Below are positions 1 to 64,000 of a stretch of DNA of 64,000 nucleotides, in pieces. The notes under the pieces are model-generated. The model saw only the letters and a list, made by a program, of their open reading frames with translations. It searched no databases and was not told where the DNA came from. How positions within the stretch are numbered: position 1 is the first letter of the stretch; each line of letters opens with the position of its first letter. The stretch is from assembly GCA_038209515.1 (NCBI GenBank), contig JBBQXQ010000003.1, positions 158 to 64,157 on the forward strand, read 5' to 3'. Both the position numbers and the translations under genes were made by a program. This stretch comes from Gemmatimonadales bacterium. GTDB taxonomy: Bacteria; Gemmatimonadota; Gemmatimonadetes; Gemmatimonadales; GWC2-71-9.

Positions 1-2274
1 CAGGCGGTAGCCGGAGAGCGGGCGACGCCACACCGCAGACGGGTCCCTCAACGGATCGTCGCGCTGGCGGCGGTGGTGCTGGCGGTGCTCACCGCGACCA
101 TTGGCCTGGCGCGCCGTAGCCCGGGTCCACCGCGGGGCGTCAATCCCCGACATTCCATTCTGGTGCTGCCGTTCGACAACTTGCGGGACGATCGGTCCGT
201 AGAATGGCTCCGCGACGGCAGCGTCAGCATGCTGGGGCTGAACCTGTCGCAGTGGAACGATCTCACCGTCGTCGATCACGAGCGACTCCACGACCTTCTG
301 GCTCAGCACGGCCTCAAGGTCGGAGACGACATCGGACTGGACATGGCACGGCGGCTCGCGCGCGAGGCGGGGGTCTGGACGGTGGTGCTGGGGGACTATA
401 CGCCCGTCGGCGACTCGCTTCACCTGGTGGCGCGGGTGTACGATGTCGCGAGTGGGAAGCGGGTGGACGTTGCCCGCGCCGACGACCGATCCGGGCCCGA
501 CGTGCGGCCGCTCTTCGACCAGCTTGCGGCCAAGCTGCTCGATCTTTCCGGTGCTCCCAACGAGATCCGAATCGGGTTGGCCCGATCGACCACCAACTCA
601 CTCGAGGCGTTCCGAGCGTACCTGAGGGGTGTGGAACAACTCAATCGCTGGGACCTAGTAGGCGCCGAGCGGGACTTCCAGCGAGCGATCGCCATGGATA
701 CAACCTTCGGCCTGGCATACTACAAGCTCGCTCTTACCCGAGGGTGGATGATAGGGACGGAAGACTCGGTTTCCGATCGACTCATGCTCCGCGCCACGAC
801 GTATTCGGCCAACCTACCCGCTCGCGAGCGCATGGTGATCAATGCGTACCGAGCGTTTATCGGAGACCAGTATGAGGAGGCGCGGTCCCTCTATAATCAG
901 CTGATTGCTCGGGACAAAGGCGATGCCGATGCCTGGTACGGTCTGGGTGAGGCCTGGTTCCACGATACAGCAGGGGTCAACGAGGCGCCCTTCTGGACCG
1001 AGTCGTTGCGGGCCTTCAAGCGCACCTTGGCACTCGATCCCACCTACGCCCTCGCGTACGACCACGTTCATTTTATGCTGAGTCTGGCTGCCGCAAACCA
1101 TCCCGTCTACGCCCTTCTCCCCGGCGATTCCTTTGCGGTCACCCGTACGTCCACCGGTCGAGCGCTGTTGGACACCGTCACGGTCCGAGCCGCGGTACAG
1201 CGTGCCCGTTCGGAAGCACTTTCCACGGCGCGAACATGGGTCTCAACCCAGCCCACGACACTCCGGGCACATGGCGCCATGGTGAACGCCTACGTCTCCG
1301 CCGGAAACTACAGCGGGGCCCTATCAGAGCTGAACCGGTTCCGGCTGGCCACGCCGCTGCACCCCGAGCTGCCGTTTGTGGAAGCTCGGGTGCGCTTTGC
1401 CTCGGGCGATATAGACCGTGCGGCGGCACAGCTGCGTATCGCCCTCGATTCGGTGGCATCGAAGGATTTCCGGCTGTACCAGGGCACTCCGACCGTCGTA
1501 AGCGACATCGCCGCGGCCGCTAATGTGTTTGCCTATCAAGGCGACCTGACTAATGCGGCAAAGACGCTCGACTTGGCCGACCAGGTTCGGCGGGAGGTCA
1601 TTTCCCACCCCGAGTGGACGGGGTCACAGGGTGAGGGTTGGAGACGCGCGATGCTAGGCGAGCTCTACGCGGCTGCCGGGGGTCCCGCCTCTGCACTGCG
1701 AGAGATCTGGCAAGGAGCTGCGGAGGCGGCGCGAATGGCACCCACGGAGCAGCGCAAGCATATAGCCCACACCGGCGCGAGCGCTGCGATCGGCCTCTTC
1801 ACCGGCCTTGCTGCCGACACTACGGCGCTGCACGAGCTGCAGGTCATCTCGGGGGAGCCAGCCGCCAAGGAGGTTCGGGCGCTCCTGGCGGTGAGCCGGG
1901 GGGATTCGGCCGTTGCCCGGCGGACGCTTGCCGAGCCCGAATCCACGACGTACGGCAAGCATATGTACCGCGTTCTCACCGAGCCTTTGGCGGCCCAGGC
2001 TTACTACCTGCTGGGTGACTATGAGACCACCATCAGGGTCCTGGAGGGCTACCAGCCTTCCGCCCTCCAGACCGGAGGTTTCGACTCTGGATGGGGGATG
2101 CTCGGCCGAGTCAGGCTGCTGCGCGGGGCAGCCTACGAGCGGCTGGGCCGCCGATCTGAAGCCGGAGAGCAGTACCGCCAGGTCCTCGCTCAATGGAAAA
2201 AGGCGGATGCTGCGCTGCTGCCCTTCGTCCAGCAAGCCCAGCAGGGCCTGGCCCGGGTGGGGCATGCGGGGTAG
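1..2274 (+). CDS. TPR-repeat protein with an N-terminal TM helix. It is probably 5'-partial and may be the C-terminal part of a larger kinase-type protein.
   Basis: Frame 1 is open from base 1 to the stop at 2272-2274; the track start is a GTG at 73. A hydrophobic segment RIVALAAVVLAVLTATIGLA is followed by an ILVLPFDNL... module and many TPR-like helical repeats (AWYGLGEAW, ALDPTYALAY). Confidence 0.6.
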   Translation, partial: QAVAGERATPHRRRVPQRIVALAAVVLAVLTATIGLARRSPGPPRGVNPRHSILVLPFDNLRDDRSVEWLRDGSVSMLGLNLSQWNDLTVVDHERLHDLLAQHGLKVGDDIGLDMARRLAREAGVWTVVLGDYTPVGDSLHLVARVYDVASGKRVDVARADDRSGPDVRPLFDQLAAKLLDLSGAPNEIRIGLARSTTNSLEAFRAYLRGVEQLNRWDLVGAERDFQRAIAMDTTFGLAYYKLALTRGWMIGTEDSVSDRLMLRATTYSANLPARERMVINAYRAFIGDQYEEARSLYNQLIARDKGDADAWYGLGEAWFHDTAGVNEAPFWTESLRAFKRTLALDPTYALAYDHVHFMLSLAAANHPVYALLPGDSFAVTRTSTGRALLDTVTVRAAVQRARSEALSTARTWVSTQPTTLRAHGAMVNAYVSAGNYSGALSELNRFRLATPLHPELPFVEARVRFASGDIDRAAAQLRIALDSVASKDFRLYQGTPTVVSDIAAAANVFAYQGDLTNAAKTLDLADQVRREVISHPEWTGSQGEGWRRAMLGELYAAAGGPASALREIWQGAAEAARMAPTEQRKHIAHTGASAAIGLFTGLAADTTALHELQVISGEPAAKEVRALLAVSRGDSAVARRTLAEPESTTYGKHMYRVLTEPLAAQAYYLLGDYETTIRVLEGYQPSALQTGGFDSGWGMLGRVRLLRGAAYERLGRRSEAGEQYRQVLAQWKKADAALLPFVQQAQQGLARVGHAG

Positions 2275-2290
2275 GAAAGCTAAGAGCTAC

Positions 2291-2345
2291 CAGCCTTTAG
2301 CTAATAGCTAATGGCTGGCAGCCGATAGCTAACAGCCAATAGCTT
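2291..2345. repeat. Array of four 13-nt CAGCC-NWT-AGCTW motifs (three direct, one inverted) immediately upstream of rnpB
   Basis: The copies are cagcctttagcta at 2291-2303 (+), cagccattagcta at 2305-2317 (read on the minus strand), cagccgatagcta at 2319-2331 (+) and cagccaatagctt at 2333-2345 (+). They sit in a 14-nt register. Copies 1 and 2 form the hairpin CCAGCC(2290-2295)/GGCTGG(2313-2318). Confidence 0.7.
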
Positions 2346-2358
2346 TGTTATCTTACAC

Positions 2359-2745
2359 CCACTGGTCACGCGTGATGATCGCGGGCGCCGCAAGGTGTCC
2401 GAGGAAAGTCCGAGCTCCATCGGGTAGACTGCCAGGTAACGCCTGGGCGCCGCAAGGCGACGGACAGGGCCACAGAAAAAAGACCGCCCGGAGGCCCGGC
2501 AGAAATGGCCGGGAAGAAGGGTAAGGGTGAAACGGTGGGGTAAGAGCCCACCGCGTCACTGGCAACAGTGGCGGCACGGTAACCCCCAGTCGGAGCAAGG
2601 CCAAATAGGCGGCGAGGTGTGACCCACACCGATCAGTGAAGAACCGCGGGTAGGCTGCTAGAGGTGGCCGGCGACGGCCATCCCAGACAGATGATCATCT
2701 CCCCTTCTGGGGGAAACAGAACTCGGCTTACGGCTGACCAGCGGC
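2359..2745 (+). ncRNA. rnpB: RNase P RNA, bacterial type A
   Basis: The universal elements are read directly: GAGGAAAGTCCGAGCTCC, ACAGAAAAAAGACCGCC, GGGTAAGGGTGAAACGGTGGGGTAAGAGCCCACCG, GGAGCAAGGCCAAATAGG, GGGTAGGCTGCT and ACAGAACTCGGCTTAC. The 5' CTGGTCA pairs with the 3' TGACCAG (P1). The ends are accurate to about 5 nt. Confidence 0.92.
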
Positions 2746-2747
2746 GG

Positions 2748-2782
2748 CCCTCCGGACTCAGGTTCGGGGGGCTGTTGGTTTT
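2748..2782 (+). terminator. Candidate intrinsic terminator after rnpB
   Basis: A hairpin CCCTCCG-gactcaggtt-CGGGGGG is followed by the T-rich tract ctgttggtttt. Confidence 0.45.
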
Positions 2783-2835
2783 GGGCCTCACAGCCGGTTA
2801 CCTTTTTGGCCTCGGACCTCCAGAAGGGGATACAG

Positions 2836-3621
2836 ATGCTCTTACCGGCCACTCGTTACACCGTCGTTGCTGCCGCTGCGCTCGTCCTTCCGCTGCTGGG
2901 TCGGGCGCCGACCACCACCAAATACCGGATCGACCAGTCATTGTCACAGGAAATGGACGCGACGCCGGCCGGCGGCCCCAGGCAGAAGATTGCCTTTACC
3001 ACTTCCAGCTTCGTCACCGTGAGGCTGGCTGACAGCGCCGGCGGCAAGGTCATGCGGGTCGTGGTTGATTCGCTCCGCGGCGACAGCGCGGTGCCGATCC
3101 CTGCCGCCGTGCTCGACAGCGCCCGGGGAGCGGAGTTTCACGGATTCGTGGCGAAGTCGGGGAAGCCGTCCGGACTGCAACCGGTGCGGCCCAACCCGGC
3201 CGCCGTGCAGATCCAGGGGCTACTCAGCGACTTTTTTCCGTGGATCAAGGCTGGACTGAAGGTGGGTGACAGTTGGTCGGATACCACGGCAAAGACCGAC
3301 GCGACCGGTAGCGACAGCGTGACCGTCCGGCGGGTGAGCGCGTACAAGGCGGCCGCATCGGCAACGTGGAACGCACGCAAGGCCGTGCGGATCACTGAGG
3401 ATTTCACCTCATCGGTGGCCGGGACCCAGCCGACGCCGAGTGGGTCGGCGCGCATCGAGGGCACGGGGAGTGGAAAAGGCTCCTACTACGTAAGCCCGGA
3501 CGGCCGTTATCTTGGCGGCGATTGGCAACAGCAATCCTCGCTTTCGATATCCGGCTCCTTTGCCAAGCAGCCGCTCCCCATCACGATCGTGCAAAAGACC
3601 AAAGTGATCGCACTCAAGTGA
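2836..3621 (+). CDS. Secreted hypothetical protein (paralog of the next gene)
   Basis: ORF-track frame 2806..3621, with the start moved to ATG 2836 (MLLPATRYTVVAAAALVLPLLG is signal-like, and a purine-rich gaagggga lies upstream). It shares blocks with the downstream protein (VVDSLRGDSAVPIP vs IVLDSIQAAVGGVP; KVGDSWSDTT vs KAGMEWTDTT). Confidence 0.6.
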   Translation: MLLPATRYTVVAAAALVLPLLGRAPTTTKYRIDQSLSQEMDATPAGGPRQKIAFTTSSFVTVRLADSAGGKVMRVVVDSLRGDSAVPIPAAVLDSARGAEFHGFVAKSGKPSGLQPVRPNPAAVQIQGLLSDFFPWIKAGLKVGDSWSDTTAKTDATGSDSVTVRRVSAYKAAASATWNARKAVRITEDFTSSVAGTQPTPSGSARIEGTGSGKGSYYVSPDGRYLGGDWQQQSSLSISGSFAKQPLPITIVQKTKVIALK

Positions 3622-3634
3622 TCGGGCGAATCGC

Positions 3635-4516
3635 GTGAGGCGGGCTCTTCAGATCCTGGCCAGTGTCGCGCTGGCGGGATGTGGGTCGGCCACGTCCACC
3701 ACCGGCGGACCGAACGGACCCACGCCCCAGCCGGGTCCCTCGAATCCCGGCGTGCCGGCTCCCGCTGGCGGTGGAATCATCTACGGCGCGGTGCGCGATG
3801 CCGGGTATGTGCTCGAGCGCCACGACAGCCTGACGATTCAGCTCCCCGGGGGCGCCAGCCAGCAGCAGCTCATCGACCGAACCGCGTATCTCCGCGTCGC
3901 GATTGCGCCCGATACGGCCGGTTACGTCGCCACCATCGTTCTCGATTCGATTCAGGCTGCGGTCGGCGGAGTGCCCGCGGTGCCGGACTCGGTCATTCCG
4001 GCCCGGGGCACGCGGTGGACGGCATCCCTCACACGTGAAGGAAGGCTTTCCGCGCTGAAAGCCGACCGATCTACGACCCTGGGGGACCAACTCGGAAGCA
4101 ACCTCCGGAGCCTCTTCCCCAGCCTCCCCGCCGACGGCGTGAAGGCGGGCATGGAGTGGACCGACACGACCGAGGTTCCCATCAGGGCCGATGCCTTCGA
4201 CGCGACCGAGCGGTCTCTCACCAATTACCGAGCGACCGAGAGCGATGATCCCCGGGCCAAGAAGGCGATCAAGTTGGAGAGTACAGGATCGTATCAAAGG
4301 AGGGGTAAAGGAACCCAATACGATCAGCAGCTGGAGATGACCGCTTCAGGCACCCGTTCGGCGGTCCACTACATGAATCCCGATGGTACGCTCGCTTCGG
4401 CCCGCGGCTCGGACGCCGGCGACCTCACCATCACCATCCCGGCAGTCGGTCAGACCGTACCGGTGAAGCAGGCCGGGACGTTCTCAATCATCTTGCTACG
4501 GCCCCCCAAGCGTTAG
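3635..4516 (+). CDS. Lipoprotein, hypothetical (paralog of 2836..3621)
   Basis: It has a signal peptide with the lipobox LAGC (MRRALQILASVALAGCGS), starts 13 nt after the previous stop, and has the same block order as the upstream paralog. Confidence 0.65.
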   Translation: MRRALQILASVALAGCGSATSTTGGPNGPTPQPGPSNPGVPAPAGGGIIYGAVRDAGYVLERHDSLTIQLPGGASQQQLIDRTAYLRVAIAPDTAGYVATIVLDSIQAAVGGVPAVPDSVIPARGTRWTASLTREGRLSALKADRSTTLGDQLGSNLRSLFPSLPADGVKAGMEWTDTTEVPIRADAFDATERSLTNYRATESDDPRAKKAIKLESTGSYQRRGKGTQYDQQLEMTASGTRSAVHYMNPDGTLASARGSDAGDLTITIPAVGQTVPVKQAGTFSIILLRPPKR

Positions 4517-4539
4517 CTCCGCTCGTCAGCAGCTCTCCA

Positions 4540-4971
4540 TCAGAAGACGTCGTTTGAATCGCGGCCGAGCTCCTGGACGCTCCTGACGGGGTTCTCAGCG
4601 GGCGCGGGCGTGGGCGCATCGGTCTGGCGAAGGCGCTCGATCCGGTCGACCGCCCCGACCTTGATCCGGCTGAGTGTGCCCCCGAGAAGCTTGCGTGTGG
4701 CGGGCCCACTCTCGGGTGTGAGCAGAGCGGTGAGGCCGGCACCGACCAGGAATCCCGCCAGTGCGACGATCTGTGTTTCCCGGCGTCCCCGCCCCCCCCT
4801 CTGCCGGGCTCGAGACCCTGCGTCCGGAGCCAACAGCAGCGCGGCACCGGCTCCTGCCGCAGCAGCCAGTACCGCGAGCGTCACGAATCCGCCCCGCTCA
4901 CGGCGTAGCGTGGGCTCGGTCGATTTCATCGTCTCGTTGGCCGGCATCGTACGTCCTCCGTTCCGATTCAA
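4540..4971 (-). CDS. Small membrane protein, YtxH-like (tentative)
   Basis: The 143-aa ORF has two hydrophobic helices (FVTLAVLAAAAGAGAALLLAP, IVALAGFLVGAGLTALL) and a charged C-terminus. It overlaps the dnaN stop by 4 nt. Confidence 0.45.
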   Translation of the reverse strand: MNRNGGRTMPANETMKSTEPTLRRERGGFVTLAVLAAAAGAGAALLLAPDAGSRARQRGGRGRRETQIVALAGFLVGAGLTALLTPESGPATRKLLGGTLSRIKVGAVDRIERLRQTDAPTPAPAENPVRSVQELGRDSNDVF

Positions 4972-6083
4972 TCTACCAACCGAAGCGGCATCACCAGGGC
5001 GAGATAGCTGGCCGGGTCGTCCCAGCCCACCGGCTCGCAGGTGGCGGCACGCTCGGGCGCCTTGAACGTCATCCGCACCTCATCGGTTGGTATGTACTTC
5101 AGGATCTCGAGGAGGTAGGCGGCGTTGAATCCGATCTCGAGAGGATCGCCCTCGTAGCTGACATTGAGCTCTTCCTGCGCCTCGCCGAGATCGGGGGTCT
5201 GAACCGAGAGCTTGCAGGAGCCGTTCGCGAAGGCCATCCGGATCCGGTGGGTCTGATCGCTGGCGACGATGCTCATCCGGCGGAGCGCGGCGGTGAGTGC
5301 GGCCTTGTCGGCGGTGGCGGCCTTGTCGTTCTCCCGGGGGATGACCTGTTCGTAATTGGGGTACGGTCCCTCGATCAGCCGGGTAAAGATCTGGGTCGAG
5401 CTGGTGCGGAAGCCTAGATGGTTCTCGCTTCGCGCGATCTCCACGGTCTCATCAGTGTCGAAGAGCCGCCGGATCAGGTCCAGAGCCTTGGGTGGGACGA
5501 TCAAATCGGCCTGTGAGGCTCCCTGGGTCTCCGAGGTGGGCACGTCCATCCGCGCCAGCCGGTGCCCGTTCGTTGCGACCATGCGCATCCGCTCGGGCCT
5601 GAGCTCCCATAGGACACCGTTGAGAATGGGCCGGCTCTCCTCGGTGCTGGCGGCAAAGGCAACGTGGCCGATGAGCTTCTGGAGCTCTTTGGATGAGGTT
5701 CTCCAGCCACCTTCGAACTTGACGCTGGGGAACGCCGGAAACTCTTCCCGAGGGAGGCCGAGCAGCCGGAACCTGGACCGGCCGCACTCGATGGTGACTC
5801 GCTGCTCGCCTGAGGCGGTCAGCCGGATGGCGGCGCTCGGCAACTCGCGCACGATTTCGACCAGCTTGCGTGCGGGAAGGGTGATGGCGCCTTCCTGATC
5901 GACCGAAGCGTTCACGGTGGTGCTGACTGCTATGTCGAGATCAGTCCCCGACAGACGGATGCCGTCTTTCGTCGCCTCGAGCAGGATGTTCGAGAGGATC
6001 GGCAGCGTCGTCTTGGCGGGGATACTGGCAGCCACCGCCACGAGACCTTCCTGGAGCTGCTCTCGGGTGATTGTGAGCTTCAT
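4968..6083 (-). CDS. dnaN: DNA polymerase III beta sliding clamp
   Basis: The protein from MKLTITREQLQEGL... to ...LVMPLRLVD is about 371 aa with typical clamp organisation, directly downstream of dnaA. The start is set to ATG 6083 because the 29 upstream codons of the track ORF are encoded by AT-rich origin-like DNA. Confidence 0.9.
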   Translation of the reverse strand: MKLTITREQLQEGLVAVAASIPAKTTLPILSNILLEATKDGIRLSGTDLDIAVSTTVNASVDQEGAITLPARKLVEIVRELPSAAIRLTASGEQRVTIECGRSRFRLLGLPREEFPAFPSVKFEGGWRTSSKELQKLIGHVAFAASTEESRPILNGVLWELRPERMRMVATNGHRLARMDVPTSETQGASQADLIVPPKALDLIRRLFDTDETVEIARSENHLGFRTSSTQIFTRLIEGPYPNYEQVIPRENDKAATADKAALTAALRRMSIVASDQTHRIRMAFANGSCKLSVQTPDLGEAQEELNVSYEGDPLEIGFNAAYLLEILKYIPTDEVRMTFKAPERAATCEPVGWDDPASYLALVMPLRLVD

Positions 6084-6303
6084 GCCGGTGCTATCATCAG
6101 AGACTACTCTTCCATTTAAATAATATAGTAGCAGCAGTAGAGAGTCTGGAAATGTTGAGCGGCGCTCCAACTGAATCCGCTCATGGGCACTTACGCGCTT
6201 AAACCTCTGTCGACACCGTGTGTGCTATGGGGACGGCGCTCCTGAATTGCTCCCGCTGTCCACTGCTATCCAGAGTTCCCACATCCCGTCGCTTGCGCGG
6301 GGA
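6084..6303. other. Candidate oriC module in the dnaA-dnaN spacer (AT-rich unwinding tract, TAG/CAG trinucleotide run, DnaA-box-like 9-mers)
   Basis: The AT-rich tract tccatttaaataatatagta lies at 6111-6130 in an otherwise GC-rich genome. The trinucleotide run TAGTAGCAGCAGTAG lies at 6126-6140. Three tandem box-like 9-mers are CTGTCCACT (6256-6264), CTATCCAGA (6266-6274) and GTTCCCACA (6275-6283), matching TTATCCACA at 6-7 of 9 positions. Confidence 0.5.
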
Positions 6304-7686
6304 TTATTCTGCGCACAACTCCTGGCGCGCGTGCTCGACTCGCTCGCGGAACCCGCGATCGCGCGACATCTGCCGGCTCACCTTATCGACGCTGTGAATC
6401 ACGGTCGAGTGATCGCGCCCGCCGAATGCCTGCCCAATCTCGACCAGCTGCATCTCGAGCAGCTCGCGGGCGAGATACATCGCGATCTGGCGCGGCACCG
6501 TGAGCGTCTTGATCCGCGCCTTCGAGCGGAGGCCCTCGGGTGTGACCCCCCACCGTCTGGCCACGACCTCCTGAACCTTGTTGATCGAGGGAAGCGCCTT
6601 GGGGGCCGCCAGTCCGTCCTCGCCCGGGCGAATCTTGTCGGAGAGCGCCTCCCGGGCCAGCTCGATCGAGACCTCCTTATGCTTCAAGGAGGCGAACAGC
6701 AACAACTTAATGATACAGCCCTCAAGCTCGCGCACGTTCGACCGCACGTGCTCGGCGATAAACCGCAGCACGTCGTCCGGGATGGTGAGCTCCAGGTGAT
6801 CCTGCTCCTGCTTCTTTCGGAGGATCGCAATCCGGTGCTCGAGGTCGGGCTGCCCGATATCGGCGACCATGCCCCACTCGAACCGGCTGACCAGACGTGC
6901 CTCGAGACCGGGCAGCTCCTTGGGAGGCCGGTCCGAGGTGAGGACGATCTGCTTGTTGCCCTCGTAGAGCGCGTTGAAGGTGTGAAAGAACTCTTCCTGG
7001 GTCATTTCCTTGCCTTCGAGGAAATGCACGTCGTCCACCAGGAAGAGATCAACGTCCGATCGATAGCGACGGCGAAACTCCGGCATGGTCCGGCTGTGGA
7101 TGCTCTCGATCACCTCGTTGATGAACTGCTCGGCCCCCACGTAGAGCACCCGAGTGTCGGGGTGCCGCTCGACCACGGTATGGGCGATCGCCTGCATCAA
7201 GTGGGTCTTGCCCAACCCGGTGGCGCCGTAGATGAAGAGCGGGTTGTAGGTCTTGCCGGGGGATTCGGCAGCGGCATGGGCCGCGGCCGCGGCCAGCTCG
7301 TTGGACTTGCCGATGACGAACGTGTCGAAGGTGTATCGCTCGTTGAGGGGCTGGGTGCTTGGGTTGATCTGCACCCCGACGACTGCCGGGGTCGACGGGG
7401 CCACGAAGAAGTCCATCTGCGGGCGCTTCTGGCGATCCTCGTTGACCCGGAACACGATCGACGTCGGCTGGCCCAGCACGGGCTCGGCGAGCCGCGAGAG
7501 GAGCGTCGCATGCTTCGTCTCGTTCCACTCGACCGCGAACTGATCCGGCGCGCCGATGATGAGACGACCCTCATCGAGGGCGATAGCCTCGGTGGGCTCG
7601 AGCCACGTTCGAATCGTGTGGTCGGGAAGTTCGCGATGCGCCTCGTCGAGAATGCGCTTCCAAGCGTCTTTAGCGGACAGCTGCAT
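6304..7686 (-). CDS. dnaA: Chromosomal replication initiator protein DnaA
   Basis: Walker A GATGLGKTHL, Walker B DLFLVDDVHF, and the C-terminal DNA-binding signature GGRDHSTVIHS are present. The start is set to ATG 7686 (MQLSAKDAWKRIL); the track start at 7755 would add 23 atypical residues. Confidence 0.92.
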   Translation of the reverse strand: MQLSAKDAWKRILDEAHRELPDHTIRTWLEPTEAIALDEGRLIIGAPDQFAVEWNETKHATLLSRLAEPVLGQPTSIVFRVNEDRQKRPQMDFFVAPSTPAVVGVQINPSTQPLNERYTFDTFVIGKSNELAAAAAHAAAESPGKTYNPLFIYGATGLGKTHLMQAIAHTVVERHPDTRVLYVGAEQFINEVIESIHSRTMPEFRRRYRSDVDLFLVDDVHFLEGKEMTQEEFFHTFNALYEGNKQIVLTSDRPPKELPGLEARLVSRFEWGMVADIGQPDLEHRIAILRKKQEQDHLELTIPDDVLRFIAEHVRSNVRELEGCIIKLLLFASLKHKEVSIELAREALSDKIRPGEDGLAAPKALPSINKVQEVVARRWGVTPEGLRSKARIKTLTVPRQIAMYLARELLEMQLVEIGQAFGGRDHSTVIHSVDKVSRQMSRDRGFRERVEHARQELCAE

Positions 7687-7726
7687 CGGTACTCGAAAAC
7701 GGAAGGAATTTTTTCTAGGGCGAGAG

Positions 7727-7755
7727 ATGTTACGGGCGGGGTGTTGAAAAGTCAA
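7727..7755 (-). promoter_or_regulatory. Candidate sigma-70 type promoter of dnaA
   Basis: On the minus strand, TTGACT (7755-7750) is separated by 17 nt from TAACAT (7732-7727), about 40 nt upstream of the dnaA ATG. Confidence 0.4.
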
Positions 7756-7778
7756 TCGGGGCTTGACAAGAGAAAAAT

Positions 7779-7902
7779 GACGGAGAGGACGGAGAAGCCG
7801 GAGAGGTGATCGCAGCCAGGAATCCCTTGTCGCCTTTTCGCGAGTCTCCCCGCTCGCTCCTCTGACTTTTCCTCTCTCCGTCCTCTCCGCCTTCTCCGCC
7901 CC
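7779..7902 (+). repeat. Palindromic element, copy 1: a purine arm of 9-nt GRCGGAGAR units, a 64-nt spacer, and a complementary pyrimidine arm
   Basis: Arm A is GACGGAGAG GACGGAGAA GCCGGAGAG G at 7779-7806. Arm B is cctctctccgtcctctccgccttctccgcccc at 7871-7902. Positions 7874-7900 are the exact reverse complement of 28769-28795 (27 nt). Confidence 0.75.
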
Positions 7903-7913
7903 TTACCCTCAAC

Positions 7914-7943
7914 TTGACCCCGTCCCTCTCCTCCGGCTAACTT
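7914..7943 (+). promoter_or_regulatory. Candidate sigma-70 type promoter of rpmH-rnpA-yidD-yidC
   Basis: TTGACC (7914-7919) is separated by 18 nt from TAACTT (7938-7943). A GGAGG sequence at 7958-7962 precedes the ATG at 7972. Confidence 0.4.
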
Positions 7944-7971
7944 CCCCGGCTCACTTTGGAGGATTCCCCGG

Positions 7972-8133
7972 ATGAAGCCGTCGTATCGGCCACGGAACAA
8001 GCGCCGGATCACCAAGCACGGATTCCGCGCTCGCATGGCCACCCGCTGGGGCCGAGCCGTTCTCTCGCGCCGCCGGAAGAAGGGGCGTAAGCGGCTCACC
8101 GTGTCGCTGCCGTCGAAGCACGGAGGCTCCTGA
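7972..8133 (+). CDS. rpmH: 50S ribosomal protein L34
   Basis: Translated by hand: [53 protein letters not shown] (53 aa, so below the ORF-track cutoff). It carries the L34 signature [21 protein letters not shown] and sits in the canonical position upstream of rnpA. Confidence 0.92.
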
Positions 8134-8483
8134 CGCCTTCGGCGCGCCTGCCGCGGGCTCATCGGCTCGCGCGCGCGTCCGACATCCGCCGCTGCCTGAC
8201 GCATGGCCGGCGCCGCCGCTCCGAGCACCTGGATATAATCTGGATGGACAACCAAACGGGCCAACCACGGATGGGACTGATCGTCCCCAAGTTCCAGACC
8301 TCCGCGGTGGCCCGCAATCGTCTGCGCCGGCGGTTGCGGGAGATCTGGCGGCAGGAGATCCAGCAGCGGCAGCCCGCCTGGGATCTTGTCATCCGAGCCC
8401 GGCGAGAGGCATACGCCGCCGACTTCGATGCCTTGCGGTCCCAGCTTCGTGTGTGGCGCGAGGCCGTTCTGGGCGCCGGGTGA
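8130..8483 (+). CDS. rnpA: RNase P protein component (start codon uncertain, non-canonical)
   Basis: The RNR-type motif [16 protein letters not shown] is present. The frame is open from 8091 and encodes [33 protein letters not shown] before the first ATG (8244). No ATG, GTG or TTG lies in that stretch. The candidate starts are CTG 8130, ACG 8133 and CTG 8148, just after GGAGG at 8122-8126. Confidence 0.75.
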
Positions 8484-8489
8484 ATCGCC

Positions 8490-8720
8490 GTGCAAAGGTT
8501 CTGGCTGCTACCCCGTCGCCTCTTGGCCGGCATGGTCCGGGGTTACCAGCTCGTCATCTCCCCGGTCCTGCCGCCGAGCTGTCGCTTCATGCCATCCTGC
8601 TCTCAATACGCGCTCGAGGCGATCATGCGGCACGGAGCAGTCAGAGGTACCTGGCTGACCGTGCGGCGGCTGGTCCGCTGTCATCCGTTCCATCCGGGCG
8701 GGTTCGACCCCGTCCCTTGA
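8490..8720 (+). CDS. yidD: Membrane protein insertion efficiency factor YidD
   Basis: The 76-aa protein carries [29 protein letters not shown] and the motif [14 protein letters not shown]. It starts at a GTG 6 nt after the rnpA stop. Confidence 0.88.
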
Positions 8721-8738
8721 CCTAGCGATCTGAGTCCA

Positions 8739-10496
8739 ATGGACCGCCGTACCATCTGGGCGATTCTGCTGATGATGGCCATCGCAGTCGCTCCAGCGAT
8801 TCTTCTGAAGAAACCGGTCGCGCCTGTGGCGCGAGGCGGGGAAGCCGATACCCTCGCTGCCACAAGCAACCCAGGCCGGGACAGCATCGTGCCGGTGGCC
8901 GCTGTTCGCGACAGCAAAGGGGCAGCAAGTACTTCCCCGCAGCCCAGCGGCCCATCCGCCCAGGGGGCACCCGCCCCGCTTCGCGCGGACAGCGCGCGCG
9001 CCGACACCGTCCGGGTGAGCTCACCGCTCTACACCTACGGCATCAGCACCCGCGGCGCCCGCCTGGTCGAGGCAACCCTGCCGCGCTATCGCTCGATGGA
9101 GCCGACGGAGCGCGGCAGGGCGGCGCAGATTCTCCCGCCCGACAGCAAGCTGCTCGGCCTCACCCTGGTGTTGGGCAAGGACACCATCCCGCTCGACGAT
9201 CGGCCCTTCACGGCGTCGGCCGAAAGTGTCCAGGTCAAAGGCCCGACGCCGCTGCGGCTGAGCGCGTCGCGCGATGGGGTAAAAGTGGACCTGACCTACA
9301 CCTTCCATCCCGACGACTATCGCATCGACGTGGACGGCCAGGTCACCGGCGTCGGTCCCAACGGCGGGCTCCTCCTCGTCGGGATGGGTCCCACGCTGGC
9401 CAACACCGAGGCAAACTCCACTGAGAACCACCGCGCCCTCGCGCTCGTCACCAAGCACAGCGAGACCGAACGGACGGATCTTGGCGGGCTCAAGCCGGGT
9501 GAGCCCAAGACGGTGAGCGGGCCTCTGGAGTGGGCGGCGATCAAGTCCAAGTACTTCGTCGCCGGTGTGCTCGCGTTCGACAGCACCGGTGGCGCGATTA
9601 GTGGTGTCACCGCCACTGCGCCTCCCACGGCTGGCAAGCGGCCCGACCGAGCGGATGTACGCCTCAGCATGCCGCTACCACCGAGTGGCGCCTTCAGCTA
9701 CACGGTCTACGCCGGCCCGATGGAGTACGATCGCCTGCACCGGATCGGCCACGGCTTCGACGATGTGAATCCCTATGGCTGGCCCGGGTTCCGGACCATT
9801 ATCCGGCCGGTCGCTGCGGGCGTCCGCTGGCTCCTGGTCTGGATGCACGAGCACCTGCACCTGGCCTACGGCTTCGTGCTCGTGATCTTCGGGGTCCTGG
9901 TGCGGCTATTGCTCTGGCCGCTGAACCAGAAGGCCATGCGCGCAAACATGCAGATGCAGGCGGTGCAGCCGCTCATGAAGGACATCCAGGAGCGGTACAA
10001 GAACGACCCACAGAAGGTCCAGCAGGAGATGTTCAAGCTCTACAAGGAGCACGGGGTGAACCCGCTGGGGGGTTGCTGGCCCATGCTCCTTCCCATGCCG
10101 GTGCTCTTTGCCTTGTTCTTCGTGTTCCAGAACTCGATCGAGCTCCGAGGTGCATCGTTCGCCTGGCTCCCGGACCTGTCGCGACCGGATCCGCTCTACA
10201 TCATCCCGGTCATTATGGGGATCTCGATGTTCGGGCTCAGCAAGGTCGGTCAGGTGGGGATGGAGCCCAATCCGCAGATGAAGATGATGCTCTACGTCAT
10301 GCCGGTGATGATGACTTTCCTTTTCCTTAACTTCGCCTCGGGTCTCAACCTCTACTACGCGGTGAGCAACATCGCCAGCATCCCGCAGCAGTGGATGCTG
10401 GCCCGGGAGCGGCAGAAGCGAACGGCAAAAGCGATCGTCGACGTGAAGACGCGCTCGCCGGGGAATAAGCCGGCGAAAGCCAAACGCAACGCCTGA
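8739..10496 (+). CDS. yidC: Membrane protein insertase YidC
   Basis: The 585-aa protein has an N-terminal TM, a large periplasmic domain and a conserved C-terminal core (WPLNQKAMRANMQMQAVQP, GVNPLGGCWPMLLPMPVLFALF, LYYAVSNIASIPQQW). Confidence 0.92.
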   Translation: MDRRTIWAILLMMAIAVAPAILLKKPVAPVARGGEADTLAATSNPGRDSIVPVAAVRDSKGAASTSPQPSGPSAQGAPAPLRADSARADTVRVSSPLYTYGISTRGARLVEATLPRYRSMEPTERGRAAQILPPDSKLLGLTLVLGKDTIPLDDRPFTASAESVQVKGPTPLRLSASRDGVKVDLTYTFHPDDYRIDVDGQVTGVGPNGGLLLVGMGPTLANTEANSTENHRALALVTKHSETERTDLGGLKPGEPKTVSGPLEWAAIKSKYFVAGVLAFDSTGGAISGVTATAPPTAGKRPDRADVRLSMPLPPSGAFSYTVYAGPMEYDRLHRIGHGFDDVNPYGWPGFRTIIRPVAAGVRWLLVWMHEHLHLAYGFVLVIFGVLVRLLLWPLNQKAMRANMQMQAVQPLMKDIQERYKNDPQKVQQEMFKLYKEHGVNPLGGCWPMLLPMPVLFALFFVFQNSIELRGASFAWLPDLSRPDPLYIIPVIMGISMFGLSKVGQVGMEPNPQMKMMLYVMPVMMTFLFLNFASGLNLYYAVSNIASIPQQWMLARERQKRTAKAIVDVKTRSPGNKPAKAKRNA

Positions 10497-10545
10497 CCTC
10501 CCAGGTGGGGTACCAGGCCGCCCAGCCGCCCGCATTAGTTCCCTC

Positions 10546-11871
10546 ATGCTTTCCGACCCGATCGTAGCTCTGGCCACACCTCCCGGGCGCGCCGCCCTCG
10601 CCGTCATCCGGCTCAGCGGCTCGGGGGCGTTCGACGTGGCCGCTCGGGTCATCACGGGGTTCCAGGCGCACCCGGCCCGGCGCGCCACTCTCGCCTCCTT
10701 CCATGAAGCCGGCGGCCAGCCGATCGATCGCGGGTTGTACACCACATTTCCCGGGCCGCACAGCTACACTGGCGAGGATCTGGTCGAGCTCTCCTGTCAC
10801 GGCGGACTCCTCGTTCCCGGACGGCTGCTGGCGGCCGTTCACGCCGCGGGAGCTCGGCCCGCCGCGCCCGGTGAATTCACCCGCCGGGCGGTGCTGAACG
10901 GCAAGCTCGATCTGGTGCAGGCGGAGGCAGTGGGGGACCTGATTGATGCGACGGCCCCAGCCCAGGCGCATGCGGCGCTCAACCAGCTCGAGGGCGGGCT
11001 CTCGCGCCGTCTCGCGGCCCTGCGCGAGTCGCTGATCGAGATCCAGGCGCTCCTCAGCTACGACATCGATTTCCCCGACGAAGACGACGGCCCAGTGGCG
11101 CCCGCGCGCATTGCCGGTCAGATCGAATCTGCCGCTGCCCAGATCCGCCGACTGGTGGCGACCGCGCCTTCGGCCGAGCGGCTGCGGGAGGGGGCGTTGA
11201 TGGTGTTCGCCGGCCGGCCCAATGCCGGGAAATCCTCCCTCTTCAACGCGCTCCTCGGCAGCGAACGGGCCCTCGTGACCGAGATTCCGGGAACCACGCG
11301 TGACGCCATCGAGGCCCACACCGATTTCCTGGGGTGGCCGGTGCGCCTGGCCGACACGGCCGGACTGTGGAATGCACCAGGGAAGATCGACCGAATGGGT
11401 GTCGAGGTGAGCCGCCGCTATCTGGCGGCGGCCGATCTAGTGCTGCTCTGCGTGGAGGCTGGACGTGAAGTGGGCGACGACGAAGACGCGATCGCTGGGG
11501 CCCGCCCCAGCCTGCTGGTGCGGACGAAGGCGGATCTGGCACCCGAAGCAGGCCTGGGGATTGCCGTTTCAGCGCTCACGGGCGAAGGGCTCGGCGTGCT
11601 TCGCCGGGCCGCGGCGGAACGGGTGTTCGCCGATCGAATAAACCTGGCCGACTTGGAGCCGGGGCTAACCCGTGAGCGGCACCGGACCACGCTAAGCCGT
11701 GCGCTGGTCGCACTCGGGGGAGCGGTTCCTCACCTCGGCAGCGACGGGGACGCGGTGCTGGCCGCCCACCACGTTCGGCAGGCCGCCGCCGCGCTCGAAG
11801 AGCTCCTCGGTTTCATTGATATCGAAGAGGTGCTGGATCGGGTGTTCGGGAGTTTCTGCGTGGGGAAGTGA
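10546..11871 (+). CDS. mnmE: tRNA modification GTPase MnmE
   Basis: It has the N-terminal DPIVALATPPG, the G-domain motifs GRPNAGKSSLFNAL and DTAGL, and the C-terminal tetrapeptide CVGK. Confidence 0.92.
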   Translation: MLSDPIVALATPPGRAALAVIRLSGSGAFDVAARVITGFQAHPARRATLASFHEAGGQPIDRGLYTTFPGPHSYTGEDLVELSCHGGLLVPGRLLAAVHAAGARPAAPGEFTRRAVLNGKLDLVQAEAVGDLIDATAPAQAHAALNQLEGGLSRRLAALRESLIEIQALLSYDIDFPDEDDGPVAPARIAGQIESAAAQIRRLVATAPSAERLREGALMVFAGRPNAGKSSLFNALLGSERALVTEIPGTTRDAIEAHTDFLGWPVRLADTAGLWNAPGKIDRMGVEVSRRYLAAADLVLLCVEAGREVGDDEDAIAGARPSLLVRTKADLAPEAGLGIAVSALTGEGLGVLRRAAAERVFADRINLADLEPGLTRERHRTTLSRALVALGGAVPHLGSDGDAVLAAHHVRQAAAALEELLGFIDIEEVLDRVFGSFCVGK

Positions 11872-11882
11872 AGGTCTAGGGT

Positions 11883-12836
11883 CTAGGCAGTTTGTATCCC
11901 CCGCGCCGCGTCCTCCGCCGCCTGGAAGTCCTGGGCTGGGGCGCGGACCGCCTCCGACAATCCTCGCTCAGCCACCAGGGCCTCGGTCATGCGATAGCCG
12001 AGATAGTAGCCGGCTCGCTCGGGGATCACGCGCCCAGCAACCAGCCGTGCCGAAGGACTCATCCCACCTGACAGATAGCGAAGCCGGAGTCCGAGGCCGC
12101 TCCGTTCCAGGTCGGGCTCGACGGCCCGGCGCAGGAACGACTCCATTTCCCGGAGCCGATGGTACTGGCGACGGGGATAGCCGAAGTAATCGGCGGCATC
12201 GAAGCCGGGTGCCACGGCTTGGGCGGCGTGCACCGCCAGGCCCTCGTTGACCAGCAGCTCGCGGAGGCTCGCGCGGCTCCCGGTCGCCCAGTAGTCGTAG
12301 TAGCCGCCGCTCTCCGCCACCAGGCGCCGCATGTCGCTGGCACTGGATCCGGAGGTATAACGCACCGTATGGGCCAGCTCATGGGCGGTCCAGACGGGGA
12401 TGAGATCAGGCGGCAGCCCCATGCCGTAGGTCTCCGGATTCACCCGGCCGGTGAAGTGTTCGAGGCAGATGAAGGCTATCCCGCGCCCGCCCACCACGAG
12501 CTCGCCGGCGTTGGCTCCGCCGAGTCCGACCATCAGGTACGTGTCGGTGGGGCGATCGACGCCGAGCAGCTCTTCTGCCCGAGCGATCGCCTCTTCGGCG
12601 AGCTGCACGACATCAGTTGTGGCCTTTAACCCGTACAGGTCGCTGCGGTCGGCTGTCAGCGCGGCGGTGACGATGGTGTCGGCGTGCGGGGTGTCGGGAT
12701 CGAGGACGTAGTTACGCCAGTAGGCGTCGAGGATGGGGCGGTGGCTTTCGCGATACTGCCGATACGCGGCTTCCCGGTCGGCGGCTTCGAGGACGCCAAA
12801 GAAGTCCGGAAGAAGATTGATCAGCACGCGAGACAA
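11883..12836 (-). CDS. Putative Zn-dependent protease (DUF2268-like)
   Basis: The 317-aa protein has an HExxH site (TAHELAHTVRY). The overall pattern recalls the DUF2268 family; that is from memory and not searched. Confidence 0.55.
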   Translation of the reverse strand: MSRVLINLLPDFFGVLEAADREAAYRQYRESHRPILDAYWRNYVLDPDTPHADTIVTAALTADRSDLYGLKATTDVVQLAEEAIARAEELLGVDRPTDTYLMVGLGGANAGELVVGGRGIAFICLEHFTGRVNPETYGMGLPPDLIPVWTAHELAHTVRYTSGSSASDMRRLVAESGGYYDYWATGSRASLRELLVNEGLAVHAAQAVAPGFDAADYFGYPRRQYHRLREMESFLRRAVEPDLERSGLGLRLRYLSGGMSPSARLVAGRVIPERAGYYLGYRMTEALVAERGLSEAVRAPAQDFQAAEDAARGIQTA

Positions 12837-12876
12837 TACGAGAGCGCCGCGTTAAGTGCAAGACCACTTCTTCACC

Positions 12877-13709
12877 CTAATGATCTTGCTTCTTCTGCTT
12901 CGCGACTTCGTCGAGGAAGCTCCGCTCGGCCGGCGTCAGACTGGAGATCCCCTTCTCGCTGATCTTGTCCAAGACCCGATCCACCTCGGCGGCCACGGGA
13001 TCGGATTCGATCCCCCGGCGGGGCCGCATCGGCGTGACGGGGGTCCGCCGCTCAGGCTCTGCCGAGCCGGATTGAACCATGACCACGCGTTCCACCCGCG
13101 CGGGTGGTGTTGCACTCCGCTGGGAGAGCAGCTGCGCCCGAAAGAAGAGGTAGCCGAACAGCGCGCCTCCTACGTGGGCGAGATGAGCGATGCCGTCGTT
13201 AGGCCAGAGCCGCGACCCGATCGCGTCCAGCACCACGAGCCCGATGACCAGGGTGCGTGCCTTGATCGGTACCGGTATGGGGAAGACGATCAGCTCGGCA
13301 TCGGGCCAGAACATGGCAAACGCTACGGCCACGCCGAGGACGGCGCCGGAGGCGCCGACGAACGCGCCCACCGGCATGACCCGCGCCAGCAACAGAGAAA
13401 AGACTGCCGCGCCGACTCCGCAGAAGAGGTAGTACAGCAGGAAGTTGCGACTTCCCATACGACTCTCGACCGCGCTGCCGAACACGAAGAGCATTAGCAT
13501 ATTGCCGAACAGGTGCAGCAAGCCCGCGTGAACGAACATGTAGCTCACGAAGGTCCACGGGCGGGTCAGCGCAGTCCAGGGGGAGAATTCCAGCACCTGA
13601 AAGAGATCGCGGGAGGTGAACAGCGTCATGAGCAGCAGCAGCACCACCGCATTGGCGATGATGATGCGGCCCACCCAGGGCGTAATGCGATACGATGGAG
13701 ACGAATTCA

Positions 13710-13710
<1 letters not shown>
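12877..13710 (-). CDS. Rhomboid family intramembrane serine protease
   Basis: The motifs HAGLLHLFGNM and GASGAVLG (catalytic Ser) and a downstream AHLAHVGG (His) are present, with multiple TM helices. The start is set to ATG 13710 (MNSSPSYRITPW), which overlaps the ddl stop by 1 nt. The longer track ORF would overlap ddl by 300 nt. Confidence 0.8.
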
Positions 13711-14741
<1,031 letters not shown>

Positions 14742-16133
14742 TTATCTCGTGCCTATCAGCTGCTGCAGCACGTCGTACCGGCTCACGATGCCAACCAGCT
14801 TACCGTCCTTTCGAACGAGCGCGGCCGGGCTCTCCCGGGTGAGCATCGCGCCGAGCCGGTCGGTGGGGTAGTTGGCCTCGACCTCGGGGAAGGGAGGCTC
14901 CATGACCTCGCGCACCGGACGGTCGAGCAGGGCCGGCTGGGCCAGCGCCCGTGTCATCAGGGTTCCCTCGACCAACGCGCCGACAGACCGGCCGTCCTCG
15001 ACCACGGGAATCTGACTCACCCCCCACGTATTCATCAGGTTGAGCGCCTGGCGGACCGCCGCCGCTGGGGCCACGCTCACCAGCGGCGGGGAATCATGCG
15101 GCCGGCGCTCGAGCAGCTGCTCCACCGTGGTCCGGGGCATATCGAGCATCTGGTTCTCCTGCATCCACTCGTCGTTAAACACCTTGGAGAGATAGCGCTC
15201 CCCGGTGTCGCAGAGGATGGTGACGACGAGCGCCGACGGGTCGTCCACCTCGCGTGCAATGTCCAGCGCCAGGGCGACGTTCAGACCGGTCGAGCCCCCG
15301 GCCAGAATCCCCTCTTCTCGGGCCAGGCGGCGGGCCATCACCAGCGAGGCACGGTCGGAGACCTGCCGGAACTCGTCGATCCAGTCGAACCAGATAGTGG
15401 TCGGGATCTTGTCTCCCCCGATTCCCTCTACCTTGTAGGGGTGGCCGTCACCCAGCTTGTGGGTGCGATGATAGTGGGTATACAGCGACCCGATCGGGTC
15501 ACCCGCCACCACCTTAATCCCCGGGTTTCTTTCCTTCAGATACTTGCCGGCCCCGCTGACGGTCCCGCCGGTACCGGCCCCCGCTACCAGATGAGTGACC
15601 CGTCCCTTGGTTTGCTCCCAGATCTCGGGTCCTGTCGTCGCGTAATGGGCCTCGGGGTTGATCTCGTTATAGAACTGATTGGCGAGAATGGCTCCGGGAG
15701 TCTCCTTCACGATCTGCTTGGCCTTCATCACGTAGTTGTCGGGGTGATCCGGCGGGACTGCGGTCGGGGTGATCACCACCTCCGCTCCGAATGCCTTCAG
15801 CAAGCGGACTTTTTCCTGCGACATTTTGTCGGGCATAGTGAAGACGCAGCGATATCCCTTGAGCGCCGCCGCGATGGCCAGTCCGACACCGGTGTTGCCG
15901 CTGGTCCCTTCCACGATGGTGCCGCCCGGCCGGAGATCACCCCGCCGCTCCGCGTCCTCGATAATCGCGAGCCCGATCCGGTCCTTGACCGAACCGCCGG
16001 GGTTCACGTATTCGGCTTTGCCGTAGACCGGTGTGCGCACGCCCGCCCCCAGCCTGGCCAGCCGGATGAGCGGGGTCCAGCCGACCGTCTCCAGGACCGA
16101 CTCGTACGGCTCGAGGTGCTGGGGGGAGCTCAC
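14742..16133 (-). CDS. Cystathionine beta-synthase-type PLP enzyme with C-terminal tandem CBS domains
   Basis: The PLP-lysine motif EYVNPGGSVKDR and GTSGNTGVGLA are present. About 130 aa at the C-terminus have a CBS-pair pattern. Confidence 0.82.
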   Translation of the reverse strand: MSSPQHLEPYESVLETVGWTPLIRLARLGAGVRTPVYGKAEYVNPGGSVKDRIGLAIIEDAERRGDLRPGGTIVEGTSGNTGVGLAIAAALKGYRCVFTMPDKMSQEKVRLLKAFGAEVVITPTAVPPDHPDNYVMKAKQIVKETPGAILANQFYNEINPEAHYATTGPEIWEQTKGRVTHLVAGAGTGGTVSGAGKYLKERNPGIKVVAGDPIGSLYTHYHRTHKLGDGHPYKVEGIGGDKIPTTIWFDWIDEFRQVSDRASLVMARRLAREEGILAGGSTGLNVALALDIAREVDDPSALVVTILCDTGERYLSKVFNDEWMQENQMLDMPRTTVEQLLERRPHDSPPLVSVAPAAAVRQALNLMNTWGVSQIPVVEDGRSVGALVEGTLMTRALAQPALLDRPVREVMEPPFPEVEANYPTDRLGAMLTRESPAALVRKDGKLVGIVSRYDVLQQLIGTR

Positions 16134-16561
16134 TCCGTAGTACTCCGGGAGCGGGGGCTGCGAAAGTGCACCGGCTGAAGAAACGGAGCCGCCACAGGGC
16201 GTCCCTGGAGCAGCGCGGGCGAAAAGCGGAGCTCCGCAGCACCCGCGAGGGCAGCGGAGTCGAGCGCCGGGTAGCCGCTCGATTCGGCGATTCGGGTCGA
16301 GTCCTGGATCACGACGCCGGCCGCATCGACGTACAGCCGAAGCAGCACGCTGCCCTCGATGCCCTGCTGCAGCAGGGCCGGTGGGTAGCGCACCGGCGAC
16401 ACCGGGTTGATTGCCACCGGTGGCTCCTCGGCGGGAATCACCGGCGGCGCGGCGTCGTGGTCGATCAGCCTCATGGTCCCGTCATCCTTGCGCTGGCAGG
16501 CAACGAGAGCGAGCACGAGCACCGCGACTGTTGTGCAGACAGAGGCTGCCCGGGCCGTCAT
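16130..16561 (-). CDS. TonB C-terminal domain lipoprotein
   Basis: It has a signal peptide with the lipobox LVAC, a proline-rich linker (PPVIPAEEPPVAINPVSPVRYPP) and a TonB-C-like motif GIEGSVLLRLYVDAAG...RFSPA. It overlaps both neighbours by 4 nt. Confidence 0.65.
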   Translation of the reverse strand: MTARAASVCTTVAVLVLALVACQRKDDGTMRLIDHDAAPPVIPAEEPPVAINPVSPVRYPPALLQQGIEGSVLLRLYVDAAGVVIQDSTRIAESSGYPALDSAALAGAAELRFSPALLQGRPVAAPFLQPVHFRSPRSRSTTE

Positions 16562-19221
16562 TTCCGTTCGCCCGCGCGGCGCTTGAAGTCCGCCAGCCGG
16601 TTCAACGCCTCCAACGGGGTGAGCGTGTTCACGTCGAGCAGCTTGAGCTCCTCGACCATTGGATCGGGCTCATGCGGATCACGGAACAACGCCAGCTGGC
16701 CCGGGTCGCGCGACGCAGTCGGCGGTGGCCCCGGAACCATACGATGTTCGCCCTCGAGCGTGGCCAGGATCTCCCGCGCCCGGGCGACCACCTGGCTCGG
16801 AAGGCCGGCCAACTGGCCGACATGAATGCCGTAAGACCGATCGGTGCCCCCGGGCTCGAGCCGGTGCAGGAAGACAACCGTATCTCCCGCTTCCTGAACC
16901 GCCACATTGTAGTTCCGCGCGTGCTGAAGCCGCTCGGGCAATTGCATGAGCTCGTGATAGTGAGTGGCGAACATGGTCTTGCATCCGACTCGATCGTGCA
17001 GGTGCTCGGTCACGGCCCAGGCGATCGCCACGCCATCGTAGGTCGAGGTGCCGCGGCCTATCTCATCGAGGAGTACGAGGCTCCTCGCTGTCGCGTTGTG
17101 CAGAATGGCGCTCGTTTCGCTCATCTCCACCATGAAGGTGGACTGCCCCTGTGCCAGGTTGTCGCTCGCCCCCACCCGGGTAAAGAGCCGGTCCACCGCG
17201 CCGATCGACGCCTCGGCCGCCGGCACGAAGGACCCCATCTGGGCGAGAACCACACAGACGCCGATCTGCCGGAGTATGGTGGATTTCCCCGCCATATTCG
17301 GGCCAGTCACCAGAGCCACCCGCTCCGCCTCGGTGAACCGGGCATCATTGGGAATGAATGACTCGCGGGCCATCATCCGCTCGATCACCGGATGCCGGCT
17401 TTCGCGAAGGGTCAGAGCGAACGCGTCCGTCACCTGGGGCCGTACATAACGGCCCACCACCGCCCGCTCGGCCAGGCCCGCCCAGACATCGAGCCGGGCG
17501 AGAACCCGGGCAGTTTGCTGGATCCGCCCGATGGCCTGGCCGATCACCGCGCGAACTGCACCGAAGAGTTCCGCCTCCCGGGTGCCGATCCCCTCCTCCG
17601 CGCTGAGCACCCGGGACTCATAGTCCTTGAGCTCGGGAGTGACATAGCGTTCGGCTGTAGCGAGGGTTTGACGCCGTTCATAGTTCGCAGGAACCCGATC
17701 GGCGTGGGTGTGGGTCACCTCCAGGTAATACCCGAAGACCTTGTTGAATCCGACCTTGAGCGAGGGAATGCCGCTTCGTTCCCGCTCCCGCTGTTGCAGC
17801 GACGCGATGTACTGACGCCCTCCATCGCGGAGGGATCTCAGCTCGTCGAGCTCCGAGTCGTAGCCGGAACGGATGACCCCACCGTCGGCCAGGGTGGCCG
17901 GAAGCCGGTCCGCGAGAGCCACCGAAAGATGGGAGCTCAGGTCGGCAAGGAGGTCCAGCTCGTCGGCGGCCTCGGCCAGGGCGCCACTATGGCCGCCGCC
18001 CGGAAGGGCGGAGCCGGCGAGAGCCGCGAGCGCTCCGGCAACGTCGGGGAGCCGCTGAAACGAATCGCGCAGCGAGCCAAGCTCCCGGGGAGTGGCGCGG
18101 CCCGCGGCGGCTCGGCCGGCCAGCCGCTCGAGATCACGAACGCCATCGAGCCCCTCCCGGAGCCGGCCCCGACCCCGCGCGTCGTCCACCATCACCTCGA
18201 CCGCGTCGAGCCGCGCATTGATCGCGGCCGGATCACGGAGGGGGGAGAGCAGCCACTGACGCAGAAGACGACCACCCATGGGGGTCACCGTAGCGTCGAT
18301 TGTCTCGAGCAGGGTGCAGCCGCGCGCACCCGCACGGAGTGGCTCGATCAGCTCGAGATTTCGCCGGGTCATCTCATCGACCCAGAGAAACCCGTCACTG
18401 CGCCGAACGATCGGCCGAGTGAGATGGGGCAGCCCGCCGGGCTGGAGCTCGCCGAGATAGCGGAGCAACGCGCCGGCTGCGCCGATCGCAGGGTCATCCT
18501 CCGAGGCCAGGCCGAGGCCGTCCAGGGAAGCGAGGCCGAATCTCCGAGCCACCTCTTCGTGGGCCAGCCCGGGGTCGAATTCCCACTGCTCACGACGGGT
18601 CGTGAGCGGCGGGGCGGCGGGGTGGGTGCCCTCCGGGCGGGTGGGCAGCGGGGCAGTGTCATCGTTTGCGATCACGATCTCTGCGGGACCGAGCCGCGAG
18701 AGAGCCTCTTCCAGACCATCCTGGGAAACACTCTCGAGTACGAACTCGCCCGTGCTTAGATCAACGCATGCGATCCCGATCACGTTTTCTGACTCCCCCG
18801 CGGCCTCGCTGCCCCGCTGAATCGCCACCATCCAGTTGTTGCGGCTTCCGGCGACCCACCCGTCCTGCATCAGGGCCCCGGGTGTGAGTGTTTCGACCAC
18901 CTCTCGGCGCACCAGCCCCCGGGCTAGCTTGGGGTCTTCCACCTGCTCACAGATGGCGACCCGGTGGCCGGCGCCAACCAGCTGGCGCAGATACTCGGCC
19001 GCCGCTTTCACCGGCACGCCGGCGAGTGGCGCGCCGTCGCCCCGCGAGGTCAGCGTGATGTCGAGAATCCGGGCGGCGAGCTCCGCGTCTTCGTGGAACA
19101 TCTCGTAGAAGTCGCCGACCCGGTAGAAGAGGATCGCGTCAGGATGCAGCGCCTTCATCTCCCGCCAGTGCTTGAGCATCGGCGGGGTTGGCGCAGCGCT
19201 GTCGCGGCTGGTGAGGGACAT
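16558..19221 (-). CDS. mutS: DNA mismatch repair protein MutS
   Basis: The 887-aa protein has the N-terminal mismatch-binding motif FYRVGDFYEMF, Walker A GPNMAGKST and DEIGRGTSTYDG. Confidence 0.95.
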   Translation of the reverse strand: MSLTSRDSAAPTPPMLKHWREMKALHPDAILFYRVGDFYEMFHEDAELAARILDITLTSRGDGAPLAGVPVKAAAEYLRQLVGAGHRVAICEQVEDPKLARGLVRREVVETLTPGALMQDGWVAGSRNNWMVAIQRGSEAAGESENVIGIACVDLSTGEFVLESVSQDGLEEALSRLGPAEIVIANDDTAPLPTRPEGTHPAAPPLTTRREQWEFDPGLAHEEVARRFGLASLDGLGLASEDDPAIGAAGALLRYLGELQPGGLPHLTRPIVRRSDGFLWVDEMTRRNLELIEPLRAGARGCTLLETIDATVTPMGGRLLRQWLLSPLRDPAAINARLDAVEVMVDDARGRGRLREGLDGVRDLERLAGRAAAGRATPRELGSLRDSFQRLPDVAGALAALAGSALPGGGHSGALAEAADELDLLADLSSHLSVALADRLPATLADGGVIRSGYDSELDELRSLRDGGRQYIASLQQRERERSGIPSLKVGFNKVFGYYLEVTHTHADRVPANYERRQTLATAERYVTPELKDYESRVLSAEEGIGTREAELFGAVRAVIGQAIGRIQQTARVLARLDVWAGLAERAVVGRYVRPQVTDAFALTLRESRHPVIERMMARESFIPNDARFTEAERVALVTGPNMAGKSTILRQIGVCVVLAQMGSFVPAAEASIGAVDRLFTRVGASDNLAQGQSTFMVEMSETSAILHNATARSLVLLDEIGRGTSTYDGVAIAWAVTEHLHDRVGCKTMFATHYHELMQLPERLQHARNYNVAVQEAGDTVVFLHRLEPGGTDRSYGIHVGQLAGLPSQVVARAREILATLEGEHRMVPGPPPTASRDPGQLALFRDPHEPDPMVEELKLLDVNTLTPLEALNRLADFKRRAGERK

Positions 19222-19379
19222 GGAGGCAATATACAGTCGCCCTTGGGGCTCATGTGCAACGCGCCCGGCTCACACCGGGCGCGCTCCAGACGCCTTCTTC
19301 ATCTGGCTAAGGGAAGAACCTGCTTCGACTAATTGCCTGTGCCTACCTACTTCGCGTAGTTGAGGCAGTAGTGAGTCTG

Positions 19380-20249
19380 CTAAGCGGAGAGGCTATCCAG
19401 CTCCTTCACATCTCTCTTGCTCAGCCTGATCTCCGCTGCGGCGACGTTCTCCTCCAAATGCTCGACTGAGGACGTACCCGGAATCACCAGCATTGCGGGC
19501 GACCGCGCCAGTAGCCAGGCTAGGGCGATCTGATACACCGTTGCCCCGTGGCGCTGCGCGACCCGATGGAGCGCCTCGGCCTCCAGGCTGCCCGCCGATA
19601 GCGGAAACCAGGGGATGAATGCGAGACCCTCCCGCTCACAGTACTCGACCTCGTTGTCCCACTTTCGATCGGTCACGTTGTAGCGGTTCTGGACCGACAC
19701 GATGGGCACCACCTTGCGGGCCTGCTCGATCTGGTCCACCGACACCTCGGACAGCCCGACGTGACGGATGAGACCCTCGCGCTGGAATTCCCGGACCGCC
19801 TCGAGCTGCTCCTGAGCGGGGACCTTGGGGTCGATCCGATGAAGCTGCCACAGGTCGATTCGCTCAACCTTGAGGCGCTTGAGACTGCCTTCCAACTTCT
19901 GCCGGAGATTGTCCGGCCGCCCGTTCTCCACCCACTGATCGGGGCCCCGCCGGTCCAGCCCACCCTTGGTGGCGATGACGAGCCCGGGGTAGGGATACAA
20001 CGCCTCGGCGATGAGCTCCTCGGCGACATACGGCCCGTAGGAGTCCGCCGTGTCGAAAAAGTTCACGCCGAGCTCGACGGCCCGTTGCAACACGCGAACG
20101 GCTCGTTCGGGATTCTTCGGCGGACCCCAGATCCCTTTTCCGGTGAGGCGCATGGCTCCGAATCCCATGCGGTTGACGGTCAGGTCTCCGCCGAGCGTGA
20201 CCGTCCCGGCCGCGGCGGCGGGGACGGCGGTCGGTCTGGCGGTGGTCAT
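19380..20249 (-). CDS. Aldo/keto reductase
   Basis: The 289-aa protein carries GFGAMRL, NFFDTADSYG and IDLWQLHRIDP, typical AKR motifs. Confidence 0.85.
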   Translation of the reverse strand: MTTARPTAVPAAAAGTVTLGGDLTVNRMGFGAMRLTGKGIWGPPKNPERAVRVLQRAVELGVNFFDTADSYGPYVAEELIAEALYPYPGLVIATKGGLDRRGPDQWVENGRPDNLRQKLEGSLKRLKVERIDLWQLHRIDPKVPAQEQLEAVREFQREGLIRHVGLSEVSVDQIEQARKVVPIVSVQNRYNVTDRKWDNEVEYCEREGLAFIPWFPLSAGSLEAEALHRVAQRHGATVYQIALAWLLARSPAMLVIPGTSSVEHLEENVAAAEIRLSKRDVKELDSLSA

Positions 20250-20327
20250 GATACGATTCTCCTTCGACGAGTGATTCGGTGTTGCGAACGTTTAGGCAAC
20301 ACACGGCCCCCGACCCAAGTTCCCCCG

Positions 20328-20356
20328 TTCGAATCTGCGGCCGCACGGCGTATACT
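20328..20356 (+). promoter_or_regulatory. Candidate promoter for 20406..21997
   Basis: TTCGAA (20328-20333) is separated by 17 nt from TATACT (20351-20356), about 50 nt upstream of the ATG at 20406. Confidence 0.35.
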
Positions 20357-20405
20357 CTACCAGTCCCCGTCCAGGACCATGCCCTGAAACACCAAGGAGA
20401 CATCC

Positions 20406-20786
20406 ATGCAACTCGGCACGCTCCTTCGCCTCGCCGGCCTGCTCGCGCTCGCGTTCGGGATCGGTTTCCTTTTCGCTCCGGCCAGAGTCCTCGCGATGTA
20501 TGGAGTGGCAGCGGAGCCCACGGTTGGTCTCATGGCCCGCTTCTTCGGCTCCGCGCTGGTCCAGCTTGGATTGGTCCTGTATTTGATCCGCGACGTCAGC
20601 GACCCAACAACCCGGCGCGGCGTGGTAATCGGCTCATTCCTTGGCTCTCTGGCGGGGTTCGTGGTCTCGCTGACGGCACAGTTCTGGGGCCTGATGAACA
20701 GCTTCGGCTGGTCGAGTGTCGCGATCTACGGCGTGCTCCTCCTGGGGTATGGCTCCTTCGTGTTCAGCCGACCGCAAGCCACCTGA
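20406..20786 (+). CDS. Four-helix integral membrane protein, hypothetical
   Basis: The 126-aa protein has four hydrophobic segments. AAGGAGA lies upstream of the ATG. Its stop overlaps the next start (TGATG). Confidence 0.5.
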   Translation: MQLGTLLRLAGLLALAFGIGFLFAPARVLAMYGVAAEPTVGLMARFFGSALVQLGLVLYLIRDVSDPTTRRGVVIGSFLGSLAGFVVSLTAQFWGLMNSFGWSSVAIYGVLLLGYGSFVFSRPQAT

Positions 20787-21997
20787 TGAAGGGGTCGGCC
20801 GGCATGGAACGATGCATTTCGATGATCTGTTGGTTGCTGCTCCTGAGTCCGGCCTTGGCGCAGGCACAACGCCAACCGGCGAAAGGCGAGCCGGCAGGAT
20901 GGCGGGCGTTCGTCCAGTCGTTCGATTCTTACGCTATGGCGGACAGTGTAGTCGGAGCCAGCGCCCTGATCATCGAGGACGGGCGAGTGATCGCACACCA
21001 TGAGCGCGGTCTGGCCGATCGCGCCCGCCGCGAGCCGATAGATGAGCGCACCATCTACCACTGGGCATCCATTACCAAGACACTCACCGCCATCGCCATC
21101 ATGCAGCTGCGCGACCGGGGCCGCCTCACCCTGGACGACAAAGTGACGAGCTACATCCCCGAACTGCGCCAGGTGCACAACCGGTTCGGCTCCATGGACG
21201 CGATCACCATCCGCATGCTGCTCTCCCACACCGCGGGGTTTCAGAACCCGACCTGGCCCTACAAGGCGGGCAAGTCCTGGGAGCCGTTCGAGCCCACCCG
21301 CTGGGAGCAGCTGGTGTCGATGATGCCGTACCAGGAGATCGAATTCCGGCCAGGATCGCAGTTCGGCTACAGCAACCCCGCCTTCATCTATCTGGCCCGG
21401 ATCATCGAGCAGCTGACCGGAGATCCGTACGAGGTGTACATCCAGAAGAACATCTGGACCCCGCTCGGACTGAGCCGCAGTTATTTCGGGGTCACGCCGT
21501 ATCATTTGGCGCGGTGGCGCTCGAACAACTACACCCTCCAGCGGGACAGCTCCGGCGTCGAGTCGGTAGTTGCCAATGGCCGGGACTTCGATCCCGGCAT
21601 CACCATCCCGAACGGCGGATGGAATGCTCCCCTCAGCGATCTGGTCAAGTATGCCACCTTTCTTACCAACGCCACGCACGGTGATACGGCTACGAAGCAG
21701 ATCTATGACACGGTCCTCAAGCGCAGCTCGATCGAGGAGATGTGGCAGCCGGTCATGCAGCTTCCGCCATCGAGCACGTATGGCTCCGGAGTCGGGCTAT
21801 CGTTCTTCCTGGTGCCTCAGGGACTGGTCGAGCACAGCGGGTCTCAAGGGGGGTTCAGATCGCTTCTCGTGATCAATCCGCGCACTTCACAGGCAATCAT
21901 CTTCGCAGTGAACACGGCGAACGAGGCGAATTCTGAGCAGTCCGAGAAGGGGCTGACCGCGCTGGTTGCCAGGGCCCGGGCCATGATCGCGCACTGA
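20786..21997 (+). CDS. Serine hydrolase, beta-lactamase family (secreted)
   Basis: It has a signal peptide (MERCISMICWLLLLSPALAQA) and the SxxK motif WASITK. The first 169 codons of the track ORF 20279..21997 overlap the upstream gene and are rejected. Confidence 0.8.
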   Translation: MKGSAGMERCISMICWLLLLSPALAQAQRQPAKGEPAGWRAFVQSFDSYAMADSVVGASALIIEDGRVIAHHERGLADRARREPIDERTIYHWASITKTLTAIAIMQLRDRGRLTLDDKVTSYIPELRQVHNRFGSMDAITIRMLLSHTAGFQNPTWPYKAGKSWEPFEPTRWEQLVSMMPYQEIEFRPGSQFGYSNPAFIYLARIIEQLTGDPYEVYIQKNIWTPLGLSRSYFGVTPYHLARWRSNNYTLQRDSSGVESVVANGRDFDPGITIPNGGWNAPLSDLVKYATFLTNATHGDTATKQIYDTVLKRSSIEEMWQPVMQLPPSSTYGSGVGLSFFLVPQGLVEHSGSQGGFRSLLVINPRTSQAIIFAVNTANEANSEQSEKGLTALVARARAMIAH

Positions 21998-22007
21998 GGG
22001 GGGCATC

Positions 22008-22241
22008 ATGCTGTGCCAACGTTGTGGTGAGCGCGAGGCCGAGATCTTTCAGACCCAGCAGGTCGGCGGCAAGTCCTACAGCCGGGATCTGTGCTCCGTA
22101 TGCGCGAAGGTTGATTACGGGGTGTTCCTGGGCGCGCTGCTCCAATCGCAGGCGCCTGGCGCTCGGCCCTTGACCACGGAAGAAGAAGAGGAGCTGCGCC
22201 GGGTGTTGGACGACGCAGCTCCTCCCGAGGACCCAGGCTGA
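22008..22241 (+). CDS. Small CxxC...CxxC protein, hypothetical
   Basis: The 77-aa protein has CQRC and CSVC pairs and an acidic tail. It starts 10 nt after the upstream stop. Confidence 0.4.
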   Translation: MLCQRCGEREAEIFQTQQVGGKSYSRDLCSVCAKVDYGVFLGALLQSQAPGARPLTTEEEEELRRVLDDAAPPEDPG

Positions 22242-22248
22242 AGGAAGT

Positions 22249-23289
22249 TCAGTCCTCGCCGGTACAATCCTCCAACGTGTCGCTCACCGCCTCCACCGAT
22301 GCGCGGCTCGAGTCGCTCAATCCCACGATACTGCCGGTGCTGGAATCAGGTACCGCGCTCGAGTCAGGCGTGGTGGTCGAATCAGCCGAGCCCCGCCACG
22401 CTTCGATCTCGGACTGAAATCTGGTCGAGAAGACTCCCAGATCCACCGGCTCAGACTCCGGCTGCTGCCCCGCAGCGGTCACTCGGGCCAGGCTGGCGGA
22501 CGCCTTGGCATAGCTGGTGTCTACCGCAATGGCAGCCTCGTACTCCTTCGCGGCAGCGACCGGGTAGCCGGTCCGCTCGAGCGCCGTGCCCAGATTGTTC
22601 AGAAACACCGGAGAATTGCTTCTGAGCTCGACGGCCCGGGCCAGCGCCGGGAGAGCATCGGCACTCCGGCCCTGTTCGATATAGATCAGGCCCAGGTTGT
22701 TCATCGCCCAGACATCGTGCTCATCGAGGGAGAGGGCGCGGTGATACACCTCGATCGCGCCGTCCACGTCGTTGAGCTGGTACTTGGCGCGCCCGAGCAG
22801 CCGCAACCCTTCGTTGGACATGGGCTCCAGGGCCAGCGCCTTCTCTATGCGCTCCAGAGCCGGCTTGGGCTGACCCACCTCGAGCAGGACCCGGCTCGAG
22901 TTAAACAGGCTCTTCCGATGGCTCGGGTCGAGCTGTAGCGCGTGGTCGAACGCCTCTGTCGCCCGCCCCGGCTCACCTGACTTCCAGGCAGACAGTCCGA
23001 GCATGTAGTAGCCCCAGGGGTTCTCCGGGTTGCTCTCGGCGTACGCGGTAAAGAGCCGGGTCGCCTCGGAATAGCGACCCTCGGTGAAGACTCCTTCGGC
23101 GGACTCGTACGTAACCGGGGTTGCCACGGAGCCGATGCTGGCGGACTCCGTCGATGAGCTTGCCGAAACGGTCGGCGTGGTGGCGCCGGCCGACTCGGAC
23201 GTGGTCTTCGGCCGATCCGTGCCACGGCATCCAGCGGCGAGGGTCATGAGGGTCAAGGCGAAGACGGTGACGGCATTCGGGCGAGACAT
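22249..23289 (-). CDS. TPR-repeat lipoprotein
   Basis: The start is set to ATG 23289 (MSRPNAVTVFALTLMTLAAGC lipobox, with GGAGGAG upstream). It has a Ser/Thr-rich linker followed by about 6 TPR units (WGYYMLGLSAW, AMNNLGLIYIEQGR). Confidence 0.75.
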   Translation of the reverse strand: MSRPNAVTVFALTLMTLAAGCRGTDRPKTTSESAGATTPTVSASSSTESASIGSVATPVTYESAEGVFTEGRYSEATRLFTAYAESNPENPWGYYMLGLSAWKSGEPGRATEAFDHALQLDPSHRKSLFNSSRVLLEVGQPKPALERIEKALALEPMSNEGLRLLGRAKYQLNDVDGAIEVYHRALSLDEHDVWAMNNLGLIYIEQGRSADALPALARAVELRSNSPVFLNNLGTALERTGYPVAAAKEYEAAIAVDTSYAKASASLARVTAAGQQPESEPVDLGVFSTRFQSEIEAWRGSADSTTTPDSSAVPDSSTGSIVGLSDSSRASVEAVSDTLEDCTGED

Positions 23290-23354
23290 GGATCTCCTCC
23301 TTACTTGTGGCGCGCTTGGCGCCGTGAGTGGACCAGCGGACGCCACTCGTGAGG

Positions 23355-23369
23355 GCAAGCCGCCGGCCA
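23355..23369 (-). promoter_or_regulatory. Candidate sigma-54 (-24/-12) promoter upstream of the TPR lipoprotein gene
   Basis: The minus strand reads TGGCCGGCGGCTTGC. The GG and GC elements have the canonical spacing of TGGCAC-N5-TTGC. The element lies about 55-65 nt upstream of ATG 23289. Confidence 0.4.
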
Positions 23370-23485
23370 CAGAGACGGAGCGCCGGGAGATGGTAGGAGT
23401 TATCTGGGAGAGAAGGAGTTACCTGAAGCGAGGAGCACCAGTACCGGAGAGATCGTGTTCCGATGGACACGGAAACGGGAGGGTG

Positions 23486-23507
23486 CTCGTGTCCGGCGGG
23501 ACACGAG
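23486..23507 (-). promoter_or_regulatory. Perfect 9-4-9 palindrome: either an activator-binding site or the terminator of the upstream operon
   Basis: The sequence is CTCGTGTCC-GGCG-GGACACGAG, 6 nt downstream of the activator gene stop and about 140 nt upstream of the candidate -12 element. An extra half-site GGACACG lies at 23465-23471. Confidence 0.4.
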
Positions 23508-23512
23508 GAGAT

Positions 23513-24868
23513 TCACTCCCGTTTCACCTCCAGGCGGCGCATGACCTTGAGCAGGCTCGCGTGATCGGCGAGTCCGAGCTCTTCCGCGGTGCGGGTGATG
23601 TGCCACTCATTCCGCTCCAGAGCGGCGATGACGATCTGCCGCTCGGCCTCCAGCCGGAGACTGTGGAAGCTCCGTTCCCCGTCGGCGCGGGACACCCGGC
23701 TTCTATCCAGGATATCGGACGGCACGTGCTCGGCACGCAGCACGTCGCCGTCGGCGGCGATGATCATTCGCTCGAGCACGTTCCGCAGTTCCCGCACGTT
23801 GTTCTGGGACCAGTCATAACCCATCAGGACATCCAGGGCATCGCCGGAGAGCTTTTTGACTCGGATGCCGAAGCGCTCGCAGATGGCGGCGATGAACCGG
23901 GTCGCCAGCTCCGGAATATCGGAGATCCGGTCGCGCAGGGGCGGCACGCGCACGAGGTGCACGTTGATCCGATAGTACAGATCCTGGCGGAACCGGCCGG
24001 CCGCGACCTCCGCCTCGAGGTCTCGATTGGTGGCCGCGACGACTCTGGCTTCGACGGGAATCGACCGGCTGGCGCCGAGCCGGGTGACCCGGCGCTCCTC
24101 GAGCACGCGGAGGAGCTTGGCTTGCGCGGGGAGCGGCAGCTCACCGATCTCATCCAGAAAGAGGGTGCCACGATCCGTCGACTCGAACGCCCCTTTTCTG
24201 GTGTTTGCGGCACCGGTGAAGGCGCCTCGCTCGTGGCCGAAGAGCTCGCTCTCGACCAGATGCTCGGGGAGAGCCGCGCTGTTGATCGCCACGAACGGAC
24301 CGCTGGGGAACGGCCCCAGGCGGTGGAGATCACGGGCAACGAGCTCCTTGCCCGACCCGCTCTCGCCGATGATGAGAACGGGACTCGGGATCGGTGCCAC
24401 CCGGGCGATCGCTTCGCGGAGGCGGGCTATGGCGGGACTCGAGCCGACCAGAGAGGTCTCAACCCCGAGCTTCCGCTGCAGGGCGGCCACCTCGGTGCGG
24501 AGCCGCTTTCGCTCGATCGCCGCCTGCACTTCCTGAACGACGTGCTCCATCGGCTCGGCTTTATCGATGAACCCGTACGCTCCGAGCCGGACGGCCTGGA
24601 TGCAGCGCTCGTAATTCCCGGTGCCGGTATAGACGATGACCGGTACTTCATTCCCGAGGCGTTCCAGGGCTCGCAAGACCTCGAAGCCATCCATGCCGGG
24701 CATCTCGAGGTCGAGGATCATACAGTCGACAGCGGAGCCGGCCAGAAGATCCAGGGCTCGCTTGCCATCGCCGGCTGTGAGCACCTCGTACCCGGCAAGG
24801 CGCTCGAGGTCGTAGGCGTACTGGCCGGCCATGGTGGGAACATCATCCACGACGAGGACCACGGTCAT
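23513..24868 (-). CDS. Sigma-54-dependent response regulator (NtrC family)
   Basis: It has a REC domain (VLVVDDVP...DLEMPGMDG), an AAA+ domain with GESGSGKE and the GAFTGA motif (HERGAFTGA), and a C-terminal HTH. Confidence 0.9.
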   Translation of the reverse strand: MTVVLVVDDVPTMAGQYAYDLERLAGYEVLTAGDGKRALDLLAGSAVDCMILDLEMPGMDGFEVLRALERLGNEVPVIVYTGTGNYERCIQAVRLGAYGFIDKAEPMEHVVQEVQAAIERKRLRTEVAALQRKLGVETSLVGSSPAIARLREAIARVAPIPSPVLIIGESGSGKELVARDLHRLGPFPSGPFVAINSAALPEHLVESELFGHERGAFTGAANTRKGAFESTDRGTLFLDEIGELPLPAQAKLLRVLEERRVTRLGASRSIPVEARVVAATNRDLEAEVAAGRFRQDLYYRINVHLVRVPPLRDRISDIPELATRFIAAICERFGIRVKKLSGDALDVLMGYDWSQNNVRELRNVLERMIIAADGDVLRAEHVPSDILDRSRVSRADGERSFHSLRLEAERQIVIAALERNEWHITRTAEELGLADHASLLKVMRRLEVKRE

Positions 24869-26565
24869 GGTGCCGGTGCCGCCGGAGCGGAGGAAGCGGT
24901 GGGGAACTCGAGGACCACGCGGGTGCCGGCTCCGGGCTCGGTCTCGATCCGAAGCACTCCATCCAGGTCCATGACGAGCCGCCGCACGATCGAGAGACCC
25001 AGGCCAGTTCCCCCGGCCTTGGTCGTGTAGAAGTCGTCGAACGCTCGCTCCAGCTGTTCACGGGTCATTCCAGGCCCGGTGTCTGCCACTGTTATCCGGA
25101 CCCGATCCGGCTTGCTGCCCGCAGTTTCTTCGGTCGAGACCGTCACGATTCCACCTTTCCTCCCCGCCAGGCTATCGACCGCGTTTCCGATCAGATTCTC
25201 CAGGATTCGCCGCACCATGAGGCTGTCACCCAGCACCGGAGGGAGTCGTTCGCTCAGCCGGGCCTGGATCTCCACCCCGTCGCTCATGGTATTCCGCAGA
25301 ATCTGATCCACGACGGCGTTCAGGTCGCACGGCCTGCGTTCCAGTGCGGGTGACAGCCGGGCATAGTTTCGGGCCAGGGTCTCGAGGTACTCGACGCTCG
25401 ACTCCAGCGTGCTTCGCCGATCCTCGAATGCCGTGGGGAGGAGCTGAGGGTCCTGGCGGCCGACCTGGGAGAGGTGGCGCAGCACGTTGCGGATCGGCGC
25501 GAGCCCGTTCTTGATGTCGTGATTCACCTGCCGGGCCAGGTCGCCCACGGCAGCTCGACGCTCCACCTCTCGCAGCCGAGCAGAGCCGACCCGGAGTCGC
25601 TCGGTCATGGCGCCGAGCAGGCGAGAGAGCGCGCCGATCTCGTCGGGGCGATCGCTTTCGAAGCTCTGGTCCAGGCGGTCGAGGTCGATCTCCGAGGTCT
25701 TCCGCGCCAGGTCCCTGAGCGGCCGGCTGATTCTCGAGGAGAGCCAGGCTGCTCCGATCAGGGCCACTGCGACCGTAAGCGCCAGTGCGATCATGAGCCA
25801 CCGGTCCACGCTCTGCCGCAATGCCTTGATCGTACCGAACGATTGGGTGATGACGAACCGAGCGGTGTCGACTCTCTCGTTCTGAGCCAGAAGGTCGAGA
25901 AAGGGGAGCGGAAGCTCGCGGAGGATACGTGCGCCCTGTGATGTGTCAGGCTGCCAGCCGGGCCGCGTTACCAAAGCCACCGTCAGCTCCCCATCTCGAG
26001 CAAGGCGGCCGAGCAGGCGGCCTTCGGCCTCGGCCCCCCCGACAATGGTGAACCGCCGACCTCCCACCTGGAACGAATGGACCCGCGCCAGGGCCAGTAT
26101 AGTCGTGTCCGGAGTTCGCGTCCGCACCAGCGCCAAACCGCCGGCCGCAGCCAGCATCCGAGGGAGCTCGGGTTGCAGCCGATCGAACTCGTTCCGGAAG
26201 TGGCCGGAGCTCAAAATTCGTCCCGCGCTATCCTGGATCTGGAGCAGGGAAAGGCCGGACAGGCTCATGGCGTTGCCGGCATAGTCGAGAAGGTAGCGCC
26301 GCGATGACGGCTCGCCCCGAACAGCCGCAAGCCGGAAGCGATCGCTCCGGCCGAGCTCCGAGGCGAGTGCCCTCAGCCGGGCGGCAACTGTCCGGCTCTC
26401 TCCATCGAGATCGGCAGCTATGACCGAAACCAGCGACCGGATTCTGCCCTCATACTCACTCGTCAAACGCCGTTCCATCTCGCTCCGGACGCCGTAGGCC
26501 AGAGCTCCCAGCGGAACCAGCACGGCCAGGACCAGCGCGAAAAAGAGACGGGTACGAAAGCTCAC
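24865..26565 (-). CDS. Sensor histidine kinase (two TM, HAMP, HisKA, HATPase)
   Basis: It has an H-box region (ARQVNHDIKNGL) and ATPase boxes NLIGNAVDS, DTGPGM and GGTGLGLSIV. It overlaps both neighbours by 4 nt. Confidence 0.85.
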   Translation of the reverse strand: MSFRTRLFFALVLAVLVPLGALAYGVRSEMERRLTSEYEGRIRSLVSVIAADLDGESRTVAARLRALASELGRSDRFRLAAVRGEPSSRRYLLDYAGNAMSLSGLSLLQIQDSAGRILSSGHFRNEFDRLQPELPRMLAAAGGLALVRTRTPDTTILALARVHSFQVGGRRFTIVGGAEAEGRLLGRLARDGELTVALVTRPGWQPDTSQGARILRELPLPFLDLLAQNERVDTARFVITQSFGTIKALRQSVDRWLMIALALTVAVALIGAAWLSSRISRPLRDLARKTSEIDLDRLDQSFESDRPDEIGALSRLLGAMTERLRVGSARLREVERRAAVGDLARQVNHDIKNGLAPIRNVLRHLSQVGRQDPQLLPTAFEDRRSTLESSVEYLETLARNYARLSPALERRPCDLNAVVDQILRNTMSDGVEIQARLSERLPPVLGDSLMVRRILENLIGNAVDSLAGRKGGIVTVSTEETAGSKPDRVRITVADTGPGMTREQLERAFDDFYTTKAGGTGLGLSIVRRLVMDLDGVLRIETEPGAGTRVVLEFPTASSAPAAPAP

Positions 26566-27794
26566 CGTGAGCCCCTCGATCTCTCTTCCTTGCCGACCAC
26601 GTTGATGCTGCCACTCCAGTCGATTGAGAGCGGGGGAGCGCCACGCCGCACGATCGCGCGAGCCCGGGTATCGATCAGCGGCTCGAGCCAGCCGCCGGTG
26701 GGTAAGGCGGCCGACGCGTGACAGGGCGCGGCAACATTACGGGGCAAGAACACGATATAGCCCCGTTCCCGGCGGTCCCGGAGCGCGGCAGCCAATTCTA
26801 TTTCGCCGAGGCCCGCGGCTCTCAACTGGGTGTTTCCGGACAGGGCGACGATCCGCTCGGCCAGCGACCTGGCGATCTCATCTGTTCGGGAATAGACGAG
26901 GCGTGATGACGGGGGCAGGGTCACCCCCATCAGCACATCCGGCCTGCAGGATTGAGGGCCACTCCACCAGAAGGGCGGCTGCGCCGGACGCGCCTCTGCC
27001 TGGACTACATCACTGGCCAGCGAGCGACGTAGGGAATCCGCCCCGGGTATCCCGCTGATCGGCTGAGTGCCGGTGAACTGCAGCAGAGCGTACGTGCGGC
27101 CCCAAGGCAGCGGGAAGGTGACGAATTCCGGTCGGCTCGCGACGTATTCGGCGACGGCCGGGTCACGAGTGACAACGAGATCAACTCCGCGGTCGAGCGC
27201 GTCCCGCGGATCGCCGGCCTGGCTCAGCTCGAACTCGATGGGTGGATCGTTCGGAACCACCACTCGACCCGAGGGGTCGTGGATAGCAGCAACGCGGCGG
27301 TCCACGGAGAGGAGCGGATCGGCAAAGAGACGGGGGGCGCTGTCCCGGCTGGCCCGCAGGGTAACCCGCAGCGTGCGGTCGTCCAGGGCAGCCGCAGAGT
27401 CGATTCCCAGGGCCTGGATGCCGGGCTCACGAGCTTTCCAGCTCGATGCCACAGCTCCAGCCGTGATCGGTGGGTAGTCCGTGAACTGACCGGGCTCAGG
27501 AAAGGTGAACGTCCAGATGCGGCCGGTGCTGTCGCTGCTCCAAGCATCCGCAATACCCGGGCGGATCTCCCCCCGACAGTCGACCCGAACCAGCGTCTCG
27601 AAGAGCTGGCGGAAGAGGAGTCGCTCGCTGTCGTTGGCGGGGTTGGATACTCGAGCCCAATCCACCGGATCCGTCAAAGCAACGGTAAAGGTGTCGAGGG
27701 AGGCAGCCGAGTCCCCGGACAGATGGCATTCGTCTCGTTGGTCGGGTGCGACCAGCGGCGGGGGCGCCGGCCTCGAGCTACAAGCCGCCAGCAA
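26562..27794 (-). CDS. Solute-binding-protein-like lipoprotein (family-5 SBP-like); the start region is anomalous
   Basis: The motif LFETLVRVDCRGEIRPGIADAWSSDSTGRIWTFTF resembles peptide/nickel-type SBPs. A lipobox LAAC sits at codons 2-5 of the track ORF. The obvious ATG (27816) is 1 nt out of frame. Confidence 0.6.
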   Translation of the reverse strand: MLAACSSRPAPPPLVAPDQRDECHLSGDSAASLDTFTVALTDPVDWARVSNPANDSERLLFRQLFETLVRVDCRGEIRPGIADAWSSDSTGRIWTFTFPEPGQFTDYPPITAGAVASSWKAREPGIQALGIDSAAALDDRTLRVTLRASRDSAPRLFADPLLSVDRRVAAIHDPSGRVVVPNDPPIEFELSQAGDPRDALDRGVDLVVTRDPAVAEYVASRPEFVTFPLPWGRTYALLQFTGTQPISGIPGADSLRRSLASDVVQAEARPAQPPFWWSGPQSCRPDVLMGVTLPPSSRLVYSRTDEIARSLAERIVALSGNTQLRAAGLGEIELAAALRDRRERGYIVFLPRNVAAPCHASAALPTGGWLEPLIDTRARAIVRRGAPPLSIDWSGSINVVGKEERSRGSR

Positions 27795-27829
27795 TAAGAG
27801 GAGAACGATGCCGCATGGTGCGGCCGCCG

Positions 27830-28855
27830 CTAGGGCTCCGCGACCACGAATGGGCTGCCCCCGAGCTTGGCCTTGATCTTCGGTACCGCGGCCAGTGCCT
27901 CCGCCCGGCTCGCATAGTTCCCCACCCGCACTTTATAGAGTCCAGCATCGGCGACGGTCACCGCCGCGAGCCCCCGTGCGCTGAGTTTCCTGGCAATGGC
28001 GTCGGCCGCCGCCGCAGTGTGTACCGCGGTGACCTGAACCCGGAAGCGCCCGCCCGATGGCAGCGTCGGGGCCGGCCGTGCCGTTGGCGTTCGGCTCGTG
28101 GTGTCCGGCCGAGTCGGTGCCGGCCTGGGGCCCGCAGGGGGGTTGGGGGGCAGCGTCGGGGTCACCGGCGAAATGCTGTCCGCGCGGCGCGCGAATATGG
28201 TGTCTCGCGGAGCGCTGGCCACGGTCGTAGGCGAGTCCGCCGAAGCCCGCGGGGCCGAATCGATCGCCAACTGGGGGCAGCGCTGGTTCAGGTAGCCGAG
28301 CTGGTTCTCCAACTCGACGTTGCCTCGCGAGGCGGCCAGACCGTCCGCGAGCCAACGACACGCCAGCGCCGGGTTCTTCTGATCGAAGTAAGTGCGCGCA
28401 GCCCAGTAAGACGTCTGGGGCAGGAGCGTGCTGCCCGGGTAGTCGCGCCGGAGTCGCTCCAGGTTGCGGGCCGCTCCATCCAGATTGCCACTGGCGTAGT
28501 CGAGCTGCACCAGCCGGAGGAGCGCGTCGTCGGCCCAGCTGCTGGAGGAGTGCTCGACCGCGACGCGCTGAAGCTGGCGGCGCATCCCGGCGGCATCGGT
28601 GGCCACCATGGCCTGAGTGTAGAGGATCTGGGGGTACAGCGTATCGCTTGGAGGAGTGGTCGCCAGCAGTCGCTGCACCTTGATCCGGGCCGAGTCGCCC
28701 TGGCCTTGCTGGGCATCGCGGATGACGTCGACCAGACGCGGGTCGGTCTGGGCGGAGAGGACGGAGAAGGCGGAGAAGGCGGAGAGGACGGAGAGGATAT
28801 ACACAGCCCGTCCCGCGAGCCGACGCGCCAGGTTGGAGTTGGGTCGCTGGATCAT
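27830..28855 (-). CDS. TPR plus SPOR-domain protein (C-terminal portion of the uninterrupted 699-codon ORF; possible internal start at ATG 28855)
   Basis: It begins MIQRPNSNLARRLAGRAVYILSVLSAFSAFSVLSAQT (signal or TM-like), continues with TPR-like helices and a Pro/Thr-rich linker, and ends in a SPOR-type segment FRVQVTAV...YKVRVGNYASRAEA. GGAGAGGG precedes the ATG. Confidence 0.7.
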   Translation of the reverse strand: MIQRPNSNLARRLAGRAVYILSVLSAFSAFSVLSAQTDPRLVDVIRDAQQGQGDSARIKVQRLLATTPPSDTLYPQILYTQAMVATDAAGMRRQLQRVAVEHSSSSWADDALLRLVQLDYASGNLDGAARNLERLRRDYPGSTLLPQTSYWAARTYFDQKNPALACRWLADGLAASRGNVELENQLGYLNQRCPQLAIDSAPRASADSPTTVASAPRDTIFARRADSISPVTPTLPPNPPAGPRPAPTRPDTTSRTPTARPAPTLPSGGRFRVQVTAVHTAAAADAIARKLSARGLAAVTVADAGLYKVRVGNYASRAEALAAVPKIKAKLGGSPFVVAEP

Positions 28856-28889
28856 TCCGCCCTCTCCGTCATCTCCGCCCTCTCCGCCC
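28751..28889 (-). repeat. Palindromic element, copy 2 (inverted relative to copy 1), lying entirely inside an open reading frame
   Basis: The plus strand reads GGCGGAGAG GACGGAGAA GGCGGAGAA GGCGGAGAG GACGGAGAG GA at 28751-28797. A 59-nt spacer follows. The complementary arm ccgccctctccgtcatctccgccctctccgccc lies at 28857-28889. Confidence 0.75.
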
Positions 28890-29929
28890 TTCATGATTGT
28901 CACCATCAGAACCAAGTCCGTGAGGAGCCCCCGCTCATCCGATACCGTAGTGGTCTTGAGCGACTCATCGGTAGTGCGGGCGGCTCGGAGCGCGGCCCGG
29001 ATGCGGGAGACCGGCCATTGTGGCGCCCACCGGGCCCAACTCGATGCCTCCTCCCTGTATCCCAGGAGACCGTACGGACGGTTCTGGAGCAGGACCTTGA
29101 ACACTGCATCCTCCAGAGTGCGTCCACGAAGGCCCTTGTCGTACAGCGTGCGGGCAATGCCGAGGCCGACGAGGGCCGTGCCGAGCTGCGTCACCAGCCT
29201 GACCCCCGACACACCCGGCTGGCCCAGCACCCGCAACAGAACGGCGATGGCGCGGCCAGTCTCTCCGTTCAACACGGCCTCACGCCAGTCCCACTGGGTC
29301 TCGCCGTGCCGGATCCCGACCAGCTCGCCGACTCGCTCCGGAGTAAGCGTCTCGCCCGAGGGCAGTGAGGCAAGCTTGGCGAGCTCCGATTGGAGCGCAC
29401 CGAGATCGGACCCAACGCACCGTACCAGATGGCGCACCGCCTCGGGGTCCAGCGTCAGGCCGAGCTGGTCCGCCCGTCGCAATGCCCATTTCTCCGCCCG
29501 CTCGGCAGGGAGGGGGTCGAACTTCACGGTGTACGCGCCGCGGGACAGTTCCTTGTCCTCGGCCTCCTCTCCAGATCCCTGGACCAGGACCACGACCGTC
29601 TCCAAGCTGGGGCGCTCCAGATAGCGCAGGAACTCGGCTCTTCCCTTGGTCTTCCGCTTCCAGCCTTCCACGTCACGGAGCACGACGACCCGTCGCTCCG
29701 CCAGCATCGGCAGTGTGTTACAGAGGGAGTGGATCTCTTCCGGGTCGAGCTGGGCCGCCGATCGCTGATCGAAGTTGAAATCTCGCAGACCGGGATCGAG
29801 CGTCCGGTCGAGGATCATGCGGACTGCCTCGTCCTTGAGCTCATCCTCGTGTCCGTGCAAATAGTACACCGGCGCCACTTCGCCCTTGTTCAGGGATCGA
29901 AACAACGCATCCATCGAATGTGCGGGCAT
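28856..29929 (-). CDS. holA: DNA polymerase III delta subunit (N-terminal 358 codons of the 699-codon ORF; no stop codon of its own)
   Basis: It begins FRSLNKGEVAPVYYLHGHEDELKDEAV... and has the length and helical C-terminal pattern of HolA. The ORF continues in frame into the repeat-encoded KGGEGGDDGEGG. Confidence 0.72.
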
Positions 29930-29984
29930 GGGAGAAACGTATCGCTGCCAAGAGGGTGAGGTAAGCCGCGAGCCAGACCGGGCC

Positions 29985-30521
29985 TCAGCGTCTGAAGCAC
30001 TGGATGTAGAGCAATGCCGCCAGCGTCTTCCCGTCCTGGATCTCGCCCGTCCGCACCATGCCCATGACCTCGGACCAGCGCCGGGTGTGCACTTCCATGA
30101 ACTCGTCCGGTTCCCGCCGATGGACCCCCTTCCTCAGCTCGTGGGCCAGGAACACGTGGATCTTCTCGTCGGTAAAGCCGGGGGTAGTGTAGATCGTCAT
30201 GAGGCGGGCCAGCACATCGGCGGTCATGCCGATCTCTTCCTCGAGCTCGCGCTGGGCGCAGGTGGCCGGGGTCTCGCCAGGATCGAGCCGCCCGGCCGGG
30301 ATCTCCCAGATGGGGCCATTGGCCGCGTGACGGAATTGGCGAATGAGGTGAATCCGGGGATCGGCCCCGCGAGGTTCATCCAGAAATGGAACGACCGCCG
30401 ACGCGCCCGGATGCCGGATCATCTCCAGCTCGCCGGTGGACCCATCGGGGAAACGCACCGTATCCCGGTCCAGGTTGATCACCCGGCCGCTGTACAATCG
30501 TTCCGAGGAGACGAGCGTCAT
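29985..30521 (-). CDS. NUDIX hydrolase (ADP-ribose pyrophosphatase-like)
   Basis: The Nudix box GRLDPGETPATCAQRELEEEIG is present. Confidence 0.82.
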   Translation of the reverse strand: MTLVSSERLYSGRVINLDRDTVRFPDGSTGELEMIRHPGASAVVPFLDEPRGADPRIHLIRQFRHAANGPIWEIPAGRLDPGETPATCAQRELEEEIGMTADVLARLMTIYTTPGFTDEKIHVFLAHELRKGVHRREPDEFMEVHTRRWSEVMGMVRTGEIQDGKTLAALLYIQCFRR

Positions 30522-31153
30522 GGGACGTGGGGGTGAGAGGTGAACGGAGACAGTGTCGCCCGGACCCAGGCAACGGGAATCTTGAACCCCTCTGCCGCAA
30601 GATAGCGCAGCTCGACCACGGGATTGTCCGAGATGGGACTGCTTTCGGTGGGAGAGGTGTAGGCTTCAAGATTGGTTCGCCGCGCCTCCAGGCGAAGCCG
30701 ATACATATGAAAGGGATCGCTCACCAGAAGCACGCTGTGCAGGCCCTCGGCTTCCAGCCAGTCGGCCACTGCCGTCATCGAAGCCTGGGTGGAGCGCCCC
30801 TGGGGCTGGACTACGACATCCCCCGGCACGACATCGCGCGCCAGGAGGTAATGCCGTCCCACGATTGCTTCGCTGGTCGTGTCGCCCCGACCCACGCCAC
30901 CGGTGACCACGATCCGGGGAGCGTACCCTTCATTGTATAGGCGGAGCGCGTGGTCCAGTCTGGCCCGCAGCACCGGGGAGGGCCGCCCATTGTACTGGGC
31001 GGCCCCGAGCACCACGATCGCGTCGACCGCCCGACGCTGATCCTGCTGACTGACGACCAGGACCGTCACCAGCGCCACAGTGTAAATGGAGACGGCGGCG
31101 AGGAGGATCAGGCCGAAGGCTCGGCTGAGTCGCCGGAGGAGAGGTCGAGCCAC
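30518..31153 (-). CDS. YdcF/DUF218 family protein
   Basis: It carries DAIVVLGAAQYNGRPSPVLRARLDHALRLY..GYAPRIVVTGG and LLVSDPFHMYR. The start is placed at GTG 31153 (VARPLLRRL plus a TM) to avoid a 320-nt overlap with the upstream gene. ATG 31204 is the alternative. Confidence 0.68.
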   Translation of the reverse strand: MARPLLRRLSRAFGLILLAAVSIYTVALVTVLVVSQQDQRRAVDAIVVLGAAQYNGRPSPVLRARLDHALRLYNEGYAPRIVVTGGVGRGDTTSEAIVGRHYLLARDVVPGDVVVQPQGRSTQASMTAVADWLEAEGLHSVLLVSDPFHMYRLRLEARRTNLEAYTSPTESSPISDNPVVELRYLAAEGFKIPVAWVRATLSPFTSHPHVP

Positions 31154-31166
31154 CGGATCCCTCCCC

Positions 31167-32558
31167 TTAGAGATCGAACGACTCCCCGTGACGGGGCACA
31201 TGGACGTCACCGACTCCCTCCTCCCGGAGGATTGCAGCCATGGCCTCGAGGGACGCGGGCTCACCGTGCACCACAAACGCGCGGCGGATGGGCCCGCCGA
31301 GCCTGCGGACCCAGGCCCGAAGCTCGTCGCGGTCGGCATGGGCCGAGTACCCCCCGATGGTCTCCACTTCGGCTTTCCGCTGGTATTCCTGCCCCAGAAT
31401 ACGGACGACATCCTGACCGCTCTCGATCCGCCGTCCCAGGGTGTGCTCCGCCTGGAACCCGACGAAGAGGACGAGATTCCGCTCATCGCTGATGCCGTGC
31501 GCCAAGTGATGGAGGATGCGGCCCGACTCAGCCATGCCGGACGCGGCGATGATCACCGCAGGGCCGGCTGCGGAATCGAGCGCCTTGGAGTCGGAGACCT
31601 CGCGTACGTAGCGGAGCAGCGGGAAGTCGAACAGCTCACTGGTGGCCTCGATCAGCTCTTCCCGCCGGTCGAAGACTTCCGGATGCATGAGGAACACCGT
31701 GGTGATGTCGATCGCGAGCGGACTGTCGACGTAGATCGGGATCGAGGGGATCCGGCCCGCCCGAAAGAGCCGATGCAGGCTGTAGATCAGCTCCTGGGCC
31801 CGGCCCACCGCGAACGCCGGTATCAACAGCTTGCCGCCGCGGGCCGCAGTGCGACGAACCGCCTCGCCCAGATGGGCTTCGGTGTCGGTGAACGACTCAT
31901 GTTGCCGGTCGGCGTACGTCGCTTCGATGATCAGGGTGTCGATCGGCCCCGATGGGGGGTCGGGATCCCGAACGATGGGAAGTCCGCTGCGGCCGATGTC
32001 GCCGGAGAACACCAGGCGGTGGCTGCCGCCTTCGGTCACCCGAAGGTCGACCGTGGCCGAGCCGAGGATGTGACCGGCTTCCAGGAACTCGAGTGCCAGA
32101 TGCTTGCGGAGGTAGAAGACCCGCCGATACGGCACGCCGAGCATGAGGTCCTGCACCGCGAGCGCGTCGCGCAGGGTGTAGAGCGGCTCGCTATCCGGCG
32201 CGGCTTTGCCGTGATGTCGAAGGAACTCGTAGTCCTTCTCCTGAATGTGGGCGGCGTCGGCGAGCATGACCGCACTGAGGTCGCGCGTGGCGGAAGTGCC
32301 GTACACCGGGCCATGAAAACCTTCCTTGACCAGGAGGGGCAGGCGCCCGGAGTGGTCGATGTGAGCATGACTCAACACTACGCCGTCTATGCGCCGGGCG
32401 TCGAAGGGTAGCCGCGCATTGAGCGCGTGGGCCTCCGACCGCCGGCCCTGGAACAGTCCGGCATCCAGGAGAATGCGGGCTCCGGCGGCTTCGAGGAGGT
32501 GCATGGAGCCGGTGACCTGACCGGCGGCGCCCCAGAAGGTGAGACGGGTATCGCTCAC
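31167..32558 (-). CDS. MBL-fold beta-CASP ribonuclease-like hydrolase
   Basis: It has the metallo-beta-lactamase motif SHAHIDHSG, a beta-CASP region and a C-terminal RNA-specificity-type segment (HADRDEL). Confidence 0.82.
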   Translation of the reverse strand: MSDTRLTFWGAAGQVTGSMHLLEAAGARILLDAGLFQGRRSEAHALNARLPFDARRIDGVVLSHAHIDHSGRLPLLVKEGFHGPVYGTSATRDLSAVMLADAAHIQEKDYEFLRHHGKAAPDSEPLYTLRDALAVQDLMLGVPYRRVFYLRKHLALEFLEAGHILGSATVDLRVTEGGSHRLVFSGDIGRSGLPIVRDPDPPSGPIDTLIIEATYADRQHESFTDTEAHLGEAVRRTAARGGKLLIPAFAVGRAQELIYSLHRLFRAGRIPSIPIYVDSPLAIDITTVFLMHPEVFDRREELIEATSELFDFPLLRYVREVSDSKALDSAAGPAVIIAASGMAESGRILHHLAHGISDERNLVLFVGFQAEHTLGRRIESGQDVVRILGQEYQRKAEVETIGGYSAHADRDELRAWVRRLGGPIRRAFVVHGEPASLEAMAAILREEGVGDVHVPRHGESFDL

Positions 32559-32586
32559 GTTTCCTCAACAGCGTGAACGGTGCTTT

Positions 32587-33231
32587 TCACCGGGTCCCAA
32601 ACAGTCTGTCGCCCGCATCGCCCAGCCCCGGCAGGATGTAGCCCAACTTGTTGAGCTCCCGGTCGAGGGCGGCGGCGAAGATCGGCACGTCGGGCTGGGC
32701 CTCGAGCATCCGGGCCACGCCTTCGGGTGCCGCCACCAGCGACAGGAAACGAATCCGCTTGGCCCCCGCCTTCTTGAGGGCGCTGACCGCAGCGACGGCG
32801 GAGCCCCCGGTGGCGAGCATGGGATCCAGAATGAAGAAGTCGCGCTCGACCTCGTCGGATGGAATCTTGAAGTAGTAATCCACCGGCTCGAGCGTCTGAT
32901 GGTCGCGATAGAGGCCGATGTGACCCACCCGGGCGGAGGGGATGAGCTGGGTGATGCCATCCACCATGCCGAGTCCGGCTCGGAGTATCGGCACCAGGGT
33001 CAGCTTCTTGCCGGAGACCTGCCGGCCTGTGGTGCGTTCCAGCGGGGTCTCAATTTCGACCGCCGCCGTAGGGAGGTCCTTGGTCACCTCGTAGGCCATG
33101 AGCGTCGCGATCTCGCTCACCAGCTGCTTGAAGTCCCGGGTGCTGGTGTGCTTGTCCCGGAGGATGGAGAGCTTGTGTTGTATGAGAGGGTGAGCCAGGA
33201 CGGTGAGATTCGCGAACCGGGGCGGCGGCAT
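32587..33231 (-). CDS. upp: Uracil phosphoribosyltransferase
   Basis: The 214-aa protein carries [11 protein letters not shown] and the PRPP-binding loop [12 protein letters not shown]. Confidence 0.9.
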
Positions 33232-33261
33232 GGAGGGTAAATATGAAGAGGGAAGCGACCT

Positions 33262-33288
33262 CTGTCACCCTGAGCGAAGCGAAGGGAC
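33262..33288 (+). repeat. Short dispersed repeat with a GAGCGAAGC core (copy 1)
   Basis: ctgtcaccctgagcgaagcgaagggac matches the reverse complement of 39445-39470 (ctgtcattccgagcgaagccagggat) at 18 of 26 positions, including an identical 9-nt core and an identical 6-nt 5' flank. Confidence 0.4.
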
Positions 33289-33314
33289 CGAAGCGCCGAC
33301 TATAAGTGACAGAT

Positions 33315-33662
33315 TCATAGCTCGACCACGACGCTGCGGCAGACCGTCTGACCAGGGTCACACACGCTGGCCCGGAGCCTTCCCTTGATGCGGGAGTGCC
33401 GGCCGGGAACGAGCGCGCTCGGCGGCTGGACAAAGTAGGCCGAGTCTGGTGTCAGGTGGGGCGAATCGAGTCGGAGCACCCGTCCGTCGGGCAGCTCCAG
33501 GGCGGGCTTGAGCCGGGCGTTGACCTTGTAGCCGGGCGCCGCGATGAGGGTGATCCGAGTGTCGGAGCCGGACCGCTCGGCTCTTAGGGAGAGCGGGCCA
33601 GAGGGTGCGCGGGCGCAAGCCGCCAGCCAGCCGAGTGCCAGGACCAATGTCGTCAGGCTCAC
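33315..33662 (-). CDS. Lipoprotein, hypothetical
   Basis: The start is set to GTG 33662, a GTGA overlap with the upstream stop. It has the lipobox LAAC (VSLTTLVLALGWLAACARAP) and two C-terminal cysteines. Confidence 0.5.
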   Translation of the reverse strand: MSLTTLVLALGWLAACARAPSGPLSLRAERSGSDTRITLIAAPGYKVNARLKPALELPDGRVLRLDSPHLTPDSAYFVQPPSALVPGRHSRIKGRLRASVCDPGQTVCRSVVVEL

Positions 33663-34249
33663 CCTTGTTGTTCGGCCAGCAGCTCCCGGATCCGCTGGTC
33701 CCACATGTCGTAGTTCCGATCGTTGAGATGGAACTCGCCAGCTCCCTCGTACCGGATCACGCCCTTATTGTCGATGAGCACAAAGCTCGGCCAGAAGCGG
33801 ATGCCGTACAGATTCCAGGTTCGGGACTCGTTGTCCTGGGCATTCGGATACTCGATGTGGTACTTCTTCAGCGCCCGGGCGACATTTCTCTTATCGTGCT
33901 CGCCGGCGTAGGGCGGGAACTCGGGGGTGTGGATGCCGATGAGCACCAGGCCTTGGCCCCGGTATTTACGATCAAAGTCTACCAGAGACGGCACCGTGTT
34001 GGTGCAGTTGTAACAGGTGAACACCCAGAAGTTGAGCAGGACGACCTTGCCCTCGAGCCCCTTGAGGGTGAGCGGCCTGTCGGCGTTGAGCCAGCTCTCG
34101 TTCTTCCAGGGCGGGGCGGGCCGATTGTCCGGGCGGGAGGCGAGCAGCAGGTTGGCCTGGGCCTGCACACGGCTCGACGATTCCAGCGCGAGCGTCCCGG
34201 CGGCAACGACACCGATCGAAAAGGTCAGCAGCAGGGCCGAGCGAGGCAT
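33659..34249 (-). CDS. TlpA-like thiol-disulfide oxidoreductase (thioredoxin fold)
   Basis: The CxxC motif is WVFTCYNCTN, with FWPSFVLID downstream. The start is set to ATG 34249, which has GGAG upstream. Confidence 0.8.
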   Translation of the reverse strand: MPRSALLLTFSIGVVAAGTLALESSSRVQAQANLLLASRPDNRPAPPWKNESWLNADRPLTLKGLEGKVVLLNFWVFTCYNCTNTVPSLVDFDRKYRGQGLVLIGIHTPEFPPYAGEHDKRNVARALKKYHIEYPNAQDNESRTWNLYGIRFWPSFVLIDNKGVIRYEGAGEFHLNDRNYDMWDQRIRELLAEQQG

Positions 34250-34354
34250 AGGAGCTCCGAGGGTGGGTGGAGAATAAACGCCCATGGGCTGCGTTTGGAT
34301 CCCAGAAGTCCCTTTTGCGAGCCCCCGGCTCGTTCCTATATTTCCCGCCCCAAC

Positions 34355-34427
<73 letters not shown>

Positions 34428-34743
34428 CTATACGCTGCAACGACTTAGCCCAAGCGCAAAACCCCCGCGTCCCCTCATTGTCCCTCTGTTGTCCCCCAAC
34501 CCTGAGCATTGCGAGTTTGCTCACGCCTTCGCGCAGATCCCGCTCGTTCACGATGTTGTAGCGATCAAATACGCTGCGGGTTTTGTGCCCGGTGAGCTGC
34601 ATCGCGACCCGCTCAGGAACGCGAGCACGCACGAGGTTTCGTACCGCCGTTCGGCGGAAGTCATGGGGGATGCGCTCTAGTAAGTCGGGGCGGACGACAC
34701 GCGCCAACTTGCCTTCCCTGACCGTCGCAGCGCGTCGGCAGGC
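34428..34743 (-). pseudogene. Tyrosine recombinase (phage integrase) C-terminal fragment abutting the 3' end of tRNA-Phe
   Basis: The minus-strand frame encodes ...[44 protein letters not shown] (the catalytic H-x-x-R, H and Y region). No N-terminal two-thirds of the gene is present upstream. The frame runs into the tRNA without its own stop. Confidence 0.7.
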
Positions 34744-35374
34744 CGACGGCGTTGACCGCCGGTGACTCGATGATTCGCACCGCGGGTGGCGGAACGCCGG
34801 CGGCGATTGCCATCTCCTGGACGACGTTGGTGAGCTACTGCTCCGCCAGGACCGACGGGTTCGGGTCCCTGGACGCGAGCCGGCGGAGCATCATCCCCGC
34901 CCCCGCGGTCCGCGACAGCAGCTGGATGAAGGGCCAGGTAAGCAGCATGAACAGGGCGCCGGGCACGACGTACAGCATTGCGAGGGTGCTCCACGGCACG
35001 TCGACCGGGCGTCCGCGAATCTTTGCCCAGACGTTCGGAAGCCCGAACGCCACGTCGTGCAGCTTATCCCAATGCATTGCGGAGAGCGGCGCGATCAGAT
35101 CGACGACGTGGGCGCCGATAAGCACGAGGCCAAAGACCAACGGAGACGCCAGGACGCACAGCGGAATCCCCGCGAGCCCGACCGCAACCACCGCGAGACC
35201 GAAAAGCGAAGGCTTCGGCGCCGGTTGCGCCGCTGCTCGTCGAGGAAATGAACGCGGTCGATGGTGGGGCCGGTCATGGCTCTCGGTGATGGGGGCGGAG
35301 TCGCCAGGCGATGGCTGGTAGGTTGCCGGGCACCGTGGATAGAGTATTACTGAGTCACGAGGGGCCCGGAGCAC
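34742..35374 (-). pseudogene. M48 (HtpX-like) peptidase N-terminal fragment with an in-frame TAG, truncated before the HExxH site
   Basis: The TM-rich N-terminus ends ...[16 protein letters not shown]. Then comes TAG (34835-34837), followed by [29 protein letters not shown] in the same frame. Homology ends at about 34742, where the integrase fragment begins in another frame. Confidence 0.6.
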
Positions 35375-35383
35375 CTCACAGAA

Positions 35384-35905
35384 CTAGAGCGTCGGATCGA
35401 TCGCAATCTCGTAGCGCACCGGCAGGCTGTTCAGGTCGCCGGCCGATTCGATGCGATACTGCACCTCGCGATCCCACTGTCCGGCGGCATGGGTGCCGCG
35501 CGCGACGGTCACAGACGAGCCGGCGGTGAGCTCCTGAAACTCTCCGTTTACGCCGCGGACCCAGATACGGGACGCTGCAACCGGGGTGCCCCGGACCACG
35601 AGCTGGTACCCGGTGTTGGCGGCTACGCGGACCATGACCGAGGCCTCGCTGACAGAGCCCATCCGGCCGGTCTCTCGCTCAGCACTCACACCCTGGATCG
35701 ATCCGCGCGGGGCTATATGGGCCACCAGGGCGATCTGGGCCACGCCGGAACGGATCCCGACCTGGCTCTCGGCGACACCGGGAAGGGCGAGCACCAACCC
35801 GAGAGCAGTCACTGTCCGAACGAGTACCTGCCGCGATGCGCCCACAATGTCTCCGAGGTTAGGGTCTCGACTCGGTATCCCTATAAGCAGGCGGCGGGCC
35901 ACCAC
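35384..35905 (-). CDS. Secreted hypothetical protein
   Basis: The 173-aa protein has a signal-like segment (VTALGLVLALPGVAESQ) and a beta-rich pattern. I recognise no family motif. Confidence 0.45.
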   Translation of the reverse strand: MVARRLLIGIPSRDPNLGDIVGASRQVLVRTVTALGLVLALPGVAESQVGIRSGVAQIALVAHIAPRGSIQGVSAERETGRMGSVSEASVMVRVAANTGYQLVVRGTPVAASRIWVRGVNGEFQELTAGSSVTVARGTHAAGQWDREVQYRIESAGDLNSLPVRYEIAIDPTL

Positions 35906-36278
35906 CTCAAATAGTATAACACAATGCAGAATAAGCGCTTACCGAAATTCTGGAAGTCTAAATACTGGTCAGTAGCCGTCAAAGAATGCATCACCCGGAT
36001 CTGCTTGTGAACTTAAGTGCTTGTGGGATCAGACTGGAGCTCGGAGCGGAGGGCGGGTGACTAGAAAATGACGTTGGCGGTTGGGGCGACCGCGCCACAC
36101 CAGGTGCTGAGGGGCTCTTCCTTAAAGGGAATTGCGCCAAGGATTGCGGCCCACCGCACCAAAGCGACCTACGAAACTCCTAAGAGCGTACCCTGCTTGC
36201 TGTTGATTGCTGGCCCAGGATCTGCCTGTCGGGGCGGGGCAAGCCCACGCGTAGTCAACCAGCATCAGGGATTACCCG

Positions 36279-36668
36279 ATGACCCCGGCACCCACACAGC
36301 GTATTCTGGTGGTGGACGACGACGCGAGCATTCGCCGGACGCTCAATATCCTGCTGAGCAAGGCGGGATACGAAGTCATTCAGGCGTCCGACGGCTCCGA
36401 GGCCGTGCGTCTATGGCGGGACCGCGGCGGAGACCTCGTTATCACCGACCTTCACATGCCCGAAAAGGACGGTATCGAGACCATCATAGAGCTGCTCTCC
36501 CACACCCCCGGCATTCGCATCATCGCGATGTCGGGCGGCGGGCAGACCAAGCGGCTCGATCTGTTGGGTAACGTCGCGCTGCTTGGATCGGTGTTAACGA
36601 TCGAGAAACCGTTCACCCTGGCCGAGATGATGACAATGGTGAACCGCGCGCTGAAACCCATCCACTAG
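36279..36668 (+). CDS. Single-domain response regulator (CheY-like receiver)
   Basis: It carries ILVVDDDASIRR...DLVITDLHMPEKDG...EKPF, the conserved D-D-D/T/K pattern. Confidence 0.8.
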   Translation: MTPAPTQRILVVDDDASIRRTLNILLSKAGYEVIQASDGSEAVRLWRDRGGDLVITDLHMPEKDGIETIIELLSHTPGIRIIAMSGGGQTKRLDLLGNVALLGSVLTIEKPFTLAEMMTMVNRALKPIH

Positions 36669-36705
36669 GCTCTTCCGTTGCGGGTTGGGTGCGGTAGCTA
36701 GTGAT

Positions 36706-37139
36706 ATTGCGCCCCCCACCATCGGGCCACACCTGCCGGACTGAGCGTCATCTACGAGTTGCCCGATGAGCCGGTTCCCGTGTCCTGTGATCCTGCCGTG
36801 ATCGGCCGCGTGGTGGCGAACCTGGTAGGCAATGCGTACAAGTTTACCCGGCGCAACGGGGAAGTACGCATCGGCCTGGTCCAGCGCAATGGGCGGGTGC
36901 GCTTCAGCGTCACTGATCAGGGACCGGGGGTTGCACCGGAATACCGGGAACGGATCTTCGAGAAGTTTGGGCAGGTCCCGTCGAGCGGATCGGCAGGAGC
37001 GCGTTCGAGCGGCCTCGGTCTTACTTTCTGCAAGCTGGCGGTCGAGGCGCACCGAGGCGAGGTAGGGGTCGAAAGCGCCGAAACCGGAGGGTCTCGTTTT
37101 TGGGTTGAGCTCCCTCGCCTACAGACAAAGGAGCACTAG
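36706..37139 (+). pseudogene. Histidine kinase fragment (HATPase_c only; no HisKA or sensor part)
   Basis: It has the N box VVANLVGNAYKF, the G1 box DQGPGV and the G2 box GLGLTFCK. The frame is closed by TGA at 36703-36705, only 35 nt after the receiver gene, so no phospho-acceptor domain can be encoded. Confidence 0.6.
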
Positions 37140-38065
37140 GTGGCGTCTTCGATGTCGATCGGGATGGCGTCGGGGTCCCGGGCCGCGGCACCAGCGGGAG
37201 ATCCGGTGAGCGCACCCGCCCCGGCAAGCCGATCGATGAGGTCCCGCCTGGCCCGGGCGTCGGGCACCCGCAACTCCCAACCCGCGAGTCCCGCCACCTG
37301 ATCCGAGTCGGGAGGGGCTCCCTCTCCCGCCCAGGTGTTCAGGTTCAGGTGGTGGTGATAGCCACCCGCCGACACCGCCGCTAACGATGGTATCCGCATC
37401 ATCATATCCAAGCCGATCACGTCCCGGTAAAACCTCACCGCGCGCTCCAGGTCTGACACCGTGAAGTGTACGTGCCCGACAACGGTCCCGGCGGGAAGTC
37501 CGCGCCAGGGAAGCGAGACCGGCTGCGCGGCGGAGATCACGCCTTCGACATCCATCGGATCCACCGTCATCTGCACCACGCCATTGCTGACAGGCCACTG
37601 CGCCCGGGGCCGGTCGGCGTAAATCTCGAGACCATTTCCGTCGGGATCGTCGAGATACAGCGATTCGCTGACGGCATGATCGGACATCCCGCGCAAGGGA
37701 TACTGGGCCTGGTTCAGGCCCAGAAGCGCGCGACCCAGCTCGGCCCGGCCGGGCACGAGGAGAGCGACGTGGTACAGGCCCGTCGTTGCCGGTCGGGATG
37801 GACGGCGCCTGATGCCTGGCTTCTCCTCGAGCAGAATCAGCTCGCGCGCGCCACCGGTGTCGCCATCATCTGGCCGATTGGCCGACCGCGGTGCGAGGGC
37901 AACCGTGGAACCTTCCTCCCGGGCCACGCGAAAACCGAGCACGTCGCGATAGAACCGGAGCGACCGCTCGAGATCGCCCACCCGAAGCCGAACGCGGCCA
38001 ATGTGGGTATCAGACGGAAGGTGCTCACTGCTGCTGGCCCGTGGGTTTGCGATCGGAGAATCCAT
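37136..38065 (-). CDS. VOC-family (glyoxalase / extradiol dioxygenase-like) two-domain protein
   Basis: Two repeats of the VOC pattern are present (IGRVRLRVGDLERSLRFYRDVLGF; VGHVHFTVSDLERAVRFYRDVIGL). Confidence 0.75.
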   Translation of the reverse strand: MDSPIANPRASSSEHLPSDTHIGRVRLRVGDLERSLRFYRDVLGFRVAREEGSTVALAPRSANRPDDGDTGGARELILLEEKPGIRRRPSRPATTGLYHVALLVPGRAELGRALLGLNQAQYPLRGMSDHAVSESLYLDDPDGNGLEIYADRPRAQWPVSNGVVQMTVDPMDVEGVISAAQPVSLPWRGLPAGTVVGHVHFTVSDLERAVRFYRDVIGLDMMMRIPSLAAVSAGGYHHHLNLNTWAGEGAPPDSDQVAGLAGWELRVPDARARRDLIDRLAGAGALTGSPAGAAARDPDAIPIDIEDAT

Positions 38066-38224
38066 GCCTGATAAGTGGGTGACCGTTCCGCTCCGCGCAA
38101 CCCTTTTCCTTCACGGAGTATCTACCAAGAGACGGCCGGGCCTGACTCGTAGCGTGGGCTCCGGCCGAAACGCATCGCCCCATCCTACGTAGGGTCCTGT
38201 CCGGTGCCCTTCGGAGCTTCAGCG

Positions 38225-39436
38225 ATGTTCTTGAGCCGTCGCCATTTCATGCTGGGGAGCGCGGGCTTCGCGATGGCCGCCGCGCGGACCGGAACCGCCT
38301 GGCCCGCGCAGGCTCTGCCGCTTGCAAGCGGCCCGCGCTGGCAGCCCAGCGCCGATCTGCTGCGGAATCTGCCGCGGCTGCTGGAGTTGGCCTCGGTCCC
38401 CGGGCTCGCCATGGCGGTCGTGGATGGCGGCCGGGTCTGGACCCGCGGCTTCGGCGAGGCGGTGGAAGCGCCGCGTCAGGCGGTTTCGGACCAGACGGAG
38501 TTCGAAGCAGCCTCGCTCGGAAAGCCGGTCTTTGCCTATGCCGTCCTGCGGCTGGTGGACGCCCGGATTCTCGATCTCGACCGCCCCCTGTTCGATTATC
38601 TCCCTACGCCAGAAGCCAATAACGCCAGAATGAAGCGGGTGACCCCCCGCCACGTCCTCAGCCATACCACCGGGCTGCCCAACTGGCGGCAGCAGCCAGG
38701 GCCGCTGGAGCCGGCGAGCGATCCGGGCAAGACATTCACCTACTCCGGCGAGGCCTACTTCTACCTCCAGCGCGTGGTGGAGACGGTCACCGGTAAACCA
38801 TTCGCCCGGGTCATGCGAGAGCAGGTGCTCGATCCCCTCGGCATGAAGGAGACCAGCTACGTCTGGCTGCCCGAATTCGAATCGCGCATGGCGGCCGGAT
38901 ACGATGGACAGGAGAAACGGCTCGACGTGCAGGCGGCAATCGGGCGGCGAACGCTCGCCATCGCAGAGCAGTGGCGCGTTCCGCTGACCGATTGGCGCTA
39001 TGACGAGGCCGCCCGGGCGGTGCCGCTGATCAACCCGGAGTGGCCCCCGCTCCCGCTGTACATGGTGCCCAACGCGGCCACCTCGATGCTGACGACCGTG
39101 AGCGACTATGCCGGGTTCCTGACCCGGCTGGTCGCCCCCGCCGGTGCGCCCGGCCTGGATCTCAGCCCAGCCGGCCGGCGCGCGATGGCGACGCCGCAGG
39201 TGCGGCTGAACAGCGCTCTCTCGTGGGGACTGGGGTGGGGGATCCAACGGGACGAGCACGGCGAGCTACTCTGGCACTGGGGAGCCAACAACTCGTTCCG
39301 TAACTTCGTGATTGCCGATCCAGCCAACAACCGGGCCGTCGTTGTGTTCACCAACAGCGAGAACGGCCCCCGTATCTACGAACGGGTCATCGTGGCCGTG
39401 ACCGGACACGATCACCCGGCGTTTCTGTGGATTTAG
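38225..39436 (+). CDS. Serine hydrolase, beta-lactamase family, with a Tat-type signal
   Basis: It has a twin-arginine leader (MFLSRRHFMLGSAGFAMAAA), the SxxK motif ASLGK and YSGEAY. The start is set to ATG 38225. Confidence 0.8.
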   Translation: MFLSRRHFMLGSAGFAMAAARTGTAWPAQALPLASGPRWQPSADLLRNLPRLLELASVPGLAMAVVDGGRVWTRGFGEAVEAPRQAVSDQTEFEAASLGKPVFAYAVLRLVDARILDLDRPLFDYLPTPEANNARMKRVTPRHVLSHTTGLPNWRQQPGPLEPASDPGKTFTYSGEAYFYLQRVVETVTGKPFARVMREQVLDPLGMKETSYVWLPEFESRMAAGYDGQEKRLDVQAAIGRRTLAIAEQWRVPLTDWRYDEAARAVPLINPEWPPLPLYMVPNAATSMLTTVSDYAGFLTRLVAPAGAPGLDLSPAGRRAMATPQVRLNSALSWGLGWGIQRDEHGELLWHWGANNSFRNFVIADPANNRAVVVFTNSENGPRIYERVIVAVTGHDHPAFLWI

Positions 39437-39444
39437 CTGGGGAG

Positions 39445-39470
39445 ATCCCTGGCTTCGCTCGGAATGACAG
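39445..39470 (-). repeat. Short dispersed repeat with a GAGCGAAGC core (copy 2, inverted)
   Basis: The minus strand reads ctgtcattccgagcgaagccagggat, 9 nt after the hydrolase stop. Confidence 0.4.
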
Positions 39471-39534
39471 CCGACTTCCACCAGTATCAGTCCCCCACTA
39501 CTTATAGCGCTCGGATTCTCACGAAAGCGGCTCC

Positions 39535-40428
39535 GTGCGCCTCGGCATACGTTGGAAAATCGTGCTTGCCTTCGCGGCGGTGTACCTGTGCTGGGGCATG
39601 ACCTACCTGGCCATGCGCATCGCGGTGCAGGACATACCACCGCATCTCATGTCGGGGGCGCGGTTCCTCGTTGCCGGTCTGGTGCTCTACCTGTGGACCC
39701 GCCGGCGCGGCGATCCCAGGCCTACCCCTATCCAATGGCGTGCCGCGGCCATGGTCGGCGCCTTCCTTCTGCTGGGCGGGAACGCGACGGTGGCCTGGGC
39801 GGAACAGCAGGTCCCCTCCGGGCTCGCCGCCGTGCTCATCGCGGTGGCTCCGATCTGGATGGTCGCCTTCGAGTGGGCCAGGGGCGGGCCACGACCGGGG
39901 GCGCGGGTGACCGCCGGACTGATCCTCGGCCTGCTGGGCCTGGCGATTCTGGTGTCGCCCAGGGGCGACGCCGCCACTCAAGTCAACCCGGTGGGTGCGG
40001 TGATGCTGGTACTCGCGTCGGCCTCATGGGCGTGGGGATCGGTCGTCTCGAAGTCGGCTCCGCTTCCGAAGTCGCCGTTCCTCGCCACCAGCATGGAAAT
40101 GATCGGGGGCGGTGTCCTGCTGCTGCTCACGGCAGCGGCGGCGGGACAGTTTGCTCATTTCAGACCCACGCAGGTATCGGCGGACGCCGTGCTGGCTTGG
40201 TTGTTTCTCGTGATCTTCGGATCACTGGTGGGCTTTACGGCGTATATCTGGCTGCTCGGCGTCACGTCGATCGCCAAGGTGGGCACCTACGCCTACGTCA
40301 ACCCGATCGTGGCGGTCTTCCTGGGTTGGGCAATCCTGGATGAGCCCGTGACCGGCAGGACGCTGCTGGCGGCGCTGGTCATTCTGGTCGGCGTGGGCCT
40401 GGTCAACATCGAATGGAAGACGAGTTGA
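39535..40428 (+). CDS. EamA/DMT family transporter
   Basis: The 297-aa protein has ten hydrophobic helices in two EamA-like halves. Confidence 0.8.
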   Translation: MRLGIRWKIVLAFAAVYLCWGMTYLAMRIAVQDIPPHLMSGARFLVAGLVLYLWTRRRGDPRPTPIQWRAAAMVGAFLLLGGNATVAWAEQQVPSGLAAVLIAVAPIWMVAFEWARGGPRPGARVTAGLILGLLGLAILVSPRGDAATQVNPVGAVMLVLASASWAWGSVVSKSAPLPKSPFLATSMEMIGGGVLLLLTAAAAGQFAHFRPTQVSADAVLAWLFLVIFGSLVGFTAYIWLLGVTSIAKVGTYAYVNPIVAVFLGWAILDEPVTGRTLLAALVILVGVGLVNIEWKTS

Positions 40429-40435
40429 CGGCGCA

Positions 40436-41289
40436 TCAACCGGGCGCCTCGGCTGCAGTCGCGTCGCCCCGCCCCGGCTCGCGGAGCTCCCTCGGTTCCT
40501 TGGCCTTTCCTCGAGCGAGCCGCTGCTGGAAGGCATCGAGATAGGTGTAGACCACCGGGGTGATGTAGAGGGTGATCAGCTGGGAGAAGAGCAGCCCGCC
40601 CACCCACGGCGATGCCCAAGGGACGGCGGGACTCGGCGCCCGCGCCCTGGCCGAGTGCGATCGGCAGGGTGCCCATCAACGCAGCCATCGTGGTCATCAT
40701 AATCGGCCGGAACCGGACGCCGGCCGCTTCCAGAATGGCCTTTCGGGCGGTGGTGTGCTCTCGCCGCTCACGCTCGATGGCGAAGTCGATCATCATGATC
40801 GCATTCTTCTTCACGATGCCGACCAGCATGATGACCCCGACGAACGCATAGATGCTGAGGTCGAGCCGGAAGATCACCAACGCCAACAGGGCCCCGAACC
40901 CTGCGAAGGGAAGGCCCGAAAGGATCGTCAGGGGGTGGATGAAGCTCTCGTACAGAATGCCGAGCACCAGGTAGATCACCAGGATCGCAAGGATGAGCAG
41001 CACCAGCAATCCTTGTTGGGCGGCCTGAAAGGCCTGCGCCGTGCCGGCGAAGCCGGTGCTGATCGTAGAAGGCAGAACCTGTCGCGCTGCCGCCTGTACC
41101 TGGTCCACCGCCGTGCCGATAGAGACGCCGGGCTGGAGGTTGAATGAAAGGGTCACCGACGGCAGCTGTCCCGTGTGATTCACCGTGAGCGGACCCGTAG
41201 CCGGCGTGATCTGAGCCAGGCTGCCCAGGGGGACCGACACCCCCTGGCGGCCGGTGATATGGAGCAGGTTCATGGCCGAGAGGTCGCGC
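40436..41289 (-). pseudogene. RND (AcrB-type) efflux pump C-terminal fragment with a +1 frameshift
   Basis: It encodes only the last 280 or so aa of a roughly 1000-aa pump (LYESFIHPLTILSGLP, VGIVKKNAIMMIDFA, RFRPIMMTTMAALMG). At about 40600 an extra G in gtgggtgggc shifts the frame. The corrected frame gives VGGLLFSQLITLYITPVVYTYLD... and ends at TGA 40436-40438. Confidence 0.72.
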
Positions 41290-41728
41290 CGGTACTGGGG
41301 CAGCAGCTCCTGGGACATGAAGGCATAGGTCTGCTCGTACTCCTCGAGCCGGTCCCTGACCTCCTGGCTTCGTATCGGCAGGCTGGTGCGGGCCGCGCCG
41401 ATCGCTTCGTGGAATTGCTGCCACCGAGTGAGTCGCTGGGCCATCGTGTGAATGAAAAGATTCGGGCGCACGCTGTAGTAGTCCCGGCGGTCGGCGGGCC
41501 GGCAGACCGCTCGAGCAGGCCGCGCTGCTCCAGCAGGCGCGCATTGGTGCTCACGCTGCCCTTGCTGACTCGGAGTTCGGCGGCGAGATCGTCCAGCGAA
41601 CGGGCATCCTCACTGACCAGCAAAAGGCCGAAGATCCGCCCCGCGATGCGCGGCAGGCCGTCAGATTCGAGGGCGACGCCCATTCGCTCGATGAAATTCA
41701 CCGTTTGCGGATCGTTGGTCTTCCTCAT
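41290..41728 (-). pseudogene. GbsR/MarR-like transcriptional regulator, frameshifted and fused to the RND fragment
   Basis: MRKTNDPQTVNFIERMGVALESDGLPRIAGRIFGLLLVS...LLEQRGLLER is followed by a 1-nt deletion at about 41497. The protein continues in another frame as VCRPADRRDYYSVRPNLFIHTMAQRL... and runs without a stop into RND sequence. Confidence 0.6.
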
Positions 41729-41773
41729 TCGGGTTTAGACGCAGACCCGAAGCGGAAGTTAATCCGTTCAGTA

Positions 41774-42750
41774 TCAACTGAATGATTCTACGGTCACGGA
41801 TTGGCCGGCCGGCAGACCTCGCGCCGAGCGCTGCCGCCCGATCCCCAACACCATGAGAGCGGCGACGAAGCAGAGCACGCCGGCAATCGTAAACGCCTCG
41901 ACATAGCCGCCGAGCGCGGTGCGAAGCGCGCCCGCCCCAAAGGCCGCGATCGCCGCGCCGAGCTGGTGGGCGGCCACGATCCAGCCAAACATCACCGGCC
42001 CATTCGCCTGCCCGAAGACACCTCGGGAATTCCGTGATCGATGCAGGCCGGGATGAGGTGGGTGCCGATGAGGCCGTTGGTGCTGGCGCCACAGATGAAG
42101 AAGCTGCCGGCGAGGAGCCGGAAGTCCCGGGAGCGGATTCCCTGGTTCAGGGCTGCGAGTGCGCCGACGGAGGTCGGCCCGGGCGCGGCCGCGCTTCTGC
42201 TTCCTTCGATGGCCGGCTCACCGTATCGGGTGAGTCCTACCTCCTCAGGCCGCTCCCGCAGGAACAGGAGCACCAGCGGGATCACCAGTGAGACGGCCCC
42301 GGCAACCAGGAGAGTCGCTGCCCGCCAGCCATACCGCTGAACCACGGCCGCCAGGAGCGGCAGAAAGATGAGTTGACCGGTGGCGGTGCTCGCGGTGAGA
42401 ACTCCCATCACCAGCCCTCGGCGCTCGGCGAACCAGCGGTTCACCACCGTGGCCCCGAGCACGAGCGCGGTCATCCCGGTGCCGACCCCCACCACGACGC
42501 CCCAGAGAAGCACCAGCTGCCAGAGCGCCCGAACCAGCGGAGTGAGGGCAACGCCGGTCACGAGTGTGGCTGCCGACAGGAGGACCGTGGTGCGCACGCC
42601 CAGCCGCTGCATGAGGGCCGTGGCGAACGGTCCCATCAGGCCGTAAAGGATGAGATTGATCGAGATAGCGAGGGAGATCGTGGCGCGGGTCCAGCCGAAC
42701 TCTCGCTCCAGCGGGACGATCAGAATGCTCGGCGTGGCGCGCACGCCGGC
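41774..42750 (-). pseudogene. MFS transporter remnant (N-terminally truncated, with an internal out-of-frame deletion)
   Basis: It begins mid-helix (AGVRATPSILIVPLEREFGW) immediately after the upstream stop. The sequence ...IPACIDHGIPEV then jumps at about 41995-42005 to ...FGQANGPVMFGWIVAAHQLG in another frame. By comparison with typical 12-TM MFS proteins, about 100 aa are missing. Confidence 0.7.
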
Positions 42751-42753
42751 CGA

Positions 42754-43254
42754 TCAAGGCGTTTTGGTTCGCTTGGCGAAGTAGGCCCCGAGGAGGGTTG
42801 CCTCGTCGGTCATGGACCGGACCGCAATTCGCGTTTCCCGGAGCAGGAGGACGCAGCCCAGCACCAGGCCCATGACTCCCCCAAAACCCGCTGCCAAGGC
42901 GATGGTCTCGAAGGTCGCCGGCAGGGCGCGGAGCTGGGTCCCCAGCAGTGCGGCGCCGATGAGCGACGTGAGCGCCGCTGCCGCGAACGAGCCGATCGAC
43001 ACATAGAAAAGACGCAACGCACCGAGCAGCATCACCGCCCGCCGGGCGGCGCTGTCGAGCTCGCTCAACCGCAGAGCCGCGAGATCCACCGCCTTGGCCG
43101 GAGTGTCCAGCTCAGTGGCCAGAGTCCGGGCCCGATCCACGGCGCGCGCCAGGCGATTGCTGGTGCTCAGCACGAGGATGGAGGAGGCGTTGGTCAGCAC
43201 CGCCGGCGCTACGATGAGCGACAATGCGGCGTACGGGTTGGTGGGGTCGCTCAT
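42754..43254 (-). CDS. DUF2721-like membrane protein
   Basis: The 166-aa protein has three or four hydrophobic segments. The family assignment is from memory and not searched. Confidence 0.5.
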   Translation of the reverse strand: MSDPTNPYAALSLIVAPAVLTNASSILVLSTSNRLARAVDRARTLATELDTPAKAVDLAALRLSELDSAARRAVMLLGALRLFYVSIGSFAAAALTSLIGAALLGTQLRALPATFETIALAAGFGGVMGLVLGCVLLLRETRIAVRSMTDEATLLGAYFAKRTKTP

Positions 43255-43294
43255 GTCGGCGGCCTAGGTGAGGGTCCGCCTGAATATGAGCGAA

Positions 43295-43323
43295 GCGCGC
43301 ACCCCGGCAAATGGGATGCGCGC
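43295..43323 (-). terminator. Candidate terminator downstream of the HtrA gene
   Basis: The minus strand reads GCGCGCA-tcccatttgccgggg-TGCGCGC followed by ttcgctcatattc. Confidence 0.35.
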
Positions 43324-43348
43324 TCCGGAATCTATGACTGCAGTGAGC

Positions 43349-44971
<1,623 letters not shown>

Positions 44972-45171
44972 TATCTACTCCCGCATGAGCATGCGTATGG
45001 GTTCGGAGCGGTATTGCTCCGTAGGGCTATGTGATGCCCATGCAGAGGATTCCGTCGCGCCGTCTGAAACGACCCTCGTCAGCCGGCCGTAGGGTTGCCT
45101 CACGCCCCCGGTCAGAACATCATCCTCGCCGCACGAAGAATCATTCAGGACCCTCTGAGCCGGAGAAGCTG

Positions 45172-47160
45172 ATGGATTGCACGGCCCCTCGTCGTCATAG
45201 CACGCTCACCGGACTCGTCTTGTTGACGGTCCTCTCGGCCTGTAGTGGCAGCCGAAGCGCGCCGGTCACCTCTCCCACTCCGGGTGCGGTGGGGGCACAC
45301 ACCGGTAACCTCGCAGTTCCCGCTCTTGAAGGGTTCGAGCGGGCCGTGACCAACGGCACCCGCACCCGCACGGGAAAGCCGGGTCCTCGCTACTGGCAGC
45401 AATGGACGGACTACCGTCTGGAGGCCGAGCTCAATCCGATCTCCAAGCGGCTCACGGGCAAGGGGTCGGTGACCTACTACAACCGCTCGCCCGACGTGCT
45501 GAAGGAGGTCTACGTCCAGCTGCTGCACAACATCTTCGCGCCGAACAGCCGGCATAACACCGACGTCCCCTGGCAGGTCGAGGGTATCGAGCTGGATCGC
45601 GTGGCGGTGCAGGGGCAGGAGCTCAGGAAGACCGAGGGAGACGCGCCCGGCTACAAGGTAGATGGAACCGTCATGCGGATTCAGCTGCCACGGACGTTGC
45701 CGCCCGGCGGCTCGGTCGCGTTCGACTTTGCCTGGAAGCTCAGGATACCGCCCGACGGGGCACCCCGGGGAGGCCAGGACGGCGAGGTCTTCTACATCAA
45801 TTACTGGTATCCGCAGGTGGCCGTCTACGACGACATCAACGGATGGCAGATCGACCAGTATCTGGGCAACGCCGAGTTCTATATGGGCTACGGGAGCTAT
45901 GACGTGGCGCTCACCGTGCCGGCGGGTTGGCTGGTGGATGCCACCGGCCGGCTGCAGAACCCGGCGGAGGTCCTCTCACCGCAGACTCGCGAGCGGCTGG
46001 ATTCGGCCGGCCGGGCACCCGGCATAGTTCACGTCGTGACCGACCTCGACCGCGAGCCGGGAAGAGCCACCACCGCCGGCACCAACGGCAAGCTCACCTG
46101 GCGATTTCGGGCCGAGAACGTGCGCGACGTGTCCTGGGCCACCTCCGCCAGGTATCTCTGGGATGCCACCAATGCGGCAGTCGGCGATGCGACCGGCGAC
46201 GGGCGTCCGGACACGACGGCGATCTATTCGTTCTATCGTCCCGAGCAGCGTCGGATCAGCCACTGGGACGAAAGCGCCCGAGACGCCCGCTACTCGATCG
46301 AATTCTACTCCAAGTATCTGGCGCCCTATCCCTACCCCCACATGACCGCGGTGGACGGACCCACCTCCTGCGGTGGCATGGAGTACCCGATGATGACCTG
46401 CATCGGCGGCCAGTGGGACACGCTCGGCCTGTATGAGGTCACGACCCATGAGATCGGACACATGTGGTTTCCCATGGTCGTGGGCTCGGACGAGAAGCGC
46501 TACGCCTGGATGGACGAGGGGCTCACCCAGTTCGATCAGTCCCAATCCATGGACAGCTTTTTCAAGGGCTTCGACGACGAGGCGCGGAACCGGAAGAACT
46601 ACCTCGACATCGCCCAGATGGGGAGTGAGGTGGAGCTGATGCATCACGGCGACCGCTATCCCACCTACGCCTCGTACGGGGTGGCGAGCTACTACAAGCC
46701 GGCGAGCGTGCTCGTGGCGCTCCGGGCTGTGCTCGGGGCCGAGACGTTCCACAAGGCCTACACCGAATACATCCGCCGCTGGAGCTACAAGCACCCCTCA
46801 CCCTATGACTTCTTCCACACCTTCGAGGACGTCTCGGGCAAGGACCTGTCATGGTTCTGGCGGACCTGGTTCTTCGAGACCTGGAAGCTCGATCAGGCAA
46901 TCGATACGGTCACCACGGCCGGCGATTCACTCGAGGTCATCGTCGAGAACCGGGGACGGGCACCGATGCCGGTCTTCCTGGCGGTGACCCGGGCCAACGG
47001 CCGGGTGGACCAGATGACCATCCCGGTGGACATCTGGTTTGCGGGCGACCGGCGGCACGCCATCCGGATAGCACGGGAGCCGATGGTCAAGAGCATCGAG
47101 ATCGATACCCAGAAGGACTTTCCGGATCTCGACCGGACCAACCAGGTGTGGCCCCGGTAG
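45172..47160 (+). CDS. M1 family metallopeptidase (lipoprotein)
   Basis: The zinc site is HEIGHMWF with downstream WMDEGLTQF. The start is set to ATG 45172 (lipobox LSAC). Confidence 0.8.
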   Translation: MDCTAPRRHSTLTGLVLLTVLSACSGSRSAPVTSPTPGAVGAHTGNLAVPALEGFERAVTNGTRTRTGKPGPRYWQQWTDYRLEAELNPISKRLTGKGSVTYYNRSPDVLKEVYVQLLHNIFAPNSRHNTDVPWQVEGIELDRVAVQGQELRKTEGDAPGYKVDGTVMRIQLPRTLPPGGSVAFDFAWKLRIPPDGAPRGGQDGEVFYINYWYPQVAVYDDINGWQIDQYLGNAEFYMGYGSYDVALTVPAGWLVDATGRLQNPAEVLSPQTRERLDSAGRAPGIVHVVTDLDREPGRATTAGTNGKLTWRFRAENVRDVSWATSARYLWDATNAAVGDATGDGRPDTTAIYSFYRPEQRRISHWDESARDARYSIEFYSKYLAPYPYPHMTAVDGPTSCGGMEYPMMTCIGGQWDTLGLYEVTTHEIGHMWFPMVVGSDEKRYAWMDEGLTQFDQSQSMDSFFKGFDDEARNRKNYLDIAQMGSEVELMHHGDRYPTYASYGVASYYKPASVLVALRAVLGAETFHKAYTEYIRRWSYKHPSPYDFFHTFEDVSGKDLSWFWRTWFFETWKLDQAIDTVTTAGDSLEVIVENRGRAPMPVFLAVTRANGRVDQMTIPVDIWFAGDRRHAIRIAREPMVKSIEIDTQKDFPDLDRTNQVWPR

Positions 47161-47211
47161 CGTAGACTCTAGACTCTTCGCTTGACTCTGAATGACGGGT
47201 AGCTTTGCAGC

Positions 47212-49410
47212 ATGCCCCGTGTCCTGATCGTCGCAAACCGCCTCCCGATCACCGTTCGAGCAAACGAAGCCGGTGTCGAGGTGCAGAAGAGCTCCGGCGG
47301 CCTGGCGACTGGCCTGCTCAGGGTGCACGAGCAGTCCGGCGGCCTCTGGGTCGGGTGGTCCGGCGCCGCCGATCACCTGACCGAGACGCAGCAGGCCGAG
47401 CTGGACCGGCAGCTGGCCGACATGCGGCTGGTGGCCGTCCCGCTGAGTGCCGATCAGATCACCCGGTATTACGAGGGCTTCTCCAACGGGGTGCTCTGGC
47501 CGCTCTTCCATTATCTGCTGGAGCAGGTCCCGCTTCACGTGCGCGATTGGGAGCCGTACGCCGAGGTGAACCAGCGGTTCGCCGACGTGGTGGCTCGGCA
47601 TTATCAGCCCGGCGACCTGATATGGGTGCACGACTATCAGCTCCTGCTCTTGCCCGAGTTGTTGCGGCAGCGGCTGCCGGATGCCCGCATCGGATTCTTC
47701 CTTCATATACCGTTTCCGTCCGAAGAGCTGTTCCGCACCCTTCCCGAGCGCGATCTGCTGCTCCGTGGACTCCTCGGCGCGGACCTGGTCGGGTTTCACA
47801 CGCCCACCTACCTGAGACACTTCGCCGCCTCGCTCACCCAGATCCTCGGGCTTACGGTGGACATCGACCGAGTGCAGCTAACGGATCGCGAAGTCCGCCT
47901 CGGCGTCTTTCCGATGGGGATCGACGCCGAAACATTCATCGCGCTGGCGGAAGACCCGGCGGTGCAAGCCGAGGCAAAGGCGCTGCGCGGGGACGGAACG
48001 GTGAAGCTCCTGGTGGGAGTGGATCGTCTGGACTACACCAAGGGAATCCCCCGGCGGCTCCTCTCCTATGAGAAGATGCTGCAGACTCATCCAGACCTCC
48101 GGGGTCGGGTTCGGCTGGTGCAGGTGGCGGTGCCGTCGCGGACCGGGGTCGGGGCATATCAGGAATTCCGATCGCTGGTCGACGGCATGGTGGGCCGCAT
48201 CAACGGCGACTTCGCTACGCCGAGCTGGGTGCCCGTGCACTACATCTTTCGCGGGCTGTCCGAGCGGGAGCTCGTCGCACTCTACCGTGCGGCTGACGTC
48301 ATGCTGGTCACTCCATTGCGCGACGGGATGAACCTGGTGGCCAAGGAGTTCGTGGCCTCTCGGACGGATGGCGATGGAGTCCTGGTGCTGAGTGAGTTTG
48401 CCGGAGCATCCTGGGAGCTGCCCGAGGCCATTCAAGTCAATCCCTACGACGTGGAAGGAACCGCCGAGAGCTGCTATCGCGCGCTCATGATGGGAGCAGA
48501 GGAACGGCGGACCAGACTGGAGCCGCTGCGTGTGCGGGTGCAGACCCACGACGTCCATCGTTGGGCAGCGACGTTTCTGGAGCAGCTCGAGATGATTACC
48601 CAGCGGCAGCCTTCGTCGCGCCGCGCTCCTGCCGGCGCGATCGCCGCCCGTCAGGCCCTTCAGGCGCGGCTTCGCGACGCCGAGGATCTGCTGGCGTTGC
48701 TCGACTACGACGGCACCATGGTTCCCTACACCGCCACCCCCGAGCTGGCCCGGCCCGATCCTGCGCTGATGGAGCTGCTCGGTGCGCTGGCCGCGCGTCC
48801 CCGTAGCGAAGTACATGTGGTGAGCGGACGCCCGCGCGAGACCCTGGAACATTGGCTCGGCACGCTGCCGATTGCGTTGCACGCGGAGCACGGCTTCTGG
48901 TCCCGGCCGGTCGGCAGCTCCGAGTGGACCGCCCTTGGGGAGCTCGGCGGCAGCTGGCGTGAGCCGGCACTGACCATTCTTCGGGACATCACGGCCAGGA
49001 CGCCAGGTTCGCTGATCGAGGTGAAGTCGGCGGCCCTGGCGTGGCATTACCGCATGGCGGACCGGGAAGCGGGCGCCCGGCGAGCCAACGAGCTGCGGCT
49101 GCATCTGACCCAGCTGCTCAGCAATCAACCGGTCGAGATCCTGGCGGGGCACAAGGTCATCGAGATCCGGCCATACGGCATTCACAAGGGGCGGATCGTC
49201 CCACTGCTCCCGCCCGAGCGGCTGGCCACCACGACGGTGCTGGCCATTGGCGATGATCGCACCGATGAGGACCTTTTCGAGGCCCTGCCTGCCGAGGCGA
49301 TCACCGCCCGGGTCGGACCCGGGCCCACTCGAGCGCGCTTCCGGCTCGATGGTGTGCCGGCCGTGCGCACCCTTCTGCACTCGCTGGTCGAGGCCGAGGT
49401 TCCCAGATAA
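47212..49410 (+). CDS. otsAB: Bifunctional trehalose-6-phosphate synthase / trehalose-6-phosphate phosphatase
   Basis: The N-terminal GT20 domain carries [16 protein letters not shown] and LVLSEFAG. The C-terminal HAD phosphatase carries LLDYDGT and [10 protein letters not shown]. Confidence 0.85.
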
Positions 49411-49436
49411 GGCTGCAACAACCGCCAGGGCTCGCG

Positions 49437-50768
49437 GTGCTCTTCTTTACCGAGCTCTGGGAGCGCTTTGCCTACTACGGGATGCGCGCGCTCCTCATCC
49501 TGTACCTCATCGACACGGCCACTGGTGGCCTGGGGTGGAGCCAGGAGACGGCCAGCCGGCTCTACGGCTGGTTCATCGGTCTCACCTACCTGACCCCGGT
49601 CGCGGGAGGGTGGCTCGCGGACCGGTTCCTCGGTACCAACCGATCGCTGGTGGTCGGCGGCGCGATCCTCACGCTCGGTTACTTCTCCCTCGCACTCGGA
49701 ACTGGTCCGTCGTTCTATGCCGGACTGGCGCTCGTCGCGGTGGGGACCGGGTTTTTCAAGGCGAACGTGCACACGATGGTAGGCCAGCTCTACCCGCCGG
49801 GCGACCAGCGCCGGGACTCGGGTTTCACCCTGTACTACATGGGTATCAACCTGGGCGCGTTCTTCGGCCCGCTGGTGTGCGCCTGGCTCGCGGTCAGGTA
49901 CGGCTGGTCGTACGGGTTCGGCGCGGCGGCCAGTGGCATGGCGGTGGGCCTGCTGTTCTACCTCTGGGCCAGGGGCAAATCGCTGCGGAGTATCGGGCTC
50001 TCGCCGCTGGGGCGTGTGGCGGCGGCAGGGCCCCGCTTCCATACTGCGCTGACGCCGGCCGAACGGCAGCGCATAATGGCGATTGGGCTCATCACTGTCT
50101 TCGTGGTGGTCTTCTGGTTGGCCTATGAGCAGGCTGGCTCATCGCTGAATGTGTTTGCCGCCCACCGTACCGACCGGGCAGCAGGTGAGTGGCTGGCGTG
50201 GCTGGCACCCAACGGCGAGATCCCCGCCGCCTGGTTCCAATCGATCAATCCCTTCTTCGTTCTGCTGCTGGCGCCGGCCGTTGCCGGCCTCTGGCAACGG
50301 TTGGGGGATGGGGCGCCCAGCACTCCGGCCAAGATGGCACTGGGGCTGATCCTGCTCGGCCTGGCCTACACGGTGATGGTGGTGGGGGCTGCGCAGGGCG
50401 ACCACGGCTTTCTGGTGAGTCCGTGGGTGCTGGTGGCGTTCTACCTGATCTACACGCTGGGAGAGCTCTGTTTCCTGCCGGTGGGCATCTCATTTGTGAG
50501 CCAGACCGCACCCGCCAGGCTCGCGTCGATGCTGATGGGCATCTGGCTGACCGCCAACTTTGCGGCCAACCTGATCGGCGGCTACCTGGCAGGCATGGTG
50601 CAGCCGATCGAGCGCGGCGAAATCTTCCGGGTGCTCGGGGGACAGGCCGATTTCTTCCTGATTTTCGTGGTCTTGTGTCTCACGGCGGGGTGTCTGCTCG
50701 GCCTGCTCGTCCCGGCGATCAGACGCCTTATGGGAGAGCCGGCCTCCGGCGTGGCGCGGCCGACTTAG
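49437..50768 (+). CDS. POT/PTR2 family proton-dependent oligopeptide transporter (N-terminus possibly clipped)
   Basis: The signature FTELWERFAYYGMRALLILYL begins at codon 4. The only in-frame start is GTG 49437, although the frame is open upstream (…QPPGLA). Confidence 0.78.
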   Translation: MLFFTELWERFAYYGMRALLILYLIDTATGGLGWSQETASRLYGWFIGLTYLTPVAGGWLADRFLGTNRSLVVGGAILTLGYFSLALGTGPSFYAGLALVAVGTGFFKANVHTMVGQLYPPGDQRRDSGFTLYYMGINLGAFFGPLVCAWLAVRYGWSYGFGAAASGMAVGLLFYLWARGKSLRSIGLSPLGRVAAAGPRFHTALTPAERQRIMAIGLITVFVVVFWLAYEQAGSSLNVFAAHRTDRAAGEWLAWLAPNGEIPAAWFQSINPFFVLLLAPAVAGLWQRLGDGAPSTPAKMALGLILLGLAYTVMVVGAAQGDHGFLVSPWVLVAFYLIYTLGELCFLPVGISFVSQTAPARLASMLMGIWLTANFAANLIGGYLAGMVQPIERGEIFRVLGGQADFFLIFVVLCLTAGCLLGLLVPAIRRLMGEPASGVARPT

Positions 50769-50777
50769 GTAGTGCGC

Positions 50778-51203
50778 CTAGTCGGCGGGTGGTGGCACGG
50801 CAGCCGGATCGATGTGCCGCAGGGCCCGCCGGGCGGCCGCAGCGATCTCGTCGTTGATCTCCTCTTCGATCATCTGCTGCAGACGGGGCACCGCGGCCTT
50901 GGCCCCGGGCCCGATCTCGCCCAGCGCGACCGTCACCGGATAGCGGACCACCGGACTCGGGTCGTCCAGCGCTTCGATGAGGGCAGGCACCGCGCGAACG
51001 GCGTCGGGGCCCATTCCGGCGATCTCATAGGCGGCGGCGTTCCGGGTCTGGGGGGCCCGCGCCTTCAAATCCACTATCCATTCACTCAAGGTGTGTCCGT
51101 TGGAGACCGGCTCCTTGACCTTGACCGGAGTCGCCTGCGCCGCGGCGGCGCTTGTCGCTATCAACGTGGCCAACACGAGCGGCCCCAGAATACGCTTCAA
51201 CAT
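50778..51203 (-). CDS. HEAT-repeat secreted protein
   Basis: Only the last 141 codons of the 584-codon track ORF are accepted. They encode a signal peptide (MLKRILGPLVLATLIATSAAAAQA) and HEAT-like units (AVPALIEALDDPSPVVR). Confidence 0.6.
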   Translation of the reverse strand: MLKRILGPLVLATLIATSAAAAQATPVKVKEPVSNGHTLSEWIVDLKARAPQTRNAAAYEIAGMGPDAVRAVPALIEALDDPSPVVRYPVTVALGEIGPGAKAAVPRLQQMIEEEINDEIAAAARRALRHIDPAAVPPPAD

Positions 51204-51291
51204 GAGTTTCTCCCGATACGTTCCTGCCCATCCGCATTTCGCGGCTGCTGGAATATAGGCGCACCGGATTGCCGGTGGCCCCCGGTCCCTC

Positions 51292-51389
51292 GCAGACGAC
51301 ACGGGCATGGGCTCTCCGGCAGGCTCCGCGACAACCGCTCCGCCCTTCCCCTGGGAGCCTGCCTTCGAACCCATACCCGTGTCGTCTGC
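51292..51389. repeat. 98-nt nested inverted repeat (long hairpin) in a divergent intergenic region
   Basis: The outer arms GCAGACGACACGGG (51292-51305) and CCCGTGTCGTCTGC (51376-51389) form a perfect 14-bp pairing. The inner arms GGCAGGCTCC (51318-51327) and GGAGCCTGCC (51354-51363) form a perfect 10-bp pairing. ATGGG/CCCAT pairing lies between them. Confidence 0.7.
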
Positions 51390-51482
51390 TCCGTCCCGCA
51401 TGCCACGGTCGGGCCGCCAGCGGAACTGGGCCGAGCCCCGAAGGCTGAGCATATTTGCTATCACCTCCAACCTGCCGGCATC

Positions 51483-52895
51483 ATGAGATCTCTGCGGATC
51501 GTATGGACCAGCGTTTTCATCCAGCTGCTGGCCGCCAGCCCGGGCCTGGCCCAGACCGGGTCGCCGGCGGGAGCGGCCAGGTCGGTCGAGGCGATGTACC
51601 GCGGCGCCGCCGACAGCCTCATACACGCGGCGACCGGTGACAGCGCGGCCTACGCCCGCCTGGGCAACCTGGTCGATGGTTTCGGGCACCGCCTGAGTGG
51701 CTCTGTCAGTCTCGAGGCGGCGATCGACTGGATTCTGGCGCAGATGAAGAGCGATGGCCTGGAGAACGTTCGAGGGGAGCGGGTGATGGTACCCCATTGG
51801 GTGCGGGGCGAGGAGTCGGCCGAGCTGGTCAAGCCGAGGCGCGCCCGGCTGCACATGCTCGGGCTGGGAGGCAGCATTGCCACACCGAGGCGCGGGATAA
51901 CGGCGCCGGTGCTCGTGGTGACCAGCTTCGACGACCTCCGCAAGCGGGCCGCCGAGGCGCGGGGCAAGATCGTGCTGTTCGACGTGCCGTTCACCACGTA
52001 CCGAGAGACCGTGAAGTATCGGGTGGAAGGTGCGTCGGCCGCGGCCCGGGCCGGCGCCGTGGCCAGTCTGATCCGCTCGGTCGCCGCCTACTCCATTCGG
52101 AGCCCGCACACCGGGGTGATGCACTACGACTCGACGGTTGCCCCGATTCCGGCGGCGGCGCTTAGCGTCGAGGACGCCATGATGCTGCGGCGATTCCAGG
52201 ACCGGGGCCAGCCGGTGGTGGTGACGCTCCGGATGGCGGCCCGTACCCTGCCCGACGCCCCATCGCGGAATGCGGTGGCGGAGGTCGTCGGGCGCGAGCG
52301 CCCGGATGAGGTGGTGGTGCTGGGCGGCCACATCGATTCGTGGGATGTGGGGCAAGGCGCGATGGACGATGGCGGCGGCGCGGTCGCGGCCTGGGAGGCA
52401 GTGCGGCTCATGAAGCAGCTGGGTCTCCGGCCACGCCGAACGCTGCGGGTGGTGCTCTGGACCAACGAGGAGAACGGCGGGAAAGGGGCGCTGGCGTATC
52501 GTGACACCCATGCCGATCAGCTGACCAAGCACGTCCTGGCCATTGAATCCGATAACGGCGTCTTTGCTCCAAAGGGGTTCCGATTCAGCGGGCTGGACGC
52601 GCCCTTCGCGAAGGCGCAGGAGATCGCTGCATTACTGAGGCCGATCGGGGCGGACAAGGTGAGCCGGGAGAAGGATTCTCCCGAGGCCGACATTGCCCCG
52701 CTGGTCGAGCGCGGAGTGCCCGGTATGGGTCTGGATGTGGAGGACAGCCGCTACTTCTGGTTCCACCACAGCGAGGGTGACATGCTCGATAAGCTCGATC
52801 CGGCCGAGCTGGCCCGCTGTGTGGCGGCGCTCGCGGTGATGGCCTATGTCGCGGCCGATGCCCCGGACGGGCTTGCCCACGCCGCTGCCCGCTGA
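51483..52895 (+). CDS. M28 family peptidase (secreted)
   Basis: The start is set to ATG 51483 (signal MRSLRIVWTSVFIQLLAASPGLAQT). It has a PA-like insert plus M28 metal-ligand patterns (LGGHIDSWDVGQGAMDDGGG, TNEENGG). Confidence 0.78.
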   Translation: MRSLRIVWTSVFIQLLAASPGLAQTGSPAGAARSVEAMYRGAADSLIHAATGDSAAYARLGNLVDGFGHRLSGSVSLEAAIDWILAQMKSDGLENVRGERVMVPHWVRGEESAELVKPRRARLHMLGLGGSIATPRRGITAPVLVVTSFDDLRKRAAEARGKIVLFDVPFTTYRETVKYRVEGASAAARAGAVASLIRSVAAYSIRSPHTGVMHYDSTVAPIPAAALSVEDAMMLRRFQDRGQPVVVTLRMAARTLPDAPSRNAVAEVVGRERPDEVVVLGGHIDSWDVGQGAMDDGGGAVAAWEAVRLMKQLGLRPRRTLRVVLWTNEENGGKGALAYRDTHADQLTKHVLAIESDNGVFAPKGFRFSGLDAPFAKAQEIAALLRPIGADKVSREKDSPEADIAPLVERGVPGMGLDVEDSRYFWFHHSEGDMLDKLDPAELARCVAALAVMAYVAADAPDGLAHAAAR

Positions 52896-52941
52896 GGCCC
52901 GCGAAACCCGAGGTCCGCAGCTGTCGTACCCCTAGTAGGCC

Positions 52942-55284
52942 ATGCTGCTCGAGCTTCTGCTGCTGCTCCACTCCGATCCGATCGACCCACCGGGCGTGTA
53001 TCGCGGCCGGTTGGGTGAGCTGGACGTGCGGATTCCGCGGCAGGAAGCCGAGACGTCGGTCGATGGAAAGCTCGATGAGGCGGCCTGGGGTGCGGCCGCA
53101 GTGCTCACCGATTTCTCCCAGTTCTCCCCGACCGATGGTGTCCCTGCAGCCGACTCCACCCAGGTGCTGGTGTGGTACTCCCCCACAGCCATCCACTTCG
53201 GCATTCGGGCGTTCGAGGCTCACGGCCCGGTGCATGCCACGCTCGCCGATCGCGACCGCATCGCCGCCGACGACCACATCCAGATCCTGCTCAGCACGTT
53301 CAATGACGGCCGCCAGGCCAGCGTGTTCGCGGTCAATCCGTACGGGGTGCAGTCCGACGGAGCGCTGGTCGAGACCGGCTCCACCAGCGGCAACGGCTTC
53401 AACAACGCGGTGGTGAAGCGGGAAACCGCGGATCTGAGCCCCGATTTCGTGTTCGAATCGAAGGGCCGGCTCACCGAGTACGGCTACGAAGTCGAGGTGC
53501 GGATCCCATTCAAGAGCATCCGCTTTCAGCCCAGACGGGAGCAGGTGTGGGGGCTCAACGTGGTCCGCCTGGTTCAGCACTCCGGCCGGGAGGATTCCTG
53601 GACGCCGGCCAAGCGCGCCAGCGCCTCGTTCCTGGCCCAGTCGGGCCGGCTGGTGGGGCTCACCGACCTGCGCCGGGGCGTGGTACTCGACTTCACCCCG
53701 TCACTCACCTCGAGGACCACGGGCGCGCCCGGGTCGAGCGGCTGGGATTATGCCGGCGGCGGTCCAGAGCTCGGCGGCACCGTGCGCTGGGGCCTCACCA
53801 ACAACCTGACGTTAAATGGCACCGCCAACCCCGATTTCTCCCAGGTCGAGTCCGATGCGCAGCAGTTCGTCTTCGACCCGCGGAACGAGCTCTTCTTCTC
53901 GGAAAAGCGGCCCTTCTTCCTCGAGGGAATCGAGCAGTTCAGCACGCCGAACTCGCTCATCTACACCAGGCGGATCATTCAGCCGGTCGCGGCGGCCAAG
54001 CTCACCGGCAAAGCCTTCGGCACCGACCTGGCACTGCTCAGCGCGGTGGACGACAGGGCCGGCTCCGCCAGCGGGCAGGATCATCCCGTGTACAACCTGC
54101 TCCGGATTCAGCGTGACGTGGGCTCTCAGTCCCGCCTCGGCGTGGTGTACACCGACAAGATCGACGGGGACAACTACAATCGGGTGGCCGGCGCCGATTC
54201 ACGTCTCGTGTTCGGCGGCGTGTACAGCGCTCAGCTGCAGTTGGCGGGGAGCAGAACCCGACGAAACGGAATCACCGAGACTGCGCCGCTCTGGTCGGCG
54301 CGGGTGGCCAGGAACGGCCGCACCTTCGGAGCGCGCTACTCCTTCACCGGTGTCGCGGAGGACTTCCGGGCCCAGAGCGGCTTCATCTCGCGACCCGGCA
54401 TCGCGCACGCCAATCTCGACCACAGCCTTACGCTGTACGGAAAGCAGGGAGGCCCGATCGAGACCTTCACCGGCGACGTGGCGCTCGACGGAACCTGGGA
54501 GTACGACCGCTTCGTACATGGGCAGGGAATTCAGGACCAGAAGCTTCACTTCAATACCAACACCAGACTCAAGGGCGGCTGGCAGCTGGGCGCATCGGTG
54601 CTGGTGGAGTCGTTCGGCTATCCCTCCGACGTGTACACCGGTTACGCCCTGGAGGTCCCGGGCGGTGCCGGCCTCGACACGGTGCCCTTTACCGGCACGC
54701 CGACCATTCCCAATCTGGACTACGTGTTGACACTCGACACCCCGGAGTTCTCCCACTTCTCCGGTAATATCTTTTTCCTGTGGGGACACGACGAGAACTT
54801 CTTCGAGTGGGCCAGCGCCAAGATCACCTGGCTGGAGCTCACGCTCGATTGGCGGCCCACGCCCAAGCTCAGGGTCAACGGGCTCTACCGGGTGCAGTAC
54901 GTCGGGCGGCGGACCGACGGCAGCACCGTAGATCTCTGGCGGAGCCCCCGGCTCAAGGTGGAGTATCAGCTGTCCCGGCCGATCTTCCTCCGACTGGTCG
55001 GCGAGTACACCACCGAGCGGCGGGATGCTCTCCGGGACGAGAGCCGCACCGGCGCACCGATCCTGGTCTTCGATCCGGATGCCAACGGCTACCTCCGCGC
55101 GGCTGCGTTCGGTCATCGATCGTTCCGCGGTGATTTTCTCTTCTCCTACCAACCGAACCCGGGCACCGTGCTGTTTGCCGGCTATGGCAGCACGCTCCGC
55201 GACCCCACCCAGCTGGGCAGCGCAAGCCTGCGCCGGGCGGAGGACGGTTTCTTCCTCAAGTTCAGCTACTTGATTCAGATGTAG
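52942..55284 (+). CDS. CBM9-like plus DUF5916-type large beta-rich protein (probably outer membrane)
   Basis: The 780-aa protein carries an N-terminal VDGKLDEAAW...FSQFSP motif and a long beta-strand-rich C-terminus ending in an aromatic-containing ...FFLKFSYLIQM. The family assignment is from memory. Confidence 0.65.
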   Translation: MLLELLLLLHSDPIDPPGVYRGRLGELDVRIPRQEAETSVDGKLDEAAWGAAAVLTDFSQFSPTDGVPAADSTQVLVWYSPTAIHFGIRAFEAHGPVHATLADRDRIAADDHIQILLSTFNDGRQASVFAVNPYGVQSDGALVETGSTSGNGFNNAVVKRETADLSPDFVFESKGRLTEYGYEVEVRIPFKSIRFQPRREQVWGLNVVRLVQHSGREDSWTPAKRASASFLAQSGRLVGLTDLRRGVVLDFTPSLTSRTTGAPGSSGWDYAGGGPELGGTVRWGLTNNLTLNGTANPDFSQVESDAQQFVFDPRNELFFSEKRPFFLEGIEQFSTPNSLIYTRRIIQPVAAAKLTGKAFGTDLALLSAVDDRAGSASGQDHPVYNLLRIQRDVGSQSRLGVVYTDKIDGDNYNRVAGADSRLVFGGVYSAQLQLAGSRTRRNGITETAPLWSARVARNGRTFGARYSFTGVAEDFRAQSGFISRPGIAHANLDHSLTLYGKQGGPIETFTGDVALDGTWEYDRFVHGQGIQDQKLHFNTNTRLKGGWQLGASVLVESFGYPSDVYTGYALEVPGGAGLDTVPFTGTPTIPNLDYVLTLDTPEFSHFSGNIFFLWGHDENFFEWASAKITWLELTLDWRPTPKLRVNGLYRVQYVGRRTDGSTVDLWRSPRLKVEYQLSRPIFLRLVGEYTTERRDALRDESRTGAPILVFDPDANGYLRAAAFGHRSFRGDFLFSYQPNPGTVLFAGYGSTLRDPTQLGSASLRRAEDGFFLKFSYLIQM

Positions 55285-55559
55285 GTGGTCGACTTGTAGT
55301 CGGCGCGCCACAGCGCGTAGTCGCCAGCAACCGCCTGAATGCAGCTTTCCGCACTGCCCTCACCGCCCGCCACAAACTGATCGACAGCAACTTTTTAGGA
55401 TGCGTCACACCGGCTCGACTCTACCGCGTCCTCCGATGGCGTACCTCTTGCCAATACCGGTGCCGAATACTTTTGCACCCCCGCACAACTAAAGCAGCCC
55501 TACTGCGACAGCGGGTGGGCAGGGTACGGCTCGTCTCTCCTCCTACCGGAGCAGTCGCG

Positions 55560-56780
55560 ATGCGGATCCTGGTCCTGAACTACGAGTATCCACCGCTTGG
55601 CGGCGGTGCGGCTGTAGCAACAGCGGCGCTGGCGCACGGGCTGATGGAACGCGGCGTTGCCGTGGACGTGGTGACTGCCGGCGTGGGACCGGACGCGGAG
55701 CGCCGCACTCCAGACCGGCCCGCGGAGCCGCTCGAGCCGGGCAGCCTCACGGTATACCGCGTGAGGAGCCGGCGCTGCGGGGTGCACCAGGCAAGGATGG
55801 GGGACGCCGCGAGCTATCTGGTGGGCGCGTTACCCGTGATCCGGCGGCTCCTCCGCATCCACAAATACGATGCTGTCCACGTCTTCTTCTCCCTCCCGAC
55901 CGGCGCTTTGCTTCCTTTCCTCGGGCTACGCGGCACACCGGTGGTGGTGTCACTCCGTGGATCCGATGTGCCGGGCTACGACCCGCATAATTCGTCTCTG
56001 CAGCGTGCCCATCGGCTACTGGCCCCGCTGACCCGTTGGATCTGGCGCCGGGCAGATCGTGTAGTGGCGGTGTGTGAGAGCCTGGGGCAACTGGCGCTGC
56101 GTACCTGGCCCGACTTGCGCTATGGCGTAGTGCCCAACGGCGTAGACCTGACGCTGTTCCATCCCGCTGACCCGGACACTCGCCGTCCAACCAAGAAAAT
56201 CCGTTGCCTGGCGGTGGCCCGGCTGATCGAGCGGAAGGGCCTGGGAGACTTGATCCGTGGCCTCGCGCTTCTGGAGCGGGGACGCTTCGAGCTGGAAATC
56301 GTGGGTGGCGGGGCCGACGAGCAGGTGCTGCGCGACTTGGCAACCCAACTGGGTGTGGCGCAGGACGTCCGATTTCTGGGGCCGCTCTCCCGAGCCAAGG
56401 TGGCCGAACGCTATCGGGCAGCGGACCTGTTCACCCTCCCATCTTCGGCCGAGGCCTTCGGCAATGTGTTTGCCGAGGCGCTTGCGTCGGGGCTCCCCAT
56501 CGTAGGCAGCGCAACCGGCGGGATCCCCGATCTGGTGGAGCATGGTAGCAACGGTCTTCTGGTTCCTCCGGGAGATGTCCATGCGCTGGCGGGAGCGATC
56601 CGCTACCTGGCGGACGATCCGGAGCTTCGCGCCGACATGACCCTGCGGAACCGCGCGAAGGCGGAAACGACGCTGGAGTGGGCGCAGGTCACTCGCCGCT
56701 ACCTGTCCATCTACGAAGGCATACAGCGCCGCCACCCCGCCAGATCGCTGGTGGCTCAGCCCACTGCGGGCATCTCGTGA
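55560..56780 (+). CDS. Glycosyltransferase family 4
   Basis: The start is set to ATG 55560 (MRILVLNYEYPPLGGG). The C-terminal E-x7-E region is SSAEAFGNVFAEALASGLPIV. Confidence 0.85.
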   Translation: MRILVLNYEYPPLGGGAAVATAALAHGLMERGVAVDVVTAGVGPDAERRTPDRPAEPLEPGSLTVYRVRSRRCGVHQARMGDAASYLVGALPVIRRLLRIHKYDAVHVFFSLPTGALLPFLGLRGTPVVVSLRGSDVPGYDPHNSSLQRAHRLLAPLTRWIWRRADRVVAVCESLGQLALRTWPDLRYGVVPNGVDLTLFHPADPDTRRPTKKIRCLAVARLIERKGLGDLIRGLALLERGRFELEIVGGGADEQVLRDLATQLGVAQDVRFLGPLSRAKVAERYRAADLFTLPSSAEAFGNVFAEALASGLPIVGSATGGIPDLVEHGSNGLLVPPGDVHALAGAIRYLADDPELRADMTLRNRAKAETTLEWAQVTRRYLSIYEGIQRRHPARSLVAQPTAGIS

Positions 56781-58060
56781 GCAGCGTTGCGTTCTGGCTG
56801 GCCGTGGATGCGGCCAGGACCTTTGCTGCTCTCGATCTGAACGCCCATTCGCTGGACGCGTTGGCGCGCCGGCGCCTGGGCCGGCTGCTGTCCTACTCGG
56901 CTCGGAACAACGCCTTCTACCAGCGCCGGTTCCAGGCAGCAGGCATCGAGTGGTCGGATCCGATCTTGCAAGTCGATCCGTATTGCGCGCTCGCGGCCCT
57001 GCCACCGGTCTCGAAGCTCGAGCTGCGGCAGGCCGGTTCCCAGGCTCTGGCCGGGGGCCGAGTCCACCCCAAGTGGCGTTCCTCCGCCTCGTCGGGGTCC
57101 ACCGGTGAGCCGTTCCGGGTTTACTACGAGCCCCGAGCCTGGGCCACGCTCAAGTACTCGGTCAAGCTCCGGGCGCGCCGGGCTTGCGGCGTCGGGCCGA
57201 CCGATCGGGTAGTCATACTCGATGCGGTCCCTCCCGAAACGACCGCGTCCAGACTGGAGCAGGCCATCGGCTGCGGCCGGATCAGCGTGCTGCAGCCTGC
57301 GTCGGCGGTGGCCGCGGCCCTGGTGGCATTCCGGCCGAGCGCGATCTACGGTCTTCCCTCTGCGCTGCACGAGGCGGCCCGGGCACTTCAAGCGCGAGGC
57401 GACCGTCTGCCCGTCAAGGCCGTGTTCACCAGCGGAGAGCTGCTCGATGGCTCGGCGCGGGCGCTGTTGGCAGGCGCCTTCCAGGCTCCCATCTACGACA
57501 TCTACGGCACGTCGGAGACGAAGGAGATTGCCTGGGAGTGCCCTCAAGGTGGCATGCATGTGAACAACGACGTGGTGCGGCTGGAGGTGTTGGACGACTC
57601 GGGGCAGGCACTGCCGGCAGGCGAGGAAGGCAATCTCGTGGCCACCCTGCTGGTCAACCGGGCCATGCCGCTCTTCCGCTATCTCACCGGCGATCGCGGC
57701 GCTCTCTTGTCGGGGACCTGTCCCTGCGGACGTTCCTCGCCGCTCCTTGGAGTTGTCACCGGGCGGGCGGCCGACGTCCTGATTCTTCGTGGCGGCCAGC
57801 GAATCTCTCCCTATGCGCTCACCTGCGCCCTGGAGCGAGTCAGCGGCCTGCTGCGCTACCAGGTGAGCCAGCTGGATCCCGCCCGAGTCAGGGTGCGGGC
57901 CATCCTCGAGGGCGCCGCCAACCGTGAGGCGATCGCCGACCAGATGCGAAGCGCCCTTCGGTTCGACGTGGCCCCGTTTCTCGACGCCGATGTGGAGTTT
58001 GTCGATCGGCTTCCGACCGGTCCGCGCGCCAAGTTCCGGGTGGTGGAGCCGCTCCGATGA
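56777..58060 (+). CDS. Adenylate-forming enzyme, PaaK / coenzyme F390 synthetase-like (paralog 1)
   Basis: The GTG 56777 start overlaps the upstream stop (GTGA). It carries the motifs SSGSTGEPF and YGTSET, and an N-terminal NNAFYQRRF typical of this family. Confidence 0.72.
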   Translation: MSSVAFWLAVDAARTFAALDLNAHSLDALARRRLGRLLSYSARNNAFYQRRFQAAGIEWSDPILQVDPYCALAALPPVSKLELRQAGSQALAGGRVHPKWRSSASSGSTGEPFRVYYEPRAWATLKYSVKLRARRACGVGPTDRVVILDAVPPETTASRLEQAIGCGRISVLQPASAVAAALVAFRPSAIYGLPSALHEAARALQARGDRLPVKAVFTSGELLDGSARALLAGAFQAPIYDIYGTSETKEIAWECPQGGMHVNNDVVRLEVLDDSGQALPAGEEGNLVATLLVNRAMPLFRYLTGDRGALLSGTCPCGRSSPLLGVVTGRAADVLILRGGQRISPYALTCALERVSGLLRYQVSQLDPARVRVRAILEGAANREAIADQMRSALRFDVAPFLDADVEFVDRLPTGPRAKFRVVEPLR

Positions 58061-59286
58061 CAGCTCCCGGAGCGATCGTCATCGGTGGCTACGCCAACGG
58101 GGTGAGCGCGCTGCGAGGTCTCGCGCGCGCGGGTGTGCGCACGGCCGTGATCCTGACCAAATCGCACGACATCGCCCAGCACTCCCGCTATGCCCATGAG
58201 GCTCACCGGGTCATGGATCTGCAGGAGCGCCCGGACGGCCTGCTCGAGCTGCTCGAGCGGCAGGCTCAGCGGTGGCGCGGGTGGGCGATCATTCCCGCCA
58301 ACGACTATGCGCTGACCGCACTGGCTCACCATCGCGAGCTGCTGTCGCGCTGGTATCGGGTCACCGTGCCGGACCAGGAGATCGTCCGCCGGGTGGTAGA
58401 CAAGGCGGAGACCCATCGCCTTGCCCGTGAAGTCGGGGTGGATGTCCCCCGATCGTATGGACCGGCGTCGCCGATGACCGCCAGTCGCGAGGACATCCTC
58501 TATCCCGTTGTGGTGAAGCCGCTGGAGAGTGCGCTGTTCTGGGAGACGTTCGGCAAGAAGCTGATCGTCGCGCGCAATCGAGCGGAGCTGATGGCGGCTG
58601 TTACCCAGATGCAACTGGCTGGAATCGAGGCCGAGGTGTTCGACCTGGTCCCCGGTTCGGATGGTCGCTTCTTCAACTACACCGTGTACATGGACCGGCA
58701 CAGTCAGCCGGTCGCCGAGTTCTCCTTCAGGAAGCTGCGCAAGGCGCCGCCGTTCTATGGCGTGGCGCGCGCGGCCGAGGTGGCCGACCTACCGGAGCTT
58801 CGCGAGCCGACGATCGCGCTCCTCCAGCGCGTCGGCTGGCAGGGCATGGCCAGCGCCGAGTACAAGCTGGATCCCCGTGACGGCCGCTATCGCCTCATGG
58901 AAATCAACGGCCGTTGCTTCCTGACTCACGGGCTTCCCACCCGTTGCGGCGTGAACTACCCGCTGCTCGCCTGGCGCGAACACGCCCTGGGTGAGACGGT
59001 CAGCGCCCAAGCCAACGACTGGCGGGGAGTCTGGCTTCATCTCCACGCCGACCTGCTGTATACCGCGGTACAGGAGCGGGGTCCGGACTGGAGTTGGGGC
59101 GACTTCTTCCGCAGCTACCGCGGACCCTGGGTGGATGCGGTCTGGTCTCCCGGCGATCCGATGCCATTCCTGGCCCAATGGGCCGGTACCCTGCGCAAAG
59201 GGGTGCGCGGCCTGCGGGACGCACGGCAGCTCGATGAGGTGCGACGCCGCTTTCAATCCATGCCCGCTACCATGTCGGAGGCCTGA
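58057..59286 (+). CDS. ATP-grasp domain protein (carboxylate-amine ligase type)
   Basis: An ATGA overlap joins it to the upstream gene. It has a pre-ATP-grasp Rossmann-like N-terminus (AIVIGGYANGVSALRGLARAG) and a central VVKPLES...EYKLDPRDGRYRLMEINGR pattern. Confidence 0.72.
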   Translation: MTAPGAIVIGGYANGVSALRGLARAGVRTAVILTKSHDIAQHSRYAHEAHRVMDLQERPDGLLELLERQAQRWRGWAIIPANDYALTALAHHRELLSRWYRVTVPDQEIVRRVVDKAETHRLAREVGVDVPRSYGPASPMTASREDILYPVVVKPLESALFWETFGKKLIVARNRAELMAAVTQMQLAGIEAEVFDLVPGSDGRFFNYTVYMDRHSQPVAEFSFRKLRKAPPFYGVARAAEVADLPELREPTIALLQRVGWQGMASAEYKLDPRDGRYRLMEINGRCFLTHGLPTRCGVNYPLLAWREHALGETVSAQANDWRGVWLHLHADLLYTAVQERGPDWSWGDFFRSYRGPWVDAVWSPGDPMPFLAQWAGTLRKGVRGLRDARQLDEVRRRFQSMPATMSEA

Positions 59287-59314
59287 TGAAACGTGCCGTG
59301 GAGGAAGTCGCCGG

Positions 59315-60640
59315 ATGAGCGGCCCGCAGTTCGTCCAGACCGCCTGGGCTGTTCAGCGCCACTCGCGAGCTACTCGGGCGGAGGTGAAGGCCTTTCAGGA
59401 CGCCCATCTCCGGCGCCTGGTGCTGCACGCCTACGAAAACGTCCCCTACTACCGAAGGTTGTTCGACCGGCATCGGCTGCACCCCCGGCACATTCGCGGA
59501 ACGGTTGACCTCGATCTGATTCCCATCAGCTCGAAGCAGGCCATGCGCGAACGGCCGAGCCACGAGCTATTCGATCGCACCGTGGACCAGGGAAGGCTGC
59601 TGACGGTCTGCACCAGCGGCTCCACCGGCGAGCCGTTCATGATTCGGCGGACGTGGCTGGAGCAGGCCTTCAACGTGCTTTTCCGGCTGCGGTGTCAGCG
59701 ATCCTTCGGGCTCGGGCTCACCGAGCGTATCATGGCCGTGCGACGGGGGCGCGGTCACGATCCGAAAGACACCAAGCTGGTGGGCCGCTTGCTTCAGGCG
59801 GCCGGCATTCACCCGACGCTCAGAATCGACGGCCTGGTGCAGCCGCCGGAAGAGGTGGTGCGCCAGCTGGAGACGTTCCGGCCTCACCTCCTGGTGGCAT
59901 TGCCGAGTATCTTATGCCTCACGGCCGACTACCTGCTCGCCCAGGGGCGGCGGGACATCCGGCCCCGCATCCTCGCCGTTGGCGGTGAAGTCCTCACGCC
60001 GCTCATGCGCTGCCGCCTTACCCAGGCGTTCGGCGTCGAGCCGGTCCAGACCTACGCCAGCCACGAATTTCCGCTCATGGGTTGGGAGTGCGGGGTGTCC
60101 GGCGAGCTCCACACCTGCGACGACGGCGTGATCTTAGAAGTAATGCGCGACGGGCGGCCGGCCGCGGCCGGCGAGGAAGGCGAGGTGGTCGTCACCAACC
60201 TTCACGCCTATGCCATGCCCTTCATCCGTTATCGGCTGGCCGACGTGGTGACACGCGGCTCCGACCAATGCGCCTGTGGGCAGCCGTTCTCGACCATCCG
60301 CGCGATCCAGGGGCGCATGAACGACTACTTCTCGCTGCCGGACGGGCGCCGCATGCACCCGTACCGCATCCTCGAAAGACTCCTCCCGGAGGATGACATC
60401 TGGATTCGGCAATATCAGCTGCTGCAGGACCGTCCCGACCGTATCGTGATGCAGGTCGTTCCCTCACGGCCGCCGACGGCGGAGCTGCAAGAGCGGGTCG
60501 CCCGGGCGATATCGCCGCTGCTCGGCCCCGGGATCGAGTTCCAGGTCCGCATCGTCGAGGCCATTCCTCTGGGAAGCGGTGGCAAGTATCGCCATTCGCG
60601 ATCACTGGTCGCATCGATGTACGAGCCGAGCCGGGTCTGA
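59315..60640 (+). CDS. Adenylate-forming enzyme, PaaK / coenzyme F390 synthetase-like (paralog 2)
   Basis: The start is set to ATG 59315. It carries ENVPYYRRLF, TSGSTGEPF and YASHEF. It has the same architecture as 56777..58060 but is clearly diverged. Confidence 0.72.
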   Translation: MSGPQFVQTAWAVQRHSRATRAEVKAFQDAHLRRLVLHAYENVPYYRRLFDRHRLHPRHIRGTVDLDLIPISSKQAMRERPSHELFDRTVDQGRLLTVCTSGSTGEPFMIRRTWLEQAFNVLFRLRCQRSFGLGLTERIMAVRRGRGHDPKDTKLVGRLLQAAGIHPTLRIDGLVQPPEEVVRQLETFRPHLLVALPSILCLTADYLLAQGRRDIRPRILAVGGEVLTPLMRCRLTQAFGVEPVQTYASHEFPLMGWECGVSGELHTCDDGVILEVMRDGRPAAAGEEGEVVVTNLHAYAMPFIRYRLADVVTRGSDQCACGQPFSTIRAIQGRMNDYFSLPDGRRMHPYRILERLLPEDDIWIRQYQLLQDRPDRIVMQVVPSRPPTAELQERVARAISPLLGPGIEFQVRIVEAIPLGSGGKYRHSRSLVASMYEPSRV

Positions 60641-60647
60641 CGCTGAC

Positions 60648-61847
60648 ATGACCGCCGTCCACGCTCCATCCGCTGTCGCTCGCGATGAGCTGATCGTACT
60701 CGGCGGAGCGGACCGGCTTCAAGCCGAAGAGTGGAACCAGCTCGCCCGGCGGGGATTCCACCTGCACCAGTGGTTTACCGCGGCCGAGCGGTCCGGCTGG
60801 AACCCGAGGCATCTGGCGGTGCGGGGTGCGAGCGGTCTCAAGACCATCATCCCGGCCTATCTGGTCGGACCGGGGACACCCCACGATCTGCACCACCGGT
60901 GGCTGGGACCACTGCGTGACGTTGCCTCCTATGTCGGCATCCGCCTCCAGCCCGTGCTCTCCGTCCAGGCGCCGTTCGCCCACGTCTCCCAGCCGCTGGG
61001 CAACTCGAGCGGGCTCTCCAACGCGATCCTGCACGAGATCTTTTACGCCCTGGAGCAGACCGCCGAACGGGAGGGCGCCAAGGCGGTGGCCTGGCCATTC
61101 GTGGATACCTATTGCGACCGCCTCATCGACGTCGCCCGGGCTCGGGGTTACGCGGTGCTGTACTCCGGTGCCACGGCAACGATGCGGGTACGGTGGTCCT
61201 CGTTTGATGAGTATGTCGCCAGCCGAAGCAAGAACGTGCGCCGAACCATCCTGGCTGACATCGCCTCCATCGGCGCCGCCGGCCTTCGGACCACGCTGGC
61301 CAGCGATTTCGACCGCGACGCCTCCCACATGGACCGTCTGTACCGCGATGCTTTTCGCAGCCGGCACGGAGGCGAGTCGCCGGTTGCCCCCCATCTCTTT
61401 CAGCAGCTCGGCCGGCGGCAGACTCCGGAGATCTTCGCGCACCTCGCCTGGCACGGCGACCGCCTGGTGGGAACCAGCCTGAATCTCTTCACCCCCGAAC
61501 GACTGGATGGGACCTTCGCTGCCTTCAGCCCGGAGCATCGTACCAGCGGTGTGTTCTACAACGATCTCTGCTACGAGCCCCTTCGGGTGGCAATCCGGGA
61601 GGGCGTCTCCCACATCGACCTGGGGCCCAACGCGCTCTATGCCAAGGTGCTCCGCGGCGCGGTGCTTCAGCGCAGGATGATTCTGATTCGGGGGATCACG
61701 CCACGCAGGCATCGTATGCTGTCCATGCTCGGCCACCTGGTTGCCGGCCGGATCCAGCAGCAGGAGCGGAAAGCGCTGGGATCGCTCTGGGGCCCGCGGT
61801 GTTTCGTGGAAGAGAAAGAGGCGGCAGGGGCGGAGCACGACCGTTGA
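60648..61847 (+). CDS. FemAB-like / DUF482-type GNAT-fold acyltransferase
   Basis: The start is set to ATG 60648. The roughly 400-aa length and the blocks (HLHQWFTAAE, LSVQAPF, FDEYVASRSKNVRRTI, LYAKVLRGA) recall FemAB-related proteins found in exopolysaccharide loci. This is from memory and not searched. Confidence 0.62.
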   Translation: MTAVHAPSAVARDELIVLGGADRLQAEEWNQLARRGFHLHQWFTAAERSGWNPRHLAVRGASGLKTIIPAYLVGPGTPHDLHHRWLGPLRDVASYVGIRLQPVLSVQAPFAHVSQPLGNSSGLSNAILHEIFYALEQTAEREGAKAVAWPFVDTYCDRLIDVARARGYAVLYSGATATMRVRWSSFDEYVASRSKNVRRTILADIASIGAAGLRTTLASDFDRDASHMDRLYRDAFRSRHGGESPVAPHLFQQLGRRQTPEIFAHLAWHGDRLVGTSLNLFTPERLDGTFAAFSPEHRTSGVFYNDLCYEPLRVAIREGVSHIDLGPNALYAKVLRGAVLQRRMILIRGITPRRHRMLSMLGHLVAGRIQQQERKALGSLWGPRCFVEEKEAAGAEHDR

Positions 61848-63307
61848 CCAGCACCGAGATATCCCTCTCCATCCCCAACACGGGGCGGGCTCGTCCGCAC
61901 CAGGGGTTGTTGCGCCGGATCGCGGCCTACGGTCTGTCCCGGGGGACCACGGAGATCCTCGTAGTCCTTCGCTCGGTCCTGCTGGCCGCCCTCCTGGGGC
62001 CGGCGGCGTTCGGAACCTGGGCGCTCCTCCGGATGGGCATGCGCTACTCTGGGCTGGCCGGCCTCGGCGTGTTCCGTGGCCTCGAGGTCGAGCTGCTCCA
62101 TGCGGATGCGAAGGGAATTGCCCGCCGGCACGACTCGCCTGCCGCCACGGCGCTCGGCTTCATCCTGCTGGTCGGCGGAGGTCTCTCCGCCCTTGCCATC
62201 GCCGCCAGCTTCGCCGTGCCCGACACTCACTACCGGCTCCTGCTCCGCGGGTTTGCCGTCGCCAGCCTGGCCGAGCTGATCTACGGCTATGCGATGGTCT
62301 GTATCCGGGTTCGCAGCGGACTGCGCCACTTCGCCGTTCTGGAGACCGGTACCGCGGTGTTTCACGTGCTGCTGGCGGTCGGCCTGGCCCGGATCTGGGG
62401 ATTGGCCGGTGCGTTTGCCGGCCTCGCGGCAGGCAACCTGATCGGTATCGCGGTCGCGGCACGGTGGGTGTCCCTCCGTCCGGCACTGGCCATGGAGCCG
62501 TTGCGCCGCCTGTTGCACGTGGGGTTGCCGGTCGCGCTCACCAGCTGCGTGGGCATTCTGCTGGTGACATCCGATCGGTGGGTGGTGGCGTTCTGGGGTG
62601 GCCCGACGATGCTCGGGTATTACGCCCTGGGTGCGTCCGGCACCTCCGGCGCTGCCGCCCTGGCGCTGGTGATCCGGCAGGTCGTGTTCCGCGAGGTCTA
62701 CGGCGAAACATTTTCGGCCGGTGCCGCCACGGCGCTGCGAGCCCATCTCGAGCGCGCGCTGCTCCCCTTCGCGCGACTGCTGCCGCCGGTGCTCGGTGCC
62801 CTCGGACTGCTCGCGGGGCCGGTGGTGGCGCGGGTGCTGCCGGGCTACACGGCTGCGATCGCGCCGGCCCGCCTGTTCGTGCTGGCCGGAGCAGCCATCG
62901 GGCTGGTGAATCTGGCGGCCGTCGGCGCGGTGGCCGCCGGCCAGCAGCGCCGCCTTCCGATGTACGCGGGCGGCGCACTCGCGGTCACCACCATTCTCTC
63001 GGTGCTCGCGCTGTTGGGCGGAGCCGGTCTCGAGGGTGTGGCGGCTGCGGCGCTCGTGGGCCATTTGTCGTACGCCGCGGCGGTCCTCCGGCTCATCGTC
63101 AGGGAGTCGGGTACGCCCCACGCGGATCGCTTCGTCCTCAGCACGCTGCTGCCGCTGGTGTGGTGCGCGGTTGCGGTTGCGGTTGCCGGCCGGTTGGTAG
63201 TGGACTACACGATAGCGTCCGCTGTGCTCGGGCTCGGCGTGTACGTGCTTCTCCTGCTCCCGCTGGGGGCCGGGTGGCGCACCGAGTGGAGGAGACTGCT
63301 ATACTAA
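61844..63307 (+). CDS. Polysaccharide biosynthesis / flippase-like (MOP superfamily) membrane protein
   Basis: The TTG 61844 start overlaps the upstream stop (TTGA). About 12-14 hydrophobic helices are present, with the N-terminal pattern GTTEILVVLRSVLLAALLGPAAFG. Confidence 0.68.
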   Translation: MTSTEISLSIPNTGRARPHQGLLRRIAAYGLSRGTTEILVVLRSVLLAALLGPAAFGTWALLRMGMRYSGLAGLGVFRGLEVELLHADAKGIARRHDSPAATALGFILLVGGGLSALAIAASFAVPDTHYRLLLRGFAVASLAELIYGYAMVCIRVRSGLRHFAVLETGTAVFHVLLAVGLARIWGLAGAFAGLAAGNLIGIAVAARWVSLRPALAMEPLRRLLHVGLPVALTSCVGILLVTSDRWVVAFWGGPTMLGYYALGASGTSGAAALALVIRQVVFREVYGETFSAGAATALRAHLERALLPFARLLPPVLGALGLLAGPVVARVLPGYTAAIAPARLFVLAGAAIGLVNLAAVGAVAAGQQRRLPMYAGGALAVTTILSVLALLGGAGLEGVAAAALVGHLSYAAAVLRLIVRESGTPHADRFVLSTLLPLVWCAVAVAVAGRLVVDYTIASAVLGLGVYVLLLLPLGAGWRTEWRRLLY

Positions 63308-63311
63308 GGAA

Positions 63312-63341
63312 TTGACATTCCGACTTCCTTAGTCGTAATTT
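63312..63341 (+). promoter_or_regulatory. Candidate sigma-70 type promoter with a leader of about 200 nt before the sulfurtransferase gene
   Basis: TTGACA (63312-63317) is separated by 18 nt from TAATTT (63336-63341). Confidence 0.45.
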
Positions 63342-63544
63342 GGAAAACCGAATCTCACTGATGCCAACCATGCCGCGTCTCTCCTGCTGCTGTACCACCG
63401 AGCCACCTCGGCTCGAGGGGGAGACAGCCGCGACGCGCTGATCGCAGGGCGCTTTCAGAATTCCGCCGGCCGCACCTCCCCCGAGGACCGCGGCCGGTAT
63501 GCGTTTGGGACGGATAGAGATGCAAGCCTACTAAGGAGAGAGTC

Positions 63545-64000
63545 ATGACACAGGTACAATCGATTCCCGCGGTCACCCCGATCGAGAAGCGCGGGTATGC
63601 CCACCCTGAGGTGCTGGTCTCGACCGCCTGGGTGGACCAGCATCTGAGCGACCCCAAGGTCCGGCTGGTGGAGTCCAACGAGGACCTCCTGCTCTACGAC
63701 ACCGGGCACATCCCGGGAGCGGTGAAGATCGACTGGACCAACGATCTCAACGATCCGGTGGTGCGCGACTACGTGGATCGGGAGAAGCTCGAGCGCCTGC
63801 TCCGCGAGAGAGGGATCAACCAGGACAGCACCATCGTGTTCTATGGCGACAAGAACAACTGGTGGGCGACGTACGCGCTGTGGGTGCTCCAGCTCTTCGG
63901 GGTGAAGAACGTGAAGGTGATGGACGGCGGCCGGTTGCGCTGGGTGGACGAGGGGAGACCGTTGACCACCGACCAGCCCAAGTACCGGGAGGGGAACATC
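63545..64000 (+). CDS. Rhodanese-domain thiosulfate/3-mercaptopyruvate sulfurtransferase (3'-partial)
   Basis: Translated by hand from ATG 63545 (AAGGAGAG upstream): [64 protein letters not shown].... The frame is open to the window end. Confidence 0.85.

Follow-up and report, generated by a model that had tools for sequence, protein, structure and literature searches.

The locus between dnaA and rpmH raises the question of what a palindrome built of 9-nt units is doing there, and how it came to have a counterpart elsewhere in the window (the whole 64,000-nt stretch of Gemmatimonadales DNA analysed here). The initial annotation took the pair for a two-copy mobile palindromic element: the observation is real and goes beyond chance, but the reading as a mobile element in two copies is only partly supported. 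Both loci are likely to be old, fast-evolving quasi-palindromes at two fixed positions of this Gemmatimonadales lineage, and we consider it likely, with a rough probability of 0.6–0.7, that they are resident, non-mobile repeats whose arms co-evolve. The first locus (copy 1) and its surroundings comprise:

6304–7686, minus strand: dnaA (orthologs with DnaA_N, Bac_DnaA and Bac_DnaA_C)
7727–7755, minus strand: dnaA promoter-like site, TTGACT, 17 nt, TAACAT (consensus scan; kept in all orthologs)
7762–7767, plus strand: left copy of a CTTGAC direct repeat bracketing copy 1 (alignment of orthologs)
7779–7806, plus strand: 5' purine-rich arm, GACGGAGAG GACGGAGAA GCCGGAGAG (7779–7805), then G at 7806; period 9, 3.1 copies
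7807–7870, plus strand: spacer or loop of 64 nt, with a small internal hairpin, GCGAG..CTCGC
7871–7902, plus strand: 3' pyrimidine-rich arm, in which 7874–7900 is CTCTCCGTC CTCTCCGCC TTCTCCGCC
7913–7943, plus strand: right copy of CTTGAC (7913–7918) and putative rpmH promoter, a block near-invariant in orthologs
7972–8133, plus strand: rpmH, ribosomal protein L34, 53 aa (PF00468)

Copy 1 (7779–7902) takes up the interval that separates the −35 boxes of two divergent promoters, those of dnaA and rpmH, the latter read from the sequence as TTGACC (7914–7919), 18 nt, TAACTT (7938–7943) and absent from the consensus-scan hits. It had been said to occupy most of the 285-nt spacer, which is true of the gap between the −35 boxes but not of the spacer itself (124 of 285 nt, 44%). 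The left CTTGAC is invariant in 12 of 13 aligned orthologs (L001 has CCCGAC), and the right one overlaps the rpmH −35 box. The loop shows no conservation in relatives and is unrelated to that of the second locus; no small ORF hidden in copy 1 was found to be conserved across orthologs. There are no terminator-like sites in 7600–8050, and the repeat lies between divergent promoters, neither of which fits an intrinsic terminator (short GC-rich hairpin plus T run); because neither core promoter transcribes the repeat, any effect it has would be at the DNA level. In Rfam 15, only an RNase P RNA and one tRNA pass the gathering score in the window, and copy 1 attracts only sub-threshold matches to generic hairpins (miRNA precursors); the suspicion that the repeat belongs to no named family was borne out, none matching in Rfam or the literature. 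The proposed proximity to the origin fared less well: within the window there is no DnaA box with one mismatch or fewer, weak two-mismatch boxes are scattered near dnaA, and no clear switch in GC skew appears. An oriC DnaA-box array (9-mers matching TTATCCACA) was rejected on the same box counts. Also set aside were KOPS/SRS-like polar motifs (a dif-like centre is absent), an integron attC (no R'/R'' cores, no cassette context) and a G-quadruplex, which only the GGGAA-type units found in some relatives would fit.

The second locus (copy 2) lies within an ORF, which the initial annotation had overlooked, and comprises:

27830–29929, minus strand: 699-aa ORF with DNA polymerase III delta (HolA) domain, linker, internal signal/anchor, TPR and SPOR domain; copy 2 is at the domain junction
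28856–28889, minus strand: 5' arm, coding strand GGC GGA GAG GGC GGA GAT GAC GGA GAG GGC GGA
28798–28855, minus strand: loop, opening with an in-frame ATG (28855–28853) inside ATGA and encoding a positively charged segment, MIQRPNSNLARRLAGRAVYI
28751–28797, minus strand: 3' arm, coding strand, of CTC TCC GYC / TTC TCC GCC units

Read on the forward strand, copy 2 has five purine units in 28751–28797 and the complementary units in 28856–28889. The linker encoded by the 5' arm, KGGEGGDDGEGG, is Gly/acid-rich, and the arm itself has many copies of the Shine-Dalgarno-like GGAG; the 3' arm encodes LSVLSAFSAFSVLSA, the hydrophobic core of the internal signal/anchor, immediately before a conserved A|QTDPRL. 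The complementarity exceeds what the encoded protein needs: arm pairing in the real sequence is stronger than in synonymous recodings (z −4.4 for the window copy, with further values of −3.4, −2.8 and −5.7), and the arms use rare codons (GGA makes up 12% of Gly codons, TCC 20% of Ser codons). At the protein level, linkers with more Gly residues tend, among 118 homologs, to go with helices that have more periodic LS[AV] triplets (rho 0.43); the correlation of Lys in the linker with Pro in the helix is weak (rho 0.21). A programmed +1 frameshift in the purine array was considered and rejected, there being no convincing slippery site.

The description of the two loci from which this work started, that is, the coordinates, the 9-mer units, the 64-nt spacer of copy 1 and the units of copy 2, proved accurate, as did an exact 27-nt reverse-complement match between 7874–7900 and 28769–28795. 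Tandem Repeats Finder assigns period 9 to all four arms, and the inverted-repeat architecture with internal 9-nt periodicity is indeed recurrent. The window contains 16 GRCGGAGAR sites, where 5.3 ± 2.1 are expected, and 13 of them fall within the two loci; the two-unit pattern is found 15 times against 3.0 expected. The 64 kb hold no other inverted repeats of 9-mer arrays. The arms are 84–93% complementary, as terminal inverted repeats would be. A large hairpin is indeed possible at both loci: copy 1 folds at −26.1 kcal/mol as single-stranded DNA (z −2.5) and −57.1 as RNA (z −4.5), copy 2 at −92.3 as RNA (z −5.8; none of 200 shuffles folded as well).

The sample of related genomes was small, 13 dnaA-rpmH spacers and 9 holA junction DNAs from MAGs and metagenome contigs, in which assembly errors are possible; because such errors in the repeat could also be why holA/SPOR is called as split genes in L133 and L135, these calls were left out of the evidence. 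Sequence identity among the relatives goes down to ~80% in MutS and ~60% in HolA-SPOR. An alignment with orthologous spacers that lack the element had been proposed, but no empty site was found: all 13 intact spacers have a purine array, a loop and a pyrimidine array between conserved flanks, built from different units (GACGGAGAG, GGCGGGAAA, GTCGGAGAG, 14–16-nt units in L134, and a different repeat in L001). The repeat is present in 7 of the 9 holA junctions, in one of these (L011) in decayed form; the two junctions without it belong to distant outgroups with a different, non-repeat helix and are not empty sites. Most of the 118 homologous HolA-SPOR proteins have a linker and helix of the repeat type. 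The flanks are near-invariant and the repeat itself hypervariable, unit sequence and length turning over between lineages (GGAGA-type, GGGAA-type and 14–16-nt units). All 13 spacers nevertheless fold into one long hairpin, with z from −2.7 to −11.7 for the ten compared with shuffles.

The two arms of a locus change together. The arms of copy 1 pair better with each other than with those of other genomes (16.4 vs 11.7), a summed advantage reached in 2 of 20,000 permutations; the corresponding figures for copy 2 are 21.0 vs 16.7 and 247 of 20,000. The junction of L138 has a near-perfect GGAYGGGAAG/CTTCCCGTC repeat, as predicted from its DGK.../FPVLPV protein. Between the two loci of one genome, no excess similarity was found, on which ground genome-wide homogenisation or a trans-acting factor was rejected, and unit types can differ (in L010, GGAGA-type at holA and GGGAA-type at dnaA-rpmH), so the 27-nt match in the window reflects a shared unit type rather than recent transposition. 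The loose similarity reported for the two spacers is no greater than that of shuffled sequence (z −0.3), and a search for a full-length consensus including the interior found all 21 of 21 loop pairs no better than shuffles. Because the interiors are unrelated, the copies are not one discrete element of 125–140 nt.

In the usual design, the 5' arm is an array of 9-nt GNCGGRRAR units and the 3' arm consists of the complementary units. Both loci have what a self-maintaining quasi-palindromic tandem repeat should have: tandem arrays varying in unit sequence and number, and arms that co-vary. Template switching at quasipalindromes offers a precedent, in that it brings imperfect inverted repeats closer to perfection (PMC7202029). 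In its full form, which has about an even chance of being right, our reading is that these are non-mobile quasi-palindromic tandem repeats kept complementary by slippage and hairpin-templated correction. Replication slippage would spread or delete unit variants within one arm, a 9-nt period preserving the reading frame where the array is coding, and hairpin-templated strand switching (quasipalindrome correction) would copy the changes from arm to arm; the stem would therefore renew itself as its sequence drifts. No template-switch event was directly observed among the 13 spacers and 9 junction DNAs. The predicted consequence is a 25–45-bp stem in single-stranded or supercoiled DNA, or in RNA. 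At copy 1 it may be a cruciform or hairpin, or act as no more than a spacer, where the dnaA and rpmH promoters stand back to back. In the case of copy 2, it would form in the holA-SPOR mRNA, where the GGAG-rich stretch upstream of the internal AUG would pair with the anti-Shine-Dalgarno-like CUCUCC codons of the signal/anchor; such a stem could mask internal initiation and slow ribosomes ahead of the membrane segment.

Another possibility, which we hold to be the lesser one at something like one chance in four, is that the stem itself is the selected function and that the arms co-vary by compensatory substitution. The copy 2 mRNA hairpin would then sequester the Shine-Dalgarno-like purine arm and an internal AUG or GUG, coupling or throttling TPR-SPOR synthesis relative to HolA, or making ribosomes pause ahead of the membrane segment; copy 1 and other divergent intergenic regions would have a supercoil-driven cruciform that buffers or links the two back-to-back promoters. 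Long inverted repeats are as a rule unstable in bacterial genomes; that these persist in every intact ortholog over this divergence, in structure though not in sequence, can be explained by positive selection on the stem no less well than by self-maintenance, and the pairing of copy 2 beyond its coding requirement points the same way. In each of the seven repeat-bearing holA junctions examined, the next bases after the purine arm are ATGA or GTGA. Of 117 homologs, 72 have a Met in the zone where one would be predicted, compared with an expectation of 26%, though this count is confounded. A lipoprotein gene start in L117 has the same design (purine arm, ATG, n-region, and a pyrimidine arm encoding LLSVFSALSVLSVLSVLSAC), inverted repeats of this kind lie in three divergent intergenic regions (copy 1, L075, L122), and 8 of 13 orthologs have an A/T-rich palindrome centre, a composition that favours extrusion. 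Copy 1 of the window, however, has a 64-nt centre that is not A/T-rich, so that cruciform extrusion is disfavoured there, and G.U pairs show no consistent strand bias (47 vs 56 and 43 vs 38), contrary to what selection on an RNA from one strand would leave. Whole units change together across arrays, which resembles homogenisation rather than single compensatory pairs, and the contexts are heterogeneous (solo arrays, C-terminal tails, the interior of sigma-54). The repeat is moreover derived and not essential: in the repeat-free outgroups L136 and L137, which keep the same fusion architecture, the holA junction forms no hairpin (z +0.6 and −0.4), an IS element occupies the copy 1 site in L133, and the repeat has decayed in L011.

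Could the repeats be ancient selfish insertions, palindromes like MITEs or Rickettsia palindromic elements (RPEs) with terminal inverted repeats of 9-nt subrepeats, tolerated in frame within genes, whose copies have diverged and whose interiors were randomised or domesticated? This is unlikely, despite a palindromic architecture of ~125–140 nt and arrays of the same unit at several unrelated Gemmatimonadota loci, both coding and non-coding. Both arms are in frame within HolA-SPOR and, in L066, within sigma-54, between segments of the core-binding domain, as in-frame RPEs of ~100–150 bp are within ORFs, and the CTTGAC pair around copy 1 could be a target-site duplication left by an ancient insertion. 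Against this, no such direct repeat flanks copy 2 (or L075), no empty orthologous site occurs among the 13 spacers, and interior similarity is absent from every pair of copies. Neither the shared full-length consensus nor the presence/absence polymorphism of MITEs was found (13 of 13 spacers and 7 of 9 junctions carry the repeat), and there is no family consensus with a conserved peptide as in RPEs. One genome can have different unit types at its two loci, the period is different in L134, and the pyrimidine arm of copy 2 replaces an ancestral membrane segment rather than adding to it, the junction being only ~17 aa longer than in repeat-free homologs.

It is still more doubtful that the 9-bp units are sites for a DNA-binding protein (an initiator or DnaA-like protein, a nucleoid protein, or a reader of polar motifs of the FtsK/SpoIIIE type) arranged in two opposed arrays, with the inverted symmetry a by-product of site geometry. 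Contiguous 9-mers in opposed arrays adjoining dnaA, a CGG core and purine run common to all units, and the recurrence of the unit at several loci would suit such a role. The unit sequence differs, however, between close relatives with identical L34, as the period does in L134 (14–16 nt); the unit is not a DnaA box, yet the DNA-binding motif of DnaA is canonical (RDHSTV); arrays also occur in ORFs, in C-terminal tails and solo; and in several orthologs arm complementarity reaches into the non-repeat centre. Chance complementarity of ordinary low-complexity tracts is effectively refuted: tandem repeats are common, and the three-unit CGGAGA pattern occurs, among the matches listed in a genome-collection scan, in many unrelated high-GC genomes such as Streptomyces, but motif counts far above shuffles, hairpin z-scores down to −11.7, conservation at orthologous sites with co-varying arms and pairing beyond that of synonymous recodings all stand against it.

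Resident repeats with co-evolving arms can also be compared with known systems. REP/BIME sequences of enterobacteria and pseudomonads are 20–40 nt long, extragenic and conserved in sequence; they number in the hundreds and are associated with RAYT transposases. Ours are likewise short palindromic repeats, intergenic at copy 1, that can form hairpins, but there are two per 64 kb, one of them coding, with tandem-array arms of unconserved sequence. Hairpins that sequester ribosome-binding sites are known in translational coupling, in phage MS2 and in ribosomal-protein operons. Copy 2 and the L117 gene start resemble them in having a Shine-Dalgarno-like stretch by a start codon, predicted to pair with downstream coding sequence, and differ in that the upstream ORF has no stop in most genomes (a fusion) and that the same architecture occurs in untranscribed promoter DNA. 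A mutational parallel is offered by quasipalindromes, known from the Ripley model and from the thyA and lacZ reporters of E. coli: one arm of an imperfect inverted repeat templates changes in the other through a hairpin intermediate, which pushes the two towards complementarity (PMC7202029). The known ones are short mutational hotspots studied one event at a time, whereas here 25–45-nt tandem arrays have been kept at fixed loci across species-level divergence, and a template switch is what we infer. RPEs and intragenic MITEs are also palindromes of ~100–150 bp, in frame in housekeeping genes or intergenic, and add a tolerated peptide; RPE families have a full-length consensus, a conserved peptide and scattered insertions (PMC10969869), whereas here the arm unit alone is shared, interiors are unrelated, empty sites were not seen and one arm encodes a required membrane segment. 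The tandem repeats of Borg elements share fast evolution, unit lengths that are multiples of three and low-complexity protein segments, but they are direct only, have no complementary partner array, belong to archaeal extrachromosomal elements and create disordered protein regions (PMC9879509).

If our reading is true, these loci are a clean natural case of self-renewing inverted repeats that persist over long evolutionary times, with arms co-evolving as whole arrays, a process usually seen just as single mutational events in the laboratory. They would also show that a protein's sequence can be dictated by nucleotide symmetry: a (Leu-Ser-Ala)n membrane helix is what the complement of a (Gly-Gly-Glu)n linker encodes, and one conserved protein uses both. 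Such loci will mislead gene callers over fusion versus split genes, repeat annotators into false MITE calls, and origin predictors as well. Should the stem have a function, a poorly studied phylum would have a new regulatory device, acting at dnaA/rpmH and at the starts of genes for secreted proteins. A bolder version, which we think improbable, is that self-renewing palindromic minisatellites, as a previously undescribed class, have been co-opted as gene-start modules in Gemmatimonadales: one arm would supply a Shine-Dalgarno-like GGAG array (or an acidic Gly-rich linker), the complementary arm a (Leu-Ser-Ala)n signal-peptide core, and the stem would gate translation of the exported protein. 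The holA-SPOR ORF might then yield either a membrane-tethered delta-subunit fusion or separate products, by initiating internally or by changing frame and stopping at the conserved ATGA/GTGA; a clamp-loader gene would then contain a recoding or coupling device, which recalls dnaX.

Further arrays of the same unit, anticipated by the initial annotation, are present in related genomes, and other Gemmatimonadota have similar arrays at other loci, coding and non-coding. The genome-collection scan with CGGAGANNNCGGAGANNNCGGAGA returned at least 119 stretches, mostly from unrelated high-GC taxa among the matches listed, at least nine of those listed being from Gemmatimonadota. The arms are read in different frames (GGE vs TER, LSA vs SPS). 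The GGACGGAGA unit recurs at unrelated loci in several genomes, which purely local evolution does not explain.

Units of other lengths also form palindromes of this kind. Cyanobacterial STRR sequences are lineage-specific intergenic arrays of 7-nt units, described as direct; very short units are the point of likeness, and paired complementary arms and coding use lie outside the STRR description. L106 has a tandem-unit palindrome with 7-nt units, and the window itself contains another, at 2278–2347, in the form of a 7- or 14-nt-unit array.

The inverted repeats of 9-nt units between dnaA and rpmH (copy 1) and inside a holA-containing ORF (copy 2) fit best as resident, fast-evolving quasi-palindromic tandem repeats. 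Their array coordinates, units and 27-nt exact reverse-complement match (7874-7900 against 28769-28795), as given in the initial annotation, were all confirmed on the sequence, and no further 9-mer-array inverted repeats were found in the window.

Features of the two loci (window coordinates)
6304-7686, minus strand: dnaA, left of copy 1
7755..7727, minus strand: dnaA promoter, sigma-70-like (TTGACT, 17 nt, TAACAT), left of copy 1
7779-7805: copy 1 purine arm, three 9-mers GACGGAGAG GACGGAGAA GCCGGAGAG
between the 7779-7805 and 7874-7900 arrays: copy 1 spacer, 64 nt
7874-7900: copy 1 complementary 9-mers
right of copy 1: putative rpmH promoter (TTGACC, 18 nt, TAACTT), conserved, with a GGAGG Shine-Dalgarno sequence
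7972-8133: rpmH, right of copy 1, followed by rnpA, yidD, yidC and mnmE
28751-28797: copy 2, five purine units
28856-28889: copy 2 complementary units

The arrays are beyond chance: GRCGGAGAR occurs 16 times in the window (5.3 +/- 2.1 expected), 13 of these within the two loci, the two-unit pattern occurs 15 times (3.0 expected), and all four arms have period 9 (Tandem Repeats Finder). Both copies also fold more stably than expected (z -2.5 to -5.8): copy 1 at -26.1 kcal/mol as ssDNA (z -2.5) and -57.1 kcal/mol as RNA (z -4.5), copy 2 at -92.3 kcal/mol as RNA (z -5.8).

The two are not the copies of one element that had been proposed. Their loops, earlier thought loosely similar, resemble each other no more than shuffled sequences do, and neither do those of five further elements. 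High within-genome similarity of the two loci is seen only in the window; two related loci (L010, L135) have GGGAA-type units at dnaA-rpmH and GGAGA-type units at holA.

Orthologous sequences came from MAGs and metagenome contigs of uncultured Gemmatimonadales (by source names). Nine related loci were found through an identical L34 protein; six further dnaA-rpmH spacers (L010-L012, L132, L134, L135) were reached through MutS and its 10-kb flanks, and five MutS loci (L010, L011, L132, L133, L135) contain the holA junction. The whole sample is 13 non-redundant intact spacers and 9 junction DNAs. In all 13 spacers, nearly invariant flanks enclose a hypervariable island of one design: a purine-rich array, a centre and a complementary pyrimidine-rich array.

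Repeat units at dnaA-rpmH
GACGGAGAG: window, L007, L132
GGCGGGAAA: L009, L010, L135, L004
GTCGGAGAG: L003
about 14-16 nt, not 9-mers (GAGGCGGAAGAAAT... / CTCTTCTACCGCC...): L134:21681-21986
different repeat, including GCTTGAC: L001

A single long hairpin is predicted for 13/13 spacers; ten of them were compared with shuffles and gave z -2.7 to -11.7. The copy 1 arms co-vary across genomes in a test that needs no alignment: left arms score 16.4 with their own right arm and 11.7 with the right arms of other genomes, and the observed sum is reached in only 2 of 20,000 permutations. No small ORF through the repeat is conserved among orthologs. At L133:21712-22100, upstream of rpmH, the expected place of the repeat and dnaA is taken by an IS-like element (faint DDE_Tnp_IS1 hit), and only a few terminal bases of the pyrimidine arm are left (...CCTCTCAA|CTTGACCC); the intact repeat is thus dispensable, at least in this assembly. 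No empty site occurs among the 13 intact spacers. A CTTGAC direct repeat brackets the island in 12 of 13 orthologs (the left copy in L001 is CCCGAC), and its right-hand member is the rpmH -35 box; the pair may stem from an ancient target-site duplication or from duplication of a promoter. The palindrome centre is at least 50% AT in 8/13 copy 1 orthologs (genome, 34% AT), such centres carrying GAAAAGAAAAAA-type tracts (L003, L007, L009, L010, L012, L135 and others); the window, at 38% AT, is an exception.

With the dnaA promoter to its left and the rpmH promoter to its right (the latter read from sequence and alignment, a consensus scan giving no flag there), copy 1 lies between two -35 boxes and should fall outside the transcripts of both core promoters. 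It may act as a DNA hairpin or cruciform, or as a mere spacer, between back-to-back promoters. The initial annotation had placed it next to the origin; since the window contains no DnaA box with at most one mismatch and no clear GC-skew switch, an origin context is not demonstrated. The dnaA promoter has a DnaA-box-like 9-mer between its -35 and -10 elements, at 7742-7750 in the window and at the same position in five relatives (L002, L004, L006, L012, L132). The window sequence is TGTTGAAAA; in relatives it is TGTGGAAAA, which matches the complement of the box at 8/9 positions. This is consistent with dnaA autoregulation.

Copy 2 falls within a 699-aa ORF (27830-29929, minus strand) with DNA polymerase III delta (HolA), TPR repeat and SPOR (septal peptidoglycan-binding) domains. 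The same fusion is kept at full length by 118 Gemmatimonadales homologs, with identity as low as 58%. On the coding strand the 5' arm (GGC GGA GAG ...) encodes KGGEGGDDGEGG, the loop starts with ATG and encodes positively charged MIQRPNSNLARRLAGRAVYI, and the 3' arm (CTC TCC GYC ...) encodes LSVLSAFSAFSVLSA, immediately ahead of a conserved A|QTDPRL: the predicted peptide is arranged like an internal signal peptide or membrane anchor. A septum- or membrane-tethered clamp-loader subunit would already be unusual, as would a conserved gene pair with no stop codon between its members. ATGA or GTGA follows the purine arm in 7/7 repeat-bearing junctions. At L133:1480-1730 and L135:430-680, holA and SPOR are separate genes overlapping at GTGA/ATGA: an irregular (8-nt or 5-nt) purine-array unit moves HolA into an (ACG GAG AGG)n frame, which ends at a TGA overlapping the GTG/ATG of the SPOR gene. 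This split may reflect real variation or a misassembly of the repeat.

The pairing of copy 2 is a property at the nucleotide level. Against synonymous recodings with the genome's own codon usage, the real sequences fold better, with z -4.4 in the window, -3.4 in L010, -2.8 in L132 and -5.7 in L138; the arms use rare codons (GGA, 12% of Gly codons; TCC, 20% of Ser codons). The arms co-vary between lineages: each pairs better with its own partner than with those of other genomes (a result matched in 247 of 20,000 permutations), and among homologous proteins, taken with no phylogenetic correction, DGKDGK linkers go with FPVLPV helices, as the L138 DNA confirms (GGAYGGGAAG/CTTCCCGTC). The hairpin is derived: distant homologs keep the fusion, with repeats absent and no excess structure (z +0.6, -0.4), and L011 has a decayed repeat (z +2.1).

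The whole-unit turnover in both arms points to homogenisation over single compensatory substitutions. Slippage would homogenise units within one arm. Between arms this would fall to hairpin-templated strand switching, an established mechanism of E. coli quasipalindromes (PMC7202029). G.U pairs show no strand bias (47 vs 56; 43 vs 38), and hence give no sign that any single transcript is under selection. Selection on the stem itself would equally give persistence in every intact ortholog; we rate it as the less likely reading.

Among known families, terminator, REP/BIME and Rfam identities were rejected (no Rfam family fits), as was a DnaA-box array, and the earlier view that no named REP, MITE or BIME family matches still stands. 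MITEs and Rickettsia palindromic elements (PMC10969869) are alike in size, symmetry and in-frame residence, but their defining shared full-length consensus and insertion polymorphism are both missing here. We class the resident repeats of both loci with hairpin-forming repeats or quasipalindromes, as a variant of which no description was found in the literature searched.

A genome-collection scan found similar arrays in at least nine Gemmatimonadota stretches outside the two loci, and in one gammaproteobacterium (L118), so the architecture is not confined to Gemmatimonadota.

Similar arrays at other loci
L066:6900-7035: GGAGA-type inverted repeat, both arms in frame inside sigma-54, between core-binding-domain parts, read as GEGGEEDGEGGDDG ... 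TSPSSPSSPP (pyrimidine-arm frame different from HolA-SPOR)
L075: large inverted repeat filling the divergent intergenic region beside lepA
L122: divergent region beside a DEAD-box helicase gene
L117: start of a solute-binding lipoprotein gene (purine arm, ATG, n-region, then a pyrimidine arm that encodes LLSVFSALSVLSVLSVLSAC)
L106:4525-4760: GGACGGAGA array encoding the C-terminal tail of NAPRTase, beside an inverted repeat of 7-nt units (GCAGTGA ... TCACTTC)
L103, L096: solo arrays
L118:1055-1175, Rhodanobacteraceae contig: intergenic inverted repeat, 9-nt units CACGGAGAA / TTCTCCGTG

The mRNAs of copy 2 and L117 may form a stem in which a start-adjacent Shine-Dalgarno-like stretch pairs with signal-peptide codons. 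The window also holds a tandem-unit palindrome of another kind. Just upstream of the gene for RNase P RNA (2362-2745), the 14/28-nt array AGCTAA... at 2278-2347 is itself palindromic (26-nt arms, 81% complementary, 1 nt between them). Taken with the sigma-54, intergenic, gene-start and C-terminal-tail cases, it makes tandem-unit palindromes recurrent in the lineage, in many contexts. At 51275-51406 there is also a non-repetitive inverted repeat (53-nt arms; -79.4 kcal/mol as RNA, z -4.7; 0 of 200 shuffles as stable).

Follow-up and report, generated by a model that had tools for sequence, protein, structure and literature searches.

How does the gene for a cytoplasmic clamp-loader subunit come to read, with no stop codon, into an envelope protein? 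This question is raised by the holA locus of a Gemmatimonadales bacterium, in a stretch of 64,000 nucleotides (contig JBBQXQ010000003.1 of assembly GCA_038209515.1) that we call the window. An earlier note on this DNA had offered two readings. Either a clamp-loader subunit is genuinely fused to a membrane or periplasmic protein, or a repeat element has replaced the holA stop and the intergenic region and now supplies the Shine-Dalgarno (SD) sequence, start codon and signal peptide of the next gene.

The fused reading frame

The minus-strand frame of 699 codons (27830..29929) is uninterrupted, as the earlier note had stated, and codons 1 to about 345 are the delta subunit of DNA polymerase III that it had recognized there (Table 1). 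The holA equivalog model TIGR01128 scores 157.5 bits against a cut-off of 80 and aligns residues 21-341 with model positions 1-314 of 316. Since this match spans nearly the entire model, the HolA part is complete. PF06144 matches the same part (34.5 bits vs 21). The AF2 model is confident over residues 1-347, where it shows the three-domain clamp-loader fold, and the top PDB matches returned by Foldseek are delta subunits (3zh9, 3glf_A, 8giy_A and 1jr3_D; probability 1.00).

The remainder of the frame had been described as a TPR plus Pro-rich plus SPOR protein, and the domain searches agree. The predicted mature protein opens with an invariant N-terminus, QTDPRL, and continues through helical repeats of TPR type and a disordered, Pro-rich stretch to the SPOR domain at its C-terminus. 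PF05036 (SPOR) matches residues 626-696 with 57.9 bits (gathering score 21), and Pfam TPR models match approximately residues 466-536 of the fused frame. AF2 places helices at 399-548, disorder at 554-626 and the SPOR domain at 629-697 with the elements E-H-E-E-H-E. A PDB sequence search with the exported protein returned the SPOR domain 1x60 as its sole match. The scores for CpoB/YbgF (TIGR02795, 27.6 bits, cut-off 90.1) and BamD (TIGR03302, 24.6 bits, cut-off 81.4) do not place the protein in either family. In the model of the whole fusion, the domains are separate and connected by low-confidence linkers. Public pipelines label fused frames of ~690 aa just "DNA polymerase III subunit delta". 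Consequently, an exported SPOR/TPR protein is hidden in many genomes, and the HolA lengths look anomalous.

Table 1. Features of the fused holA locus and of the second hairpin in the window.
Feature	Position	Strand	Basis
Sole in-frame stop codon of the 699-codon ORF	27830..27832	-	ORF check
Mature exported protein (predicted), 306 aa	27833..28750	-	Pfam SPOR and TPR matches, AF2, PDB hit 1x60
Pyrimidine arm, ~five 9-nt units (CTCTCCGCC-like), encoding ILSVLSAFSAFSVLSA	28750..28797	-	Repeat analysis
Hairpin loop, the native and positively charged signal-peptide n-region (IQRPNSNLARRLAGRAVY)	28798..28852	-	Fold and comparison with relatives
ATG of codon 359, by homology the ancestral start codon of the TPR/SPOR gene downstream	28853..28855	-	Homology with L100, motif retention
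Purine arm, ~four 9-nt units (GGCGGAGAG-like)	28856..28890	-	Repeat/complementarity analysis, RNA fold
SD-like GGAGAGGG in the last purine-arm unit	28860..28867	-	Sequence; MFE structure
ATGA of codon 346, containing a +1-frame TGA	28891..28894	-	Three-frame view
holA proper, codons 1-345	28895..29929	-	TIGR01128, AF2, Foldseek
Copy 1 hairpin, non-coding, in the dnaA-rpmH divergent spacer	7765..7910		Fold z = -3.3

The hairpin and the ancestral junction

The two halves of the frame meet at a repeat with a purine and a pyrimidine arm built of 9-nt units. This description in the earlier note is accurate, as is its remark that such units are frame-neutral. The two arms are 86-93% complementary, and the junction RNA has a predicted fold of -92.3 kcal/mol (z = -5.8). 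As protein, the purine arm reads G-G-E-G-G-D-D-G-E-G-G (codons 347-358), a flexible acidic/Gly linker with AF2 pLDDT below 50, and the pyrimidine arm reads as the hydrophobic core and c-region of a predicted signal peptide. The earlier codon numbering is slightly amended: codon 346 is the ATG at 28892-28894, which makes the lysine codon 347 and places the G/E/D stretch in codons 347-358. An example of a peptide spanning the fused junction is ...GGMIQRPNSNLAR. The 17-mer motif of the repeat occurs 12 times in the window (1.02 expected). Bar one weak match, its sites are confined to two copies, at 7779-7901 and 28751-28888. Copy 1, with arms at 7779-7806 and 7874-7901, has the same 9-nt unit as the junction hairpin (copy 2). 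An Rfam 15 scan of the whole window matched RNase P RNA and one tRNA, and nothing at either hairpin. The region 28500-29100 contains no terminator-like site and no T-run follows the pyrimidine arm; a search for an internal promoter in the junction found none.

Several potential start and stop signals lie close together here. The end of holA carries three +1-frame TGAs, one of them in the ATGA of codon 346 that had been singled out before, and one -1-frame TGA lies inside the purine arm. It is correct that a one-base shift would restore a stop after holA. Codon 359 likewise sits in an ATGA (28852-28855), and both its ATG and the SD-like GGAGAGGG ahead of it are where they had been reported. GGAGAGGG ends 4 nt 5' of this ATG and its positions are paired in the predicted hairpin, with the AUG at the edge of the inner loop in the MFE structure.

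Comparing holA ends among relatives, a check that had been proposed for this locus, did reveal stop codons in genomes where the genes are split. The stop TGA mostly overlaps the ATG or GTG start of the next gene ([AG]TGA): it falls 84 nt past the anchor, with the ATG/GTG at +83 or +86. The ancestral holA ends "...AEAA*", and its last codons spell GGAGG, a Shine-Dalgarno sequence for the next gene; 69 of the 90 split junctions contain GGAG or GAGG. This comparison shows that the ancestral state was a pair of separate, translationally coupled genes, holA and the TPR/SPOR gene. The ancestral junction usually had no intergenic region, only the [AG]TGA overlap. In the split sister genome L100, holA ends ...AEVA* (GCATGATAG) and a spacer of ~24 nt precedes ATG ATC AGC CGG CCG (M-I-S-R-P). 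This start matches the window from codon 359 onward, ATG ATC CAG CGA CCC (M-I-Q-R-P). An in-frame [AG]TG followed by A has been kept in 23 of 30 fused junctions, and methionine is enriched in this segment (56/114 vs 14% expected). By homology, translation of the downstream gene ancestrally began at the codon-359 ATG, which together with the following A is a relic of the overlap motif. The ATGA of codon 346 was considered as the ancestral start and dropped, because L100, L014, L077 and the fused relatives show the homologous overlap motif to be that of codon 359.

The window holA has neither the ancestral "...SAEAA*" tail nor a stop, and compared with L100 the purine arm now occupies the place of tail, stop and spacer. 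For this lineage, the second reading of the earlier note thus comes closest to the evidence, including the SD-like motif supplied by the last purine-arm unit. It is to be corrected in that the start codon and signal peptide are ancestral rather than brought by an element, that the element is not a discrete insertion, and that there was usually no intergenic region to replace.

The earlier suggestion that the pyrimidine arm encodes a signal-like segment is supported by a rule-based test, which recognizes a Sec (type I) signal peptide in M359...RRLAGR, AVYILSVLSAFSAFSVLSA, then Q394. The predicted signal-peptidase site lies between A393 and Q394, and AF2 models an isolated helix at 366-384. Of 123 junctions, 121 have A, S or G at position -1 and 116 have A, L or V at position -3; the Leu at -3 in the window is acceptable to signal peptidase, if not ideal. 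Repeat-free and split relatives have a canonical signal peptide of 21-23 aa ending AxA↓QTDPRL. The predicted signal peptide predates the repeat; what has become pyrimidine arm is the sequence of its hydrophobic core alone. Bacterial Sec substrates do not usually carry a folded 345-aa cytoplasmic domain in front of an internal signal sequence. In some lineages the fusion must be export-competent, since L094 and P0112/P0113 lack any ATG, GTG or TTG upstream of the hydrophobic core.

Recurrence of the fusion and evolution of the arms

Fusion of the two frames is common among relatives. More than 100 independent full-length fused orthologs, at 58-92% identity, were found in JGI, ENA and NCBI assemblies, and 34 of 133 sequenced Gemmatimonadales junctions are fused in frame. 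A scan of metagenome contigs, which gives a less biased fused-to-split ratio than the protein-database search, returned 20 in-frame fusions and 46 split arrangements among 66 junctions. In-frame fusion was also found at 13 GTDB species-representative loci. On a tree of 109 taxa the root is split and at least 11 changes between fused and split states are needed, a number that junction recombination could inflate with respect to independent events on this neighbour-joining tree of two proteins. All fused genomes fall within the repeat-bearing clade, the L013/L097 lineage excepted. The fused clade of the window spans 74-92% identity; a second one consists of L006-L012, L086-L091 and L099. These comparisons indicate that the fusion arose repeatedly in one subclade of these soil bacteria. 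Being polyphyletic and, with its 11 or more changes, reversible, it is not a single ancient adaptive fusion. What stands of the first reading in the earlier note is that the fused frame is widespread and persistent.

The junction evolves far faster than the genes on either side. The flanking proteins of L005 (fused) are 97% and 96% identical to those of L018/L021 (split), whereas the identity between the junctions is 71-73%, with a difference of 61 nt. BLAST of junction DNA between lineages gave arm-to-arm matches only and thus no evidence that L005 received a junction cassette as a whole.

The arms themselves change in concert. The pyrimidine 3' arm has the form (CTC TCC GCC)n, or (L-S-A)n as protein, and the purine 5' arm the form (GGC GGA GAG)n. 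Unit types of both arms match within genomes, and in the encoded peptides GGE goes with LSA and DGK with LPV. The mean duplex energy is -41.0 kcal/mol with a genome's own arm and -36.4 with foreign arms; in 10,000 permutations the own-arm value was never reached. Only repeat-bearing junctions fold unusually well (median z = -2.8 vs +0.4 for the others, against shuffles that preserved mononucleotide content only). Together with the tree, these data show the junction hairpin to be a derived state, gained in one Gemmatimonadales subclade. Arm lengths change in steps of 9 nt. Since the arms are free of stop codons in every frame, the native TGA is the only barrier between holA and the TPR/SPOR gene.

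Origin of the fusion and proposed fate of its precursor

We favour, with a probability of about 0.6, a read-through fusion of ancestrally separate coupled genes that is tolerated, the precursor being resolved by signal peptidase, by internal initiation or by both. How export and cleavage would proceed, and what would become of HolA, we infer from the sequences. Any indel that changes the frame in the short, dispensable tail of holA merges the two ORFs; in the window lineage this followed the split from L100-like relatives, and there were independent mergers in several other lineages and reversions too. Ribosomes starting at holA would cross the hairpin and produce a precursor of HolA, Gly/acidic linker, signal peptide and TPR/SPOR protein. 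The hydrophobic segment could then act as an internal signal or signal-anchor with its basic residues on the cytoplasmic side, leading to export of the C-terminal part. A cut by signal peptidase I at the conserved AxA↓QTDPRL site would release a mature protein identical to that of split genomes and leave HolA with a C-terminal tail of ~50 aa, embedded in the membrane at least for a time. Translation starts at the retained ATG359 probably contribute as well; the SD of this codon would be locked in the stem and exposed only once upstream ribosomes melt it. By this account the fusion would be near-neutral, tolerated rather than selected for. Membrane-tethered HolA might be harmful, yet fused clades persist down to ~74% identity, and such persistence could instead mean that the fusion is useful.

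A useful fusion would be one in which an uncleaved signal-anchor tethers HolA to the inner membrane with TPR/SPOR in the periplasm, coupling clamp loader or replisome to septal peptidoglycan. The fused state does persist through substantial divergence in two clades, the basic residues ahead of the helix fit the required topology, and some lineages lack the internal start. In known clamp-loader structures the C-terminus of delta sits at the collar. Since tau is extended there as well, a tail at this end should be accommodated sterically. We nevertheless consider this proposal quite unlikely, given the at least 11 gains and losses, the coexistence of fused and split junctions among near-identical relatives, the AxA↓Q motif and mature N-terminus that are as conserved in fused as in split genomes, and the downstream start codon that has been kept. 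Moreover, what sets the linker sequence is its pairing with the other arm and not conservation as protein, and AF2 shows no contact between the HolA and TPR/SPOR parts. A bolder version, which we also regard as unlikely, holds that many soil Gemmatimonadales may make delta only as a membrane-inserted precursor, with part of the clamp-loader pool tethered to envelope or septum. This state would be recreated repeatedly by undescribed purine-arm-first tandem-9-mer hairpins, free of stops in six frames, that grow around native coding sequence and remodel gene boundaries.

The other rivals concern the junction itself. Insertion of a MITE- or RPE-like palindromic element after holA, deleting the stop and bringing SD, start codon and signal-peptide-like segment, could explain two copies with a common 9-nt unit in 64 kb, one of them intergenic, and the similar hairpins at other loci of related genomes; in-frame palindromic elements are known from Rickettsia (PMC10969869). 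Alignment of copies 1 and 2, however, matched the arms and nothing else, the loops being unrelated, and on this ground a discrete mobile element was rejected. The loops at holA and in a MutS-like ORF that bears such a hairpin are native conserved coding sequence, the units are specific to lineage and locus, arm placement relative to the stop/start overlap differs among lineages, and start codon and functional signal peptide are older than the repeat. A full-length sequence, loop or termini shared between copies, as in MITEs or RPEs, was not found, nor was any target-site duplication. The hairpin is not a discrete insertion, its arms evolving in place, and acquisition as a mobile element is accordingly improbable. 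Programmed recoding, in which the hairpin stimulates a frameshift and most ribosomes stop at out-of-frame TGAs to yield HolA of normal length, would suit a very stable hairpin directly after the end of holA, +1-frame TGAs at the natural HolA end and a -1-frame TGA in a purine arm full of SD-like motifs. The sequence A AAG GGC is in frame in 7 of 30 fused junctions, but it is limited to one clade, and an X XXY YYZ heptamer is absent from the window and from 22 further fused junctions. Without a slippery site conserved across the 30 junctions, a dnaX-like -1 frameshift was rejected; for a +1 shift there is neither an in-frame stop nor a rare codon, and this codon usage should often produce TGAs of the xTG Axx type out of frame. 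As split genomes, which need no recoding, also carry the hairpin, we hold this mechanism to be very improbable. The chance that the window genome truly has a stop after holA, lost to a sequencing or assembly indel, is practically nil. Repeats are error-prone, and three long-read MAGs (L025, L027, L028) have frameshifts within the junction. However, dozens of independent short-read assemblies have the same in-frame arrangement, and the junctions of L081 and L084 (at 92% identity) are 97% identical to that of the window, the difference being one clean 9-nt unit. The ORF of 699 codons is genuine and no product of misassembly.

The fused series joins a Sec substrate to an essential replication factor of the cytoplasm. 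Either bacteria can resolve such a protein by signal peptidase cleavage together with internal initiation, or they put up with a clamp-loader subunit tethered to the membrane; each outcome is open to test, and textbooks describe neither. The hairpin may be an unrecognized repeat class of Gemmatimonadota with co-evolving 9-nt repeat arms, one of which encodes a signal-peptide core, odd (L-P-V)n cores included. Literature searches on inverted tandem repeats in Gemmatimonadetes and on holA-SPOR fusions returned nothing relevant.

Parts of this arrangement have counterparts in described systems. The downstream protein resembles the SPOR proteins DedD, DamX, FtsN and RlpA and the TPR proteins CpoB/YbgF and BamD in its C-terminal SPOR domain, Pro-rich linker and TPR-like repeats. 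Its NCBIfam matches to the RlpA SPOR region, YbgF and BamD are weak, all three far under the cut-offs, and the combination of TPR and SPOR with a cleavable signal peptide is not among the named E. coli proteins. In E. coli dnaX, a programmed frameshift with a downstream stem-loop yields tau and gamma. Like dnaX, holA encodes a clamp-loader subunit and has a stable mRNA hairpin after it, with out-of-frame stops close by; unlike dnaX, it has no conserved slippery site, and the hairpin also occurs where the genes are separate. Two proteins from one bacterial gene by way of an internal signal peptide are exemplified by the cytochrome b/c1 precursor encoded by fbcH of Bradyrhizobium. The core-E1 junction of HCV is resolved by signal peptidase and then by signal-peptide peptidase (PMC5402940). 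That junction has the same order of cytoplasmic protein, signal peptide and exported protein, and the resolution proposed for holA is the same, with the upstream protein remaining anchored by the signal peptide (PMC5402940). The HCV case is a eukaryotic viral polyprotein with experimental proof (PMC5402940), in contrast to an accidental and recurrent bacterial fusion whose cleavage is predicted. Rickettsia palindromic elements and intragenic MITEs are likewise hairpin repeats tolerated within ORFs, where they make in-frame fusions, add peptide and can alter gene ends (PMC10969869). The former are discrete units of ~150 bp, conserved in full-length sequence and encoded peptide, whereas at holA only the tandem 9-mer arms are repeated, native sequence lies between them, and the hairpin varies with lineage and locus (PMC10969869). 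A parallel to the ancestral state is found in the coupled genes of bacterial operons that overlap by ATGA or GTGA. The ancestral holA-TPR/SPOR junction was exactly such a stop/start overlap, with the SD in the last codons of the upstream gene; in the window, by contrast, the upstream frame is shifted, so that the overlap motif is read in frame as methionine within one ORF. With at least 11 flips, the locus provides a clean natural series from the stop/start overlap of coupled genes to fusion and back.

A continuous holA-TPR/SPOR reading frame and its relatives

The minus-strand ORF that carries holA, the gene for the DNA polymerase III delta subunit, into the gene for a TPR/SPOR protein is open for 699 codons, and the complete delta subunit that the earlier note had placed at its front was confirmed by an end-to-end match to the holA equivalog (Table). 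Solved delta subunits are structural matches of this part. An AF2 model of the fused ORF shows a confident HolA fold (residues 1–347), low confidence at residues 348–393 with a lone helix (366–384), and then TPR-like helices (399–548), a disordered Pro-rich linker (554–626) and a SPOR domain (629–697). The pTM of 0.48 indicates that the modeled parts are independent modules.

An inverted repeat, a purine arm followed by a pyrimidine arm, lies between the HolA and SPOR parts. The arms are 86–93% complementary and the RNA is predicted to fold at -92.3 kcal/mol (z = -5.8). The note's description of this junction, including the ATG at codon 359, was correct save for codon numbering that is off by one (the lysine is codon 347). 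The SD-like GGAGAGGG ahead of this ATG is the last purine-arm unit; in the predicted hairpin it is base-paired, with the AUG at the edge of the inner loop. The window contains the repeat motif 12 times (about 1 expected), arranged as two hairpin copies. The other copy is non-coding and occupies the central part of the divergent dnaA-rpmH spacer, where a TTGACA hexamer adjoins it at about 7769–7774. We rejected the idea that both copies represent one mobile element, since only the arms are alike and the loops are unrelated. The only Rfam matches in the window are bacterial RNase P RNA class A (2362–2745, 272 bits) and one tRNA (34355–34427).

Features of the fused frame and of purine-first hairpins (window unless a related locus, L, is named)
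Feature	Position	Strand	Remarks
Fused holA-TPR/SPOR ORF	27830–29929	minus	open 699 codons
HolA part	residues 21–341		end-to-end TIGR01128, 157.5 bits (cut-off 80)
TPR part	residues 466–536		TPR model matches
SPOR domain	residues 626–696		SPOR model match
Junction purine arm	28856–28890		9-nt units
Ancestral start ATG, codon 359	28853–28855	minus	GGAGAGGG just upstream
Junction pyrimidine arm	28750–28797		9-nt units
Other hairpin copy	7765–7910; arms 7779–7806, 7874–7901		same 9-nt unit, unrelated loop; fold z -3.3
Arms in MutS-like ORF	18635–18657 / 18792–18814		degenerate, 74% over 23 nt
Hairpins in MutS-like ORF	L019 13682–13878; L031 14206–14407; L075 21910–22113		units GCGGGGAAG
Intergenic hairpins, like architecture	L054 7478–7622; L055 7257–7390; L058 6998–7145; L050 17688–17773; L017 8145–8230; L041 886–1059		

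More than 100 full-length proteins (58–92% identity) that combine the delta-subunit and SPOR domains were retrieved by protein search, every one of them from a Gemmatimonadales metagenome bin or contig. Most of these fused ORFs, of roughly 690 aa, bear no annotation beyond 'DNA polymerase III subunit delta', and in fused genomes the exported protein goes practically unannotated; truncated C-terminal fragments among the database proteins P0001–P0118 carry the name 'cell division septation protein DedD'. Aligned, the fused proteins run in one order from the HolA end (...LLTDLVL...) through a stretch rich in Gly/Glu/Asp/Lys, a basic segment and an (L/F)-S-(A/V) or L-P-V repeat to an invariant AQTDPRL.

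DNA from 80 species-representative genomes and 80 metagenome contigs yielded 133 delimitable junctions, comprising 96 split ones in which holA ends with a stop, 34 fused in frame and 3 frameshifted. The window's fused ORF is thus neither artefact nor unique, and an assembly error is an unlikely origin for it. The frameshifted junctions (L025, L027 and L028, at about 11030–11200 of each locus) all come from long-read ('MFD') MAGs. Their breaks lie inside the repeat or the signal-peptide core, and at face value would destroy the downstream signal peptide. Since they occur only in long-read MAGs and at least one (L025) falls within the hydrophobic core, they probably reflect assembly errors at homopolymers or repeats, which makes this junction a trap for long-read assemblies. 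One typical split Gemmatimonadales locus (L061, DATJIR010000125.1, 4232 nt, 59% identity) sits in a MAG labelled Verrucomicrobiia, likely through binning contamination.

From coupled genes to recurrent fusion

Split genomes have a rigid geometry. holA ends in ...AEAA-stop exactly 84 nt past a conserved anchor, and the downstream ATG or GTG overlaps this stop as [AG]TGA or TGATG. GGAG or GAGG (usually GGAGG) stands in the holA tail 3–15 nt ahead of that start in 69 of 90 distinct split junctions. At its N-terminus the downstream protein has a textbook Sec signal peptide of 23 aa in the median (such as MKRLLIAALAAGAALVGVAPAHA↓QT), with A/S/G at position -1 in 121 and A/L/V at position -3 in 116 of 123 junctions. 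Judged from these sequences, the ancestral state is two coupled genes. Because split genomes have both the overlap and the canonical signal peptide, start codon, signal peptide and coupling are all older than the repeat. The proposal that the repeat now supplies the downstream start and signal peptide is therefore not upheld; its companion, that the repeat took the place of the holA stop and spacer, agrees with the comparison to L100, the split sister of the window's clade. In L100, holA ends in ...AEVA-stop (GCATGATAG), followed by a spacer of about 24 nt and ATG ATC AGC CGG CCG (M-I-S-R-P). The homologous place in the window reads ATG ATC CAG CGA CCC (M359-I-Q-R-P), and in the next split relatives (L014, L077) a purine arm in the holA tail precedes GTGTGA. 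These arrangements identify codon 359 as the ancestral downstream start, and the former holA tail, stop and spacer are now purine arm.

A 109-taxon neighbor-joining tree built on HolA together with the mature exported part resolves two clades, one repeat-free and uniformly split save the L013 lineage, the other with junctions that carry purine and pyrimidine tracts. The tree is split at its root, and parsimony requires at least 11 fused/split changes, almost all within the repeat-bearing clade. Better-than-shuffled folding is limited to repeat-bearing junctions (median z -2.8, n = 46; others +0.4, n = 77). The purine arm lies 3' of the downstream ATG in L015, L016, L024 and L075 (proteins beginning MSGKDGKDGK...), and within the holA tail in L014, L017 and L019, where it reads AEKTEK or RTERTEK before the [AG]TGA overlap. 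Where the ORFs are fused, it encodes GGE, GDD or DGK and leads in frame into the old start codon. Since none of the six frames of the repeat units has a stop codon, only the native TGA separates the ORFs, and a single frame-changing indel within the short holA tail would merge them. Repeat-free fused ORFs also occur in the otherwise split clade (L013, L097; P0106–P0118), with a junction of 150 nt, compared with 146 nt in L037. A simple frame change can thus fuse the ORFs even without a hairpin, though rarely.

Evolution at the junction is much more rapid than in the flanking sequences. Fused L005 and split L018/L021 share 97% of HolA and 96% of mature-part residues, but only 71–73% of junction nucleotides, with a 61-nt length difference; the window and L001 share 93%, 98% and 69%, respectively. 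Close relatives are set apart by whole units, with L081 and L084 having one 9-nt unit more than the window.

Complementary arms at the junction and at other loci

Unit types vary by lineage (GGCGGAGAG, GACGGGAAG, GGCGGAAAG), and both arms of one genome match. Duplexes with the genome's own arm average -41.0 kcal/mol and those with arms of other genomes -36.4; the observed own-arm value was reached by 0 of 10,000 permutations, in a comparison that ignores phylogeny. At the protein level, GGE goes with LSA and DGK with LPV. Since signal-peptide cores can be proline-rich (L-P-V)n, nucleotide complementarity rather than protein optimality is suggested to set the arm sequence. Selection on RNA/DNA structure or a mutational process may keep the arms complementary; intrastrand template switching is a candidate for the latter.

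A MutS-like ORF (about 884 aa) is a second conserved hairpin site. Its purine arm encodes RGSGAAGQRGS or GEAGKRGSGE and its pyrimidine arm APLPRCPA or SPLPRFPASP, and between them lie about 120 nt of coding sequence that is native and conserved (...AAVDLSTGEF...). The inserts are missing from the repeat-free clade. Intergenic hairpins are built of different, A-rich units (GTGAAAAG, AAGTGAGAAGT, GGGAAGGAG), in some cases around very short loops, and the one in L041 shares the window's GACGGAGAG-like unit. Across all loci and the window (1.23 Mb), all 34 purine/pyrimidine-tract hairpins are purine-first (5'-Pu...Py-3') and none pyrimidine-first, whichever strand is read; about 14 lie outside the holA junction. 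The interest would grow if such hairpins prove a genome-wide class.

Products of the fused frame and competing explanations

We found no in-frame stop, terminator or promoter at the junction, and no conserved slippery site among the fused junctions compared, so ribosomes starting at holA must read through; the last result also makes recoding unlikely. Because basic residues precede the hydrophobic segment, the precursor would be expected to insert N-in/C-out through it. Fused and split genomes conserve the AxA↓QTDPRL site equally well, and signal peptidase should therefore free a normal mature TPR/SPOR protein and leave HolA with a tail. The same route has experimental proof at the HCV core-E1 junction (PMC5402940). 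Internal initiation probably contributes too, since an in-frame ATG/GTG followed by A is kept at the ancestral place in 23 of 30 fused junctions, Met is enriched in the short ancestral-start segment (56 of 114 fused proteins; 14% expected), and ATG and GTG interchange there. Some fused lineages, among them L094 and P0112/P0113, lack any possible start ahead of the hydrophobic core, and here the exported protein can come only from the fusion.

The persistence of fused clades might speak for an adaptive membrane tether for HolA, and a tethered HolA would raise the interest of the fusion. We consider this improbable: fused and split states flip frequently, cleavage site and start codon are retained, and arm complementarity dictates the linker. 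These observations argue for tolerance over function. Insertion of a discrete mobile element at the junction is not supported either, as the hairpin loops are native sequence, arm positions shift among genomes, and the units are locus- and lineage-specific.

We found no literature on this arrangement. The finding shares themes with known systems without being a strict member of any: gene pairs coupled by stop/start overlap, polyproteins resolved at an internal signal peptide, and RPE-like hairpin repeats, which are tolerated in frame within ORFs (PMC10969869).

Follow-up and report, generated by a model that had tools for sequence, protein, structure and literature searches.

A gene-swapping operon of Gemmatimonadales with a probable role in adding amino-acid or acyl groups to a membrane-anchored sugar

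Wzx-dependent loci for amide-substituted surface glycans, of the kind represented by the glucuronamide of the Campylobacter jejuni HS:2 capsule (PMC11800379), place glycosyltransferase genes beside an ATP-grasp-type ligase, equip a sugar unit with an amine substituent and differ strongly in gene content between strains. XrtA/PEP-CTERM exopolysaccharide loci, among them the Rubrivivax gelatinosus / Thauera cluster (PMC3684757), contain a FemAB-related protein, a CapK-type ligase, GT4 enzymes and Wzx; these are scattered through a set of about 60 genes that also encodes an exosortase, Wza, Wzy and a tyrosine kinase. The side-chain machinery of peptidoglycan (Aslfm, FemX/FemABX, MurF and a lipid II flippase) assembles its peptide on the carboxyl group of a sugar and flips the product afterwards, and the roles of Aslfm, Fem and Mur ligases in peptidoglycan synthesis have been described (PMC2922099). 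In MprF, an aminoacyl-phosphatidylglycerol synthase of the Fem/MprF fold is fused to a dedicated flippase, and the mycothiol and bacillithiol pathways combine a GT4 enzyme (MshA/BshA), an ATP-dependent amino-acid ligase and a (tandem) GNAT.

We analyzed a 64,000-nt stretch of DNA (the window) from an uncultured soil bacterium of the Gemmatimonadales, in which six genes on the forward strand (55560-63307) encode a GT4 enzyme, two PaaK-type ligases, an ATP-grasp enzyme, a Fem-like transferase and a Wzx/PST-type transporter (Table 1). These genes form a genuine operon. As stated in the original prediction, neighboring genes overlap by 4 nt at three junctions (GTGA at 56777, ATGA at 58057 and TTGA at 61844) and are separated by 28 nt and 7 nt at the other two. 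Independent gene calls on a metagenome contig of identical sequence matched the start codons of GT4, ligase 1, ATP-grasp and ligase 2. The transporter start is the least certain of the six, and gene callers pick downstream starts in relatives; residues 23-37 are nevertheless invariant in seven orthologues, so translation must start upstream of residue 23. The dN/dS ratios of all six genes lie between 0.08 and 0.30, indicating functional genes under purifying selection rather than chance open reading frames.

Table 1. Genes and putative control elements of the operon and its flanks, in window coordinates.
Feature	Position	Strand	Basis or remark
DUF5916 protein, 780 aa	52942-55284	+	Pfam DUF5916, E 5e-15; upstream of operon promoter
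Palindrome TGTAGTCGGCGCGCCACA, TGTAG-N8-C[T/C]ACA, candidate enhancer (UAS)	55295-55312	+	Conservation across variants
Sigma-54-type -24/-12 element TGGCGTACCTCTTGC, GG-N10-GC (TGGC-N7-TTGC)	55437-55451	+	Consensus match and conservation
Leader (about 100 nt) containing conserved blocks; a CTCC/GGAG hairpin may cover the ribosome-binding site	55452-55559	+	Alignment and consensus fold
GT4 retaining glycosyltransferase, 406 aa	55560-56780	+	Pfam Glycos_transf_1, 131 bits; Glyco_transf_4, 82 bits
PaaK/CapK-type adenylate-forming ligase 1, 427 aa	56777-58060	+	GTG start overlaps GT4 stop; AMP-binding, 33 bits
ATP-grasp carboxylate-amine ligase, 409 aa, COG3919-type	58057-59286	+	Fold of AlphaFold model
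PaaK/CapK-type adenylate-forming ligase 2, 441 aa	59315-60640	+	PDB PaaK 2y27, E 7e-23
Fem-like tandem-GNAT transferase, 399 aa, COG3146	60648-61847	+	Pfam FemAB_like, 60 bits (cut-off 27)
PST/Wzx-type MOP transporter, 487 aa	61844-63307	+	TTG start inferred; orthologues match Polysacc_synt
Motif TTGACAT..CGAC-N7-GTCGTAATTT just past the transporter stop, probable promoter	63312-63341	+	Unchanged across 6 loci whose protein identity falls to about 56%

In comparison with these systems, the operon is compact and lacks an exosortase, and it lacks the priming, polymerizing and sugar-nucleotide genes present in C. jejuni-type loci; it encodes a PST/Wzx protein, where C. jejuni relies on an ABC transporter for export of its capsule. 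None of these amide-substituted surface-glycan loci is known to combine two PaaK-type ligases with an ATP-grasp and a Fem-like enzyme, and sigma-54 control has not been described for them. A scan of about 40 window genes bore out the original statement that no priming transferase, polymerase or chain-length regulator is present, and it detected no exosortase. Likewise, searches of the 64-kb window, and of up to 10 kb in every related locus, for a priming phosphoglycosyltransferase, Wzy, Wzz/Wza, an O-antigen ligase or genes of nucleotide-sugar synthesis turned up none. The link to exosortase/PEP-CTERM loci that had been proposed failed in both profile searches and window scans: no PEP-CTERM marker was found, and the window proteins did not match PEP-CTERM-specific models.

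The enzyme families assigned at the outset were upheld by profile searches, motifs and structural models, and profile searches assigned the proteins to no characterized pathway, as had been supposed; when the six operon proteins were searched against NCBIfam equivalogs, every match fell far below its cut-off. The GT4 enzyme carries an E-x7-E motif (EAFGNVFAE). Its nearest solved structures are PimB', MshA and BshA, with PimA also among the top matches, and models of MGlcDAG and GlcN-PG synthases were matched below cut-off. The two PaaK-type ligases share 31% identity. Ligase 1 has an SSGSTGEPF motif and a C-terminal Lys and matches DVU_1553-family/PaaK models (E 1e-35 to 1e-22, all below cut-off); ligase 2 has a TSGSTGEPF motif, its NCBIfam matches are below cut-off, and its orthologues match Pfam CapK_C weakly.

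The ATP-grasp assignment is weak by sequence, with no significant match to solved Ddl or Asl-type enzymes, which it resembles at the fold level only. Its AlphaFold model (pLDDT 91) shows an ATP-grasp fold, and Foldseek matched this model to biotin carboxylase, PurK and L-amino-acid ligase (TM about 0.6). Relatives carry the label "D-aspartate ligase" from automatic JGI annotation. The AlphaFold model of the Fem-like protein (pLDDT 89) is a tandem GNAT, and its top Foldseek matches are the aminoacyl-tRNA-dependent peptide synthases Sbb17/Sba18, FemX, FemA and the MprF synthase domain. These closest structural neighbors are transferases that depend on aminoacyl-tRNA, and their acceptors are an amino-sugar antibiotic core, peptidoglycan precursors or a membrane lipid. 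HfsK of the Caulobacter holdfast (PMC5362036) differs from the window protein in acting alone, as a c-di-GMP effector encoded outside any ligase operon.

The transporter has 12-14 hydrophobic segments. The window protein itself scored below the Pfam cut-off (19.8 versus 28.2 bits), and at E ≤ 0.1 all seven orthologues matched Polysacc_synt (best E 1e-9) and five of the seven matched Polysacc_synt_3 (best 5e-8). By these matches, the protein is of the PST/Wzx type, and not a MATE or MurJ/MVF transporter. All characterized PST/Wzx-family members known to us move lipid-linked glycans.

We then compared the operon with about 20 related Gemmatimonadales loci, which occupy one chromosomal site, between an M28 peptidase/DUF5916 gene and a rhodanese gene, and carry differing gene sets. 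The six-gene arrangement, originally treated as a unit, is one variant of a gene-swapping locus and not a fixed unit. GT4, ligase 1 and ATP-grasp occur together in most loci, ligase 1 being the most constant partner of GT4, and to this extent the expected co-conservation holds; the presence of ligase 2, the Fem-like gene and the flippase varies. In some loci the ATP-grasp, transporter or GT4 gene is missing; for the transporter this is so in roughly one variant in three (L002, L052 and L013) and in both Gemmatimonadaceae loci. Additional genes in relatives encode a BKACE protein (Kce-like, 237 bits), a second ATP-grasp enzyme, more GNATs, a formyltransferase, a PGM1-type Pre-ATP-grasp ligase and, in Gemmatimonadaceae, a MurF-like ligase. 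A 94%-identical relative has two additional genes within the operon. In the close relative L050, only the Fem-like and transporter genes remain, as a pair under purifying selection, and the genes from GT4 to ligase 2 are absent together with DUF5916. Gain and loss are gene-precise at this fixed site in genomes with 86-94% DNA identity, a pattern typical of surface-glycan modification loci.

Across these gene-swapping variants, the alignments indicate that the upstream control region is the most constant part of the locus. In all 14 variants, a -24/-12 element stands ahead of the leading gene, regardless of which gene that is, and the columns GGC.T..CTCTTGCC are invariant in an alignment of 10 loci. 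On its own, the pattern has no statistical significance in the window, which contains 5 matches where 1.9 are expected. A palindrome lies about 145 nt (142-164 nt) upstream of the element in 13 of 14 Gemmatimonadales variants; it is present in L050, which has no DUF5916 gene, and is therefore not merely the terminator of that gene. The original prediction had mentioned neither sequence. Based on consensus and conservation, a sigma-54 promoter probably drives the operon, with the palindrome as a candidate enhancer for a sigma-54 activator, and the window encodes an activator with a GAFTGA motif. XrtA/PEP-CTERM loci are likewise controlled by a sigma-54-dependent regulator, PrsR (TIGR02915). The leader had no Rfam match; in its consensus fold, the hairpin that may cover the ribosome-binding site has conserved pairs and no compensatory changes. 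The motif downstream of the transporter gene scores below the threshold of the promoter scan; it is probably the sigma-70-type promoter of the rhodanese gene and, if so, marks the 3' limit of the operon.

The most likely role of the operon is the addition of amino-acid or acyl groups to a sugar anchored in the membrane. We see roughly an even chance that it is, more specifically, a strain-variable, sigma-54-controlled toolbox for decorating a lipid-anchored glycan made elsewhere. We infer substrates, a lipid anchor, an order of steps and a dependence on sigma-54 as follows. An enhancer-binding protein on the palindrome would activate the -24/-12 promoter, and the six genes would be transcribed and translated as a coupled unit. 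GT4 would transfer a sugar on the cytoplasmic side of the membrane. The PaaK-type ligases would convert carboxylates to acyl-AMP and the ATP-grasp enzyme would convert a carboxylate to acyl-phosphate, so that amide (or ester) bonds could join an amino acid, short pseudopeptide or acyl group to the sugar. The Fem-like protein could add a further residue from aminoacyl-tRNA or a ligase-made acyl-CoA, and flipping by the transporter would bring the decorated unit, linked to its lipid, to the outer side. Genes elsewhere in the genome would prime the acceptor, perhaps a polyprenyl-phosphate-linked sugar unit or a glycolipid, and would also assemble it if it is polymeric, which would account for the lack of priming and polymerizing genes at the locus. 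Purifying selection on all genes, including the lone Fem-like and flippase pair, fits such a toolbox, and the different ligase, acyltransferase and capping sets behind the same promoter suggest that the substituent should differ between strains.

Decoration of a lipid-linked sugar before flipping, as originally proposed, gains support from the PST/Wzx-type orthologues and from the ATP-grasp family (537 clusters at 50% identity, E < 1e-30), members of which are fused to a PST flippase (P0305), two GT4 domains (P0270), a WecG/TagA transferase for lipid-linked acceptors (P0284) and a CE4 polysaccharide deacetylase (P0325). In three other phyla, GT2 genes lie next to the ATP-grasp gene, and the cassette variability and the conserved promoter with an activator in the window also argue for this reading. 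Against it, the fusion proteins are singletons or near-singletons in the database and 26-36% identical to the window enzyme, the sigma-54 assignment is a consensus match with conservation, and priming and polymerizing genes are missing from the window and from within 10 kb of related loci. In addition, about a third of variants have no transporter, the nearest solved relatives of GT4 act on small molecules or lipids and not on undecaprenyl-linked sugars, and ATP-grasp, a PaaK-like ligase and an Ldh_2 dehydrogenase occur together in six other phyla in settings with no obvious tie to glycan loci.

Several of these points would suit a soluble product, which we consider the main alternative, though a less likely one: a glycosylated, NRPS-independent pseudopeptide, be it a secondary metabolite, a compatible solute or a thiol-like compound of low molecular weight. 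Its synthesis in the cytoplasm would fall to the ATP-grasp, PaaK-type and Fem-type enzymes, GT4 would glycosylate it as MshA/BshA do, and the MOP transporter, where present, would export it. Solubility is predicted for all five enzymes, and several variants do without a transporter. There is no priming gene for a lipid carrier in the vicinity, and the Ldh_2 triads lie outside glycan loci. BshA and MshA are among the best full-length model and structure matches of GT4. PaaK-like ligases form amide bonds in benzoxazole pathways, to which the matched ligase AjiA1 (6wuq) belongs; the PaaK-like structure 6siw also matched. Fem-like enzymes do so in streptothricin-type pathways, and the Pre-ATP-grasp, MurF-like, BKACE, GNAT and formyltransferase capping genes of relatives would fit as well. 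In addition, the argolaphos gene cluster encodes a COG3146 GNAT, AlpO (PMC8976061). However, the transporter is of the PST/Wzx type, not MATE, the ATP-grasp family is fused to glycan-assembly proteins, and the lone Fem-like and flippase pair of L050 is hard to fit with a linear small-molecule pathway. GT4, although BshA aligns over its full length, scores far below the MshA and BshA family cut-offs, and the locus has no LmbE-type deacetylase, Cys ligase or MshC/BshC-type ligase.

Returning to a decorated membrane-anchored sugar, one special case, already counted within the chance given to the toolbox and not additional to it, is an MprF-like system for aminoacylated or peptidyl glycolipids, which we think improbable. 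Here GT4 would make a diacylglycerol or phospholipid glycolipid (compare PimA/PimB and MGlcDAG synthases), the ligases and the Fem-like enzyme would aminoacylate its head group, and the MOP protein would flip it, altering surface charge. This scheme needs neither a priming transferase nor a polymerase; PimB' and PimA head the solved matches of GT4, the Fem-like model aligns with MprF/A-PGS synthase domains, and the L050 pair parallels the synthase and flippase of MprF, on separate genes here. Conversely, the GT4 matches are all generic and below cut-off, the lipid acceptor is without direct evidence, the flippase domain of MprF is unrelated to MOP/PST proteins, and flipping of diacylglycerol lipids is not known for the PST family. 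It is very unlikely that the ATP-grasp, Fem-like and (in Gemmatimonadaceae) MurF-like enzymes, three families common to stem and cross-bridge synthesis, add side-chain residues to UDP-MurNAc-peptide or lipid II for the MOP flippase to move, because the likeness is one of fold families (the ATP-grasp enzyme resembles Ddl/Asl-type ligases in fold, and "D-aspartate ligase" is an automatic label), GT4 and two PaaK-type ligases play no part in that chemistry, the transporter is PST-type and not MurJ/MVF, and the locus is accessory, dispensable and highly variable among close relatives, unlike core wall synthesis.

Finally, the upstream protein had been proposed as a functionally linked CBM9/DUF5916 protein. 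A CBM9 domain was not detected in it at E ≤ 0.01, whereas DUF5916 is at least part of a co-inherited block. It lies directly upstream of the control region in all Gemmatimonadales loci with a recovered left flank except L050, including L013 and L014, which have no GT4, and it is adjacent wherever GT4 is present in Gemmatimonadales.

We rate the locus, which comes from an uncultured member of the Gemmatimonadales, as a putative glycoconjugate modification operon. What is unusual in it is the concentration of four different amide-bond-forming chemistries beside one glycosyltransferase, the gene-precise exchange of cassettes, visible as gene-by-gene variation between near-identical strains, and a control region whose conservation exceeds that of the genes under its control. 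An ORF check of the window recovered the six genes of the original prediction, chained as described there by overlaps (GTGA at 56777, ATGA at 58057, TTGA at 61844) and by gaps of 28 nt and 7 nt. The 28-nt gap, between the ATP-grasp and ligase 2 genes, holds a GGAGGA ribosome site. Gene calls on a metagenome contig of identical sequence agree with those in the window, and dN/dS against close relatives was 0.08-0.30 across all six genes (the ligase 1 value for locus L016, a paralog misalignment, was left out). Searches for internal terminators or sigma-70 promoters in the operon gave nothing above chance level.

Features of the window and of related loci (positions are in the window unless a locus is named)
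Feature	Position	Strand	Remark
Six-gene operon	55560-63307	+	
GT4 glycosyltransferase	55560-56780	+	
Ligase 1	56777-58060	+	
ATP-grasp ligase	58057-59286	+	
Ligase 2	59315-60640	+	
Fem-like protein	60648-61847	+	
Transporter (flippase)	61844-63307	+	
Palindrome	55295-55312		TGTAG-N8-C(T/C)ACA
-24/-12 element	55437-55451		TGGCGTACCTCTTGC
CTCC tract	55528-55536		
GT4 ribosome-binding site	55540-55556		GGAG
Promoter-like motif	63312-63341		TTGACAT..CGAC-N7-GTCGTAATTT; immediately after transporter stop
GC-rich hairpin	63465-63497		GCCGGCCGC-ACCTC..CC.GAGG..-GCGGCCGG; rhodanese gene leader
Regulatory cluster	22249-26736	-	TPR protein, response regulator, histidine kinase
Response regulator	23513-25057		GAFTGA motif
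dnaN	4968-6224	-	
dnaA	6304-7902	-	
yidC	8721-10496	+	
mnmE	10447-11871	+	
TPR-repeat ORF	1-2274	+	partial
ORFs after TPR ORF	2695-3621, 3608-4516		no family match
RND pump ORF	40293-41609	-	AcrB-type, partial match
MFS transporter ORF	41992-42753	-	253 aa, partial match
Ligase 1 remnant	9495-9578 (L014)		28 codons of C-terminus
GT4 start remnant	~3900-3950 (L013)		start codon and first few bases
GNAT-flippase fusion ORF	13855-15945 (L047)		696 aa

To see how far this arrangement is conserved, we compared ~20 related loci, drawn from genomes and metagenomes, by mapping 18 reference proteins to them. The compact six-gene set proposed originally did not stand as a conserved unit, as gene content differs among these loci even at 94% DNA identity. 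At the Gemmatimonadales site, between the M28 peptidase/DUF5916 genes and the rhodanese gene, the window carries GT4, ligase 1, ATP-grasp, ligase 2, Fem-like, and flippase genes, with L016 matching from ATP-grasp to flippase, the only part visible on its partial contig. The 94% identical locus (L005) has the six genes plus two more: a BKACE gene placed precisely in the 28-nt junction between ATP-grasp and ligase 2, and a GNAT gene where the Fem-like and flippase genes meet. Another (L002) has an extra BKACE, a PGM1-type second ATP-grasp, three further GNATs, and a formyltransferase, and is missing the flippase. ATP-grasp is missing from L051 and L052, the Fem-like gene from L010, L018, and L047, and GT4 from L013 and L014. 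In L050 (86% DNA identity), 363 bp stand in place of the whole 7.75-kb DUF5916-to-ligase 2 block, and the Fem-like and flippase genes, standing alone, remain under purifying selection. Two Gemmatimonadaceae loci carry GT4, ATP-grasp, ligase 2, a GNAT, an N-terminally shortened MurF-like ligase, and ligase 1, with the flippase missing. Judged by gene content across the mapped loci, the most frequent core is GT4-ligase 1-ATP-grasp, and no variant lacks a GNAT-type transferase. The remnants in L014 and L013 are signs of gene decay, as is the probable frameshift that merges a GNAT with the flippase in L047. We rejected this L047 fusion as a Rosetta stone, because its middle part looks like sequence translated out of frame and two distinct ORFs stand in L018.

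In the spacer between the DUF5916 and GT4 genes, alignment revealed two blocks far more conserved than their surroundings, a palindrome and, ~145 nt downstream (142-164 nt across loci), a -24/-12 element. The latter fits the sigma-54 consensus (TGGCAC-N5-TTGC) as TGGC-N7-TTGC with the exact GG-N10-GC spacing, and its columns are invariant in 10 aligned loci. All 14 Gemmatimonadales variants have it ahead of their first gene, and 13 of the 14 also have the palindrome. These motifs head the operon whether it begins with GT4, ligase 1 (L013), ATP-grasp (L014), or, with DUF5916 gone, the Fem-like gene (L050); neither occurs in the two Gemmatimonadaceae loci. The bare sigma-54 pattern is not enriched or significant in the window, and the case for sigma-54 therefore rests on position and conservation. 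From these sequence features we infer a putative sigma-54 promoter with an upstream enhancer, followed by an untranslated leader of ~100 nt and then a variable gene cargo.

Elsewhere in the window, a TPR protein, a sigma-54-dependent response regulator carrying the GAFTGA motif of sigma-54 activators, and a HAMP histidine kinase form a cluster. This cluster is a candidate regulator of sigma-54 promoters in the genome; nothing ties it specifically to the operon, and its activator may not be the cognate one. The GT4 ribosome-binding site can pair with the CTCC tract just upstream, a pairing kept in 10 loci that may provide translational control. A hairpin covering this site in the consensus fold is not claimed because its pairs show no compensatory changes, and a search of 52-64 kb against Rfam at E ≤ 1 matched no riboswitch or other known RNA in the leaders.

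The rhodanese gene downstream has its own conserved promoter-like motif, which is invariant in six loci. It resembles a -35/-10 pair (TTGACA-N18-TAATTT) whose spacer contains a CGAC/GTCG inverted repeat. The window copy overlaps with an AT-rich hairpin (-12.6 kcal/mol, z -2.4) whose structure is not conserved. The GC-rich hairpin in the leader of this 3-mercaptopyruvate sulfurtransferase-like gene, ~50 nt before the start codon, is almost invariant and occupies the same position in L005, L050, L051, L018, and L047. It had no Rfam match and could be an attenuator or regulatory RNA element.

Profile searches identified the first operon product as a GT4 glycosyltransferase. Ligases 1 and 2, which share 31% identity, are PaaK/F390-synthetase-type adenylating enzymes that contain the phosphate-binding (S/T)SGSTGEP motif (as SSGSTGEPF and TSGSTGEPF) and the C-terminal catalytic lysine (in GPRAKFR and GSGGKYR segments). 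A match to PaaK in the PDB (2y27, E = 7e-23) indicates a PaaK-like fold. We rejected PaaK orthology, as the ligases scored 79 and 94 bits against a TIGR02155 cutoff of 646 and lack paa gene context. The ATP-grasp protein is predicted to adopt a three-domain ATP-grasp fold (AlphaFold pLDDT 91) and has the Mg-binding E-x-N motif as MEINGR. Its Foldseek neighbors are superfamily-level only (biotin carboxylase, PurK, and L-amino-acid ligase; E = 3e-16), and sequence searches of the PDB returned nothing with phmmer and weak generic matches with profiles. The JGI label of its relatives, "D-aspartate ligase," is an automatic name; the D-aspartate ligase of Enterococcus faecium, Aslfm, has UDP-MurNAc-pentapeptide as its acceptor.

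The Fem-like protein matched FemAB_like at 60.4 bits (cutoff 27), had no NCBIfam match at E ≤ 0.01, and was modeled as a tandem GNAT (pLDDT 89). Its best Foldseek matches are aminoacyl-tRNA-dependent: Sbb17/Sba18, which act on streptothrisamine, FemX, FemA, and the MprF synthase domain. Acyl-CoA-using tandem GNATs (a clavulanate-pathway protein and VipF) are also among its structural matches. The transporter is a polytopic membrane protein with 12-14 hydrophobic segments and, alone, a weak, sub-threshold Polysacc_synt match. Because its seven orthologs all match Polysacc_synt (PF01943, 7/7, best E = 1e-9; PF13440, 5/7), we assign it to the Wzx/PST branch of the MOP superfamily. No profile search result places the operon genes in a characterized pathway; no operon protein approached an NCBIfam equivalog cutoff, all scores being far below.

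The locus shares features with several known systems and qualifies as a member of none. PEP-CTERM exopolysaccharide loci contain scattered FemAB-related and CapK genes (PMC3684757), and the likeness to such loci was part of the original prediction. The link was not borne out: no specific model matched, and TIGR03019 and TIGR03098 were not among the matches of the Fem-like protein and the ligases (assuming that the NCBIfam release includes both). No exosortase, PEP-CTERM, or PrsK/PrsR/PrsT gene was found among the ~40 window genes scanned, where the response regulator scored 348 bits against a PrsR cutoff of 503, the kinase 69 against 300 (PrsK), and the TPR protein 72 against 312 (PrsT). The GT4 scored 118 bits against the stp2 cutoff of 409. 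There is also partial likeness to mycothiol and bacillithiol pathways; however, the GT4 scored 113.5 versus 273.7 bits for BshA and 108.7 versus 462.5 for MshA, and no variant locus has an LmbE-type deacetylase or MshC/BshC-type Cys ligase gene. A "GT4-conflict" Pfam match, weaker than the generic GT4 models, raised the possibility of an anti-phage defense system, which we rejected since seven proteins had no PADLOC match. The locus is likewise alike in part to surface-glycan loci with amide decoration (PMC11800379), to peptidoglycan side-chain machinery (PMC2922099), and to MprF. No description of the locus was found in the literature searched (DUF5916, COG3146/PF04339, CapK with ATP-grasp, Gemmatimonadota EPS clusters).

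Like a Wzx/Wzy-dependent polysaccharide locus, the operon has a PST-family (Wzx) flippase. In contrast to such a locus, a priming phosphoglycosyltransferase, Wzy, chain-length regulator, and outer-membrane exporter are absent from the window, as the original prediction had it for the first three, and likewise from 10 kb on either side of the related loci we inspected; another part of the genome could encode them. The reading we favor, to which we give an even chance, is a toolbox under sigma-54 control for decorating a lipid-anchored sugar unit that is made elsewhere. The GT4 would add a sugar, the PaaK-type ligases (via acyl-AMP) and the ATP-grasp enzyme (via acyl-phosphate) would install amino-acid or acyl groups by amide linkage, the Fem-like protein would add a residue from aminoacyl-tRNA or acyl-CoA, and the cognate Wzx would flip the altered unit; we infer the substrates of all these enzymes. 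This reading would explain the lack of priming and polymerizing genes, the survival of the Fem-like and flippase genes alone, and the cassette-style variability, with a substituent that would change from strain to strain.

The main rival, a soluble glycosylated pseudopeptide, is a serious but distinctly less probable alternative. NRPS-independent ligases of the operon's types are known from natural-product pathways, and the nearest solved relatives of the GT4 act on lipids or small molecules, which points away from the favored reading. The same holds for six phyla in which the ATP-grasp protein has a convergent PaaK-like ligase and an Ldh_2 dehydrogenase as neighbors, in surroundings not clearly identifiable as glycan loci. 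On the side of the favored reading, some of the longer members of the ATP-grasp family (537 clusters at 50% identity, E < 1e-30) are fusions, with a PST flippase at the N terminus (P0305), with a pair of GT4 domains (P0270), with a WecG/TagA-family transferase (P0284), or with a CE4 polysaccharide deacetylase (P0325). Known WecG/TagA-family members act on lipid-linked acceptors. All four fusions are singletons or near-singletons and share 26-36% identity with the window protein; should some prove to be merged gene calls, glycan-assembly genes would nonetheless be their neighbors. GT2 genes are found next to ATP-grasp in Acidobacteriota, Thermoleophilia, and one deltaproteobacterial MAG. The closest long fusion (P0252) was set aside: no Pfam domain was found in the C-terminal half, which also resembles neither ligase 2 nor the transporter.

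An aminoacylated glycolipid is improbable as the specific product and is counted within the favored reading because it is a sub-case of it. Modification of a peptidoglycan precursor, despite the partial likeness to side-chain machinery, is a minor rival that we consider very improbable.

To our knowledge, the cell surface and specialized metabolism of Gemmatimonadota, which are abundant in soils, are almost uncharted. Should the locus make a surface glycoconjugate, it would rank among the main determinants of how strains differ at the cell surface (phage, predator, and host recognition), with an environmental signal turning it on; a soluble metabolite would represent a new NRPS-independent glycopeptide family. 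A more specific and rather unlikely proposal is an undescribed Gemmatimonadota envelope molecule, a lipid-anchored sugar with a short non-ribosomal, non-NRPS peptide ("mini-peptidoglycan-precursor-like" glycopeptide). It would be built by mix-and-match ATP-grasp, PaaK-type, MurF-like, and tRNA-dependent Fem-like ligases and reprogrammed between strains as cassettes are swapped with gene-level precision behind a single fixed sigma-54 promoter and enhancer. The COG3919 ATP-grasp, CapK-type ligase, and COG3146 Fem-like GNAT subfamilies are uncharacterized leads with testable substrates, and the variants form a natural "knock-in/knock-out" series usable for assigning each gene's contribution.

The ATP-grasp/PaaK-like/Ldh_2 set is an uncharacterized module in its own right. 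It recurs in Deltaproteobacteria, Binatia, Planctomycetota, Verrucomicrobiota, and Acidobacteriota (L023-L029, L032) with ATP-grasp proteins 39-49% identical to that of the window, sometimes near sulfotransferase, TPP-enzyme, GT2, IspD-like, or HAD genes.

The remaining window is housekeeping in character (dnaA, dnaN, yidC, mnmE, mutS, ddl, holA, peptidases, an OtsA/B fusion, and a POT transporter). Because dnaN, dnaA, yidC, and mnmE are grouped, the chromosomal replication origin probably lies within or close to the 7903-8720 spacer, ~47 kb away from the operon. The partial TPR-repeat ORF at the window start scored 84 bits against TIGR04510, "putative peptide modification system cyclase" (cutoff 400). 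The RND pump ORF matches only the C-terminal quarter of the family (profile positions 764-1000 of 1021) and the MFS ORF only part of a transporter; both may be truncated genes, pseudogenes, or ORF-choice artifacts.
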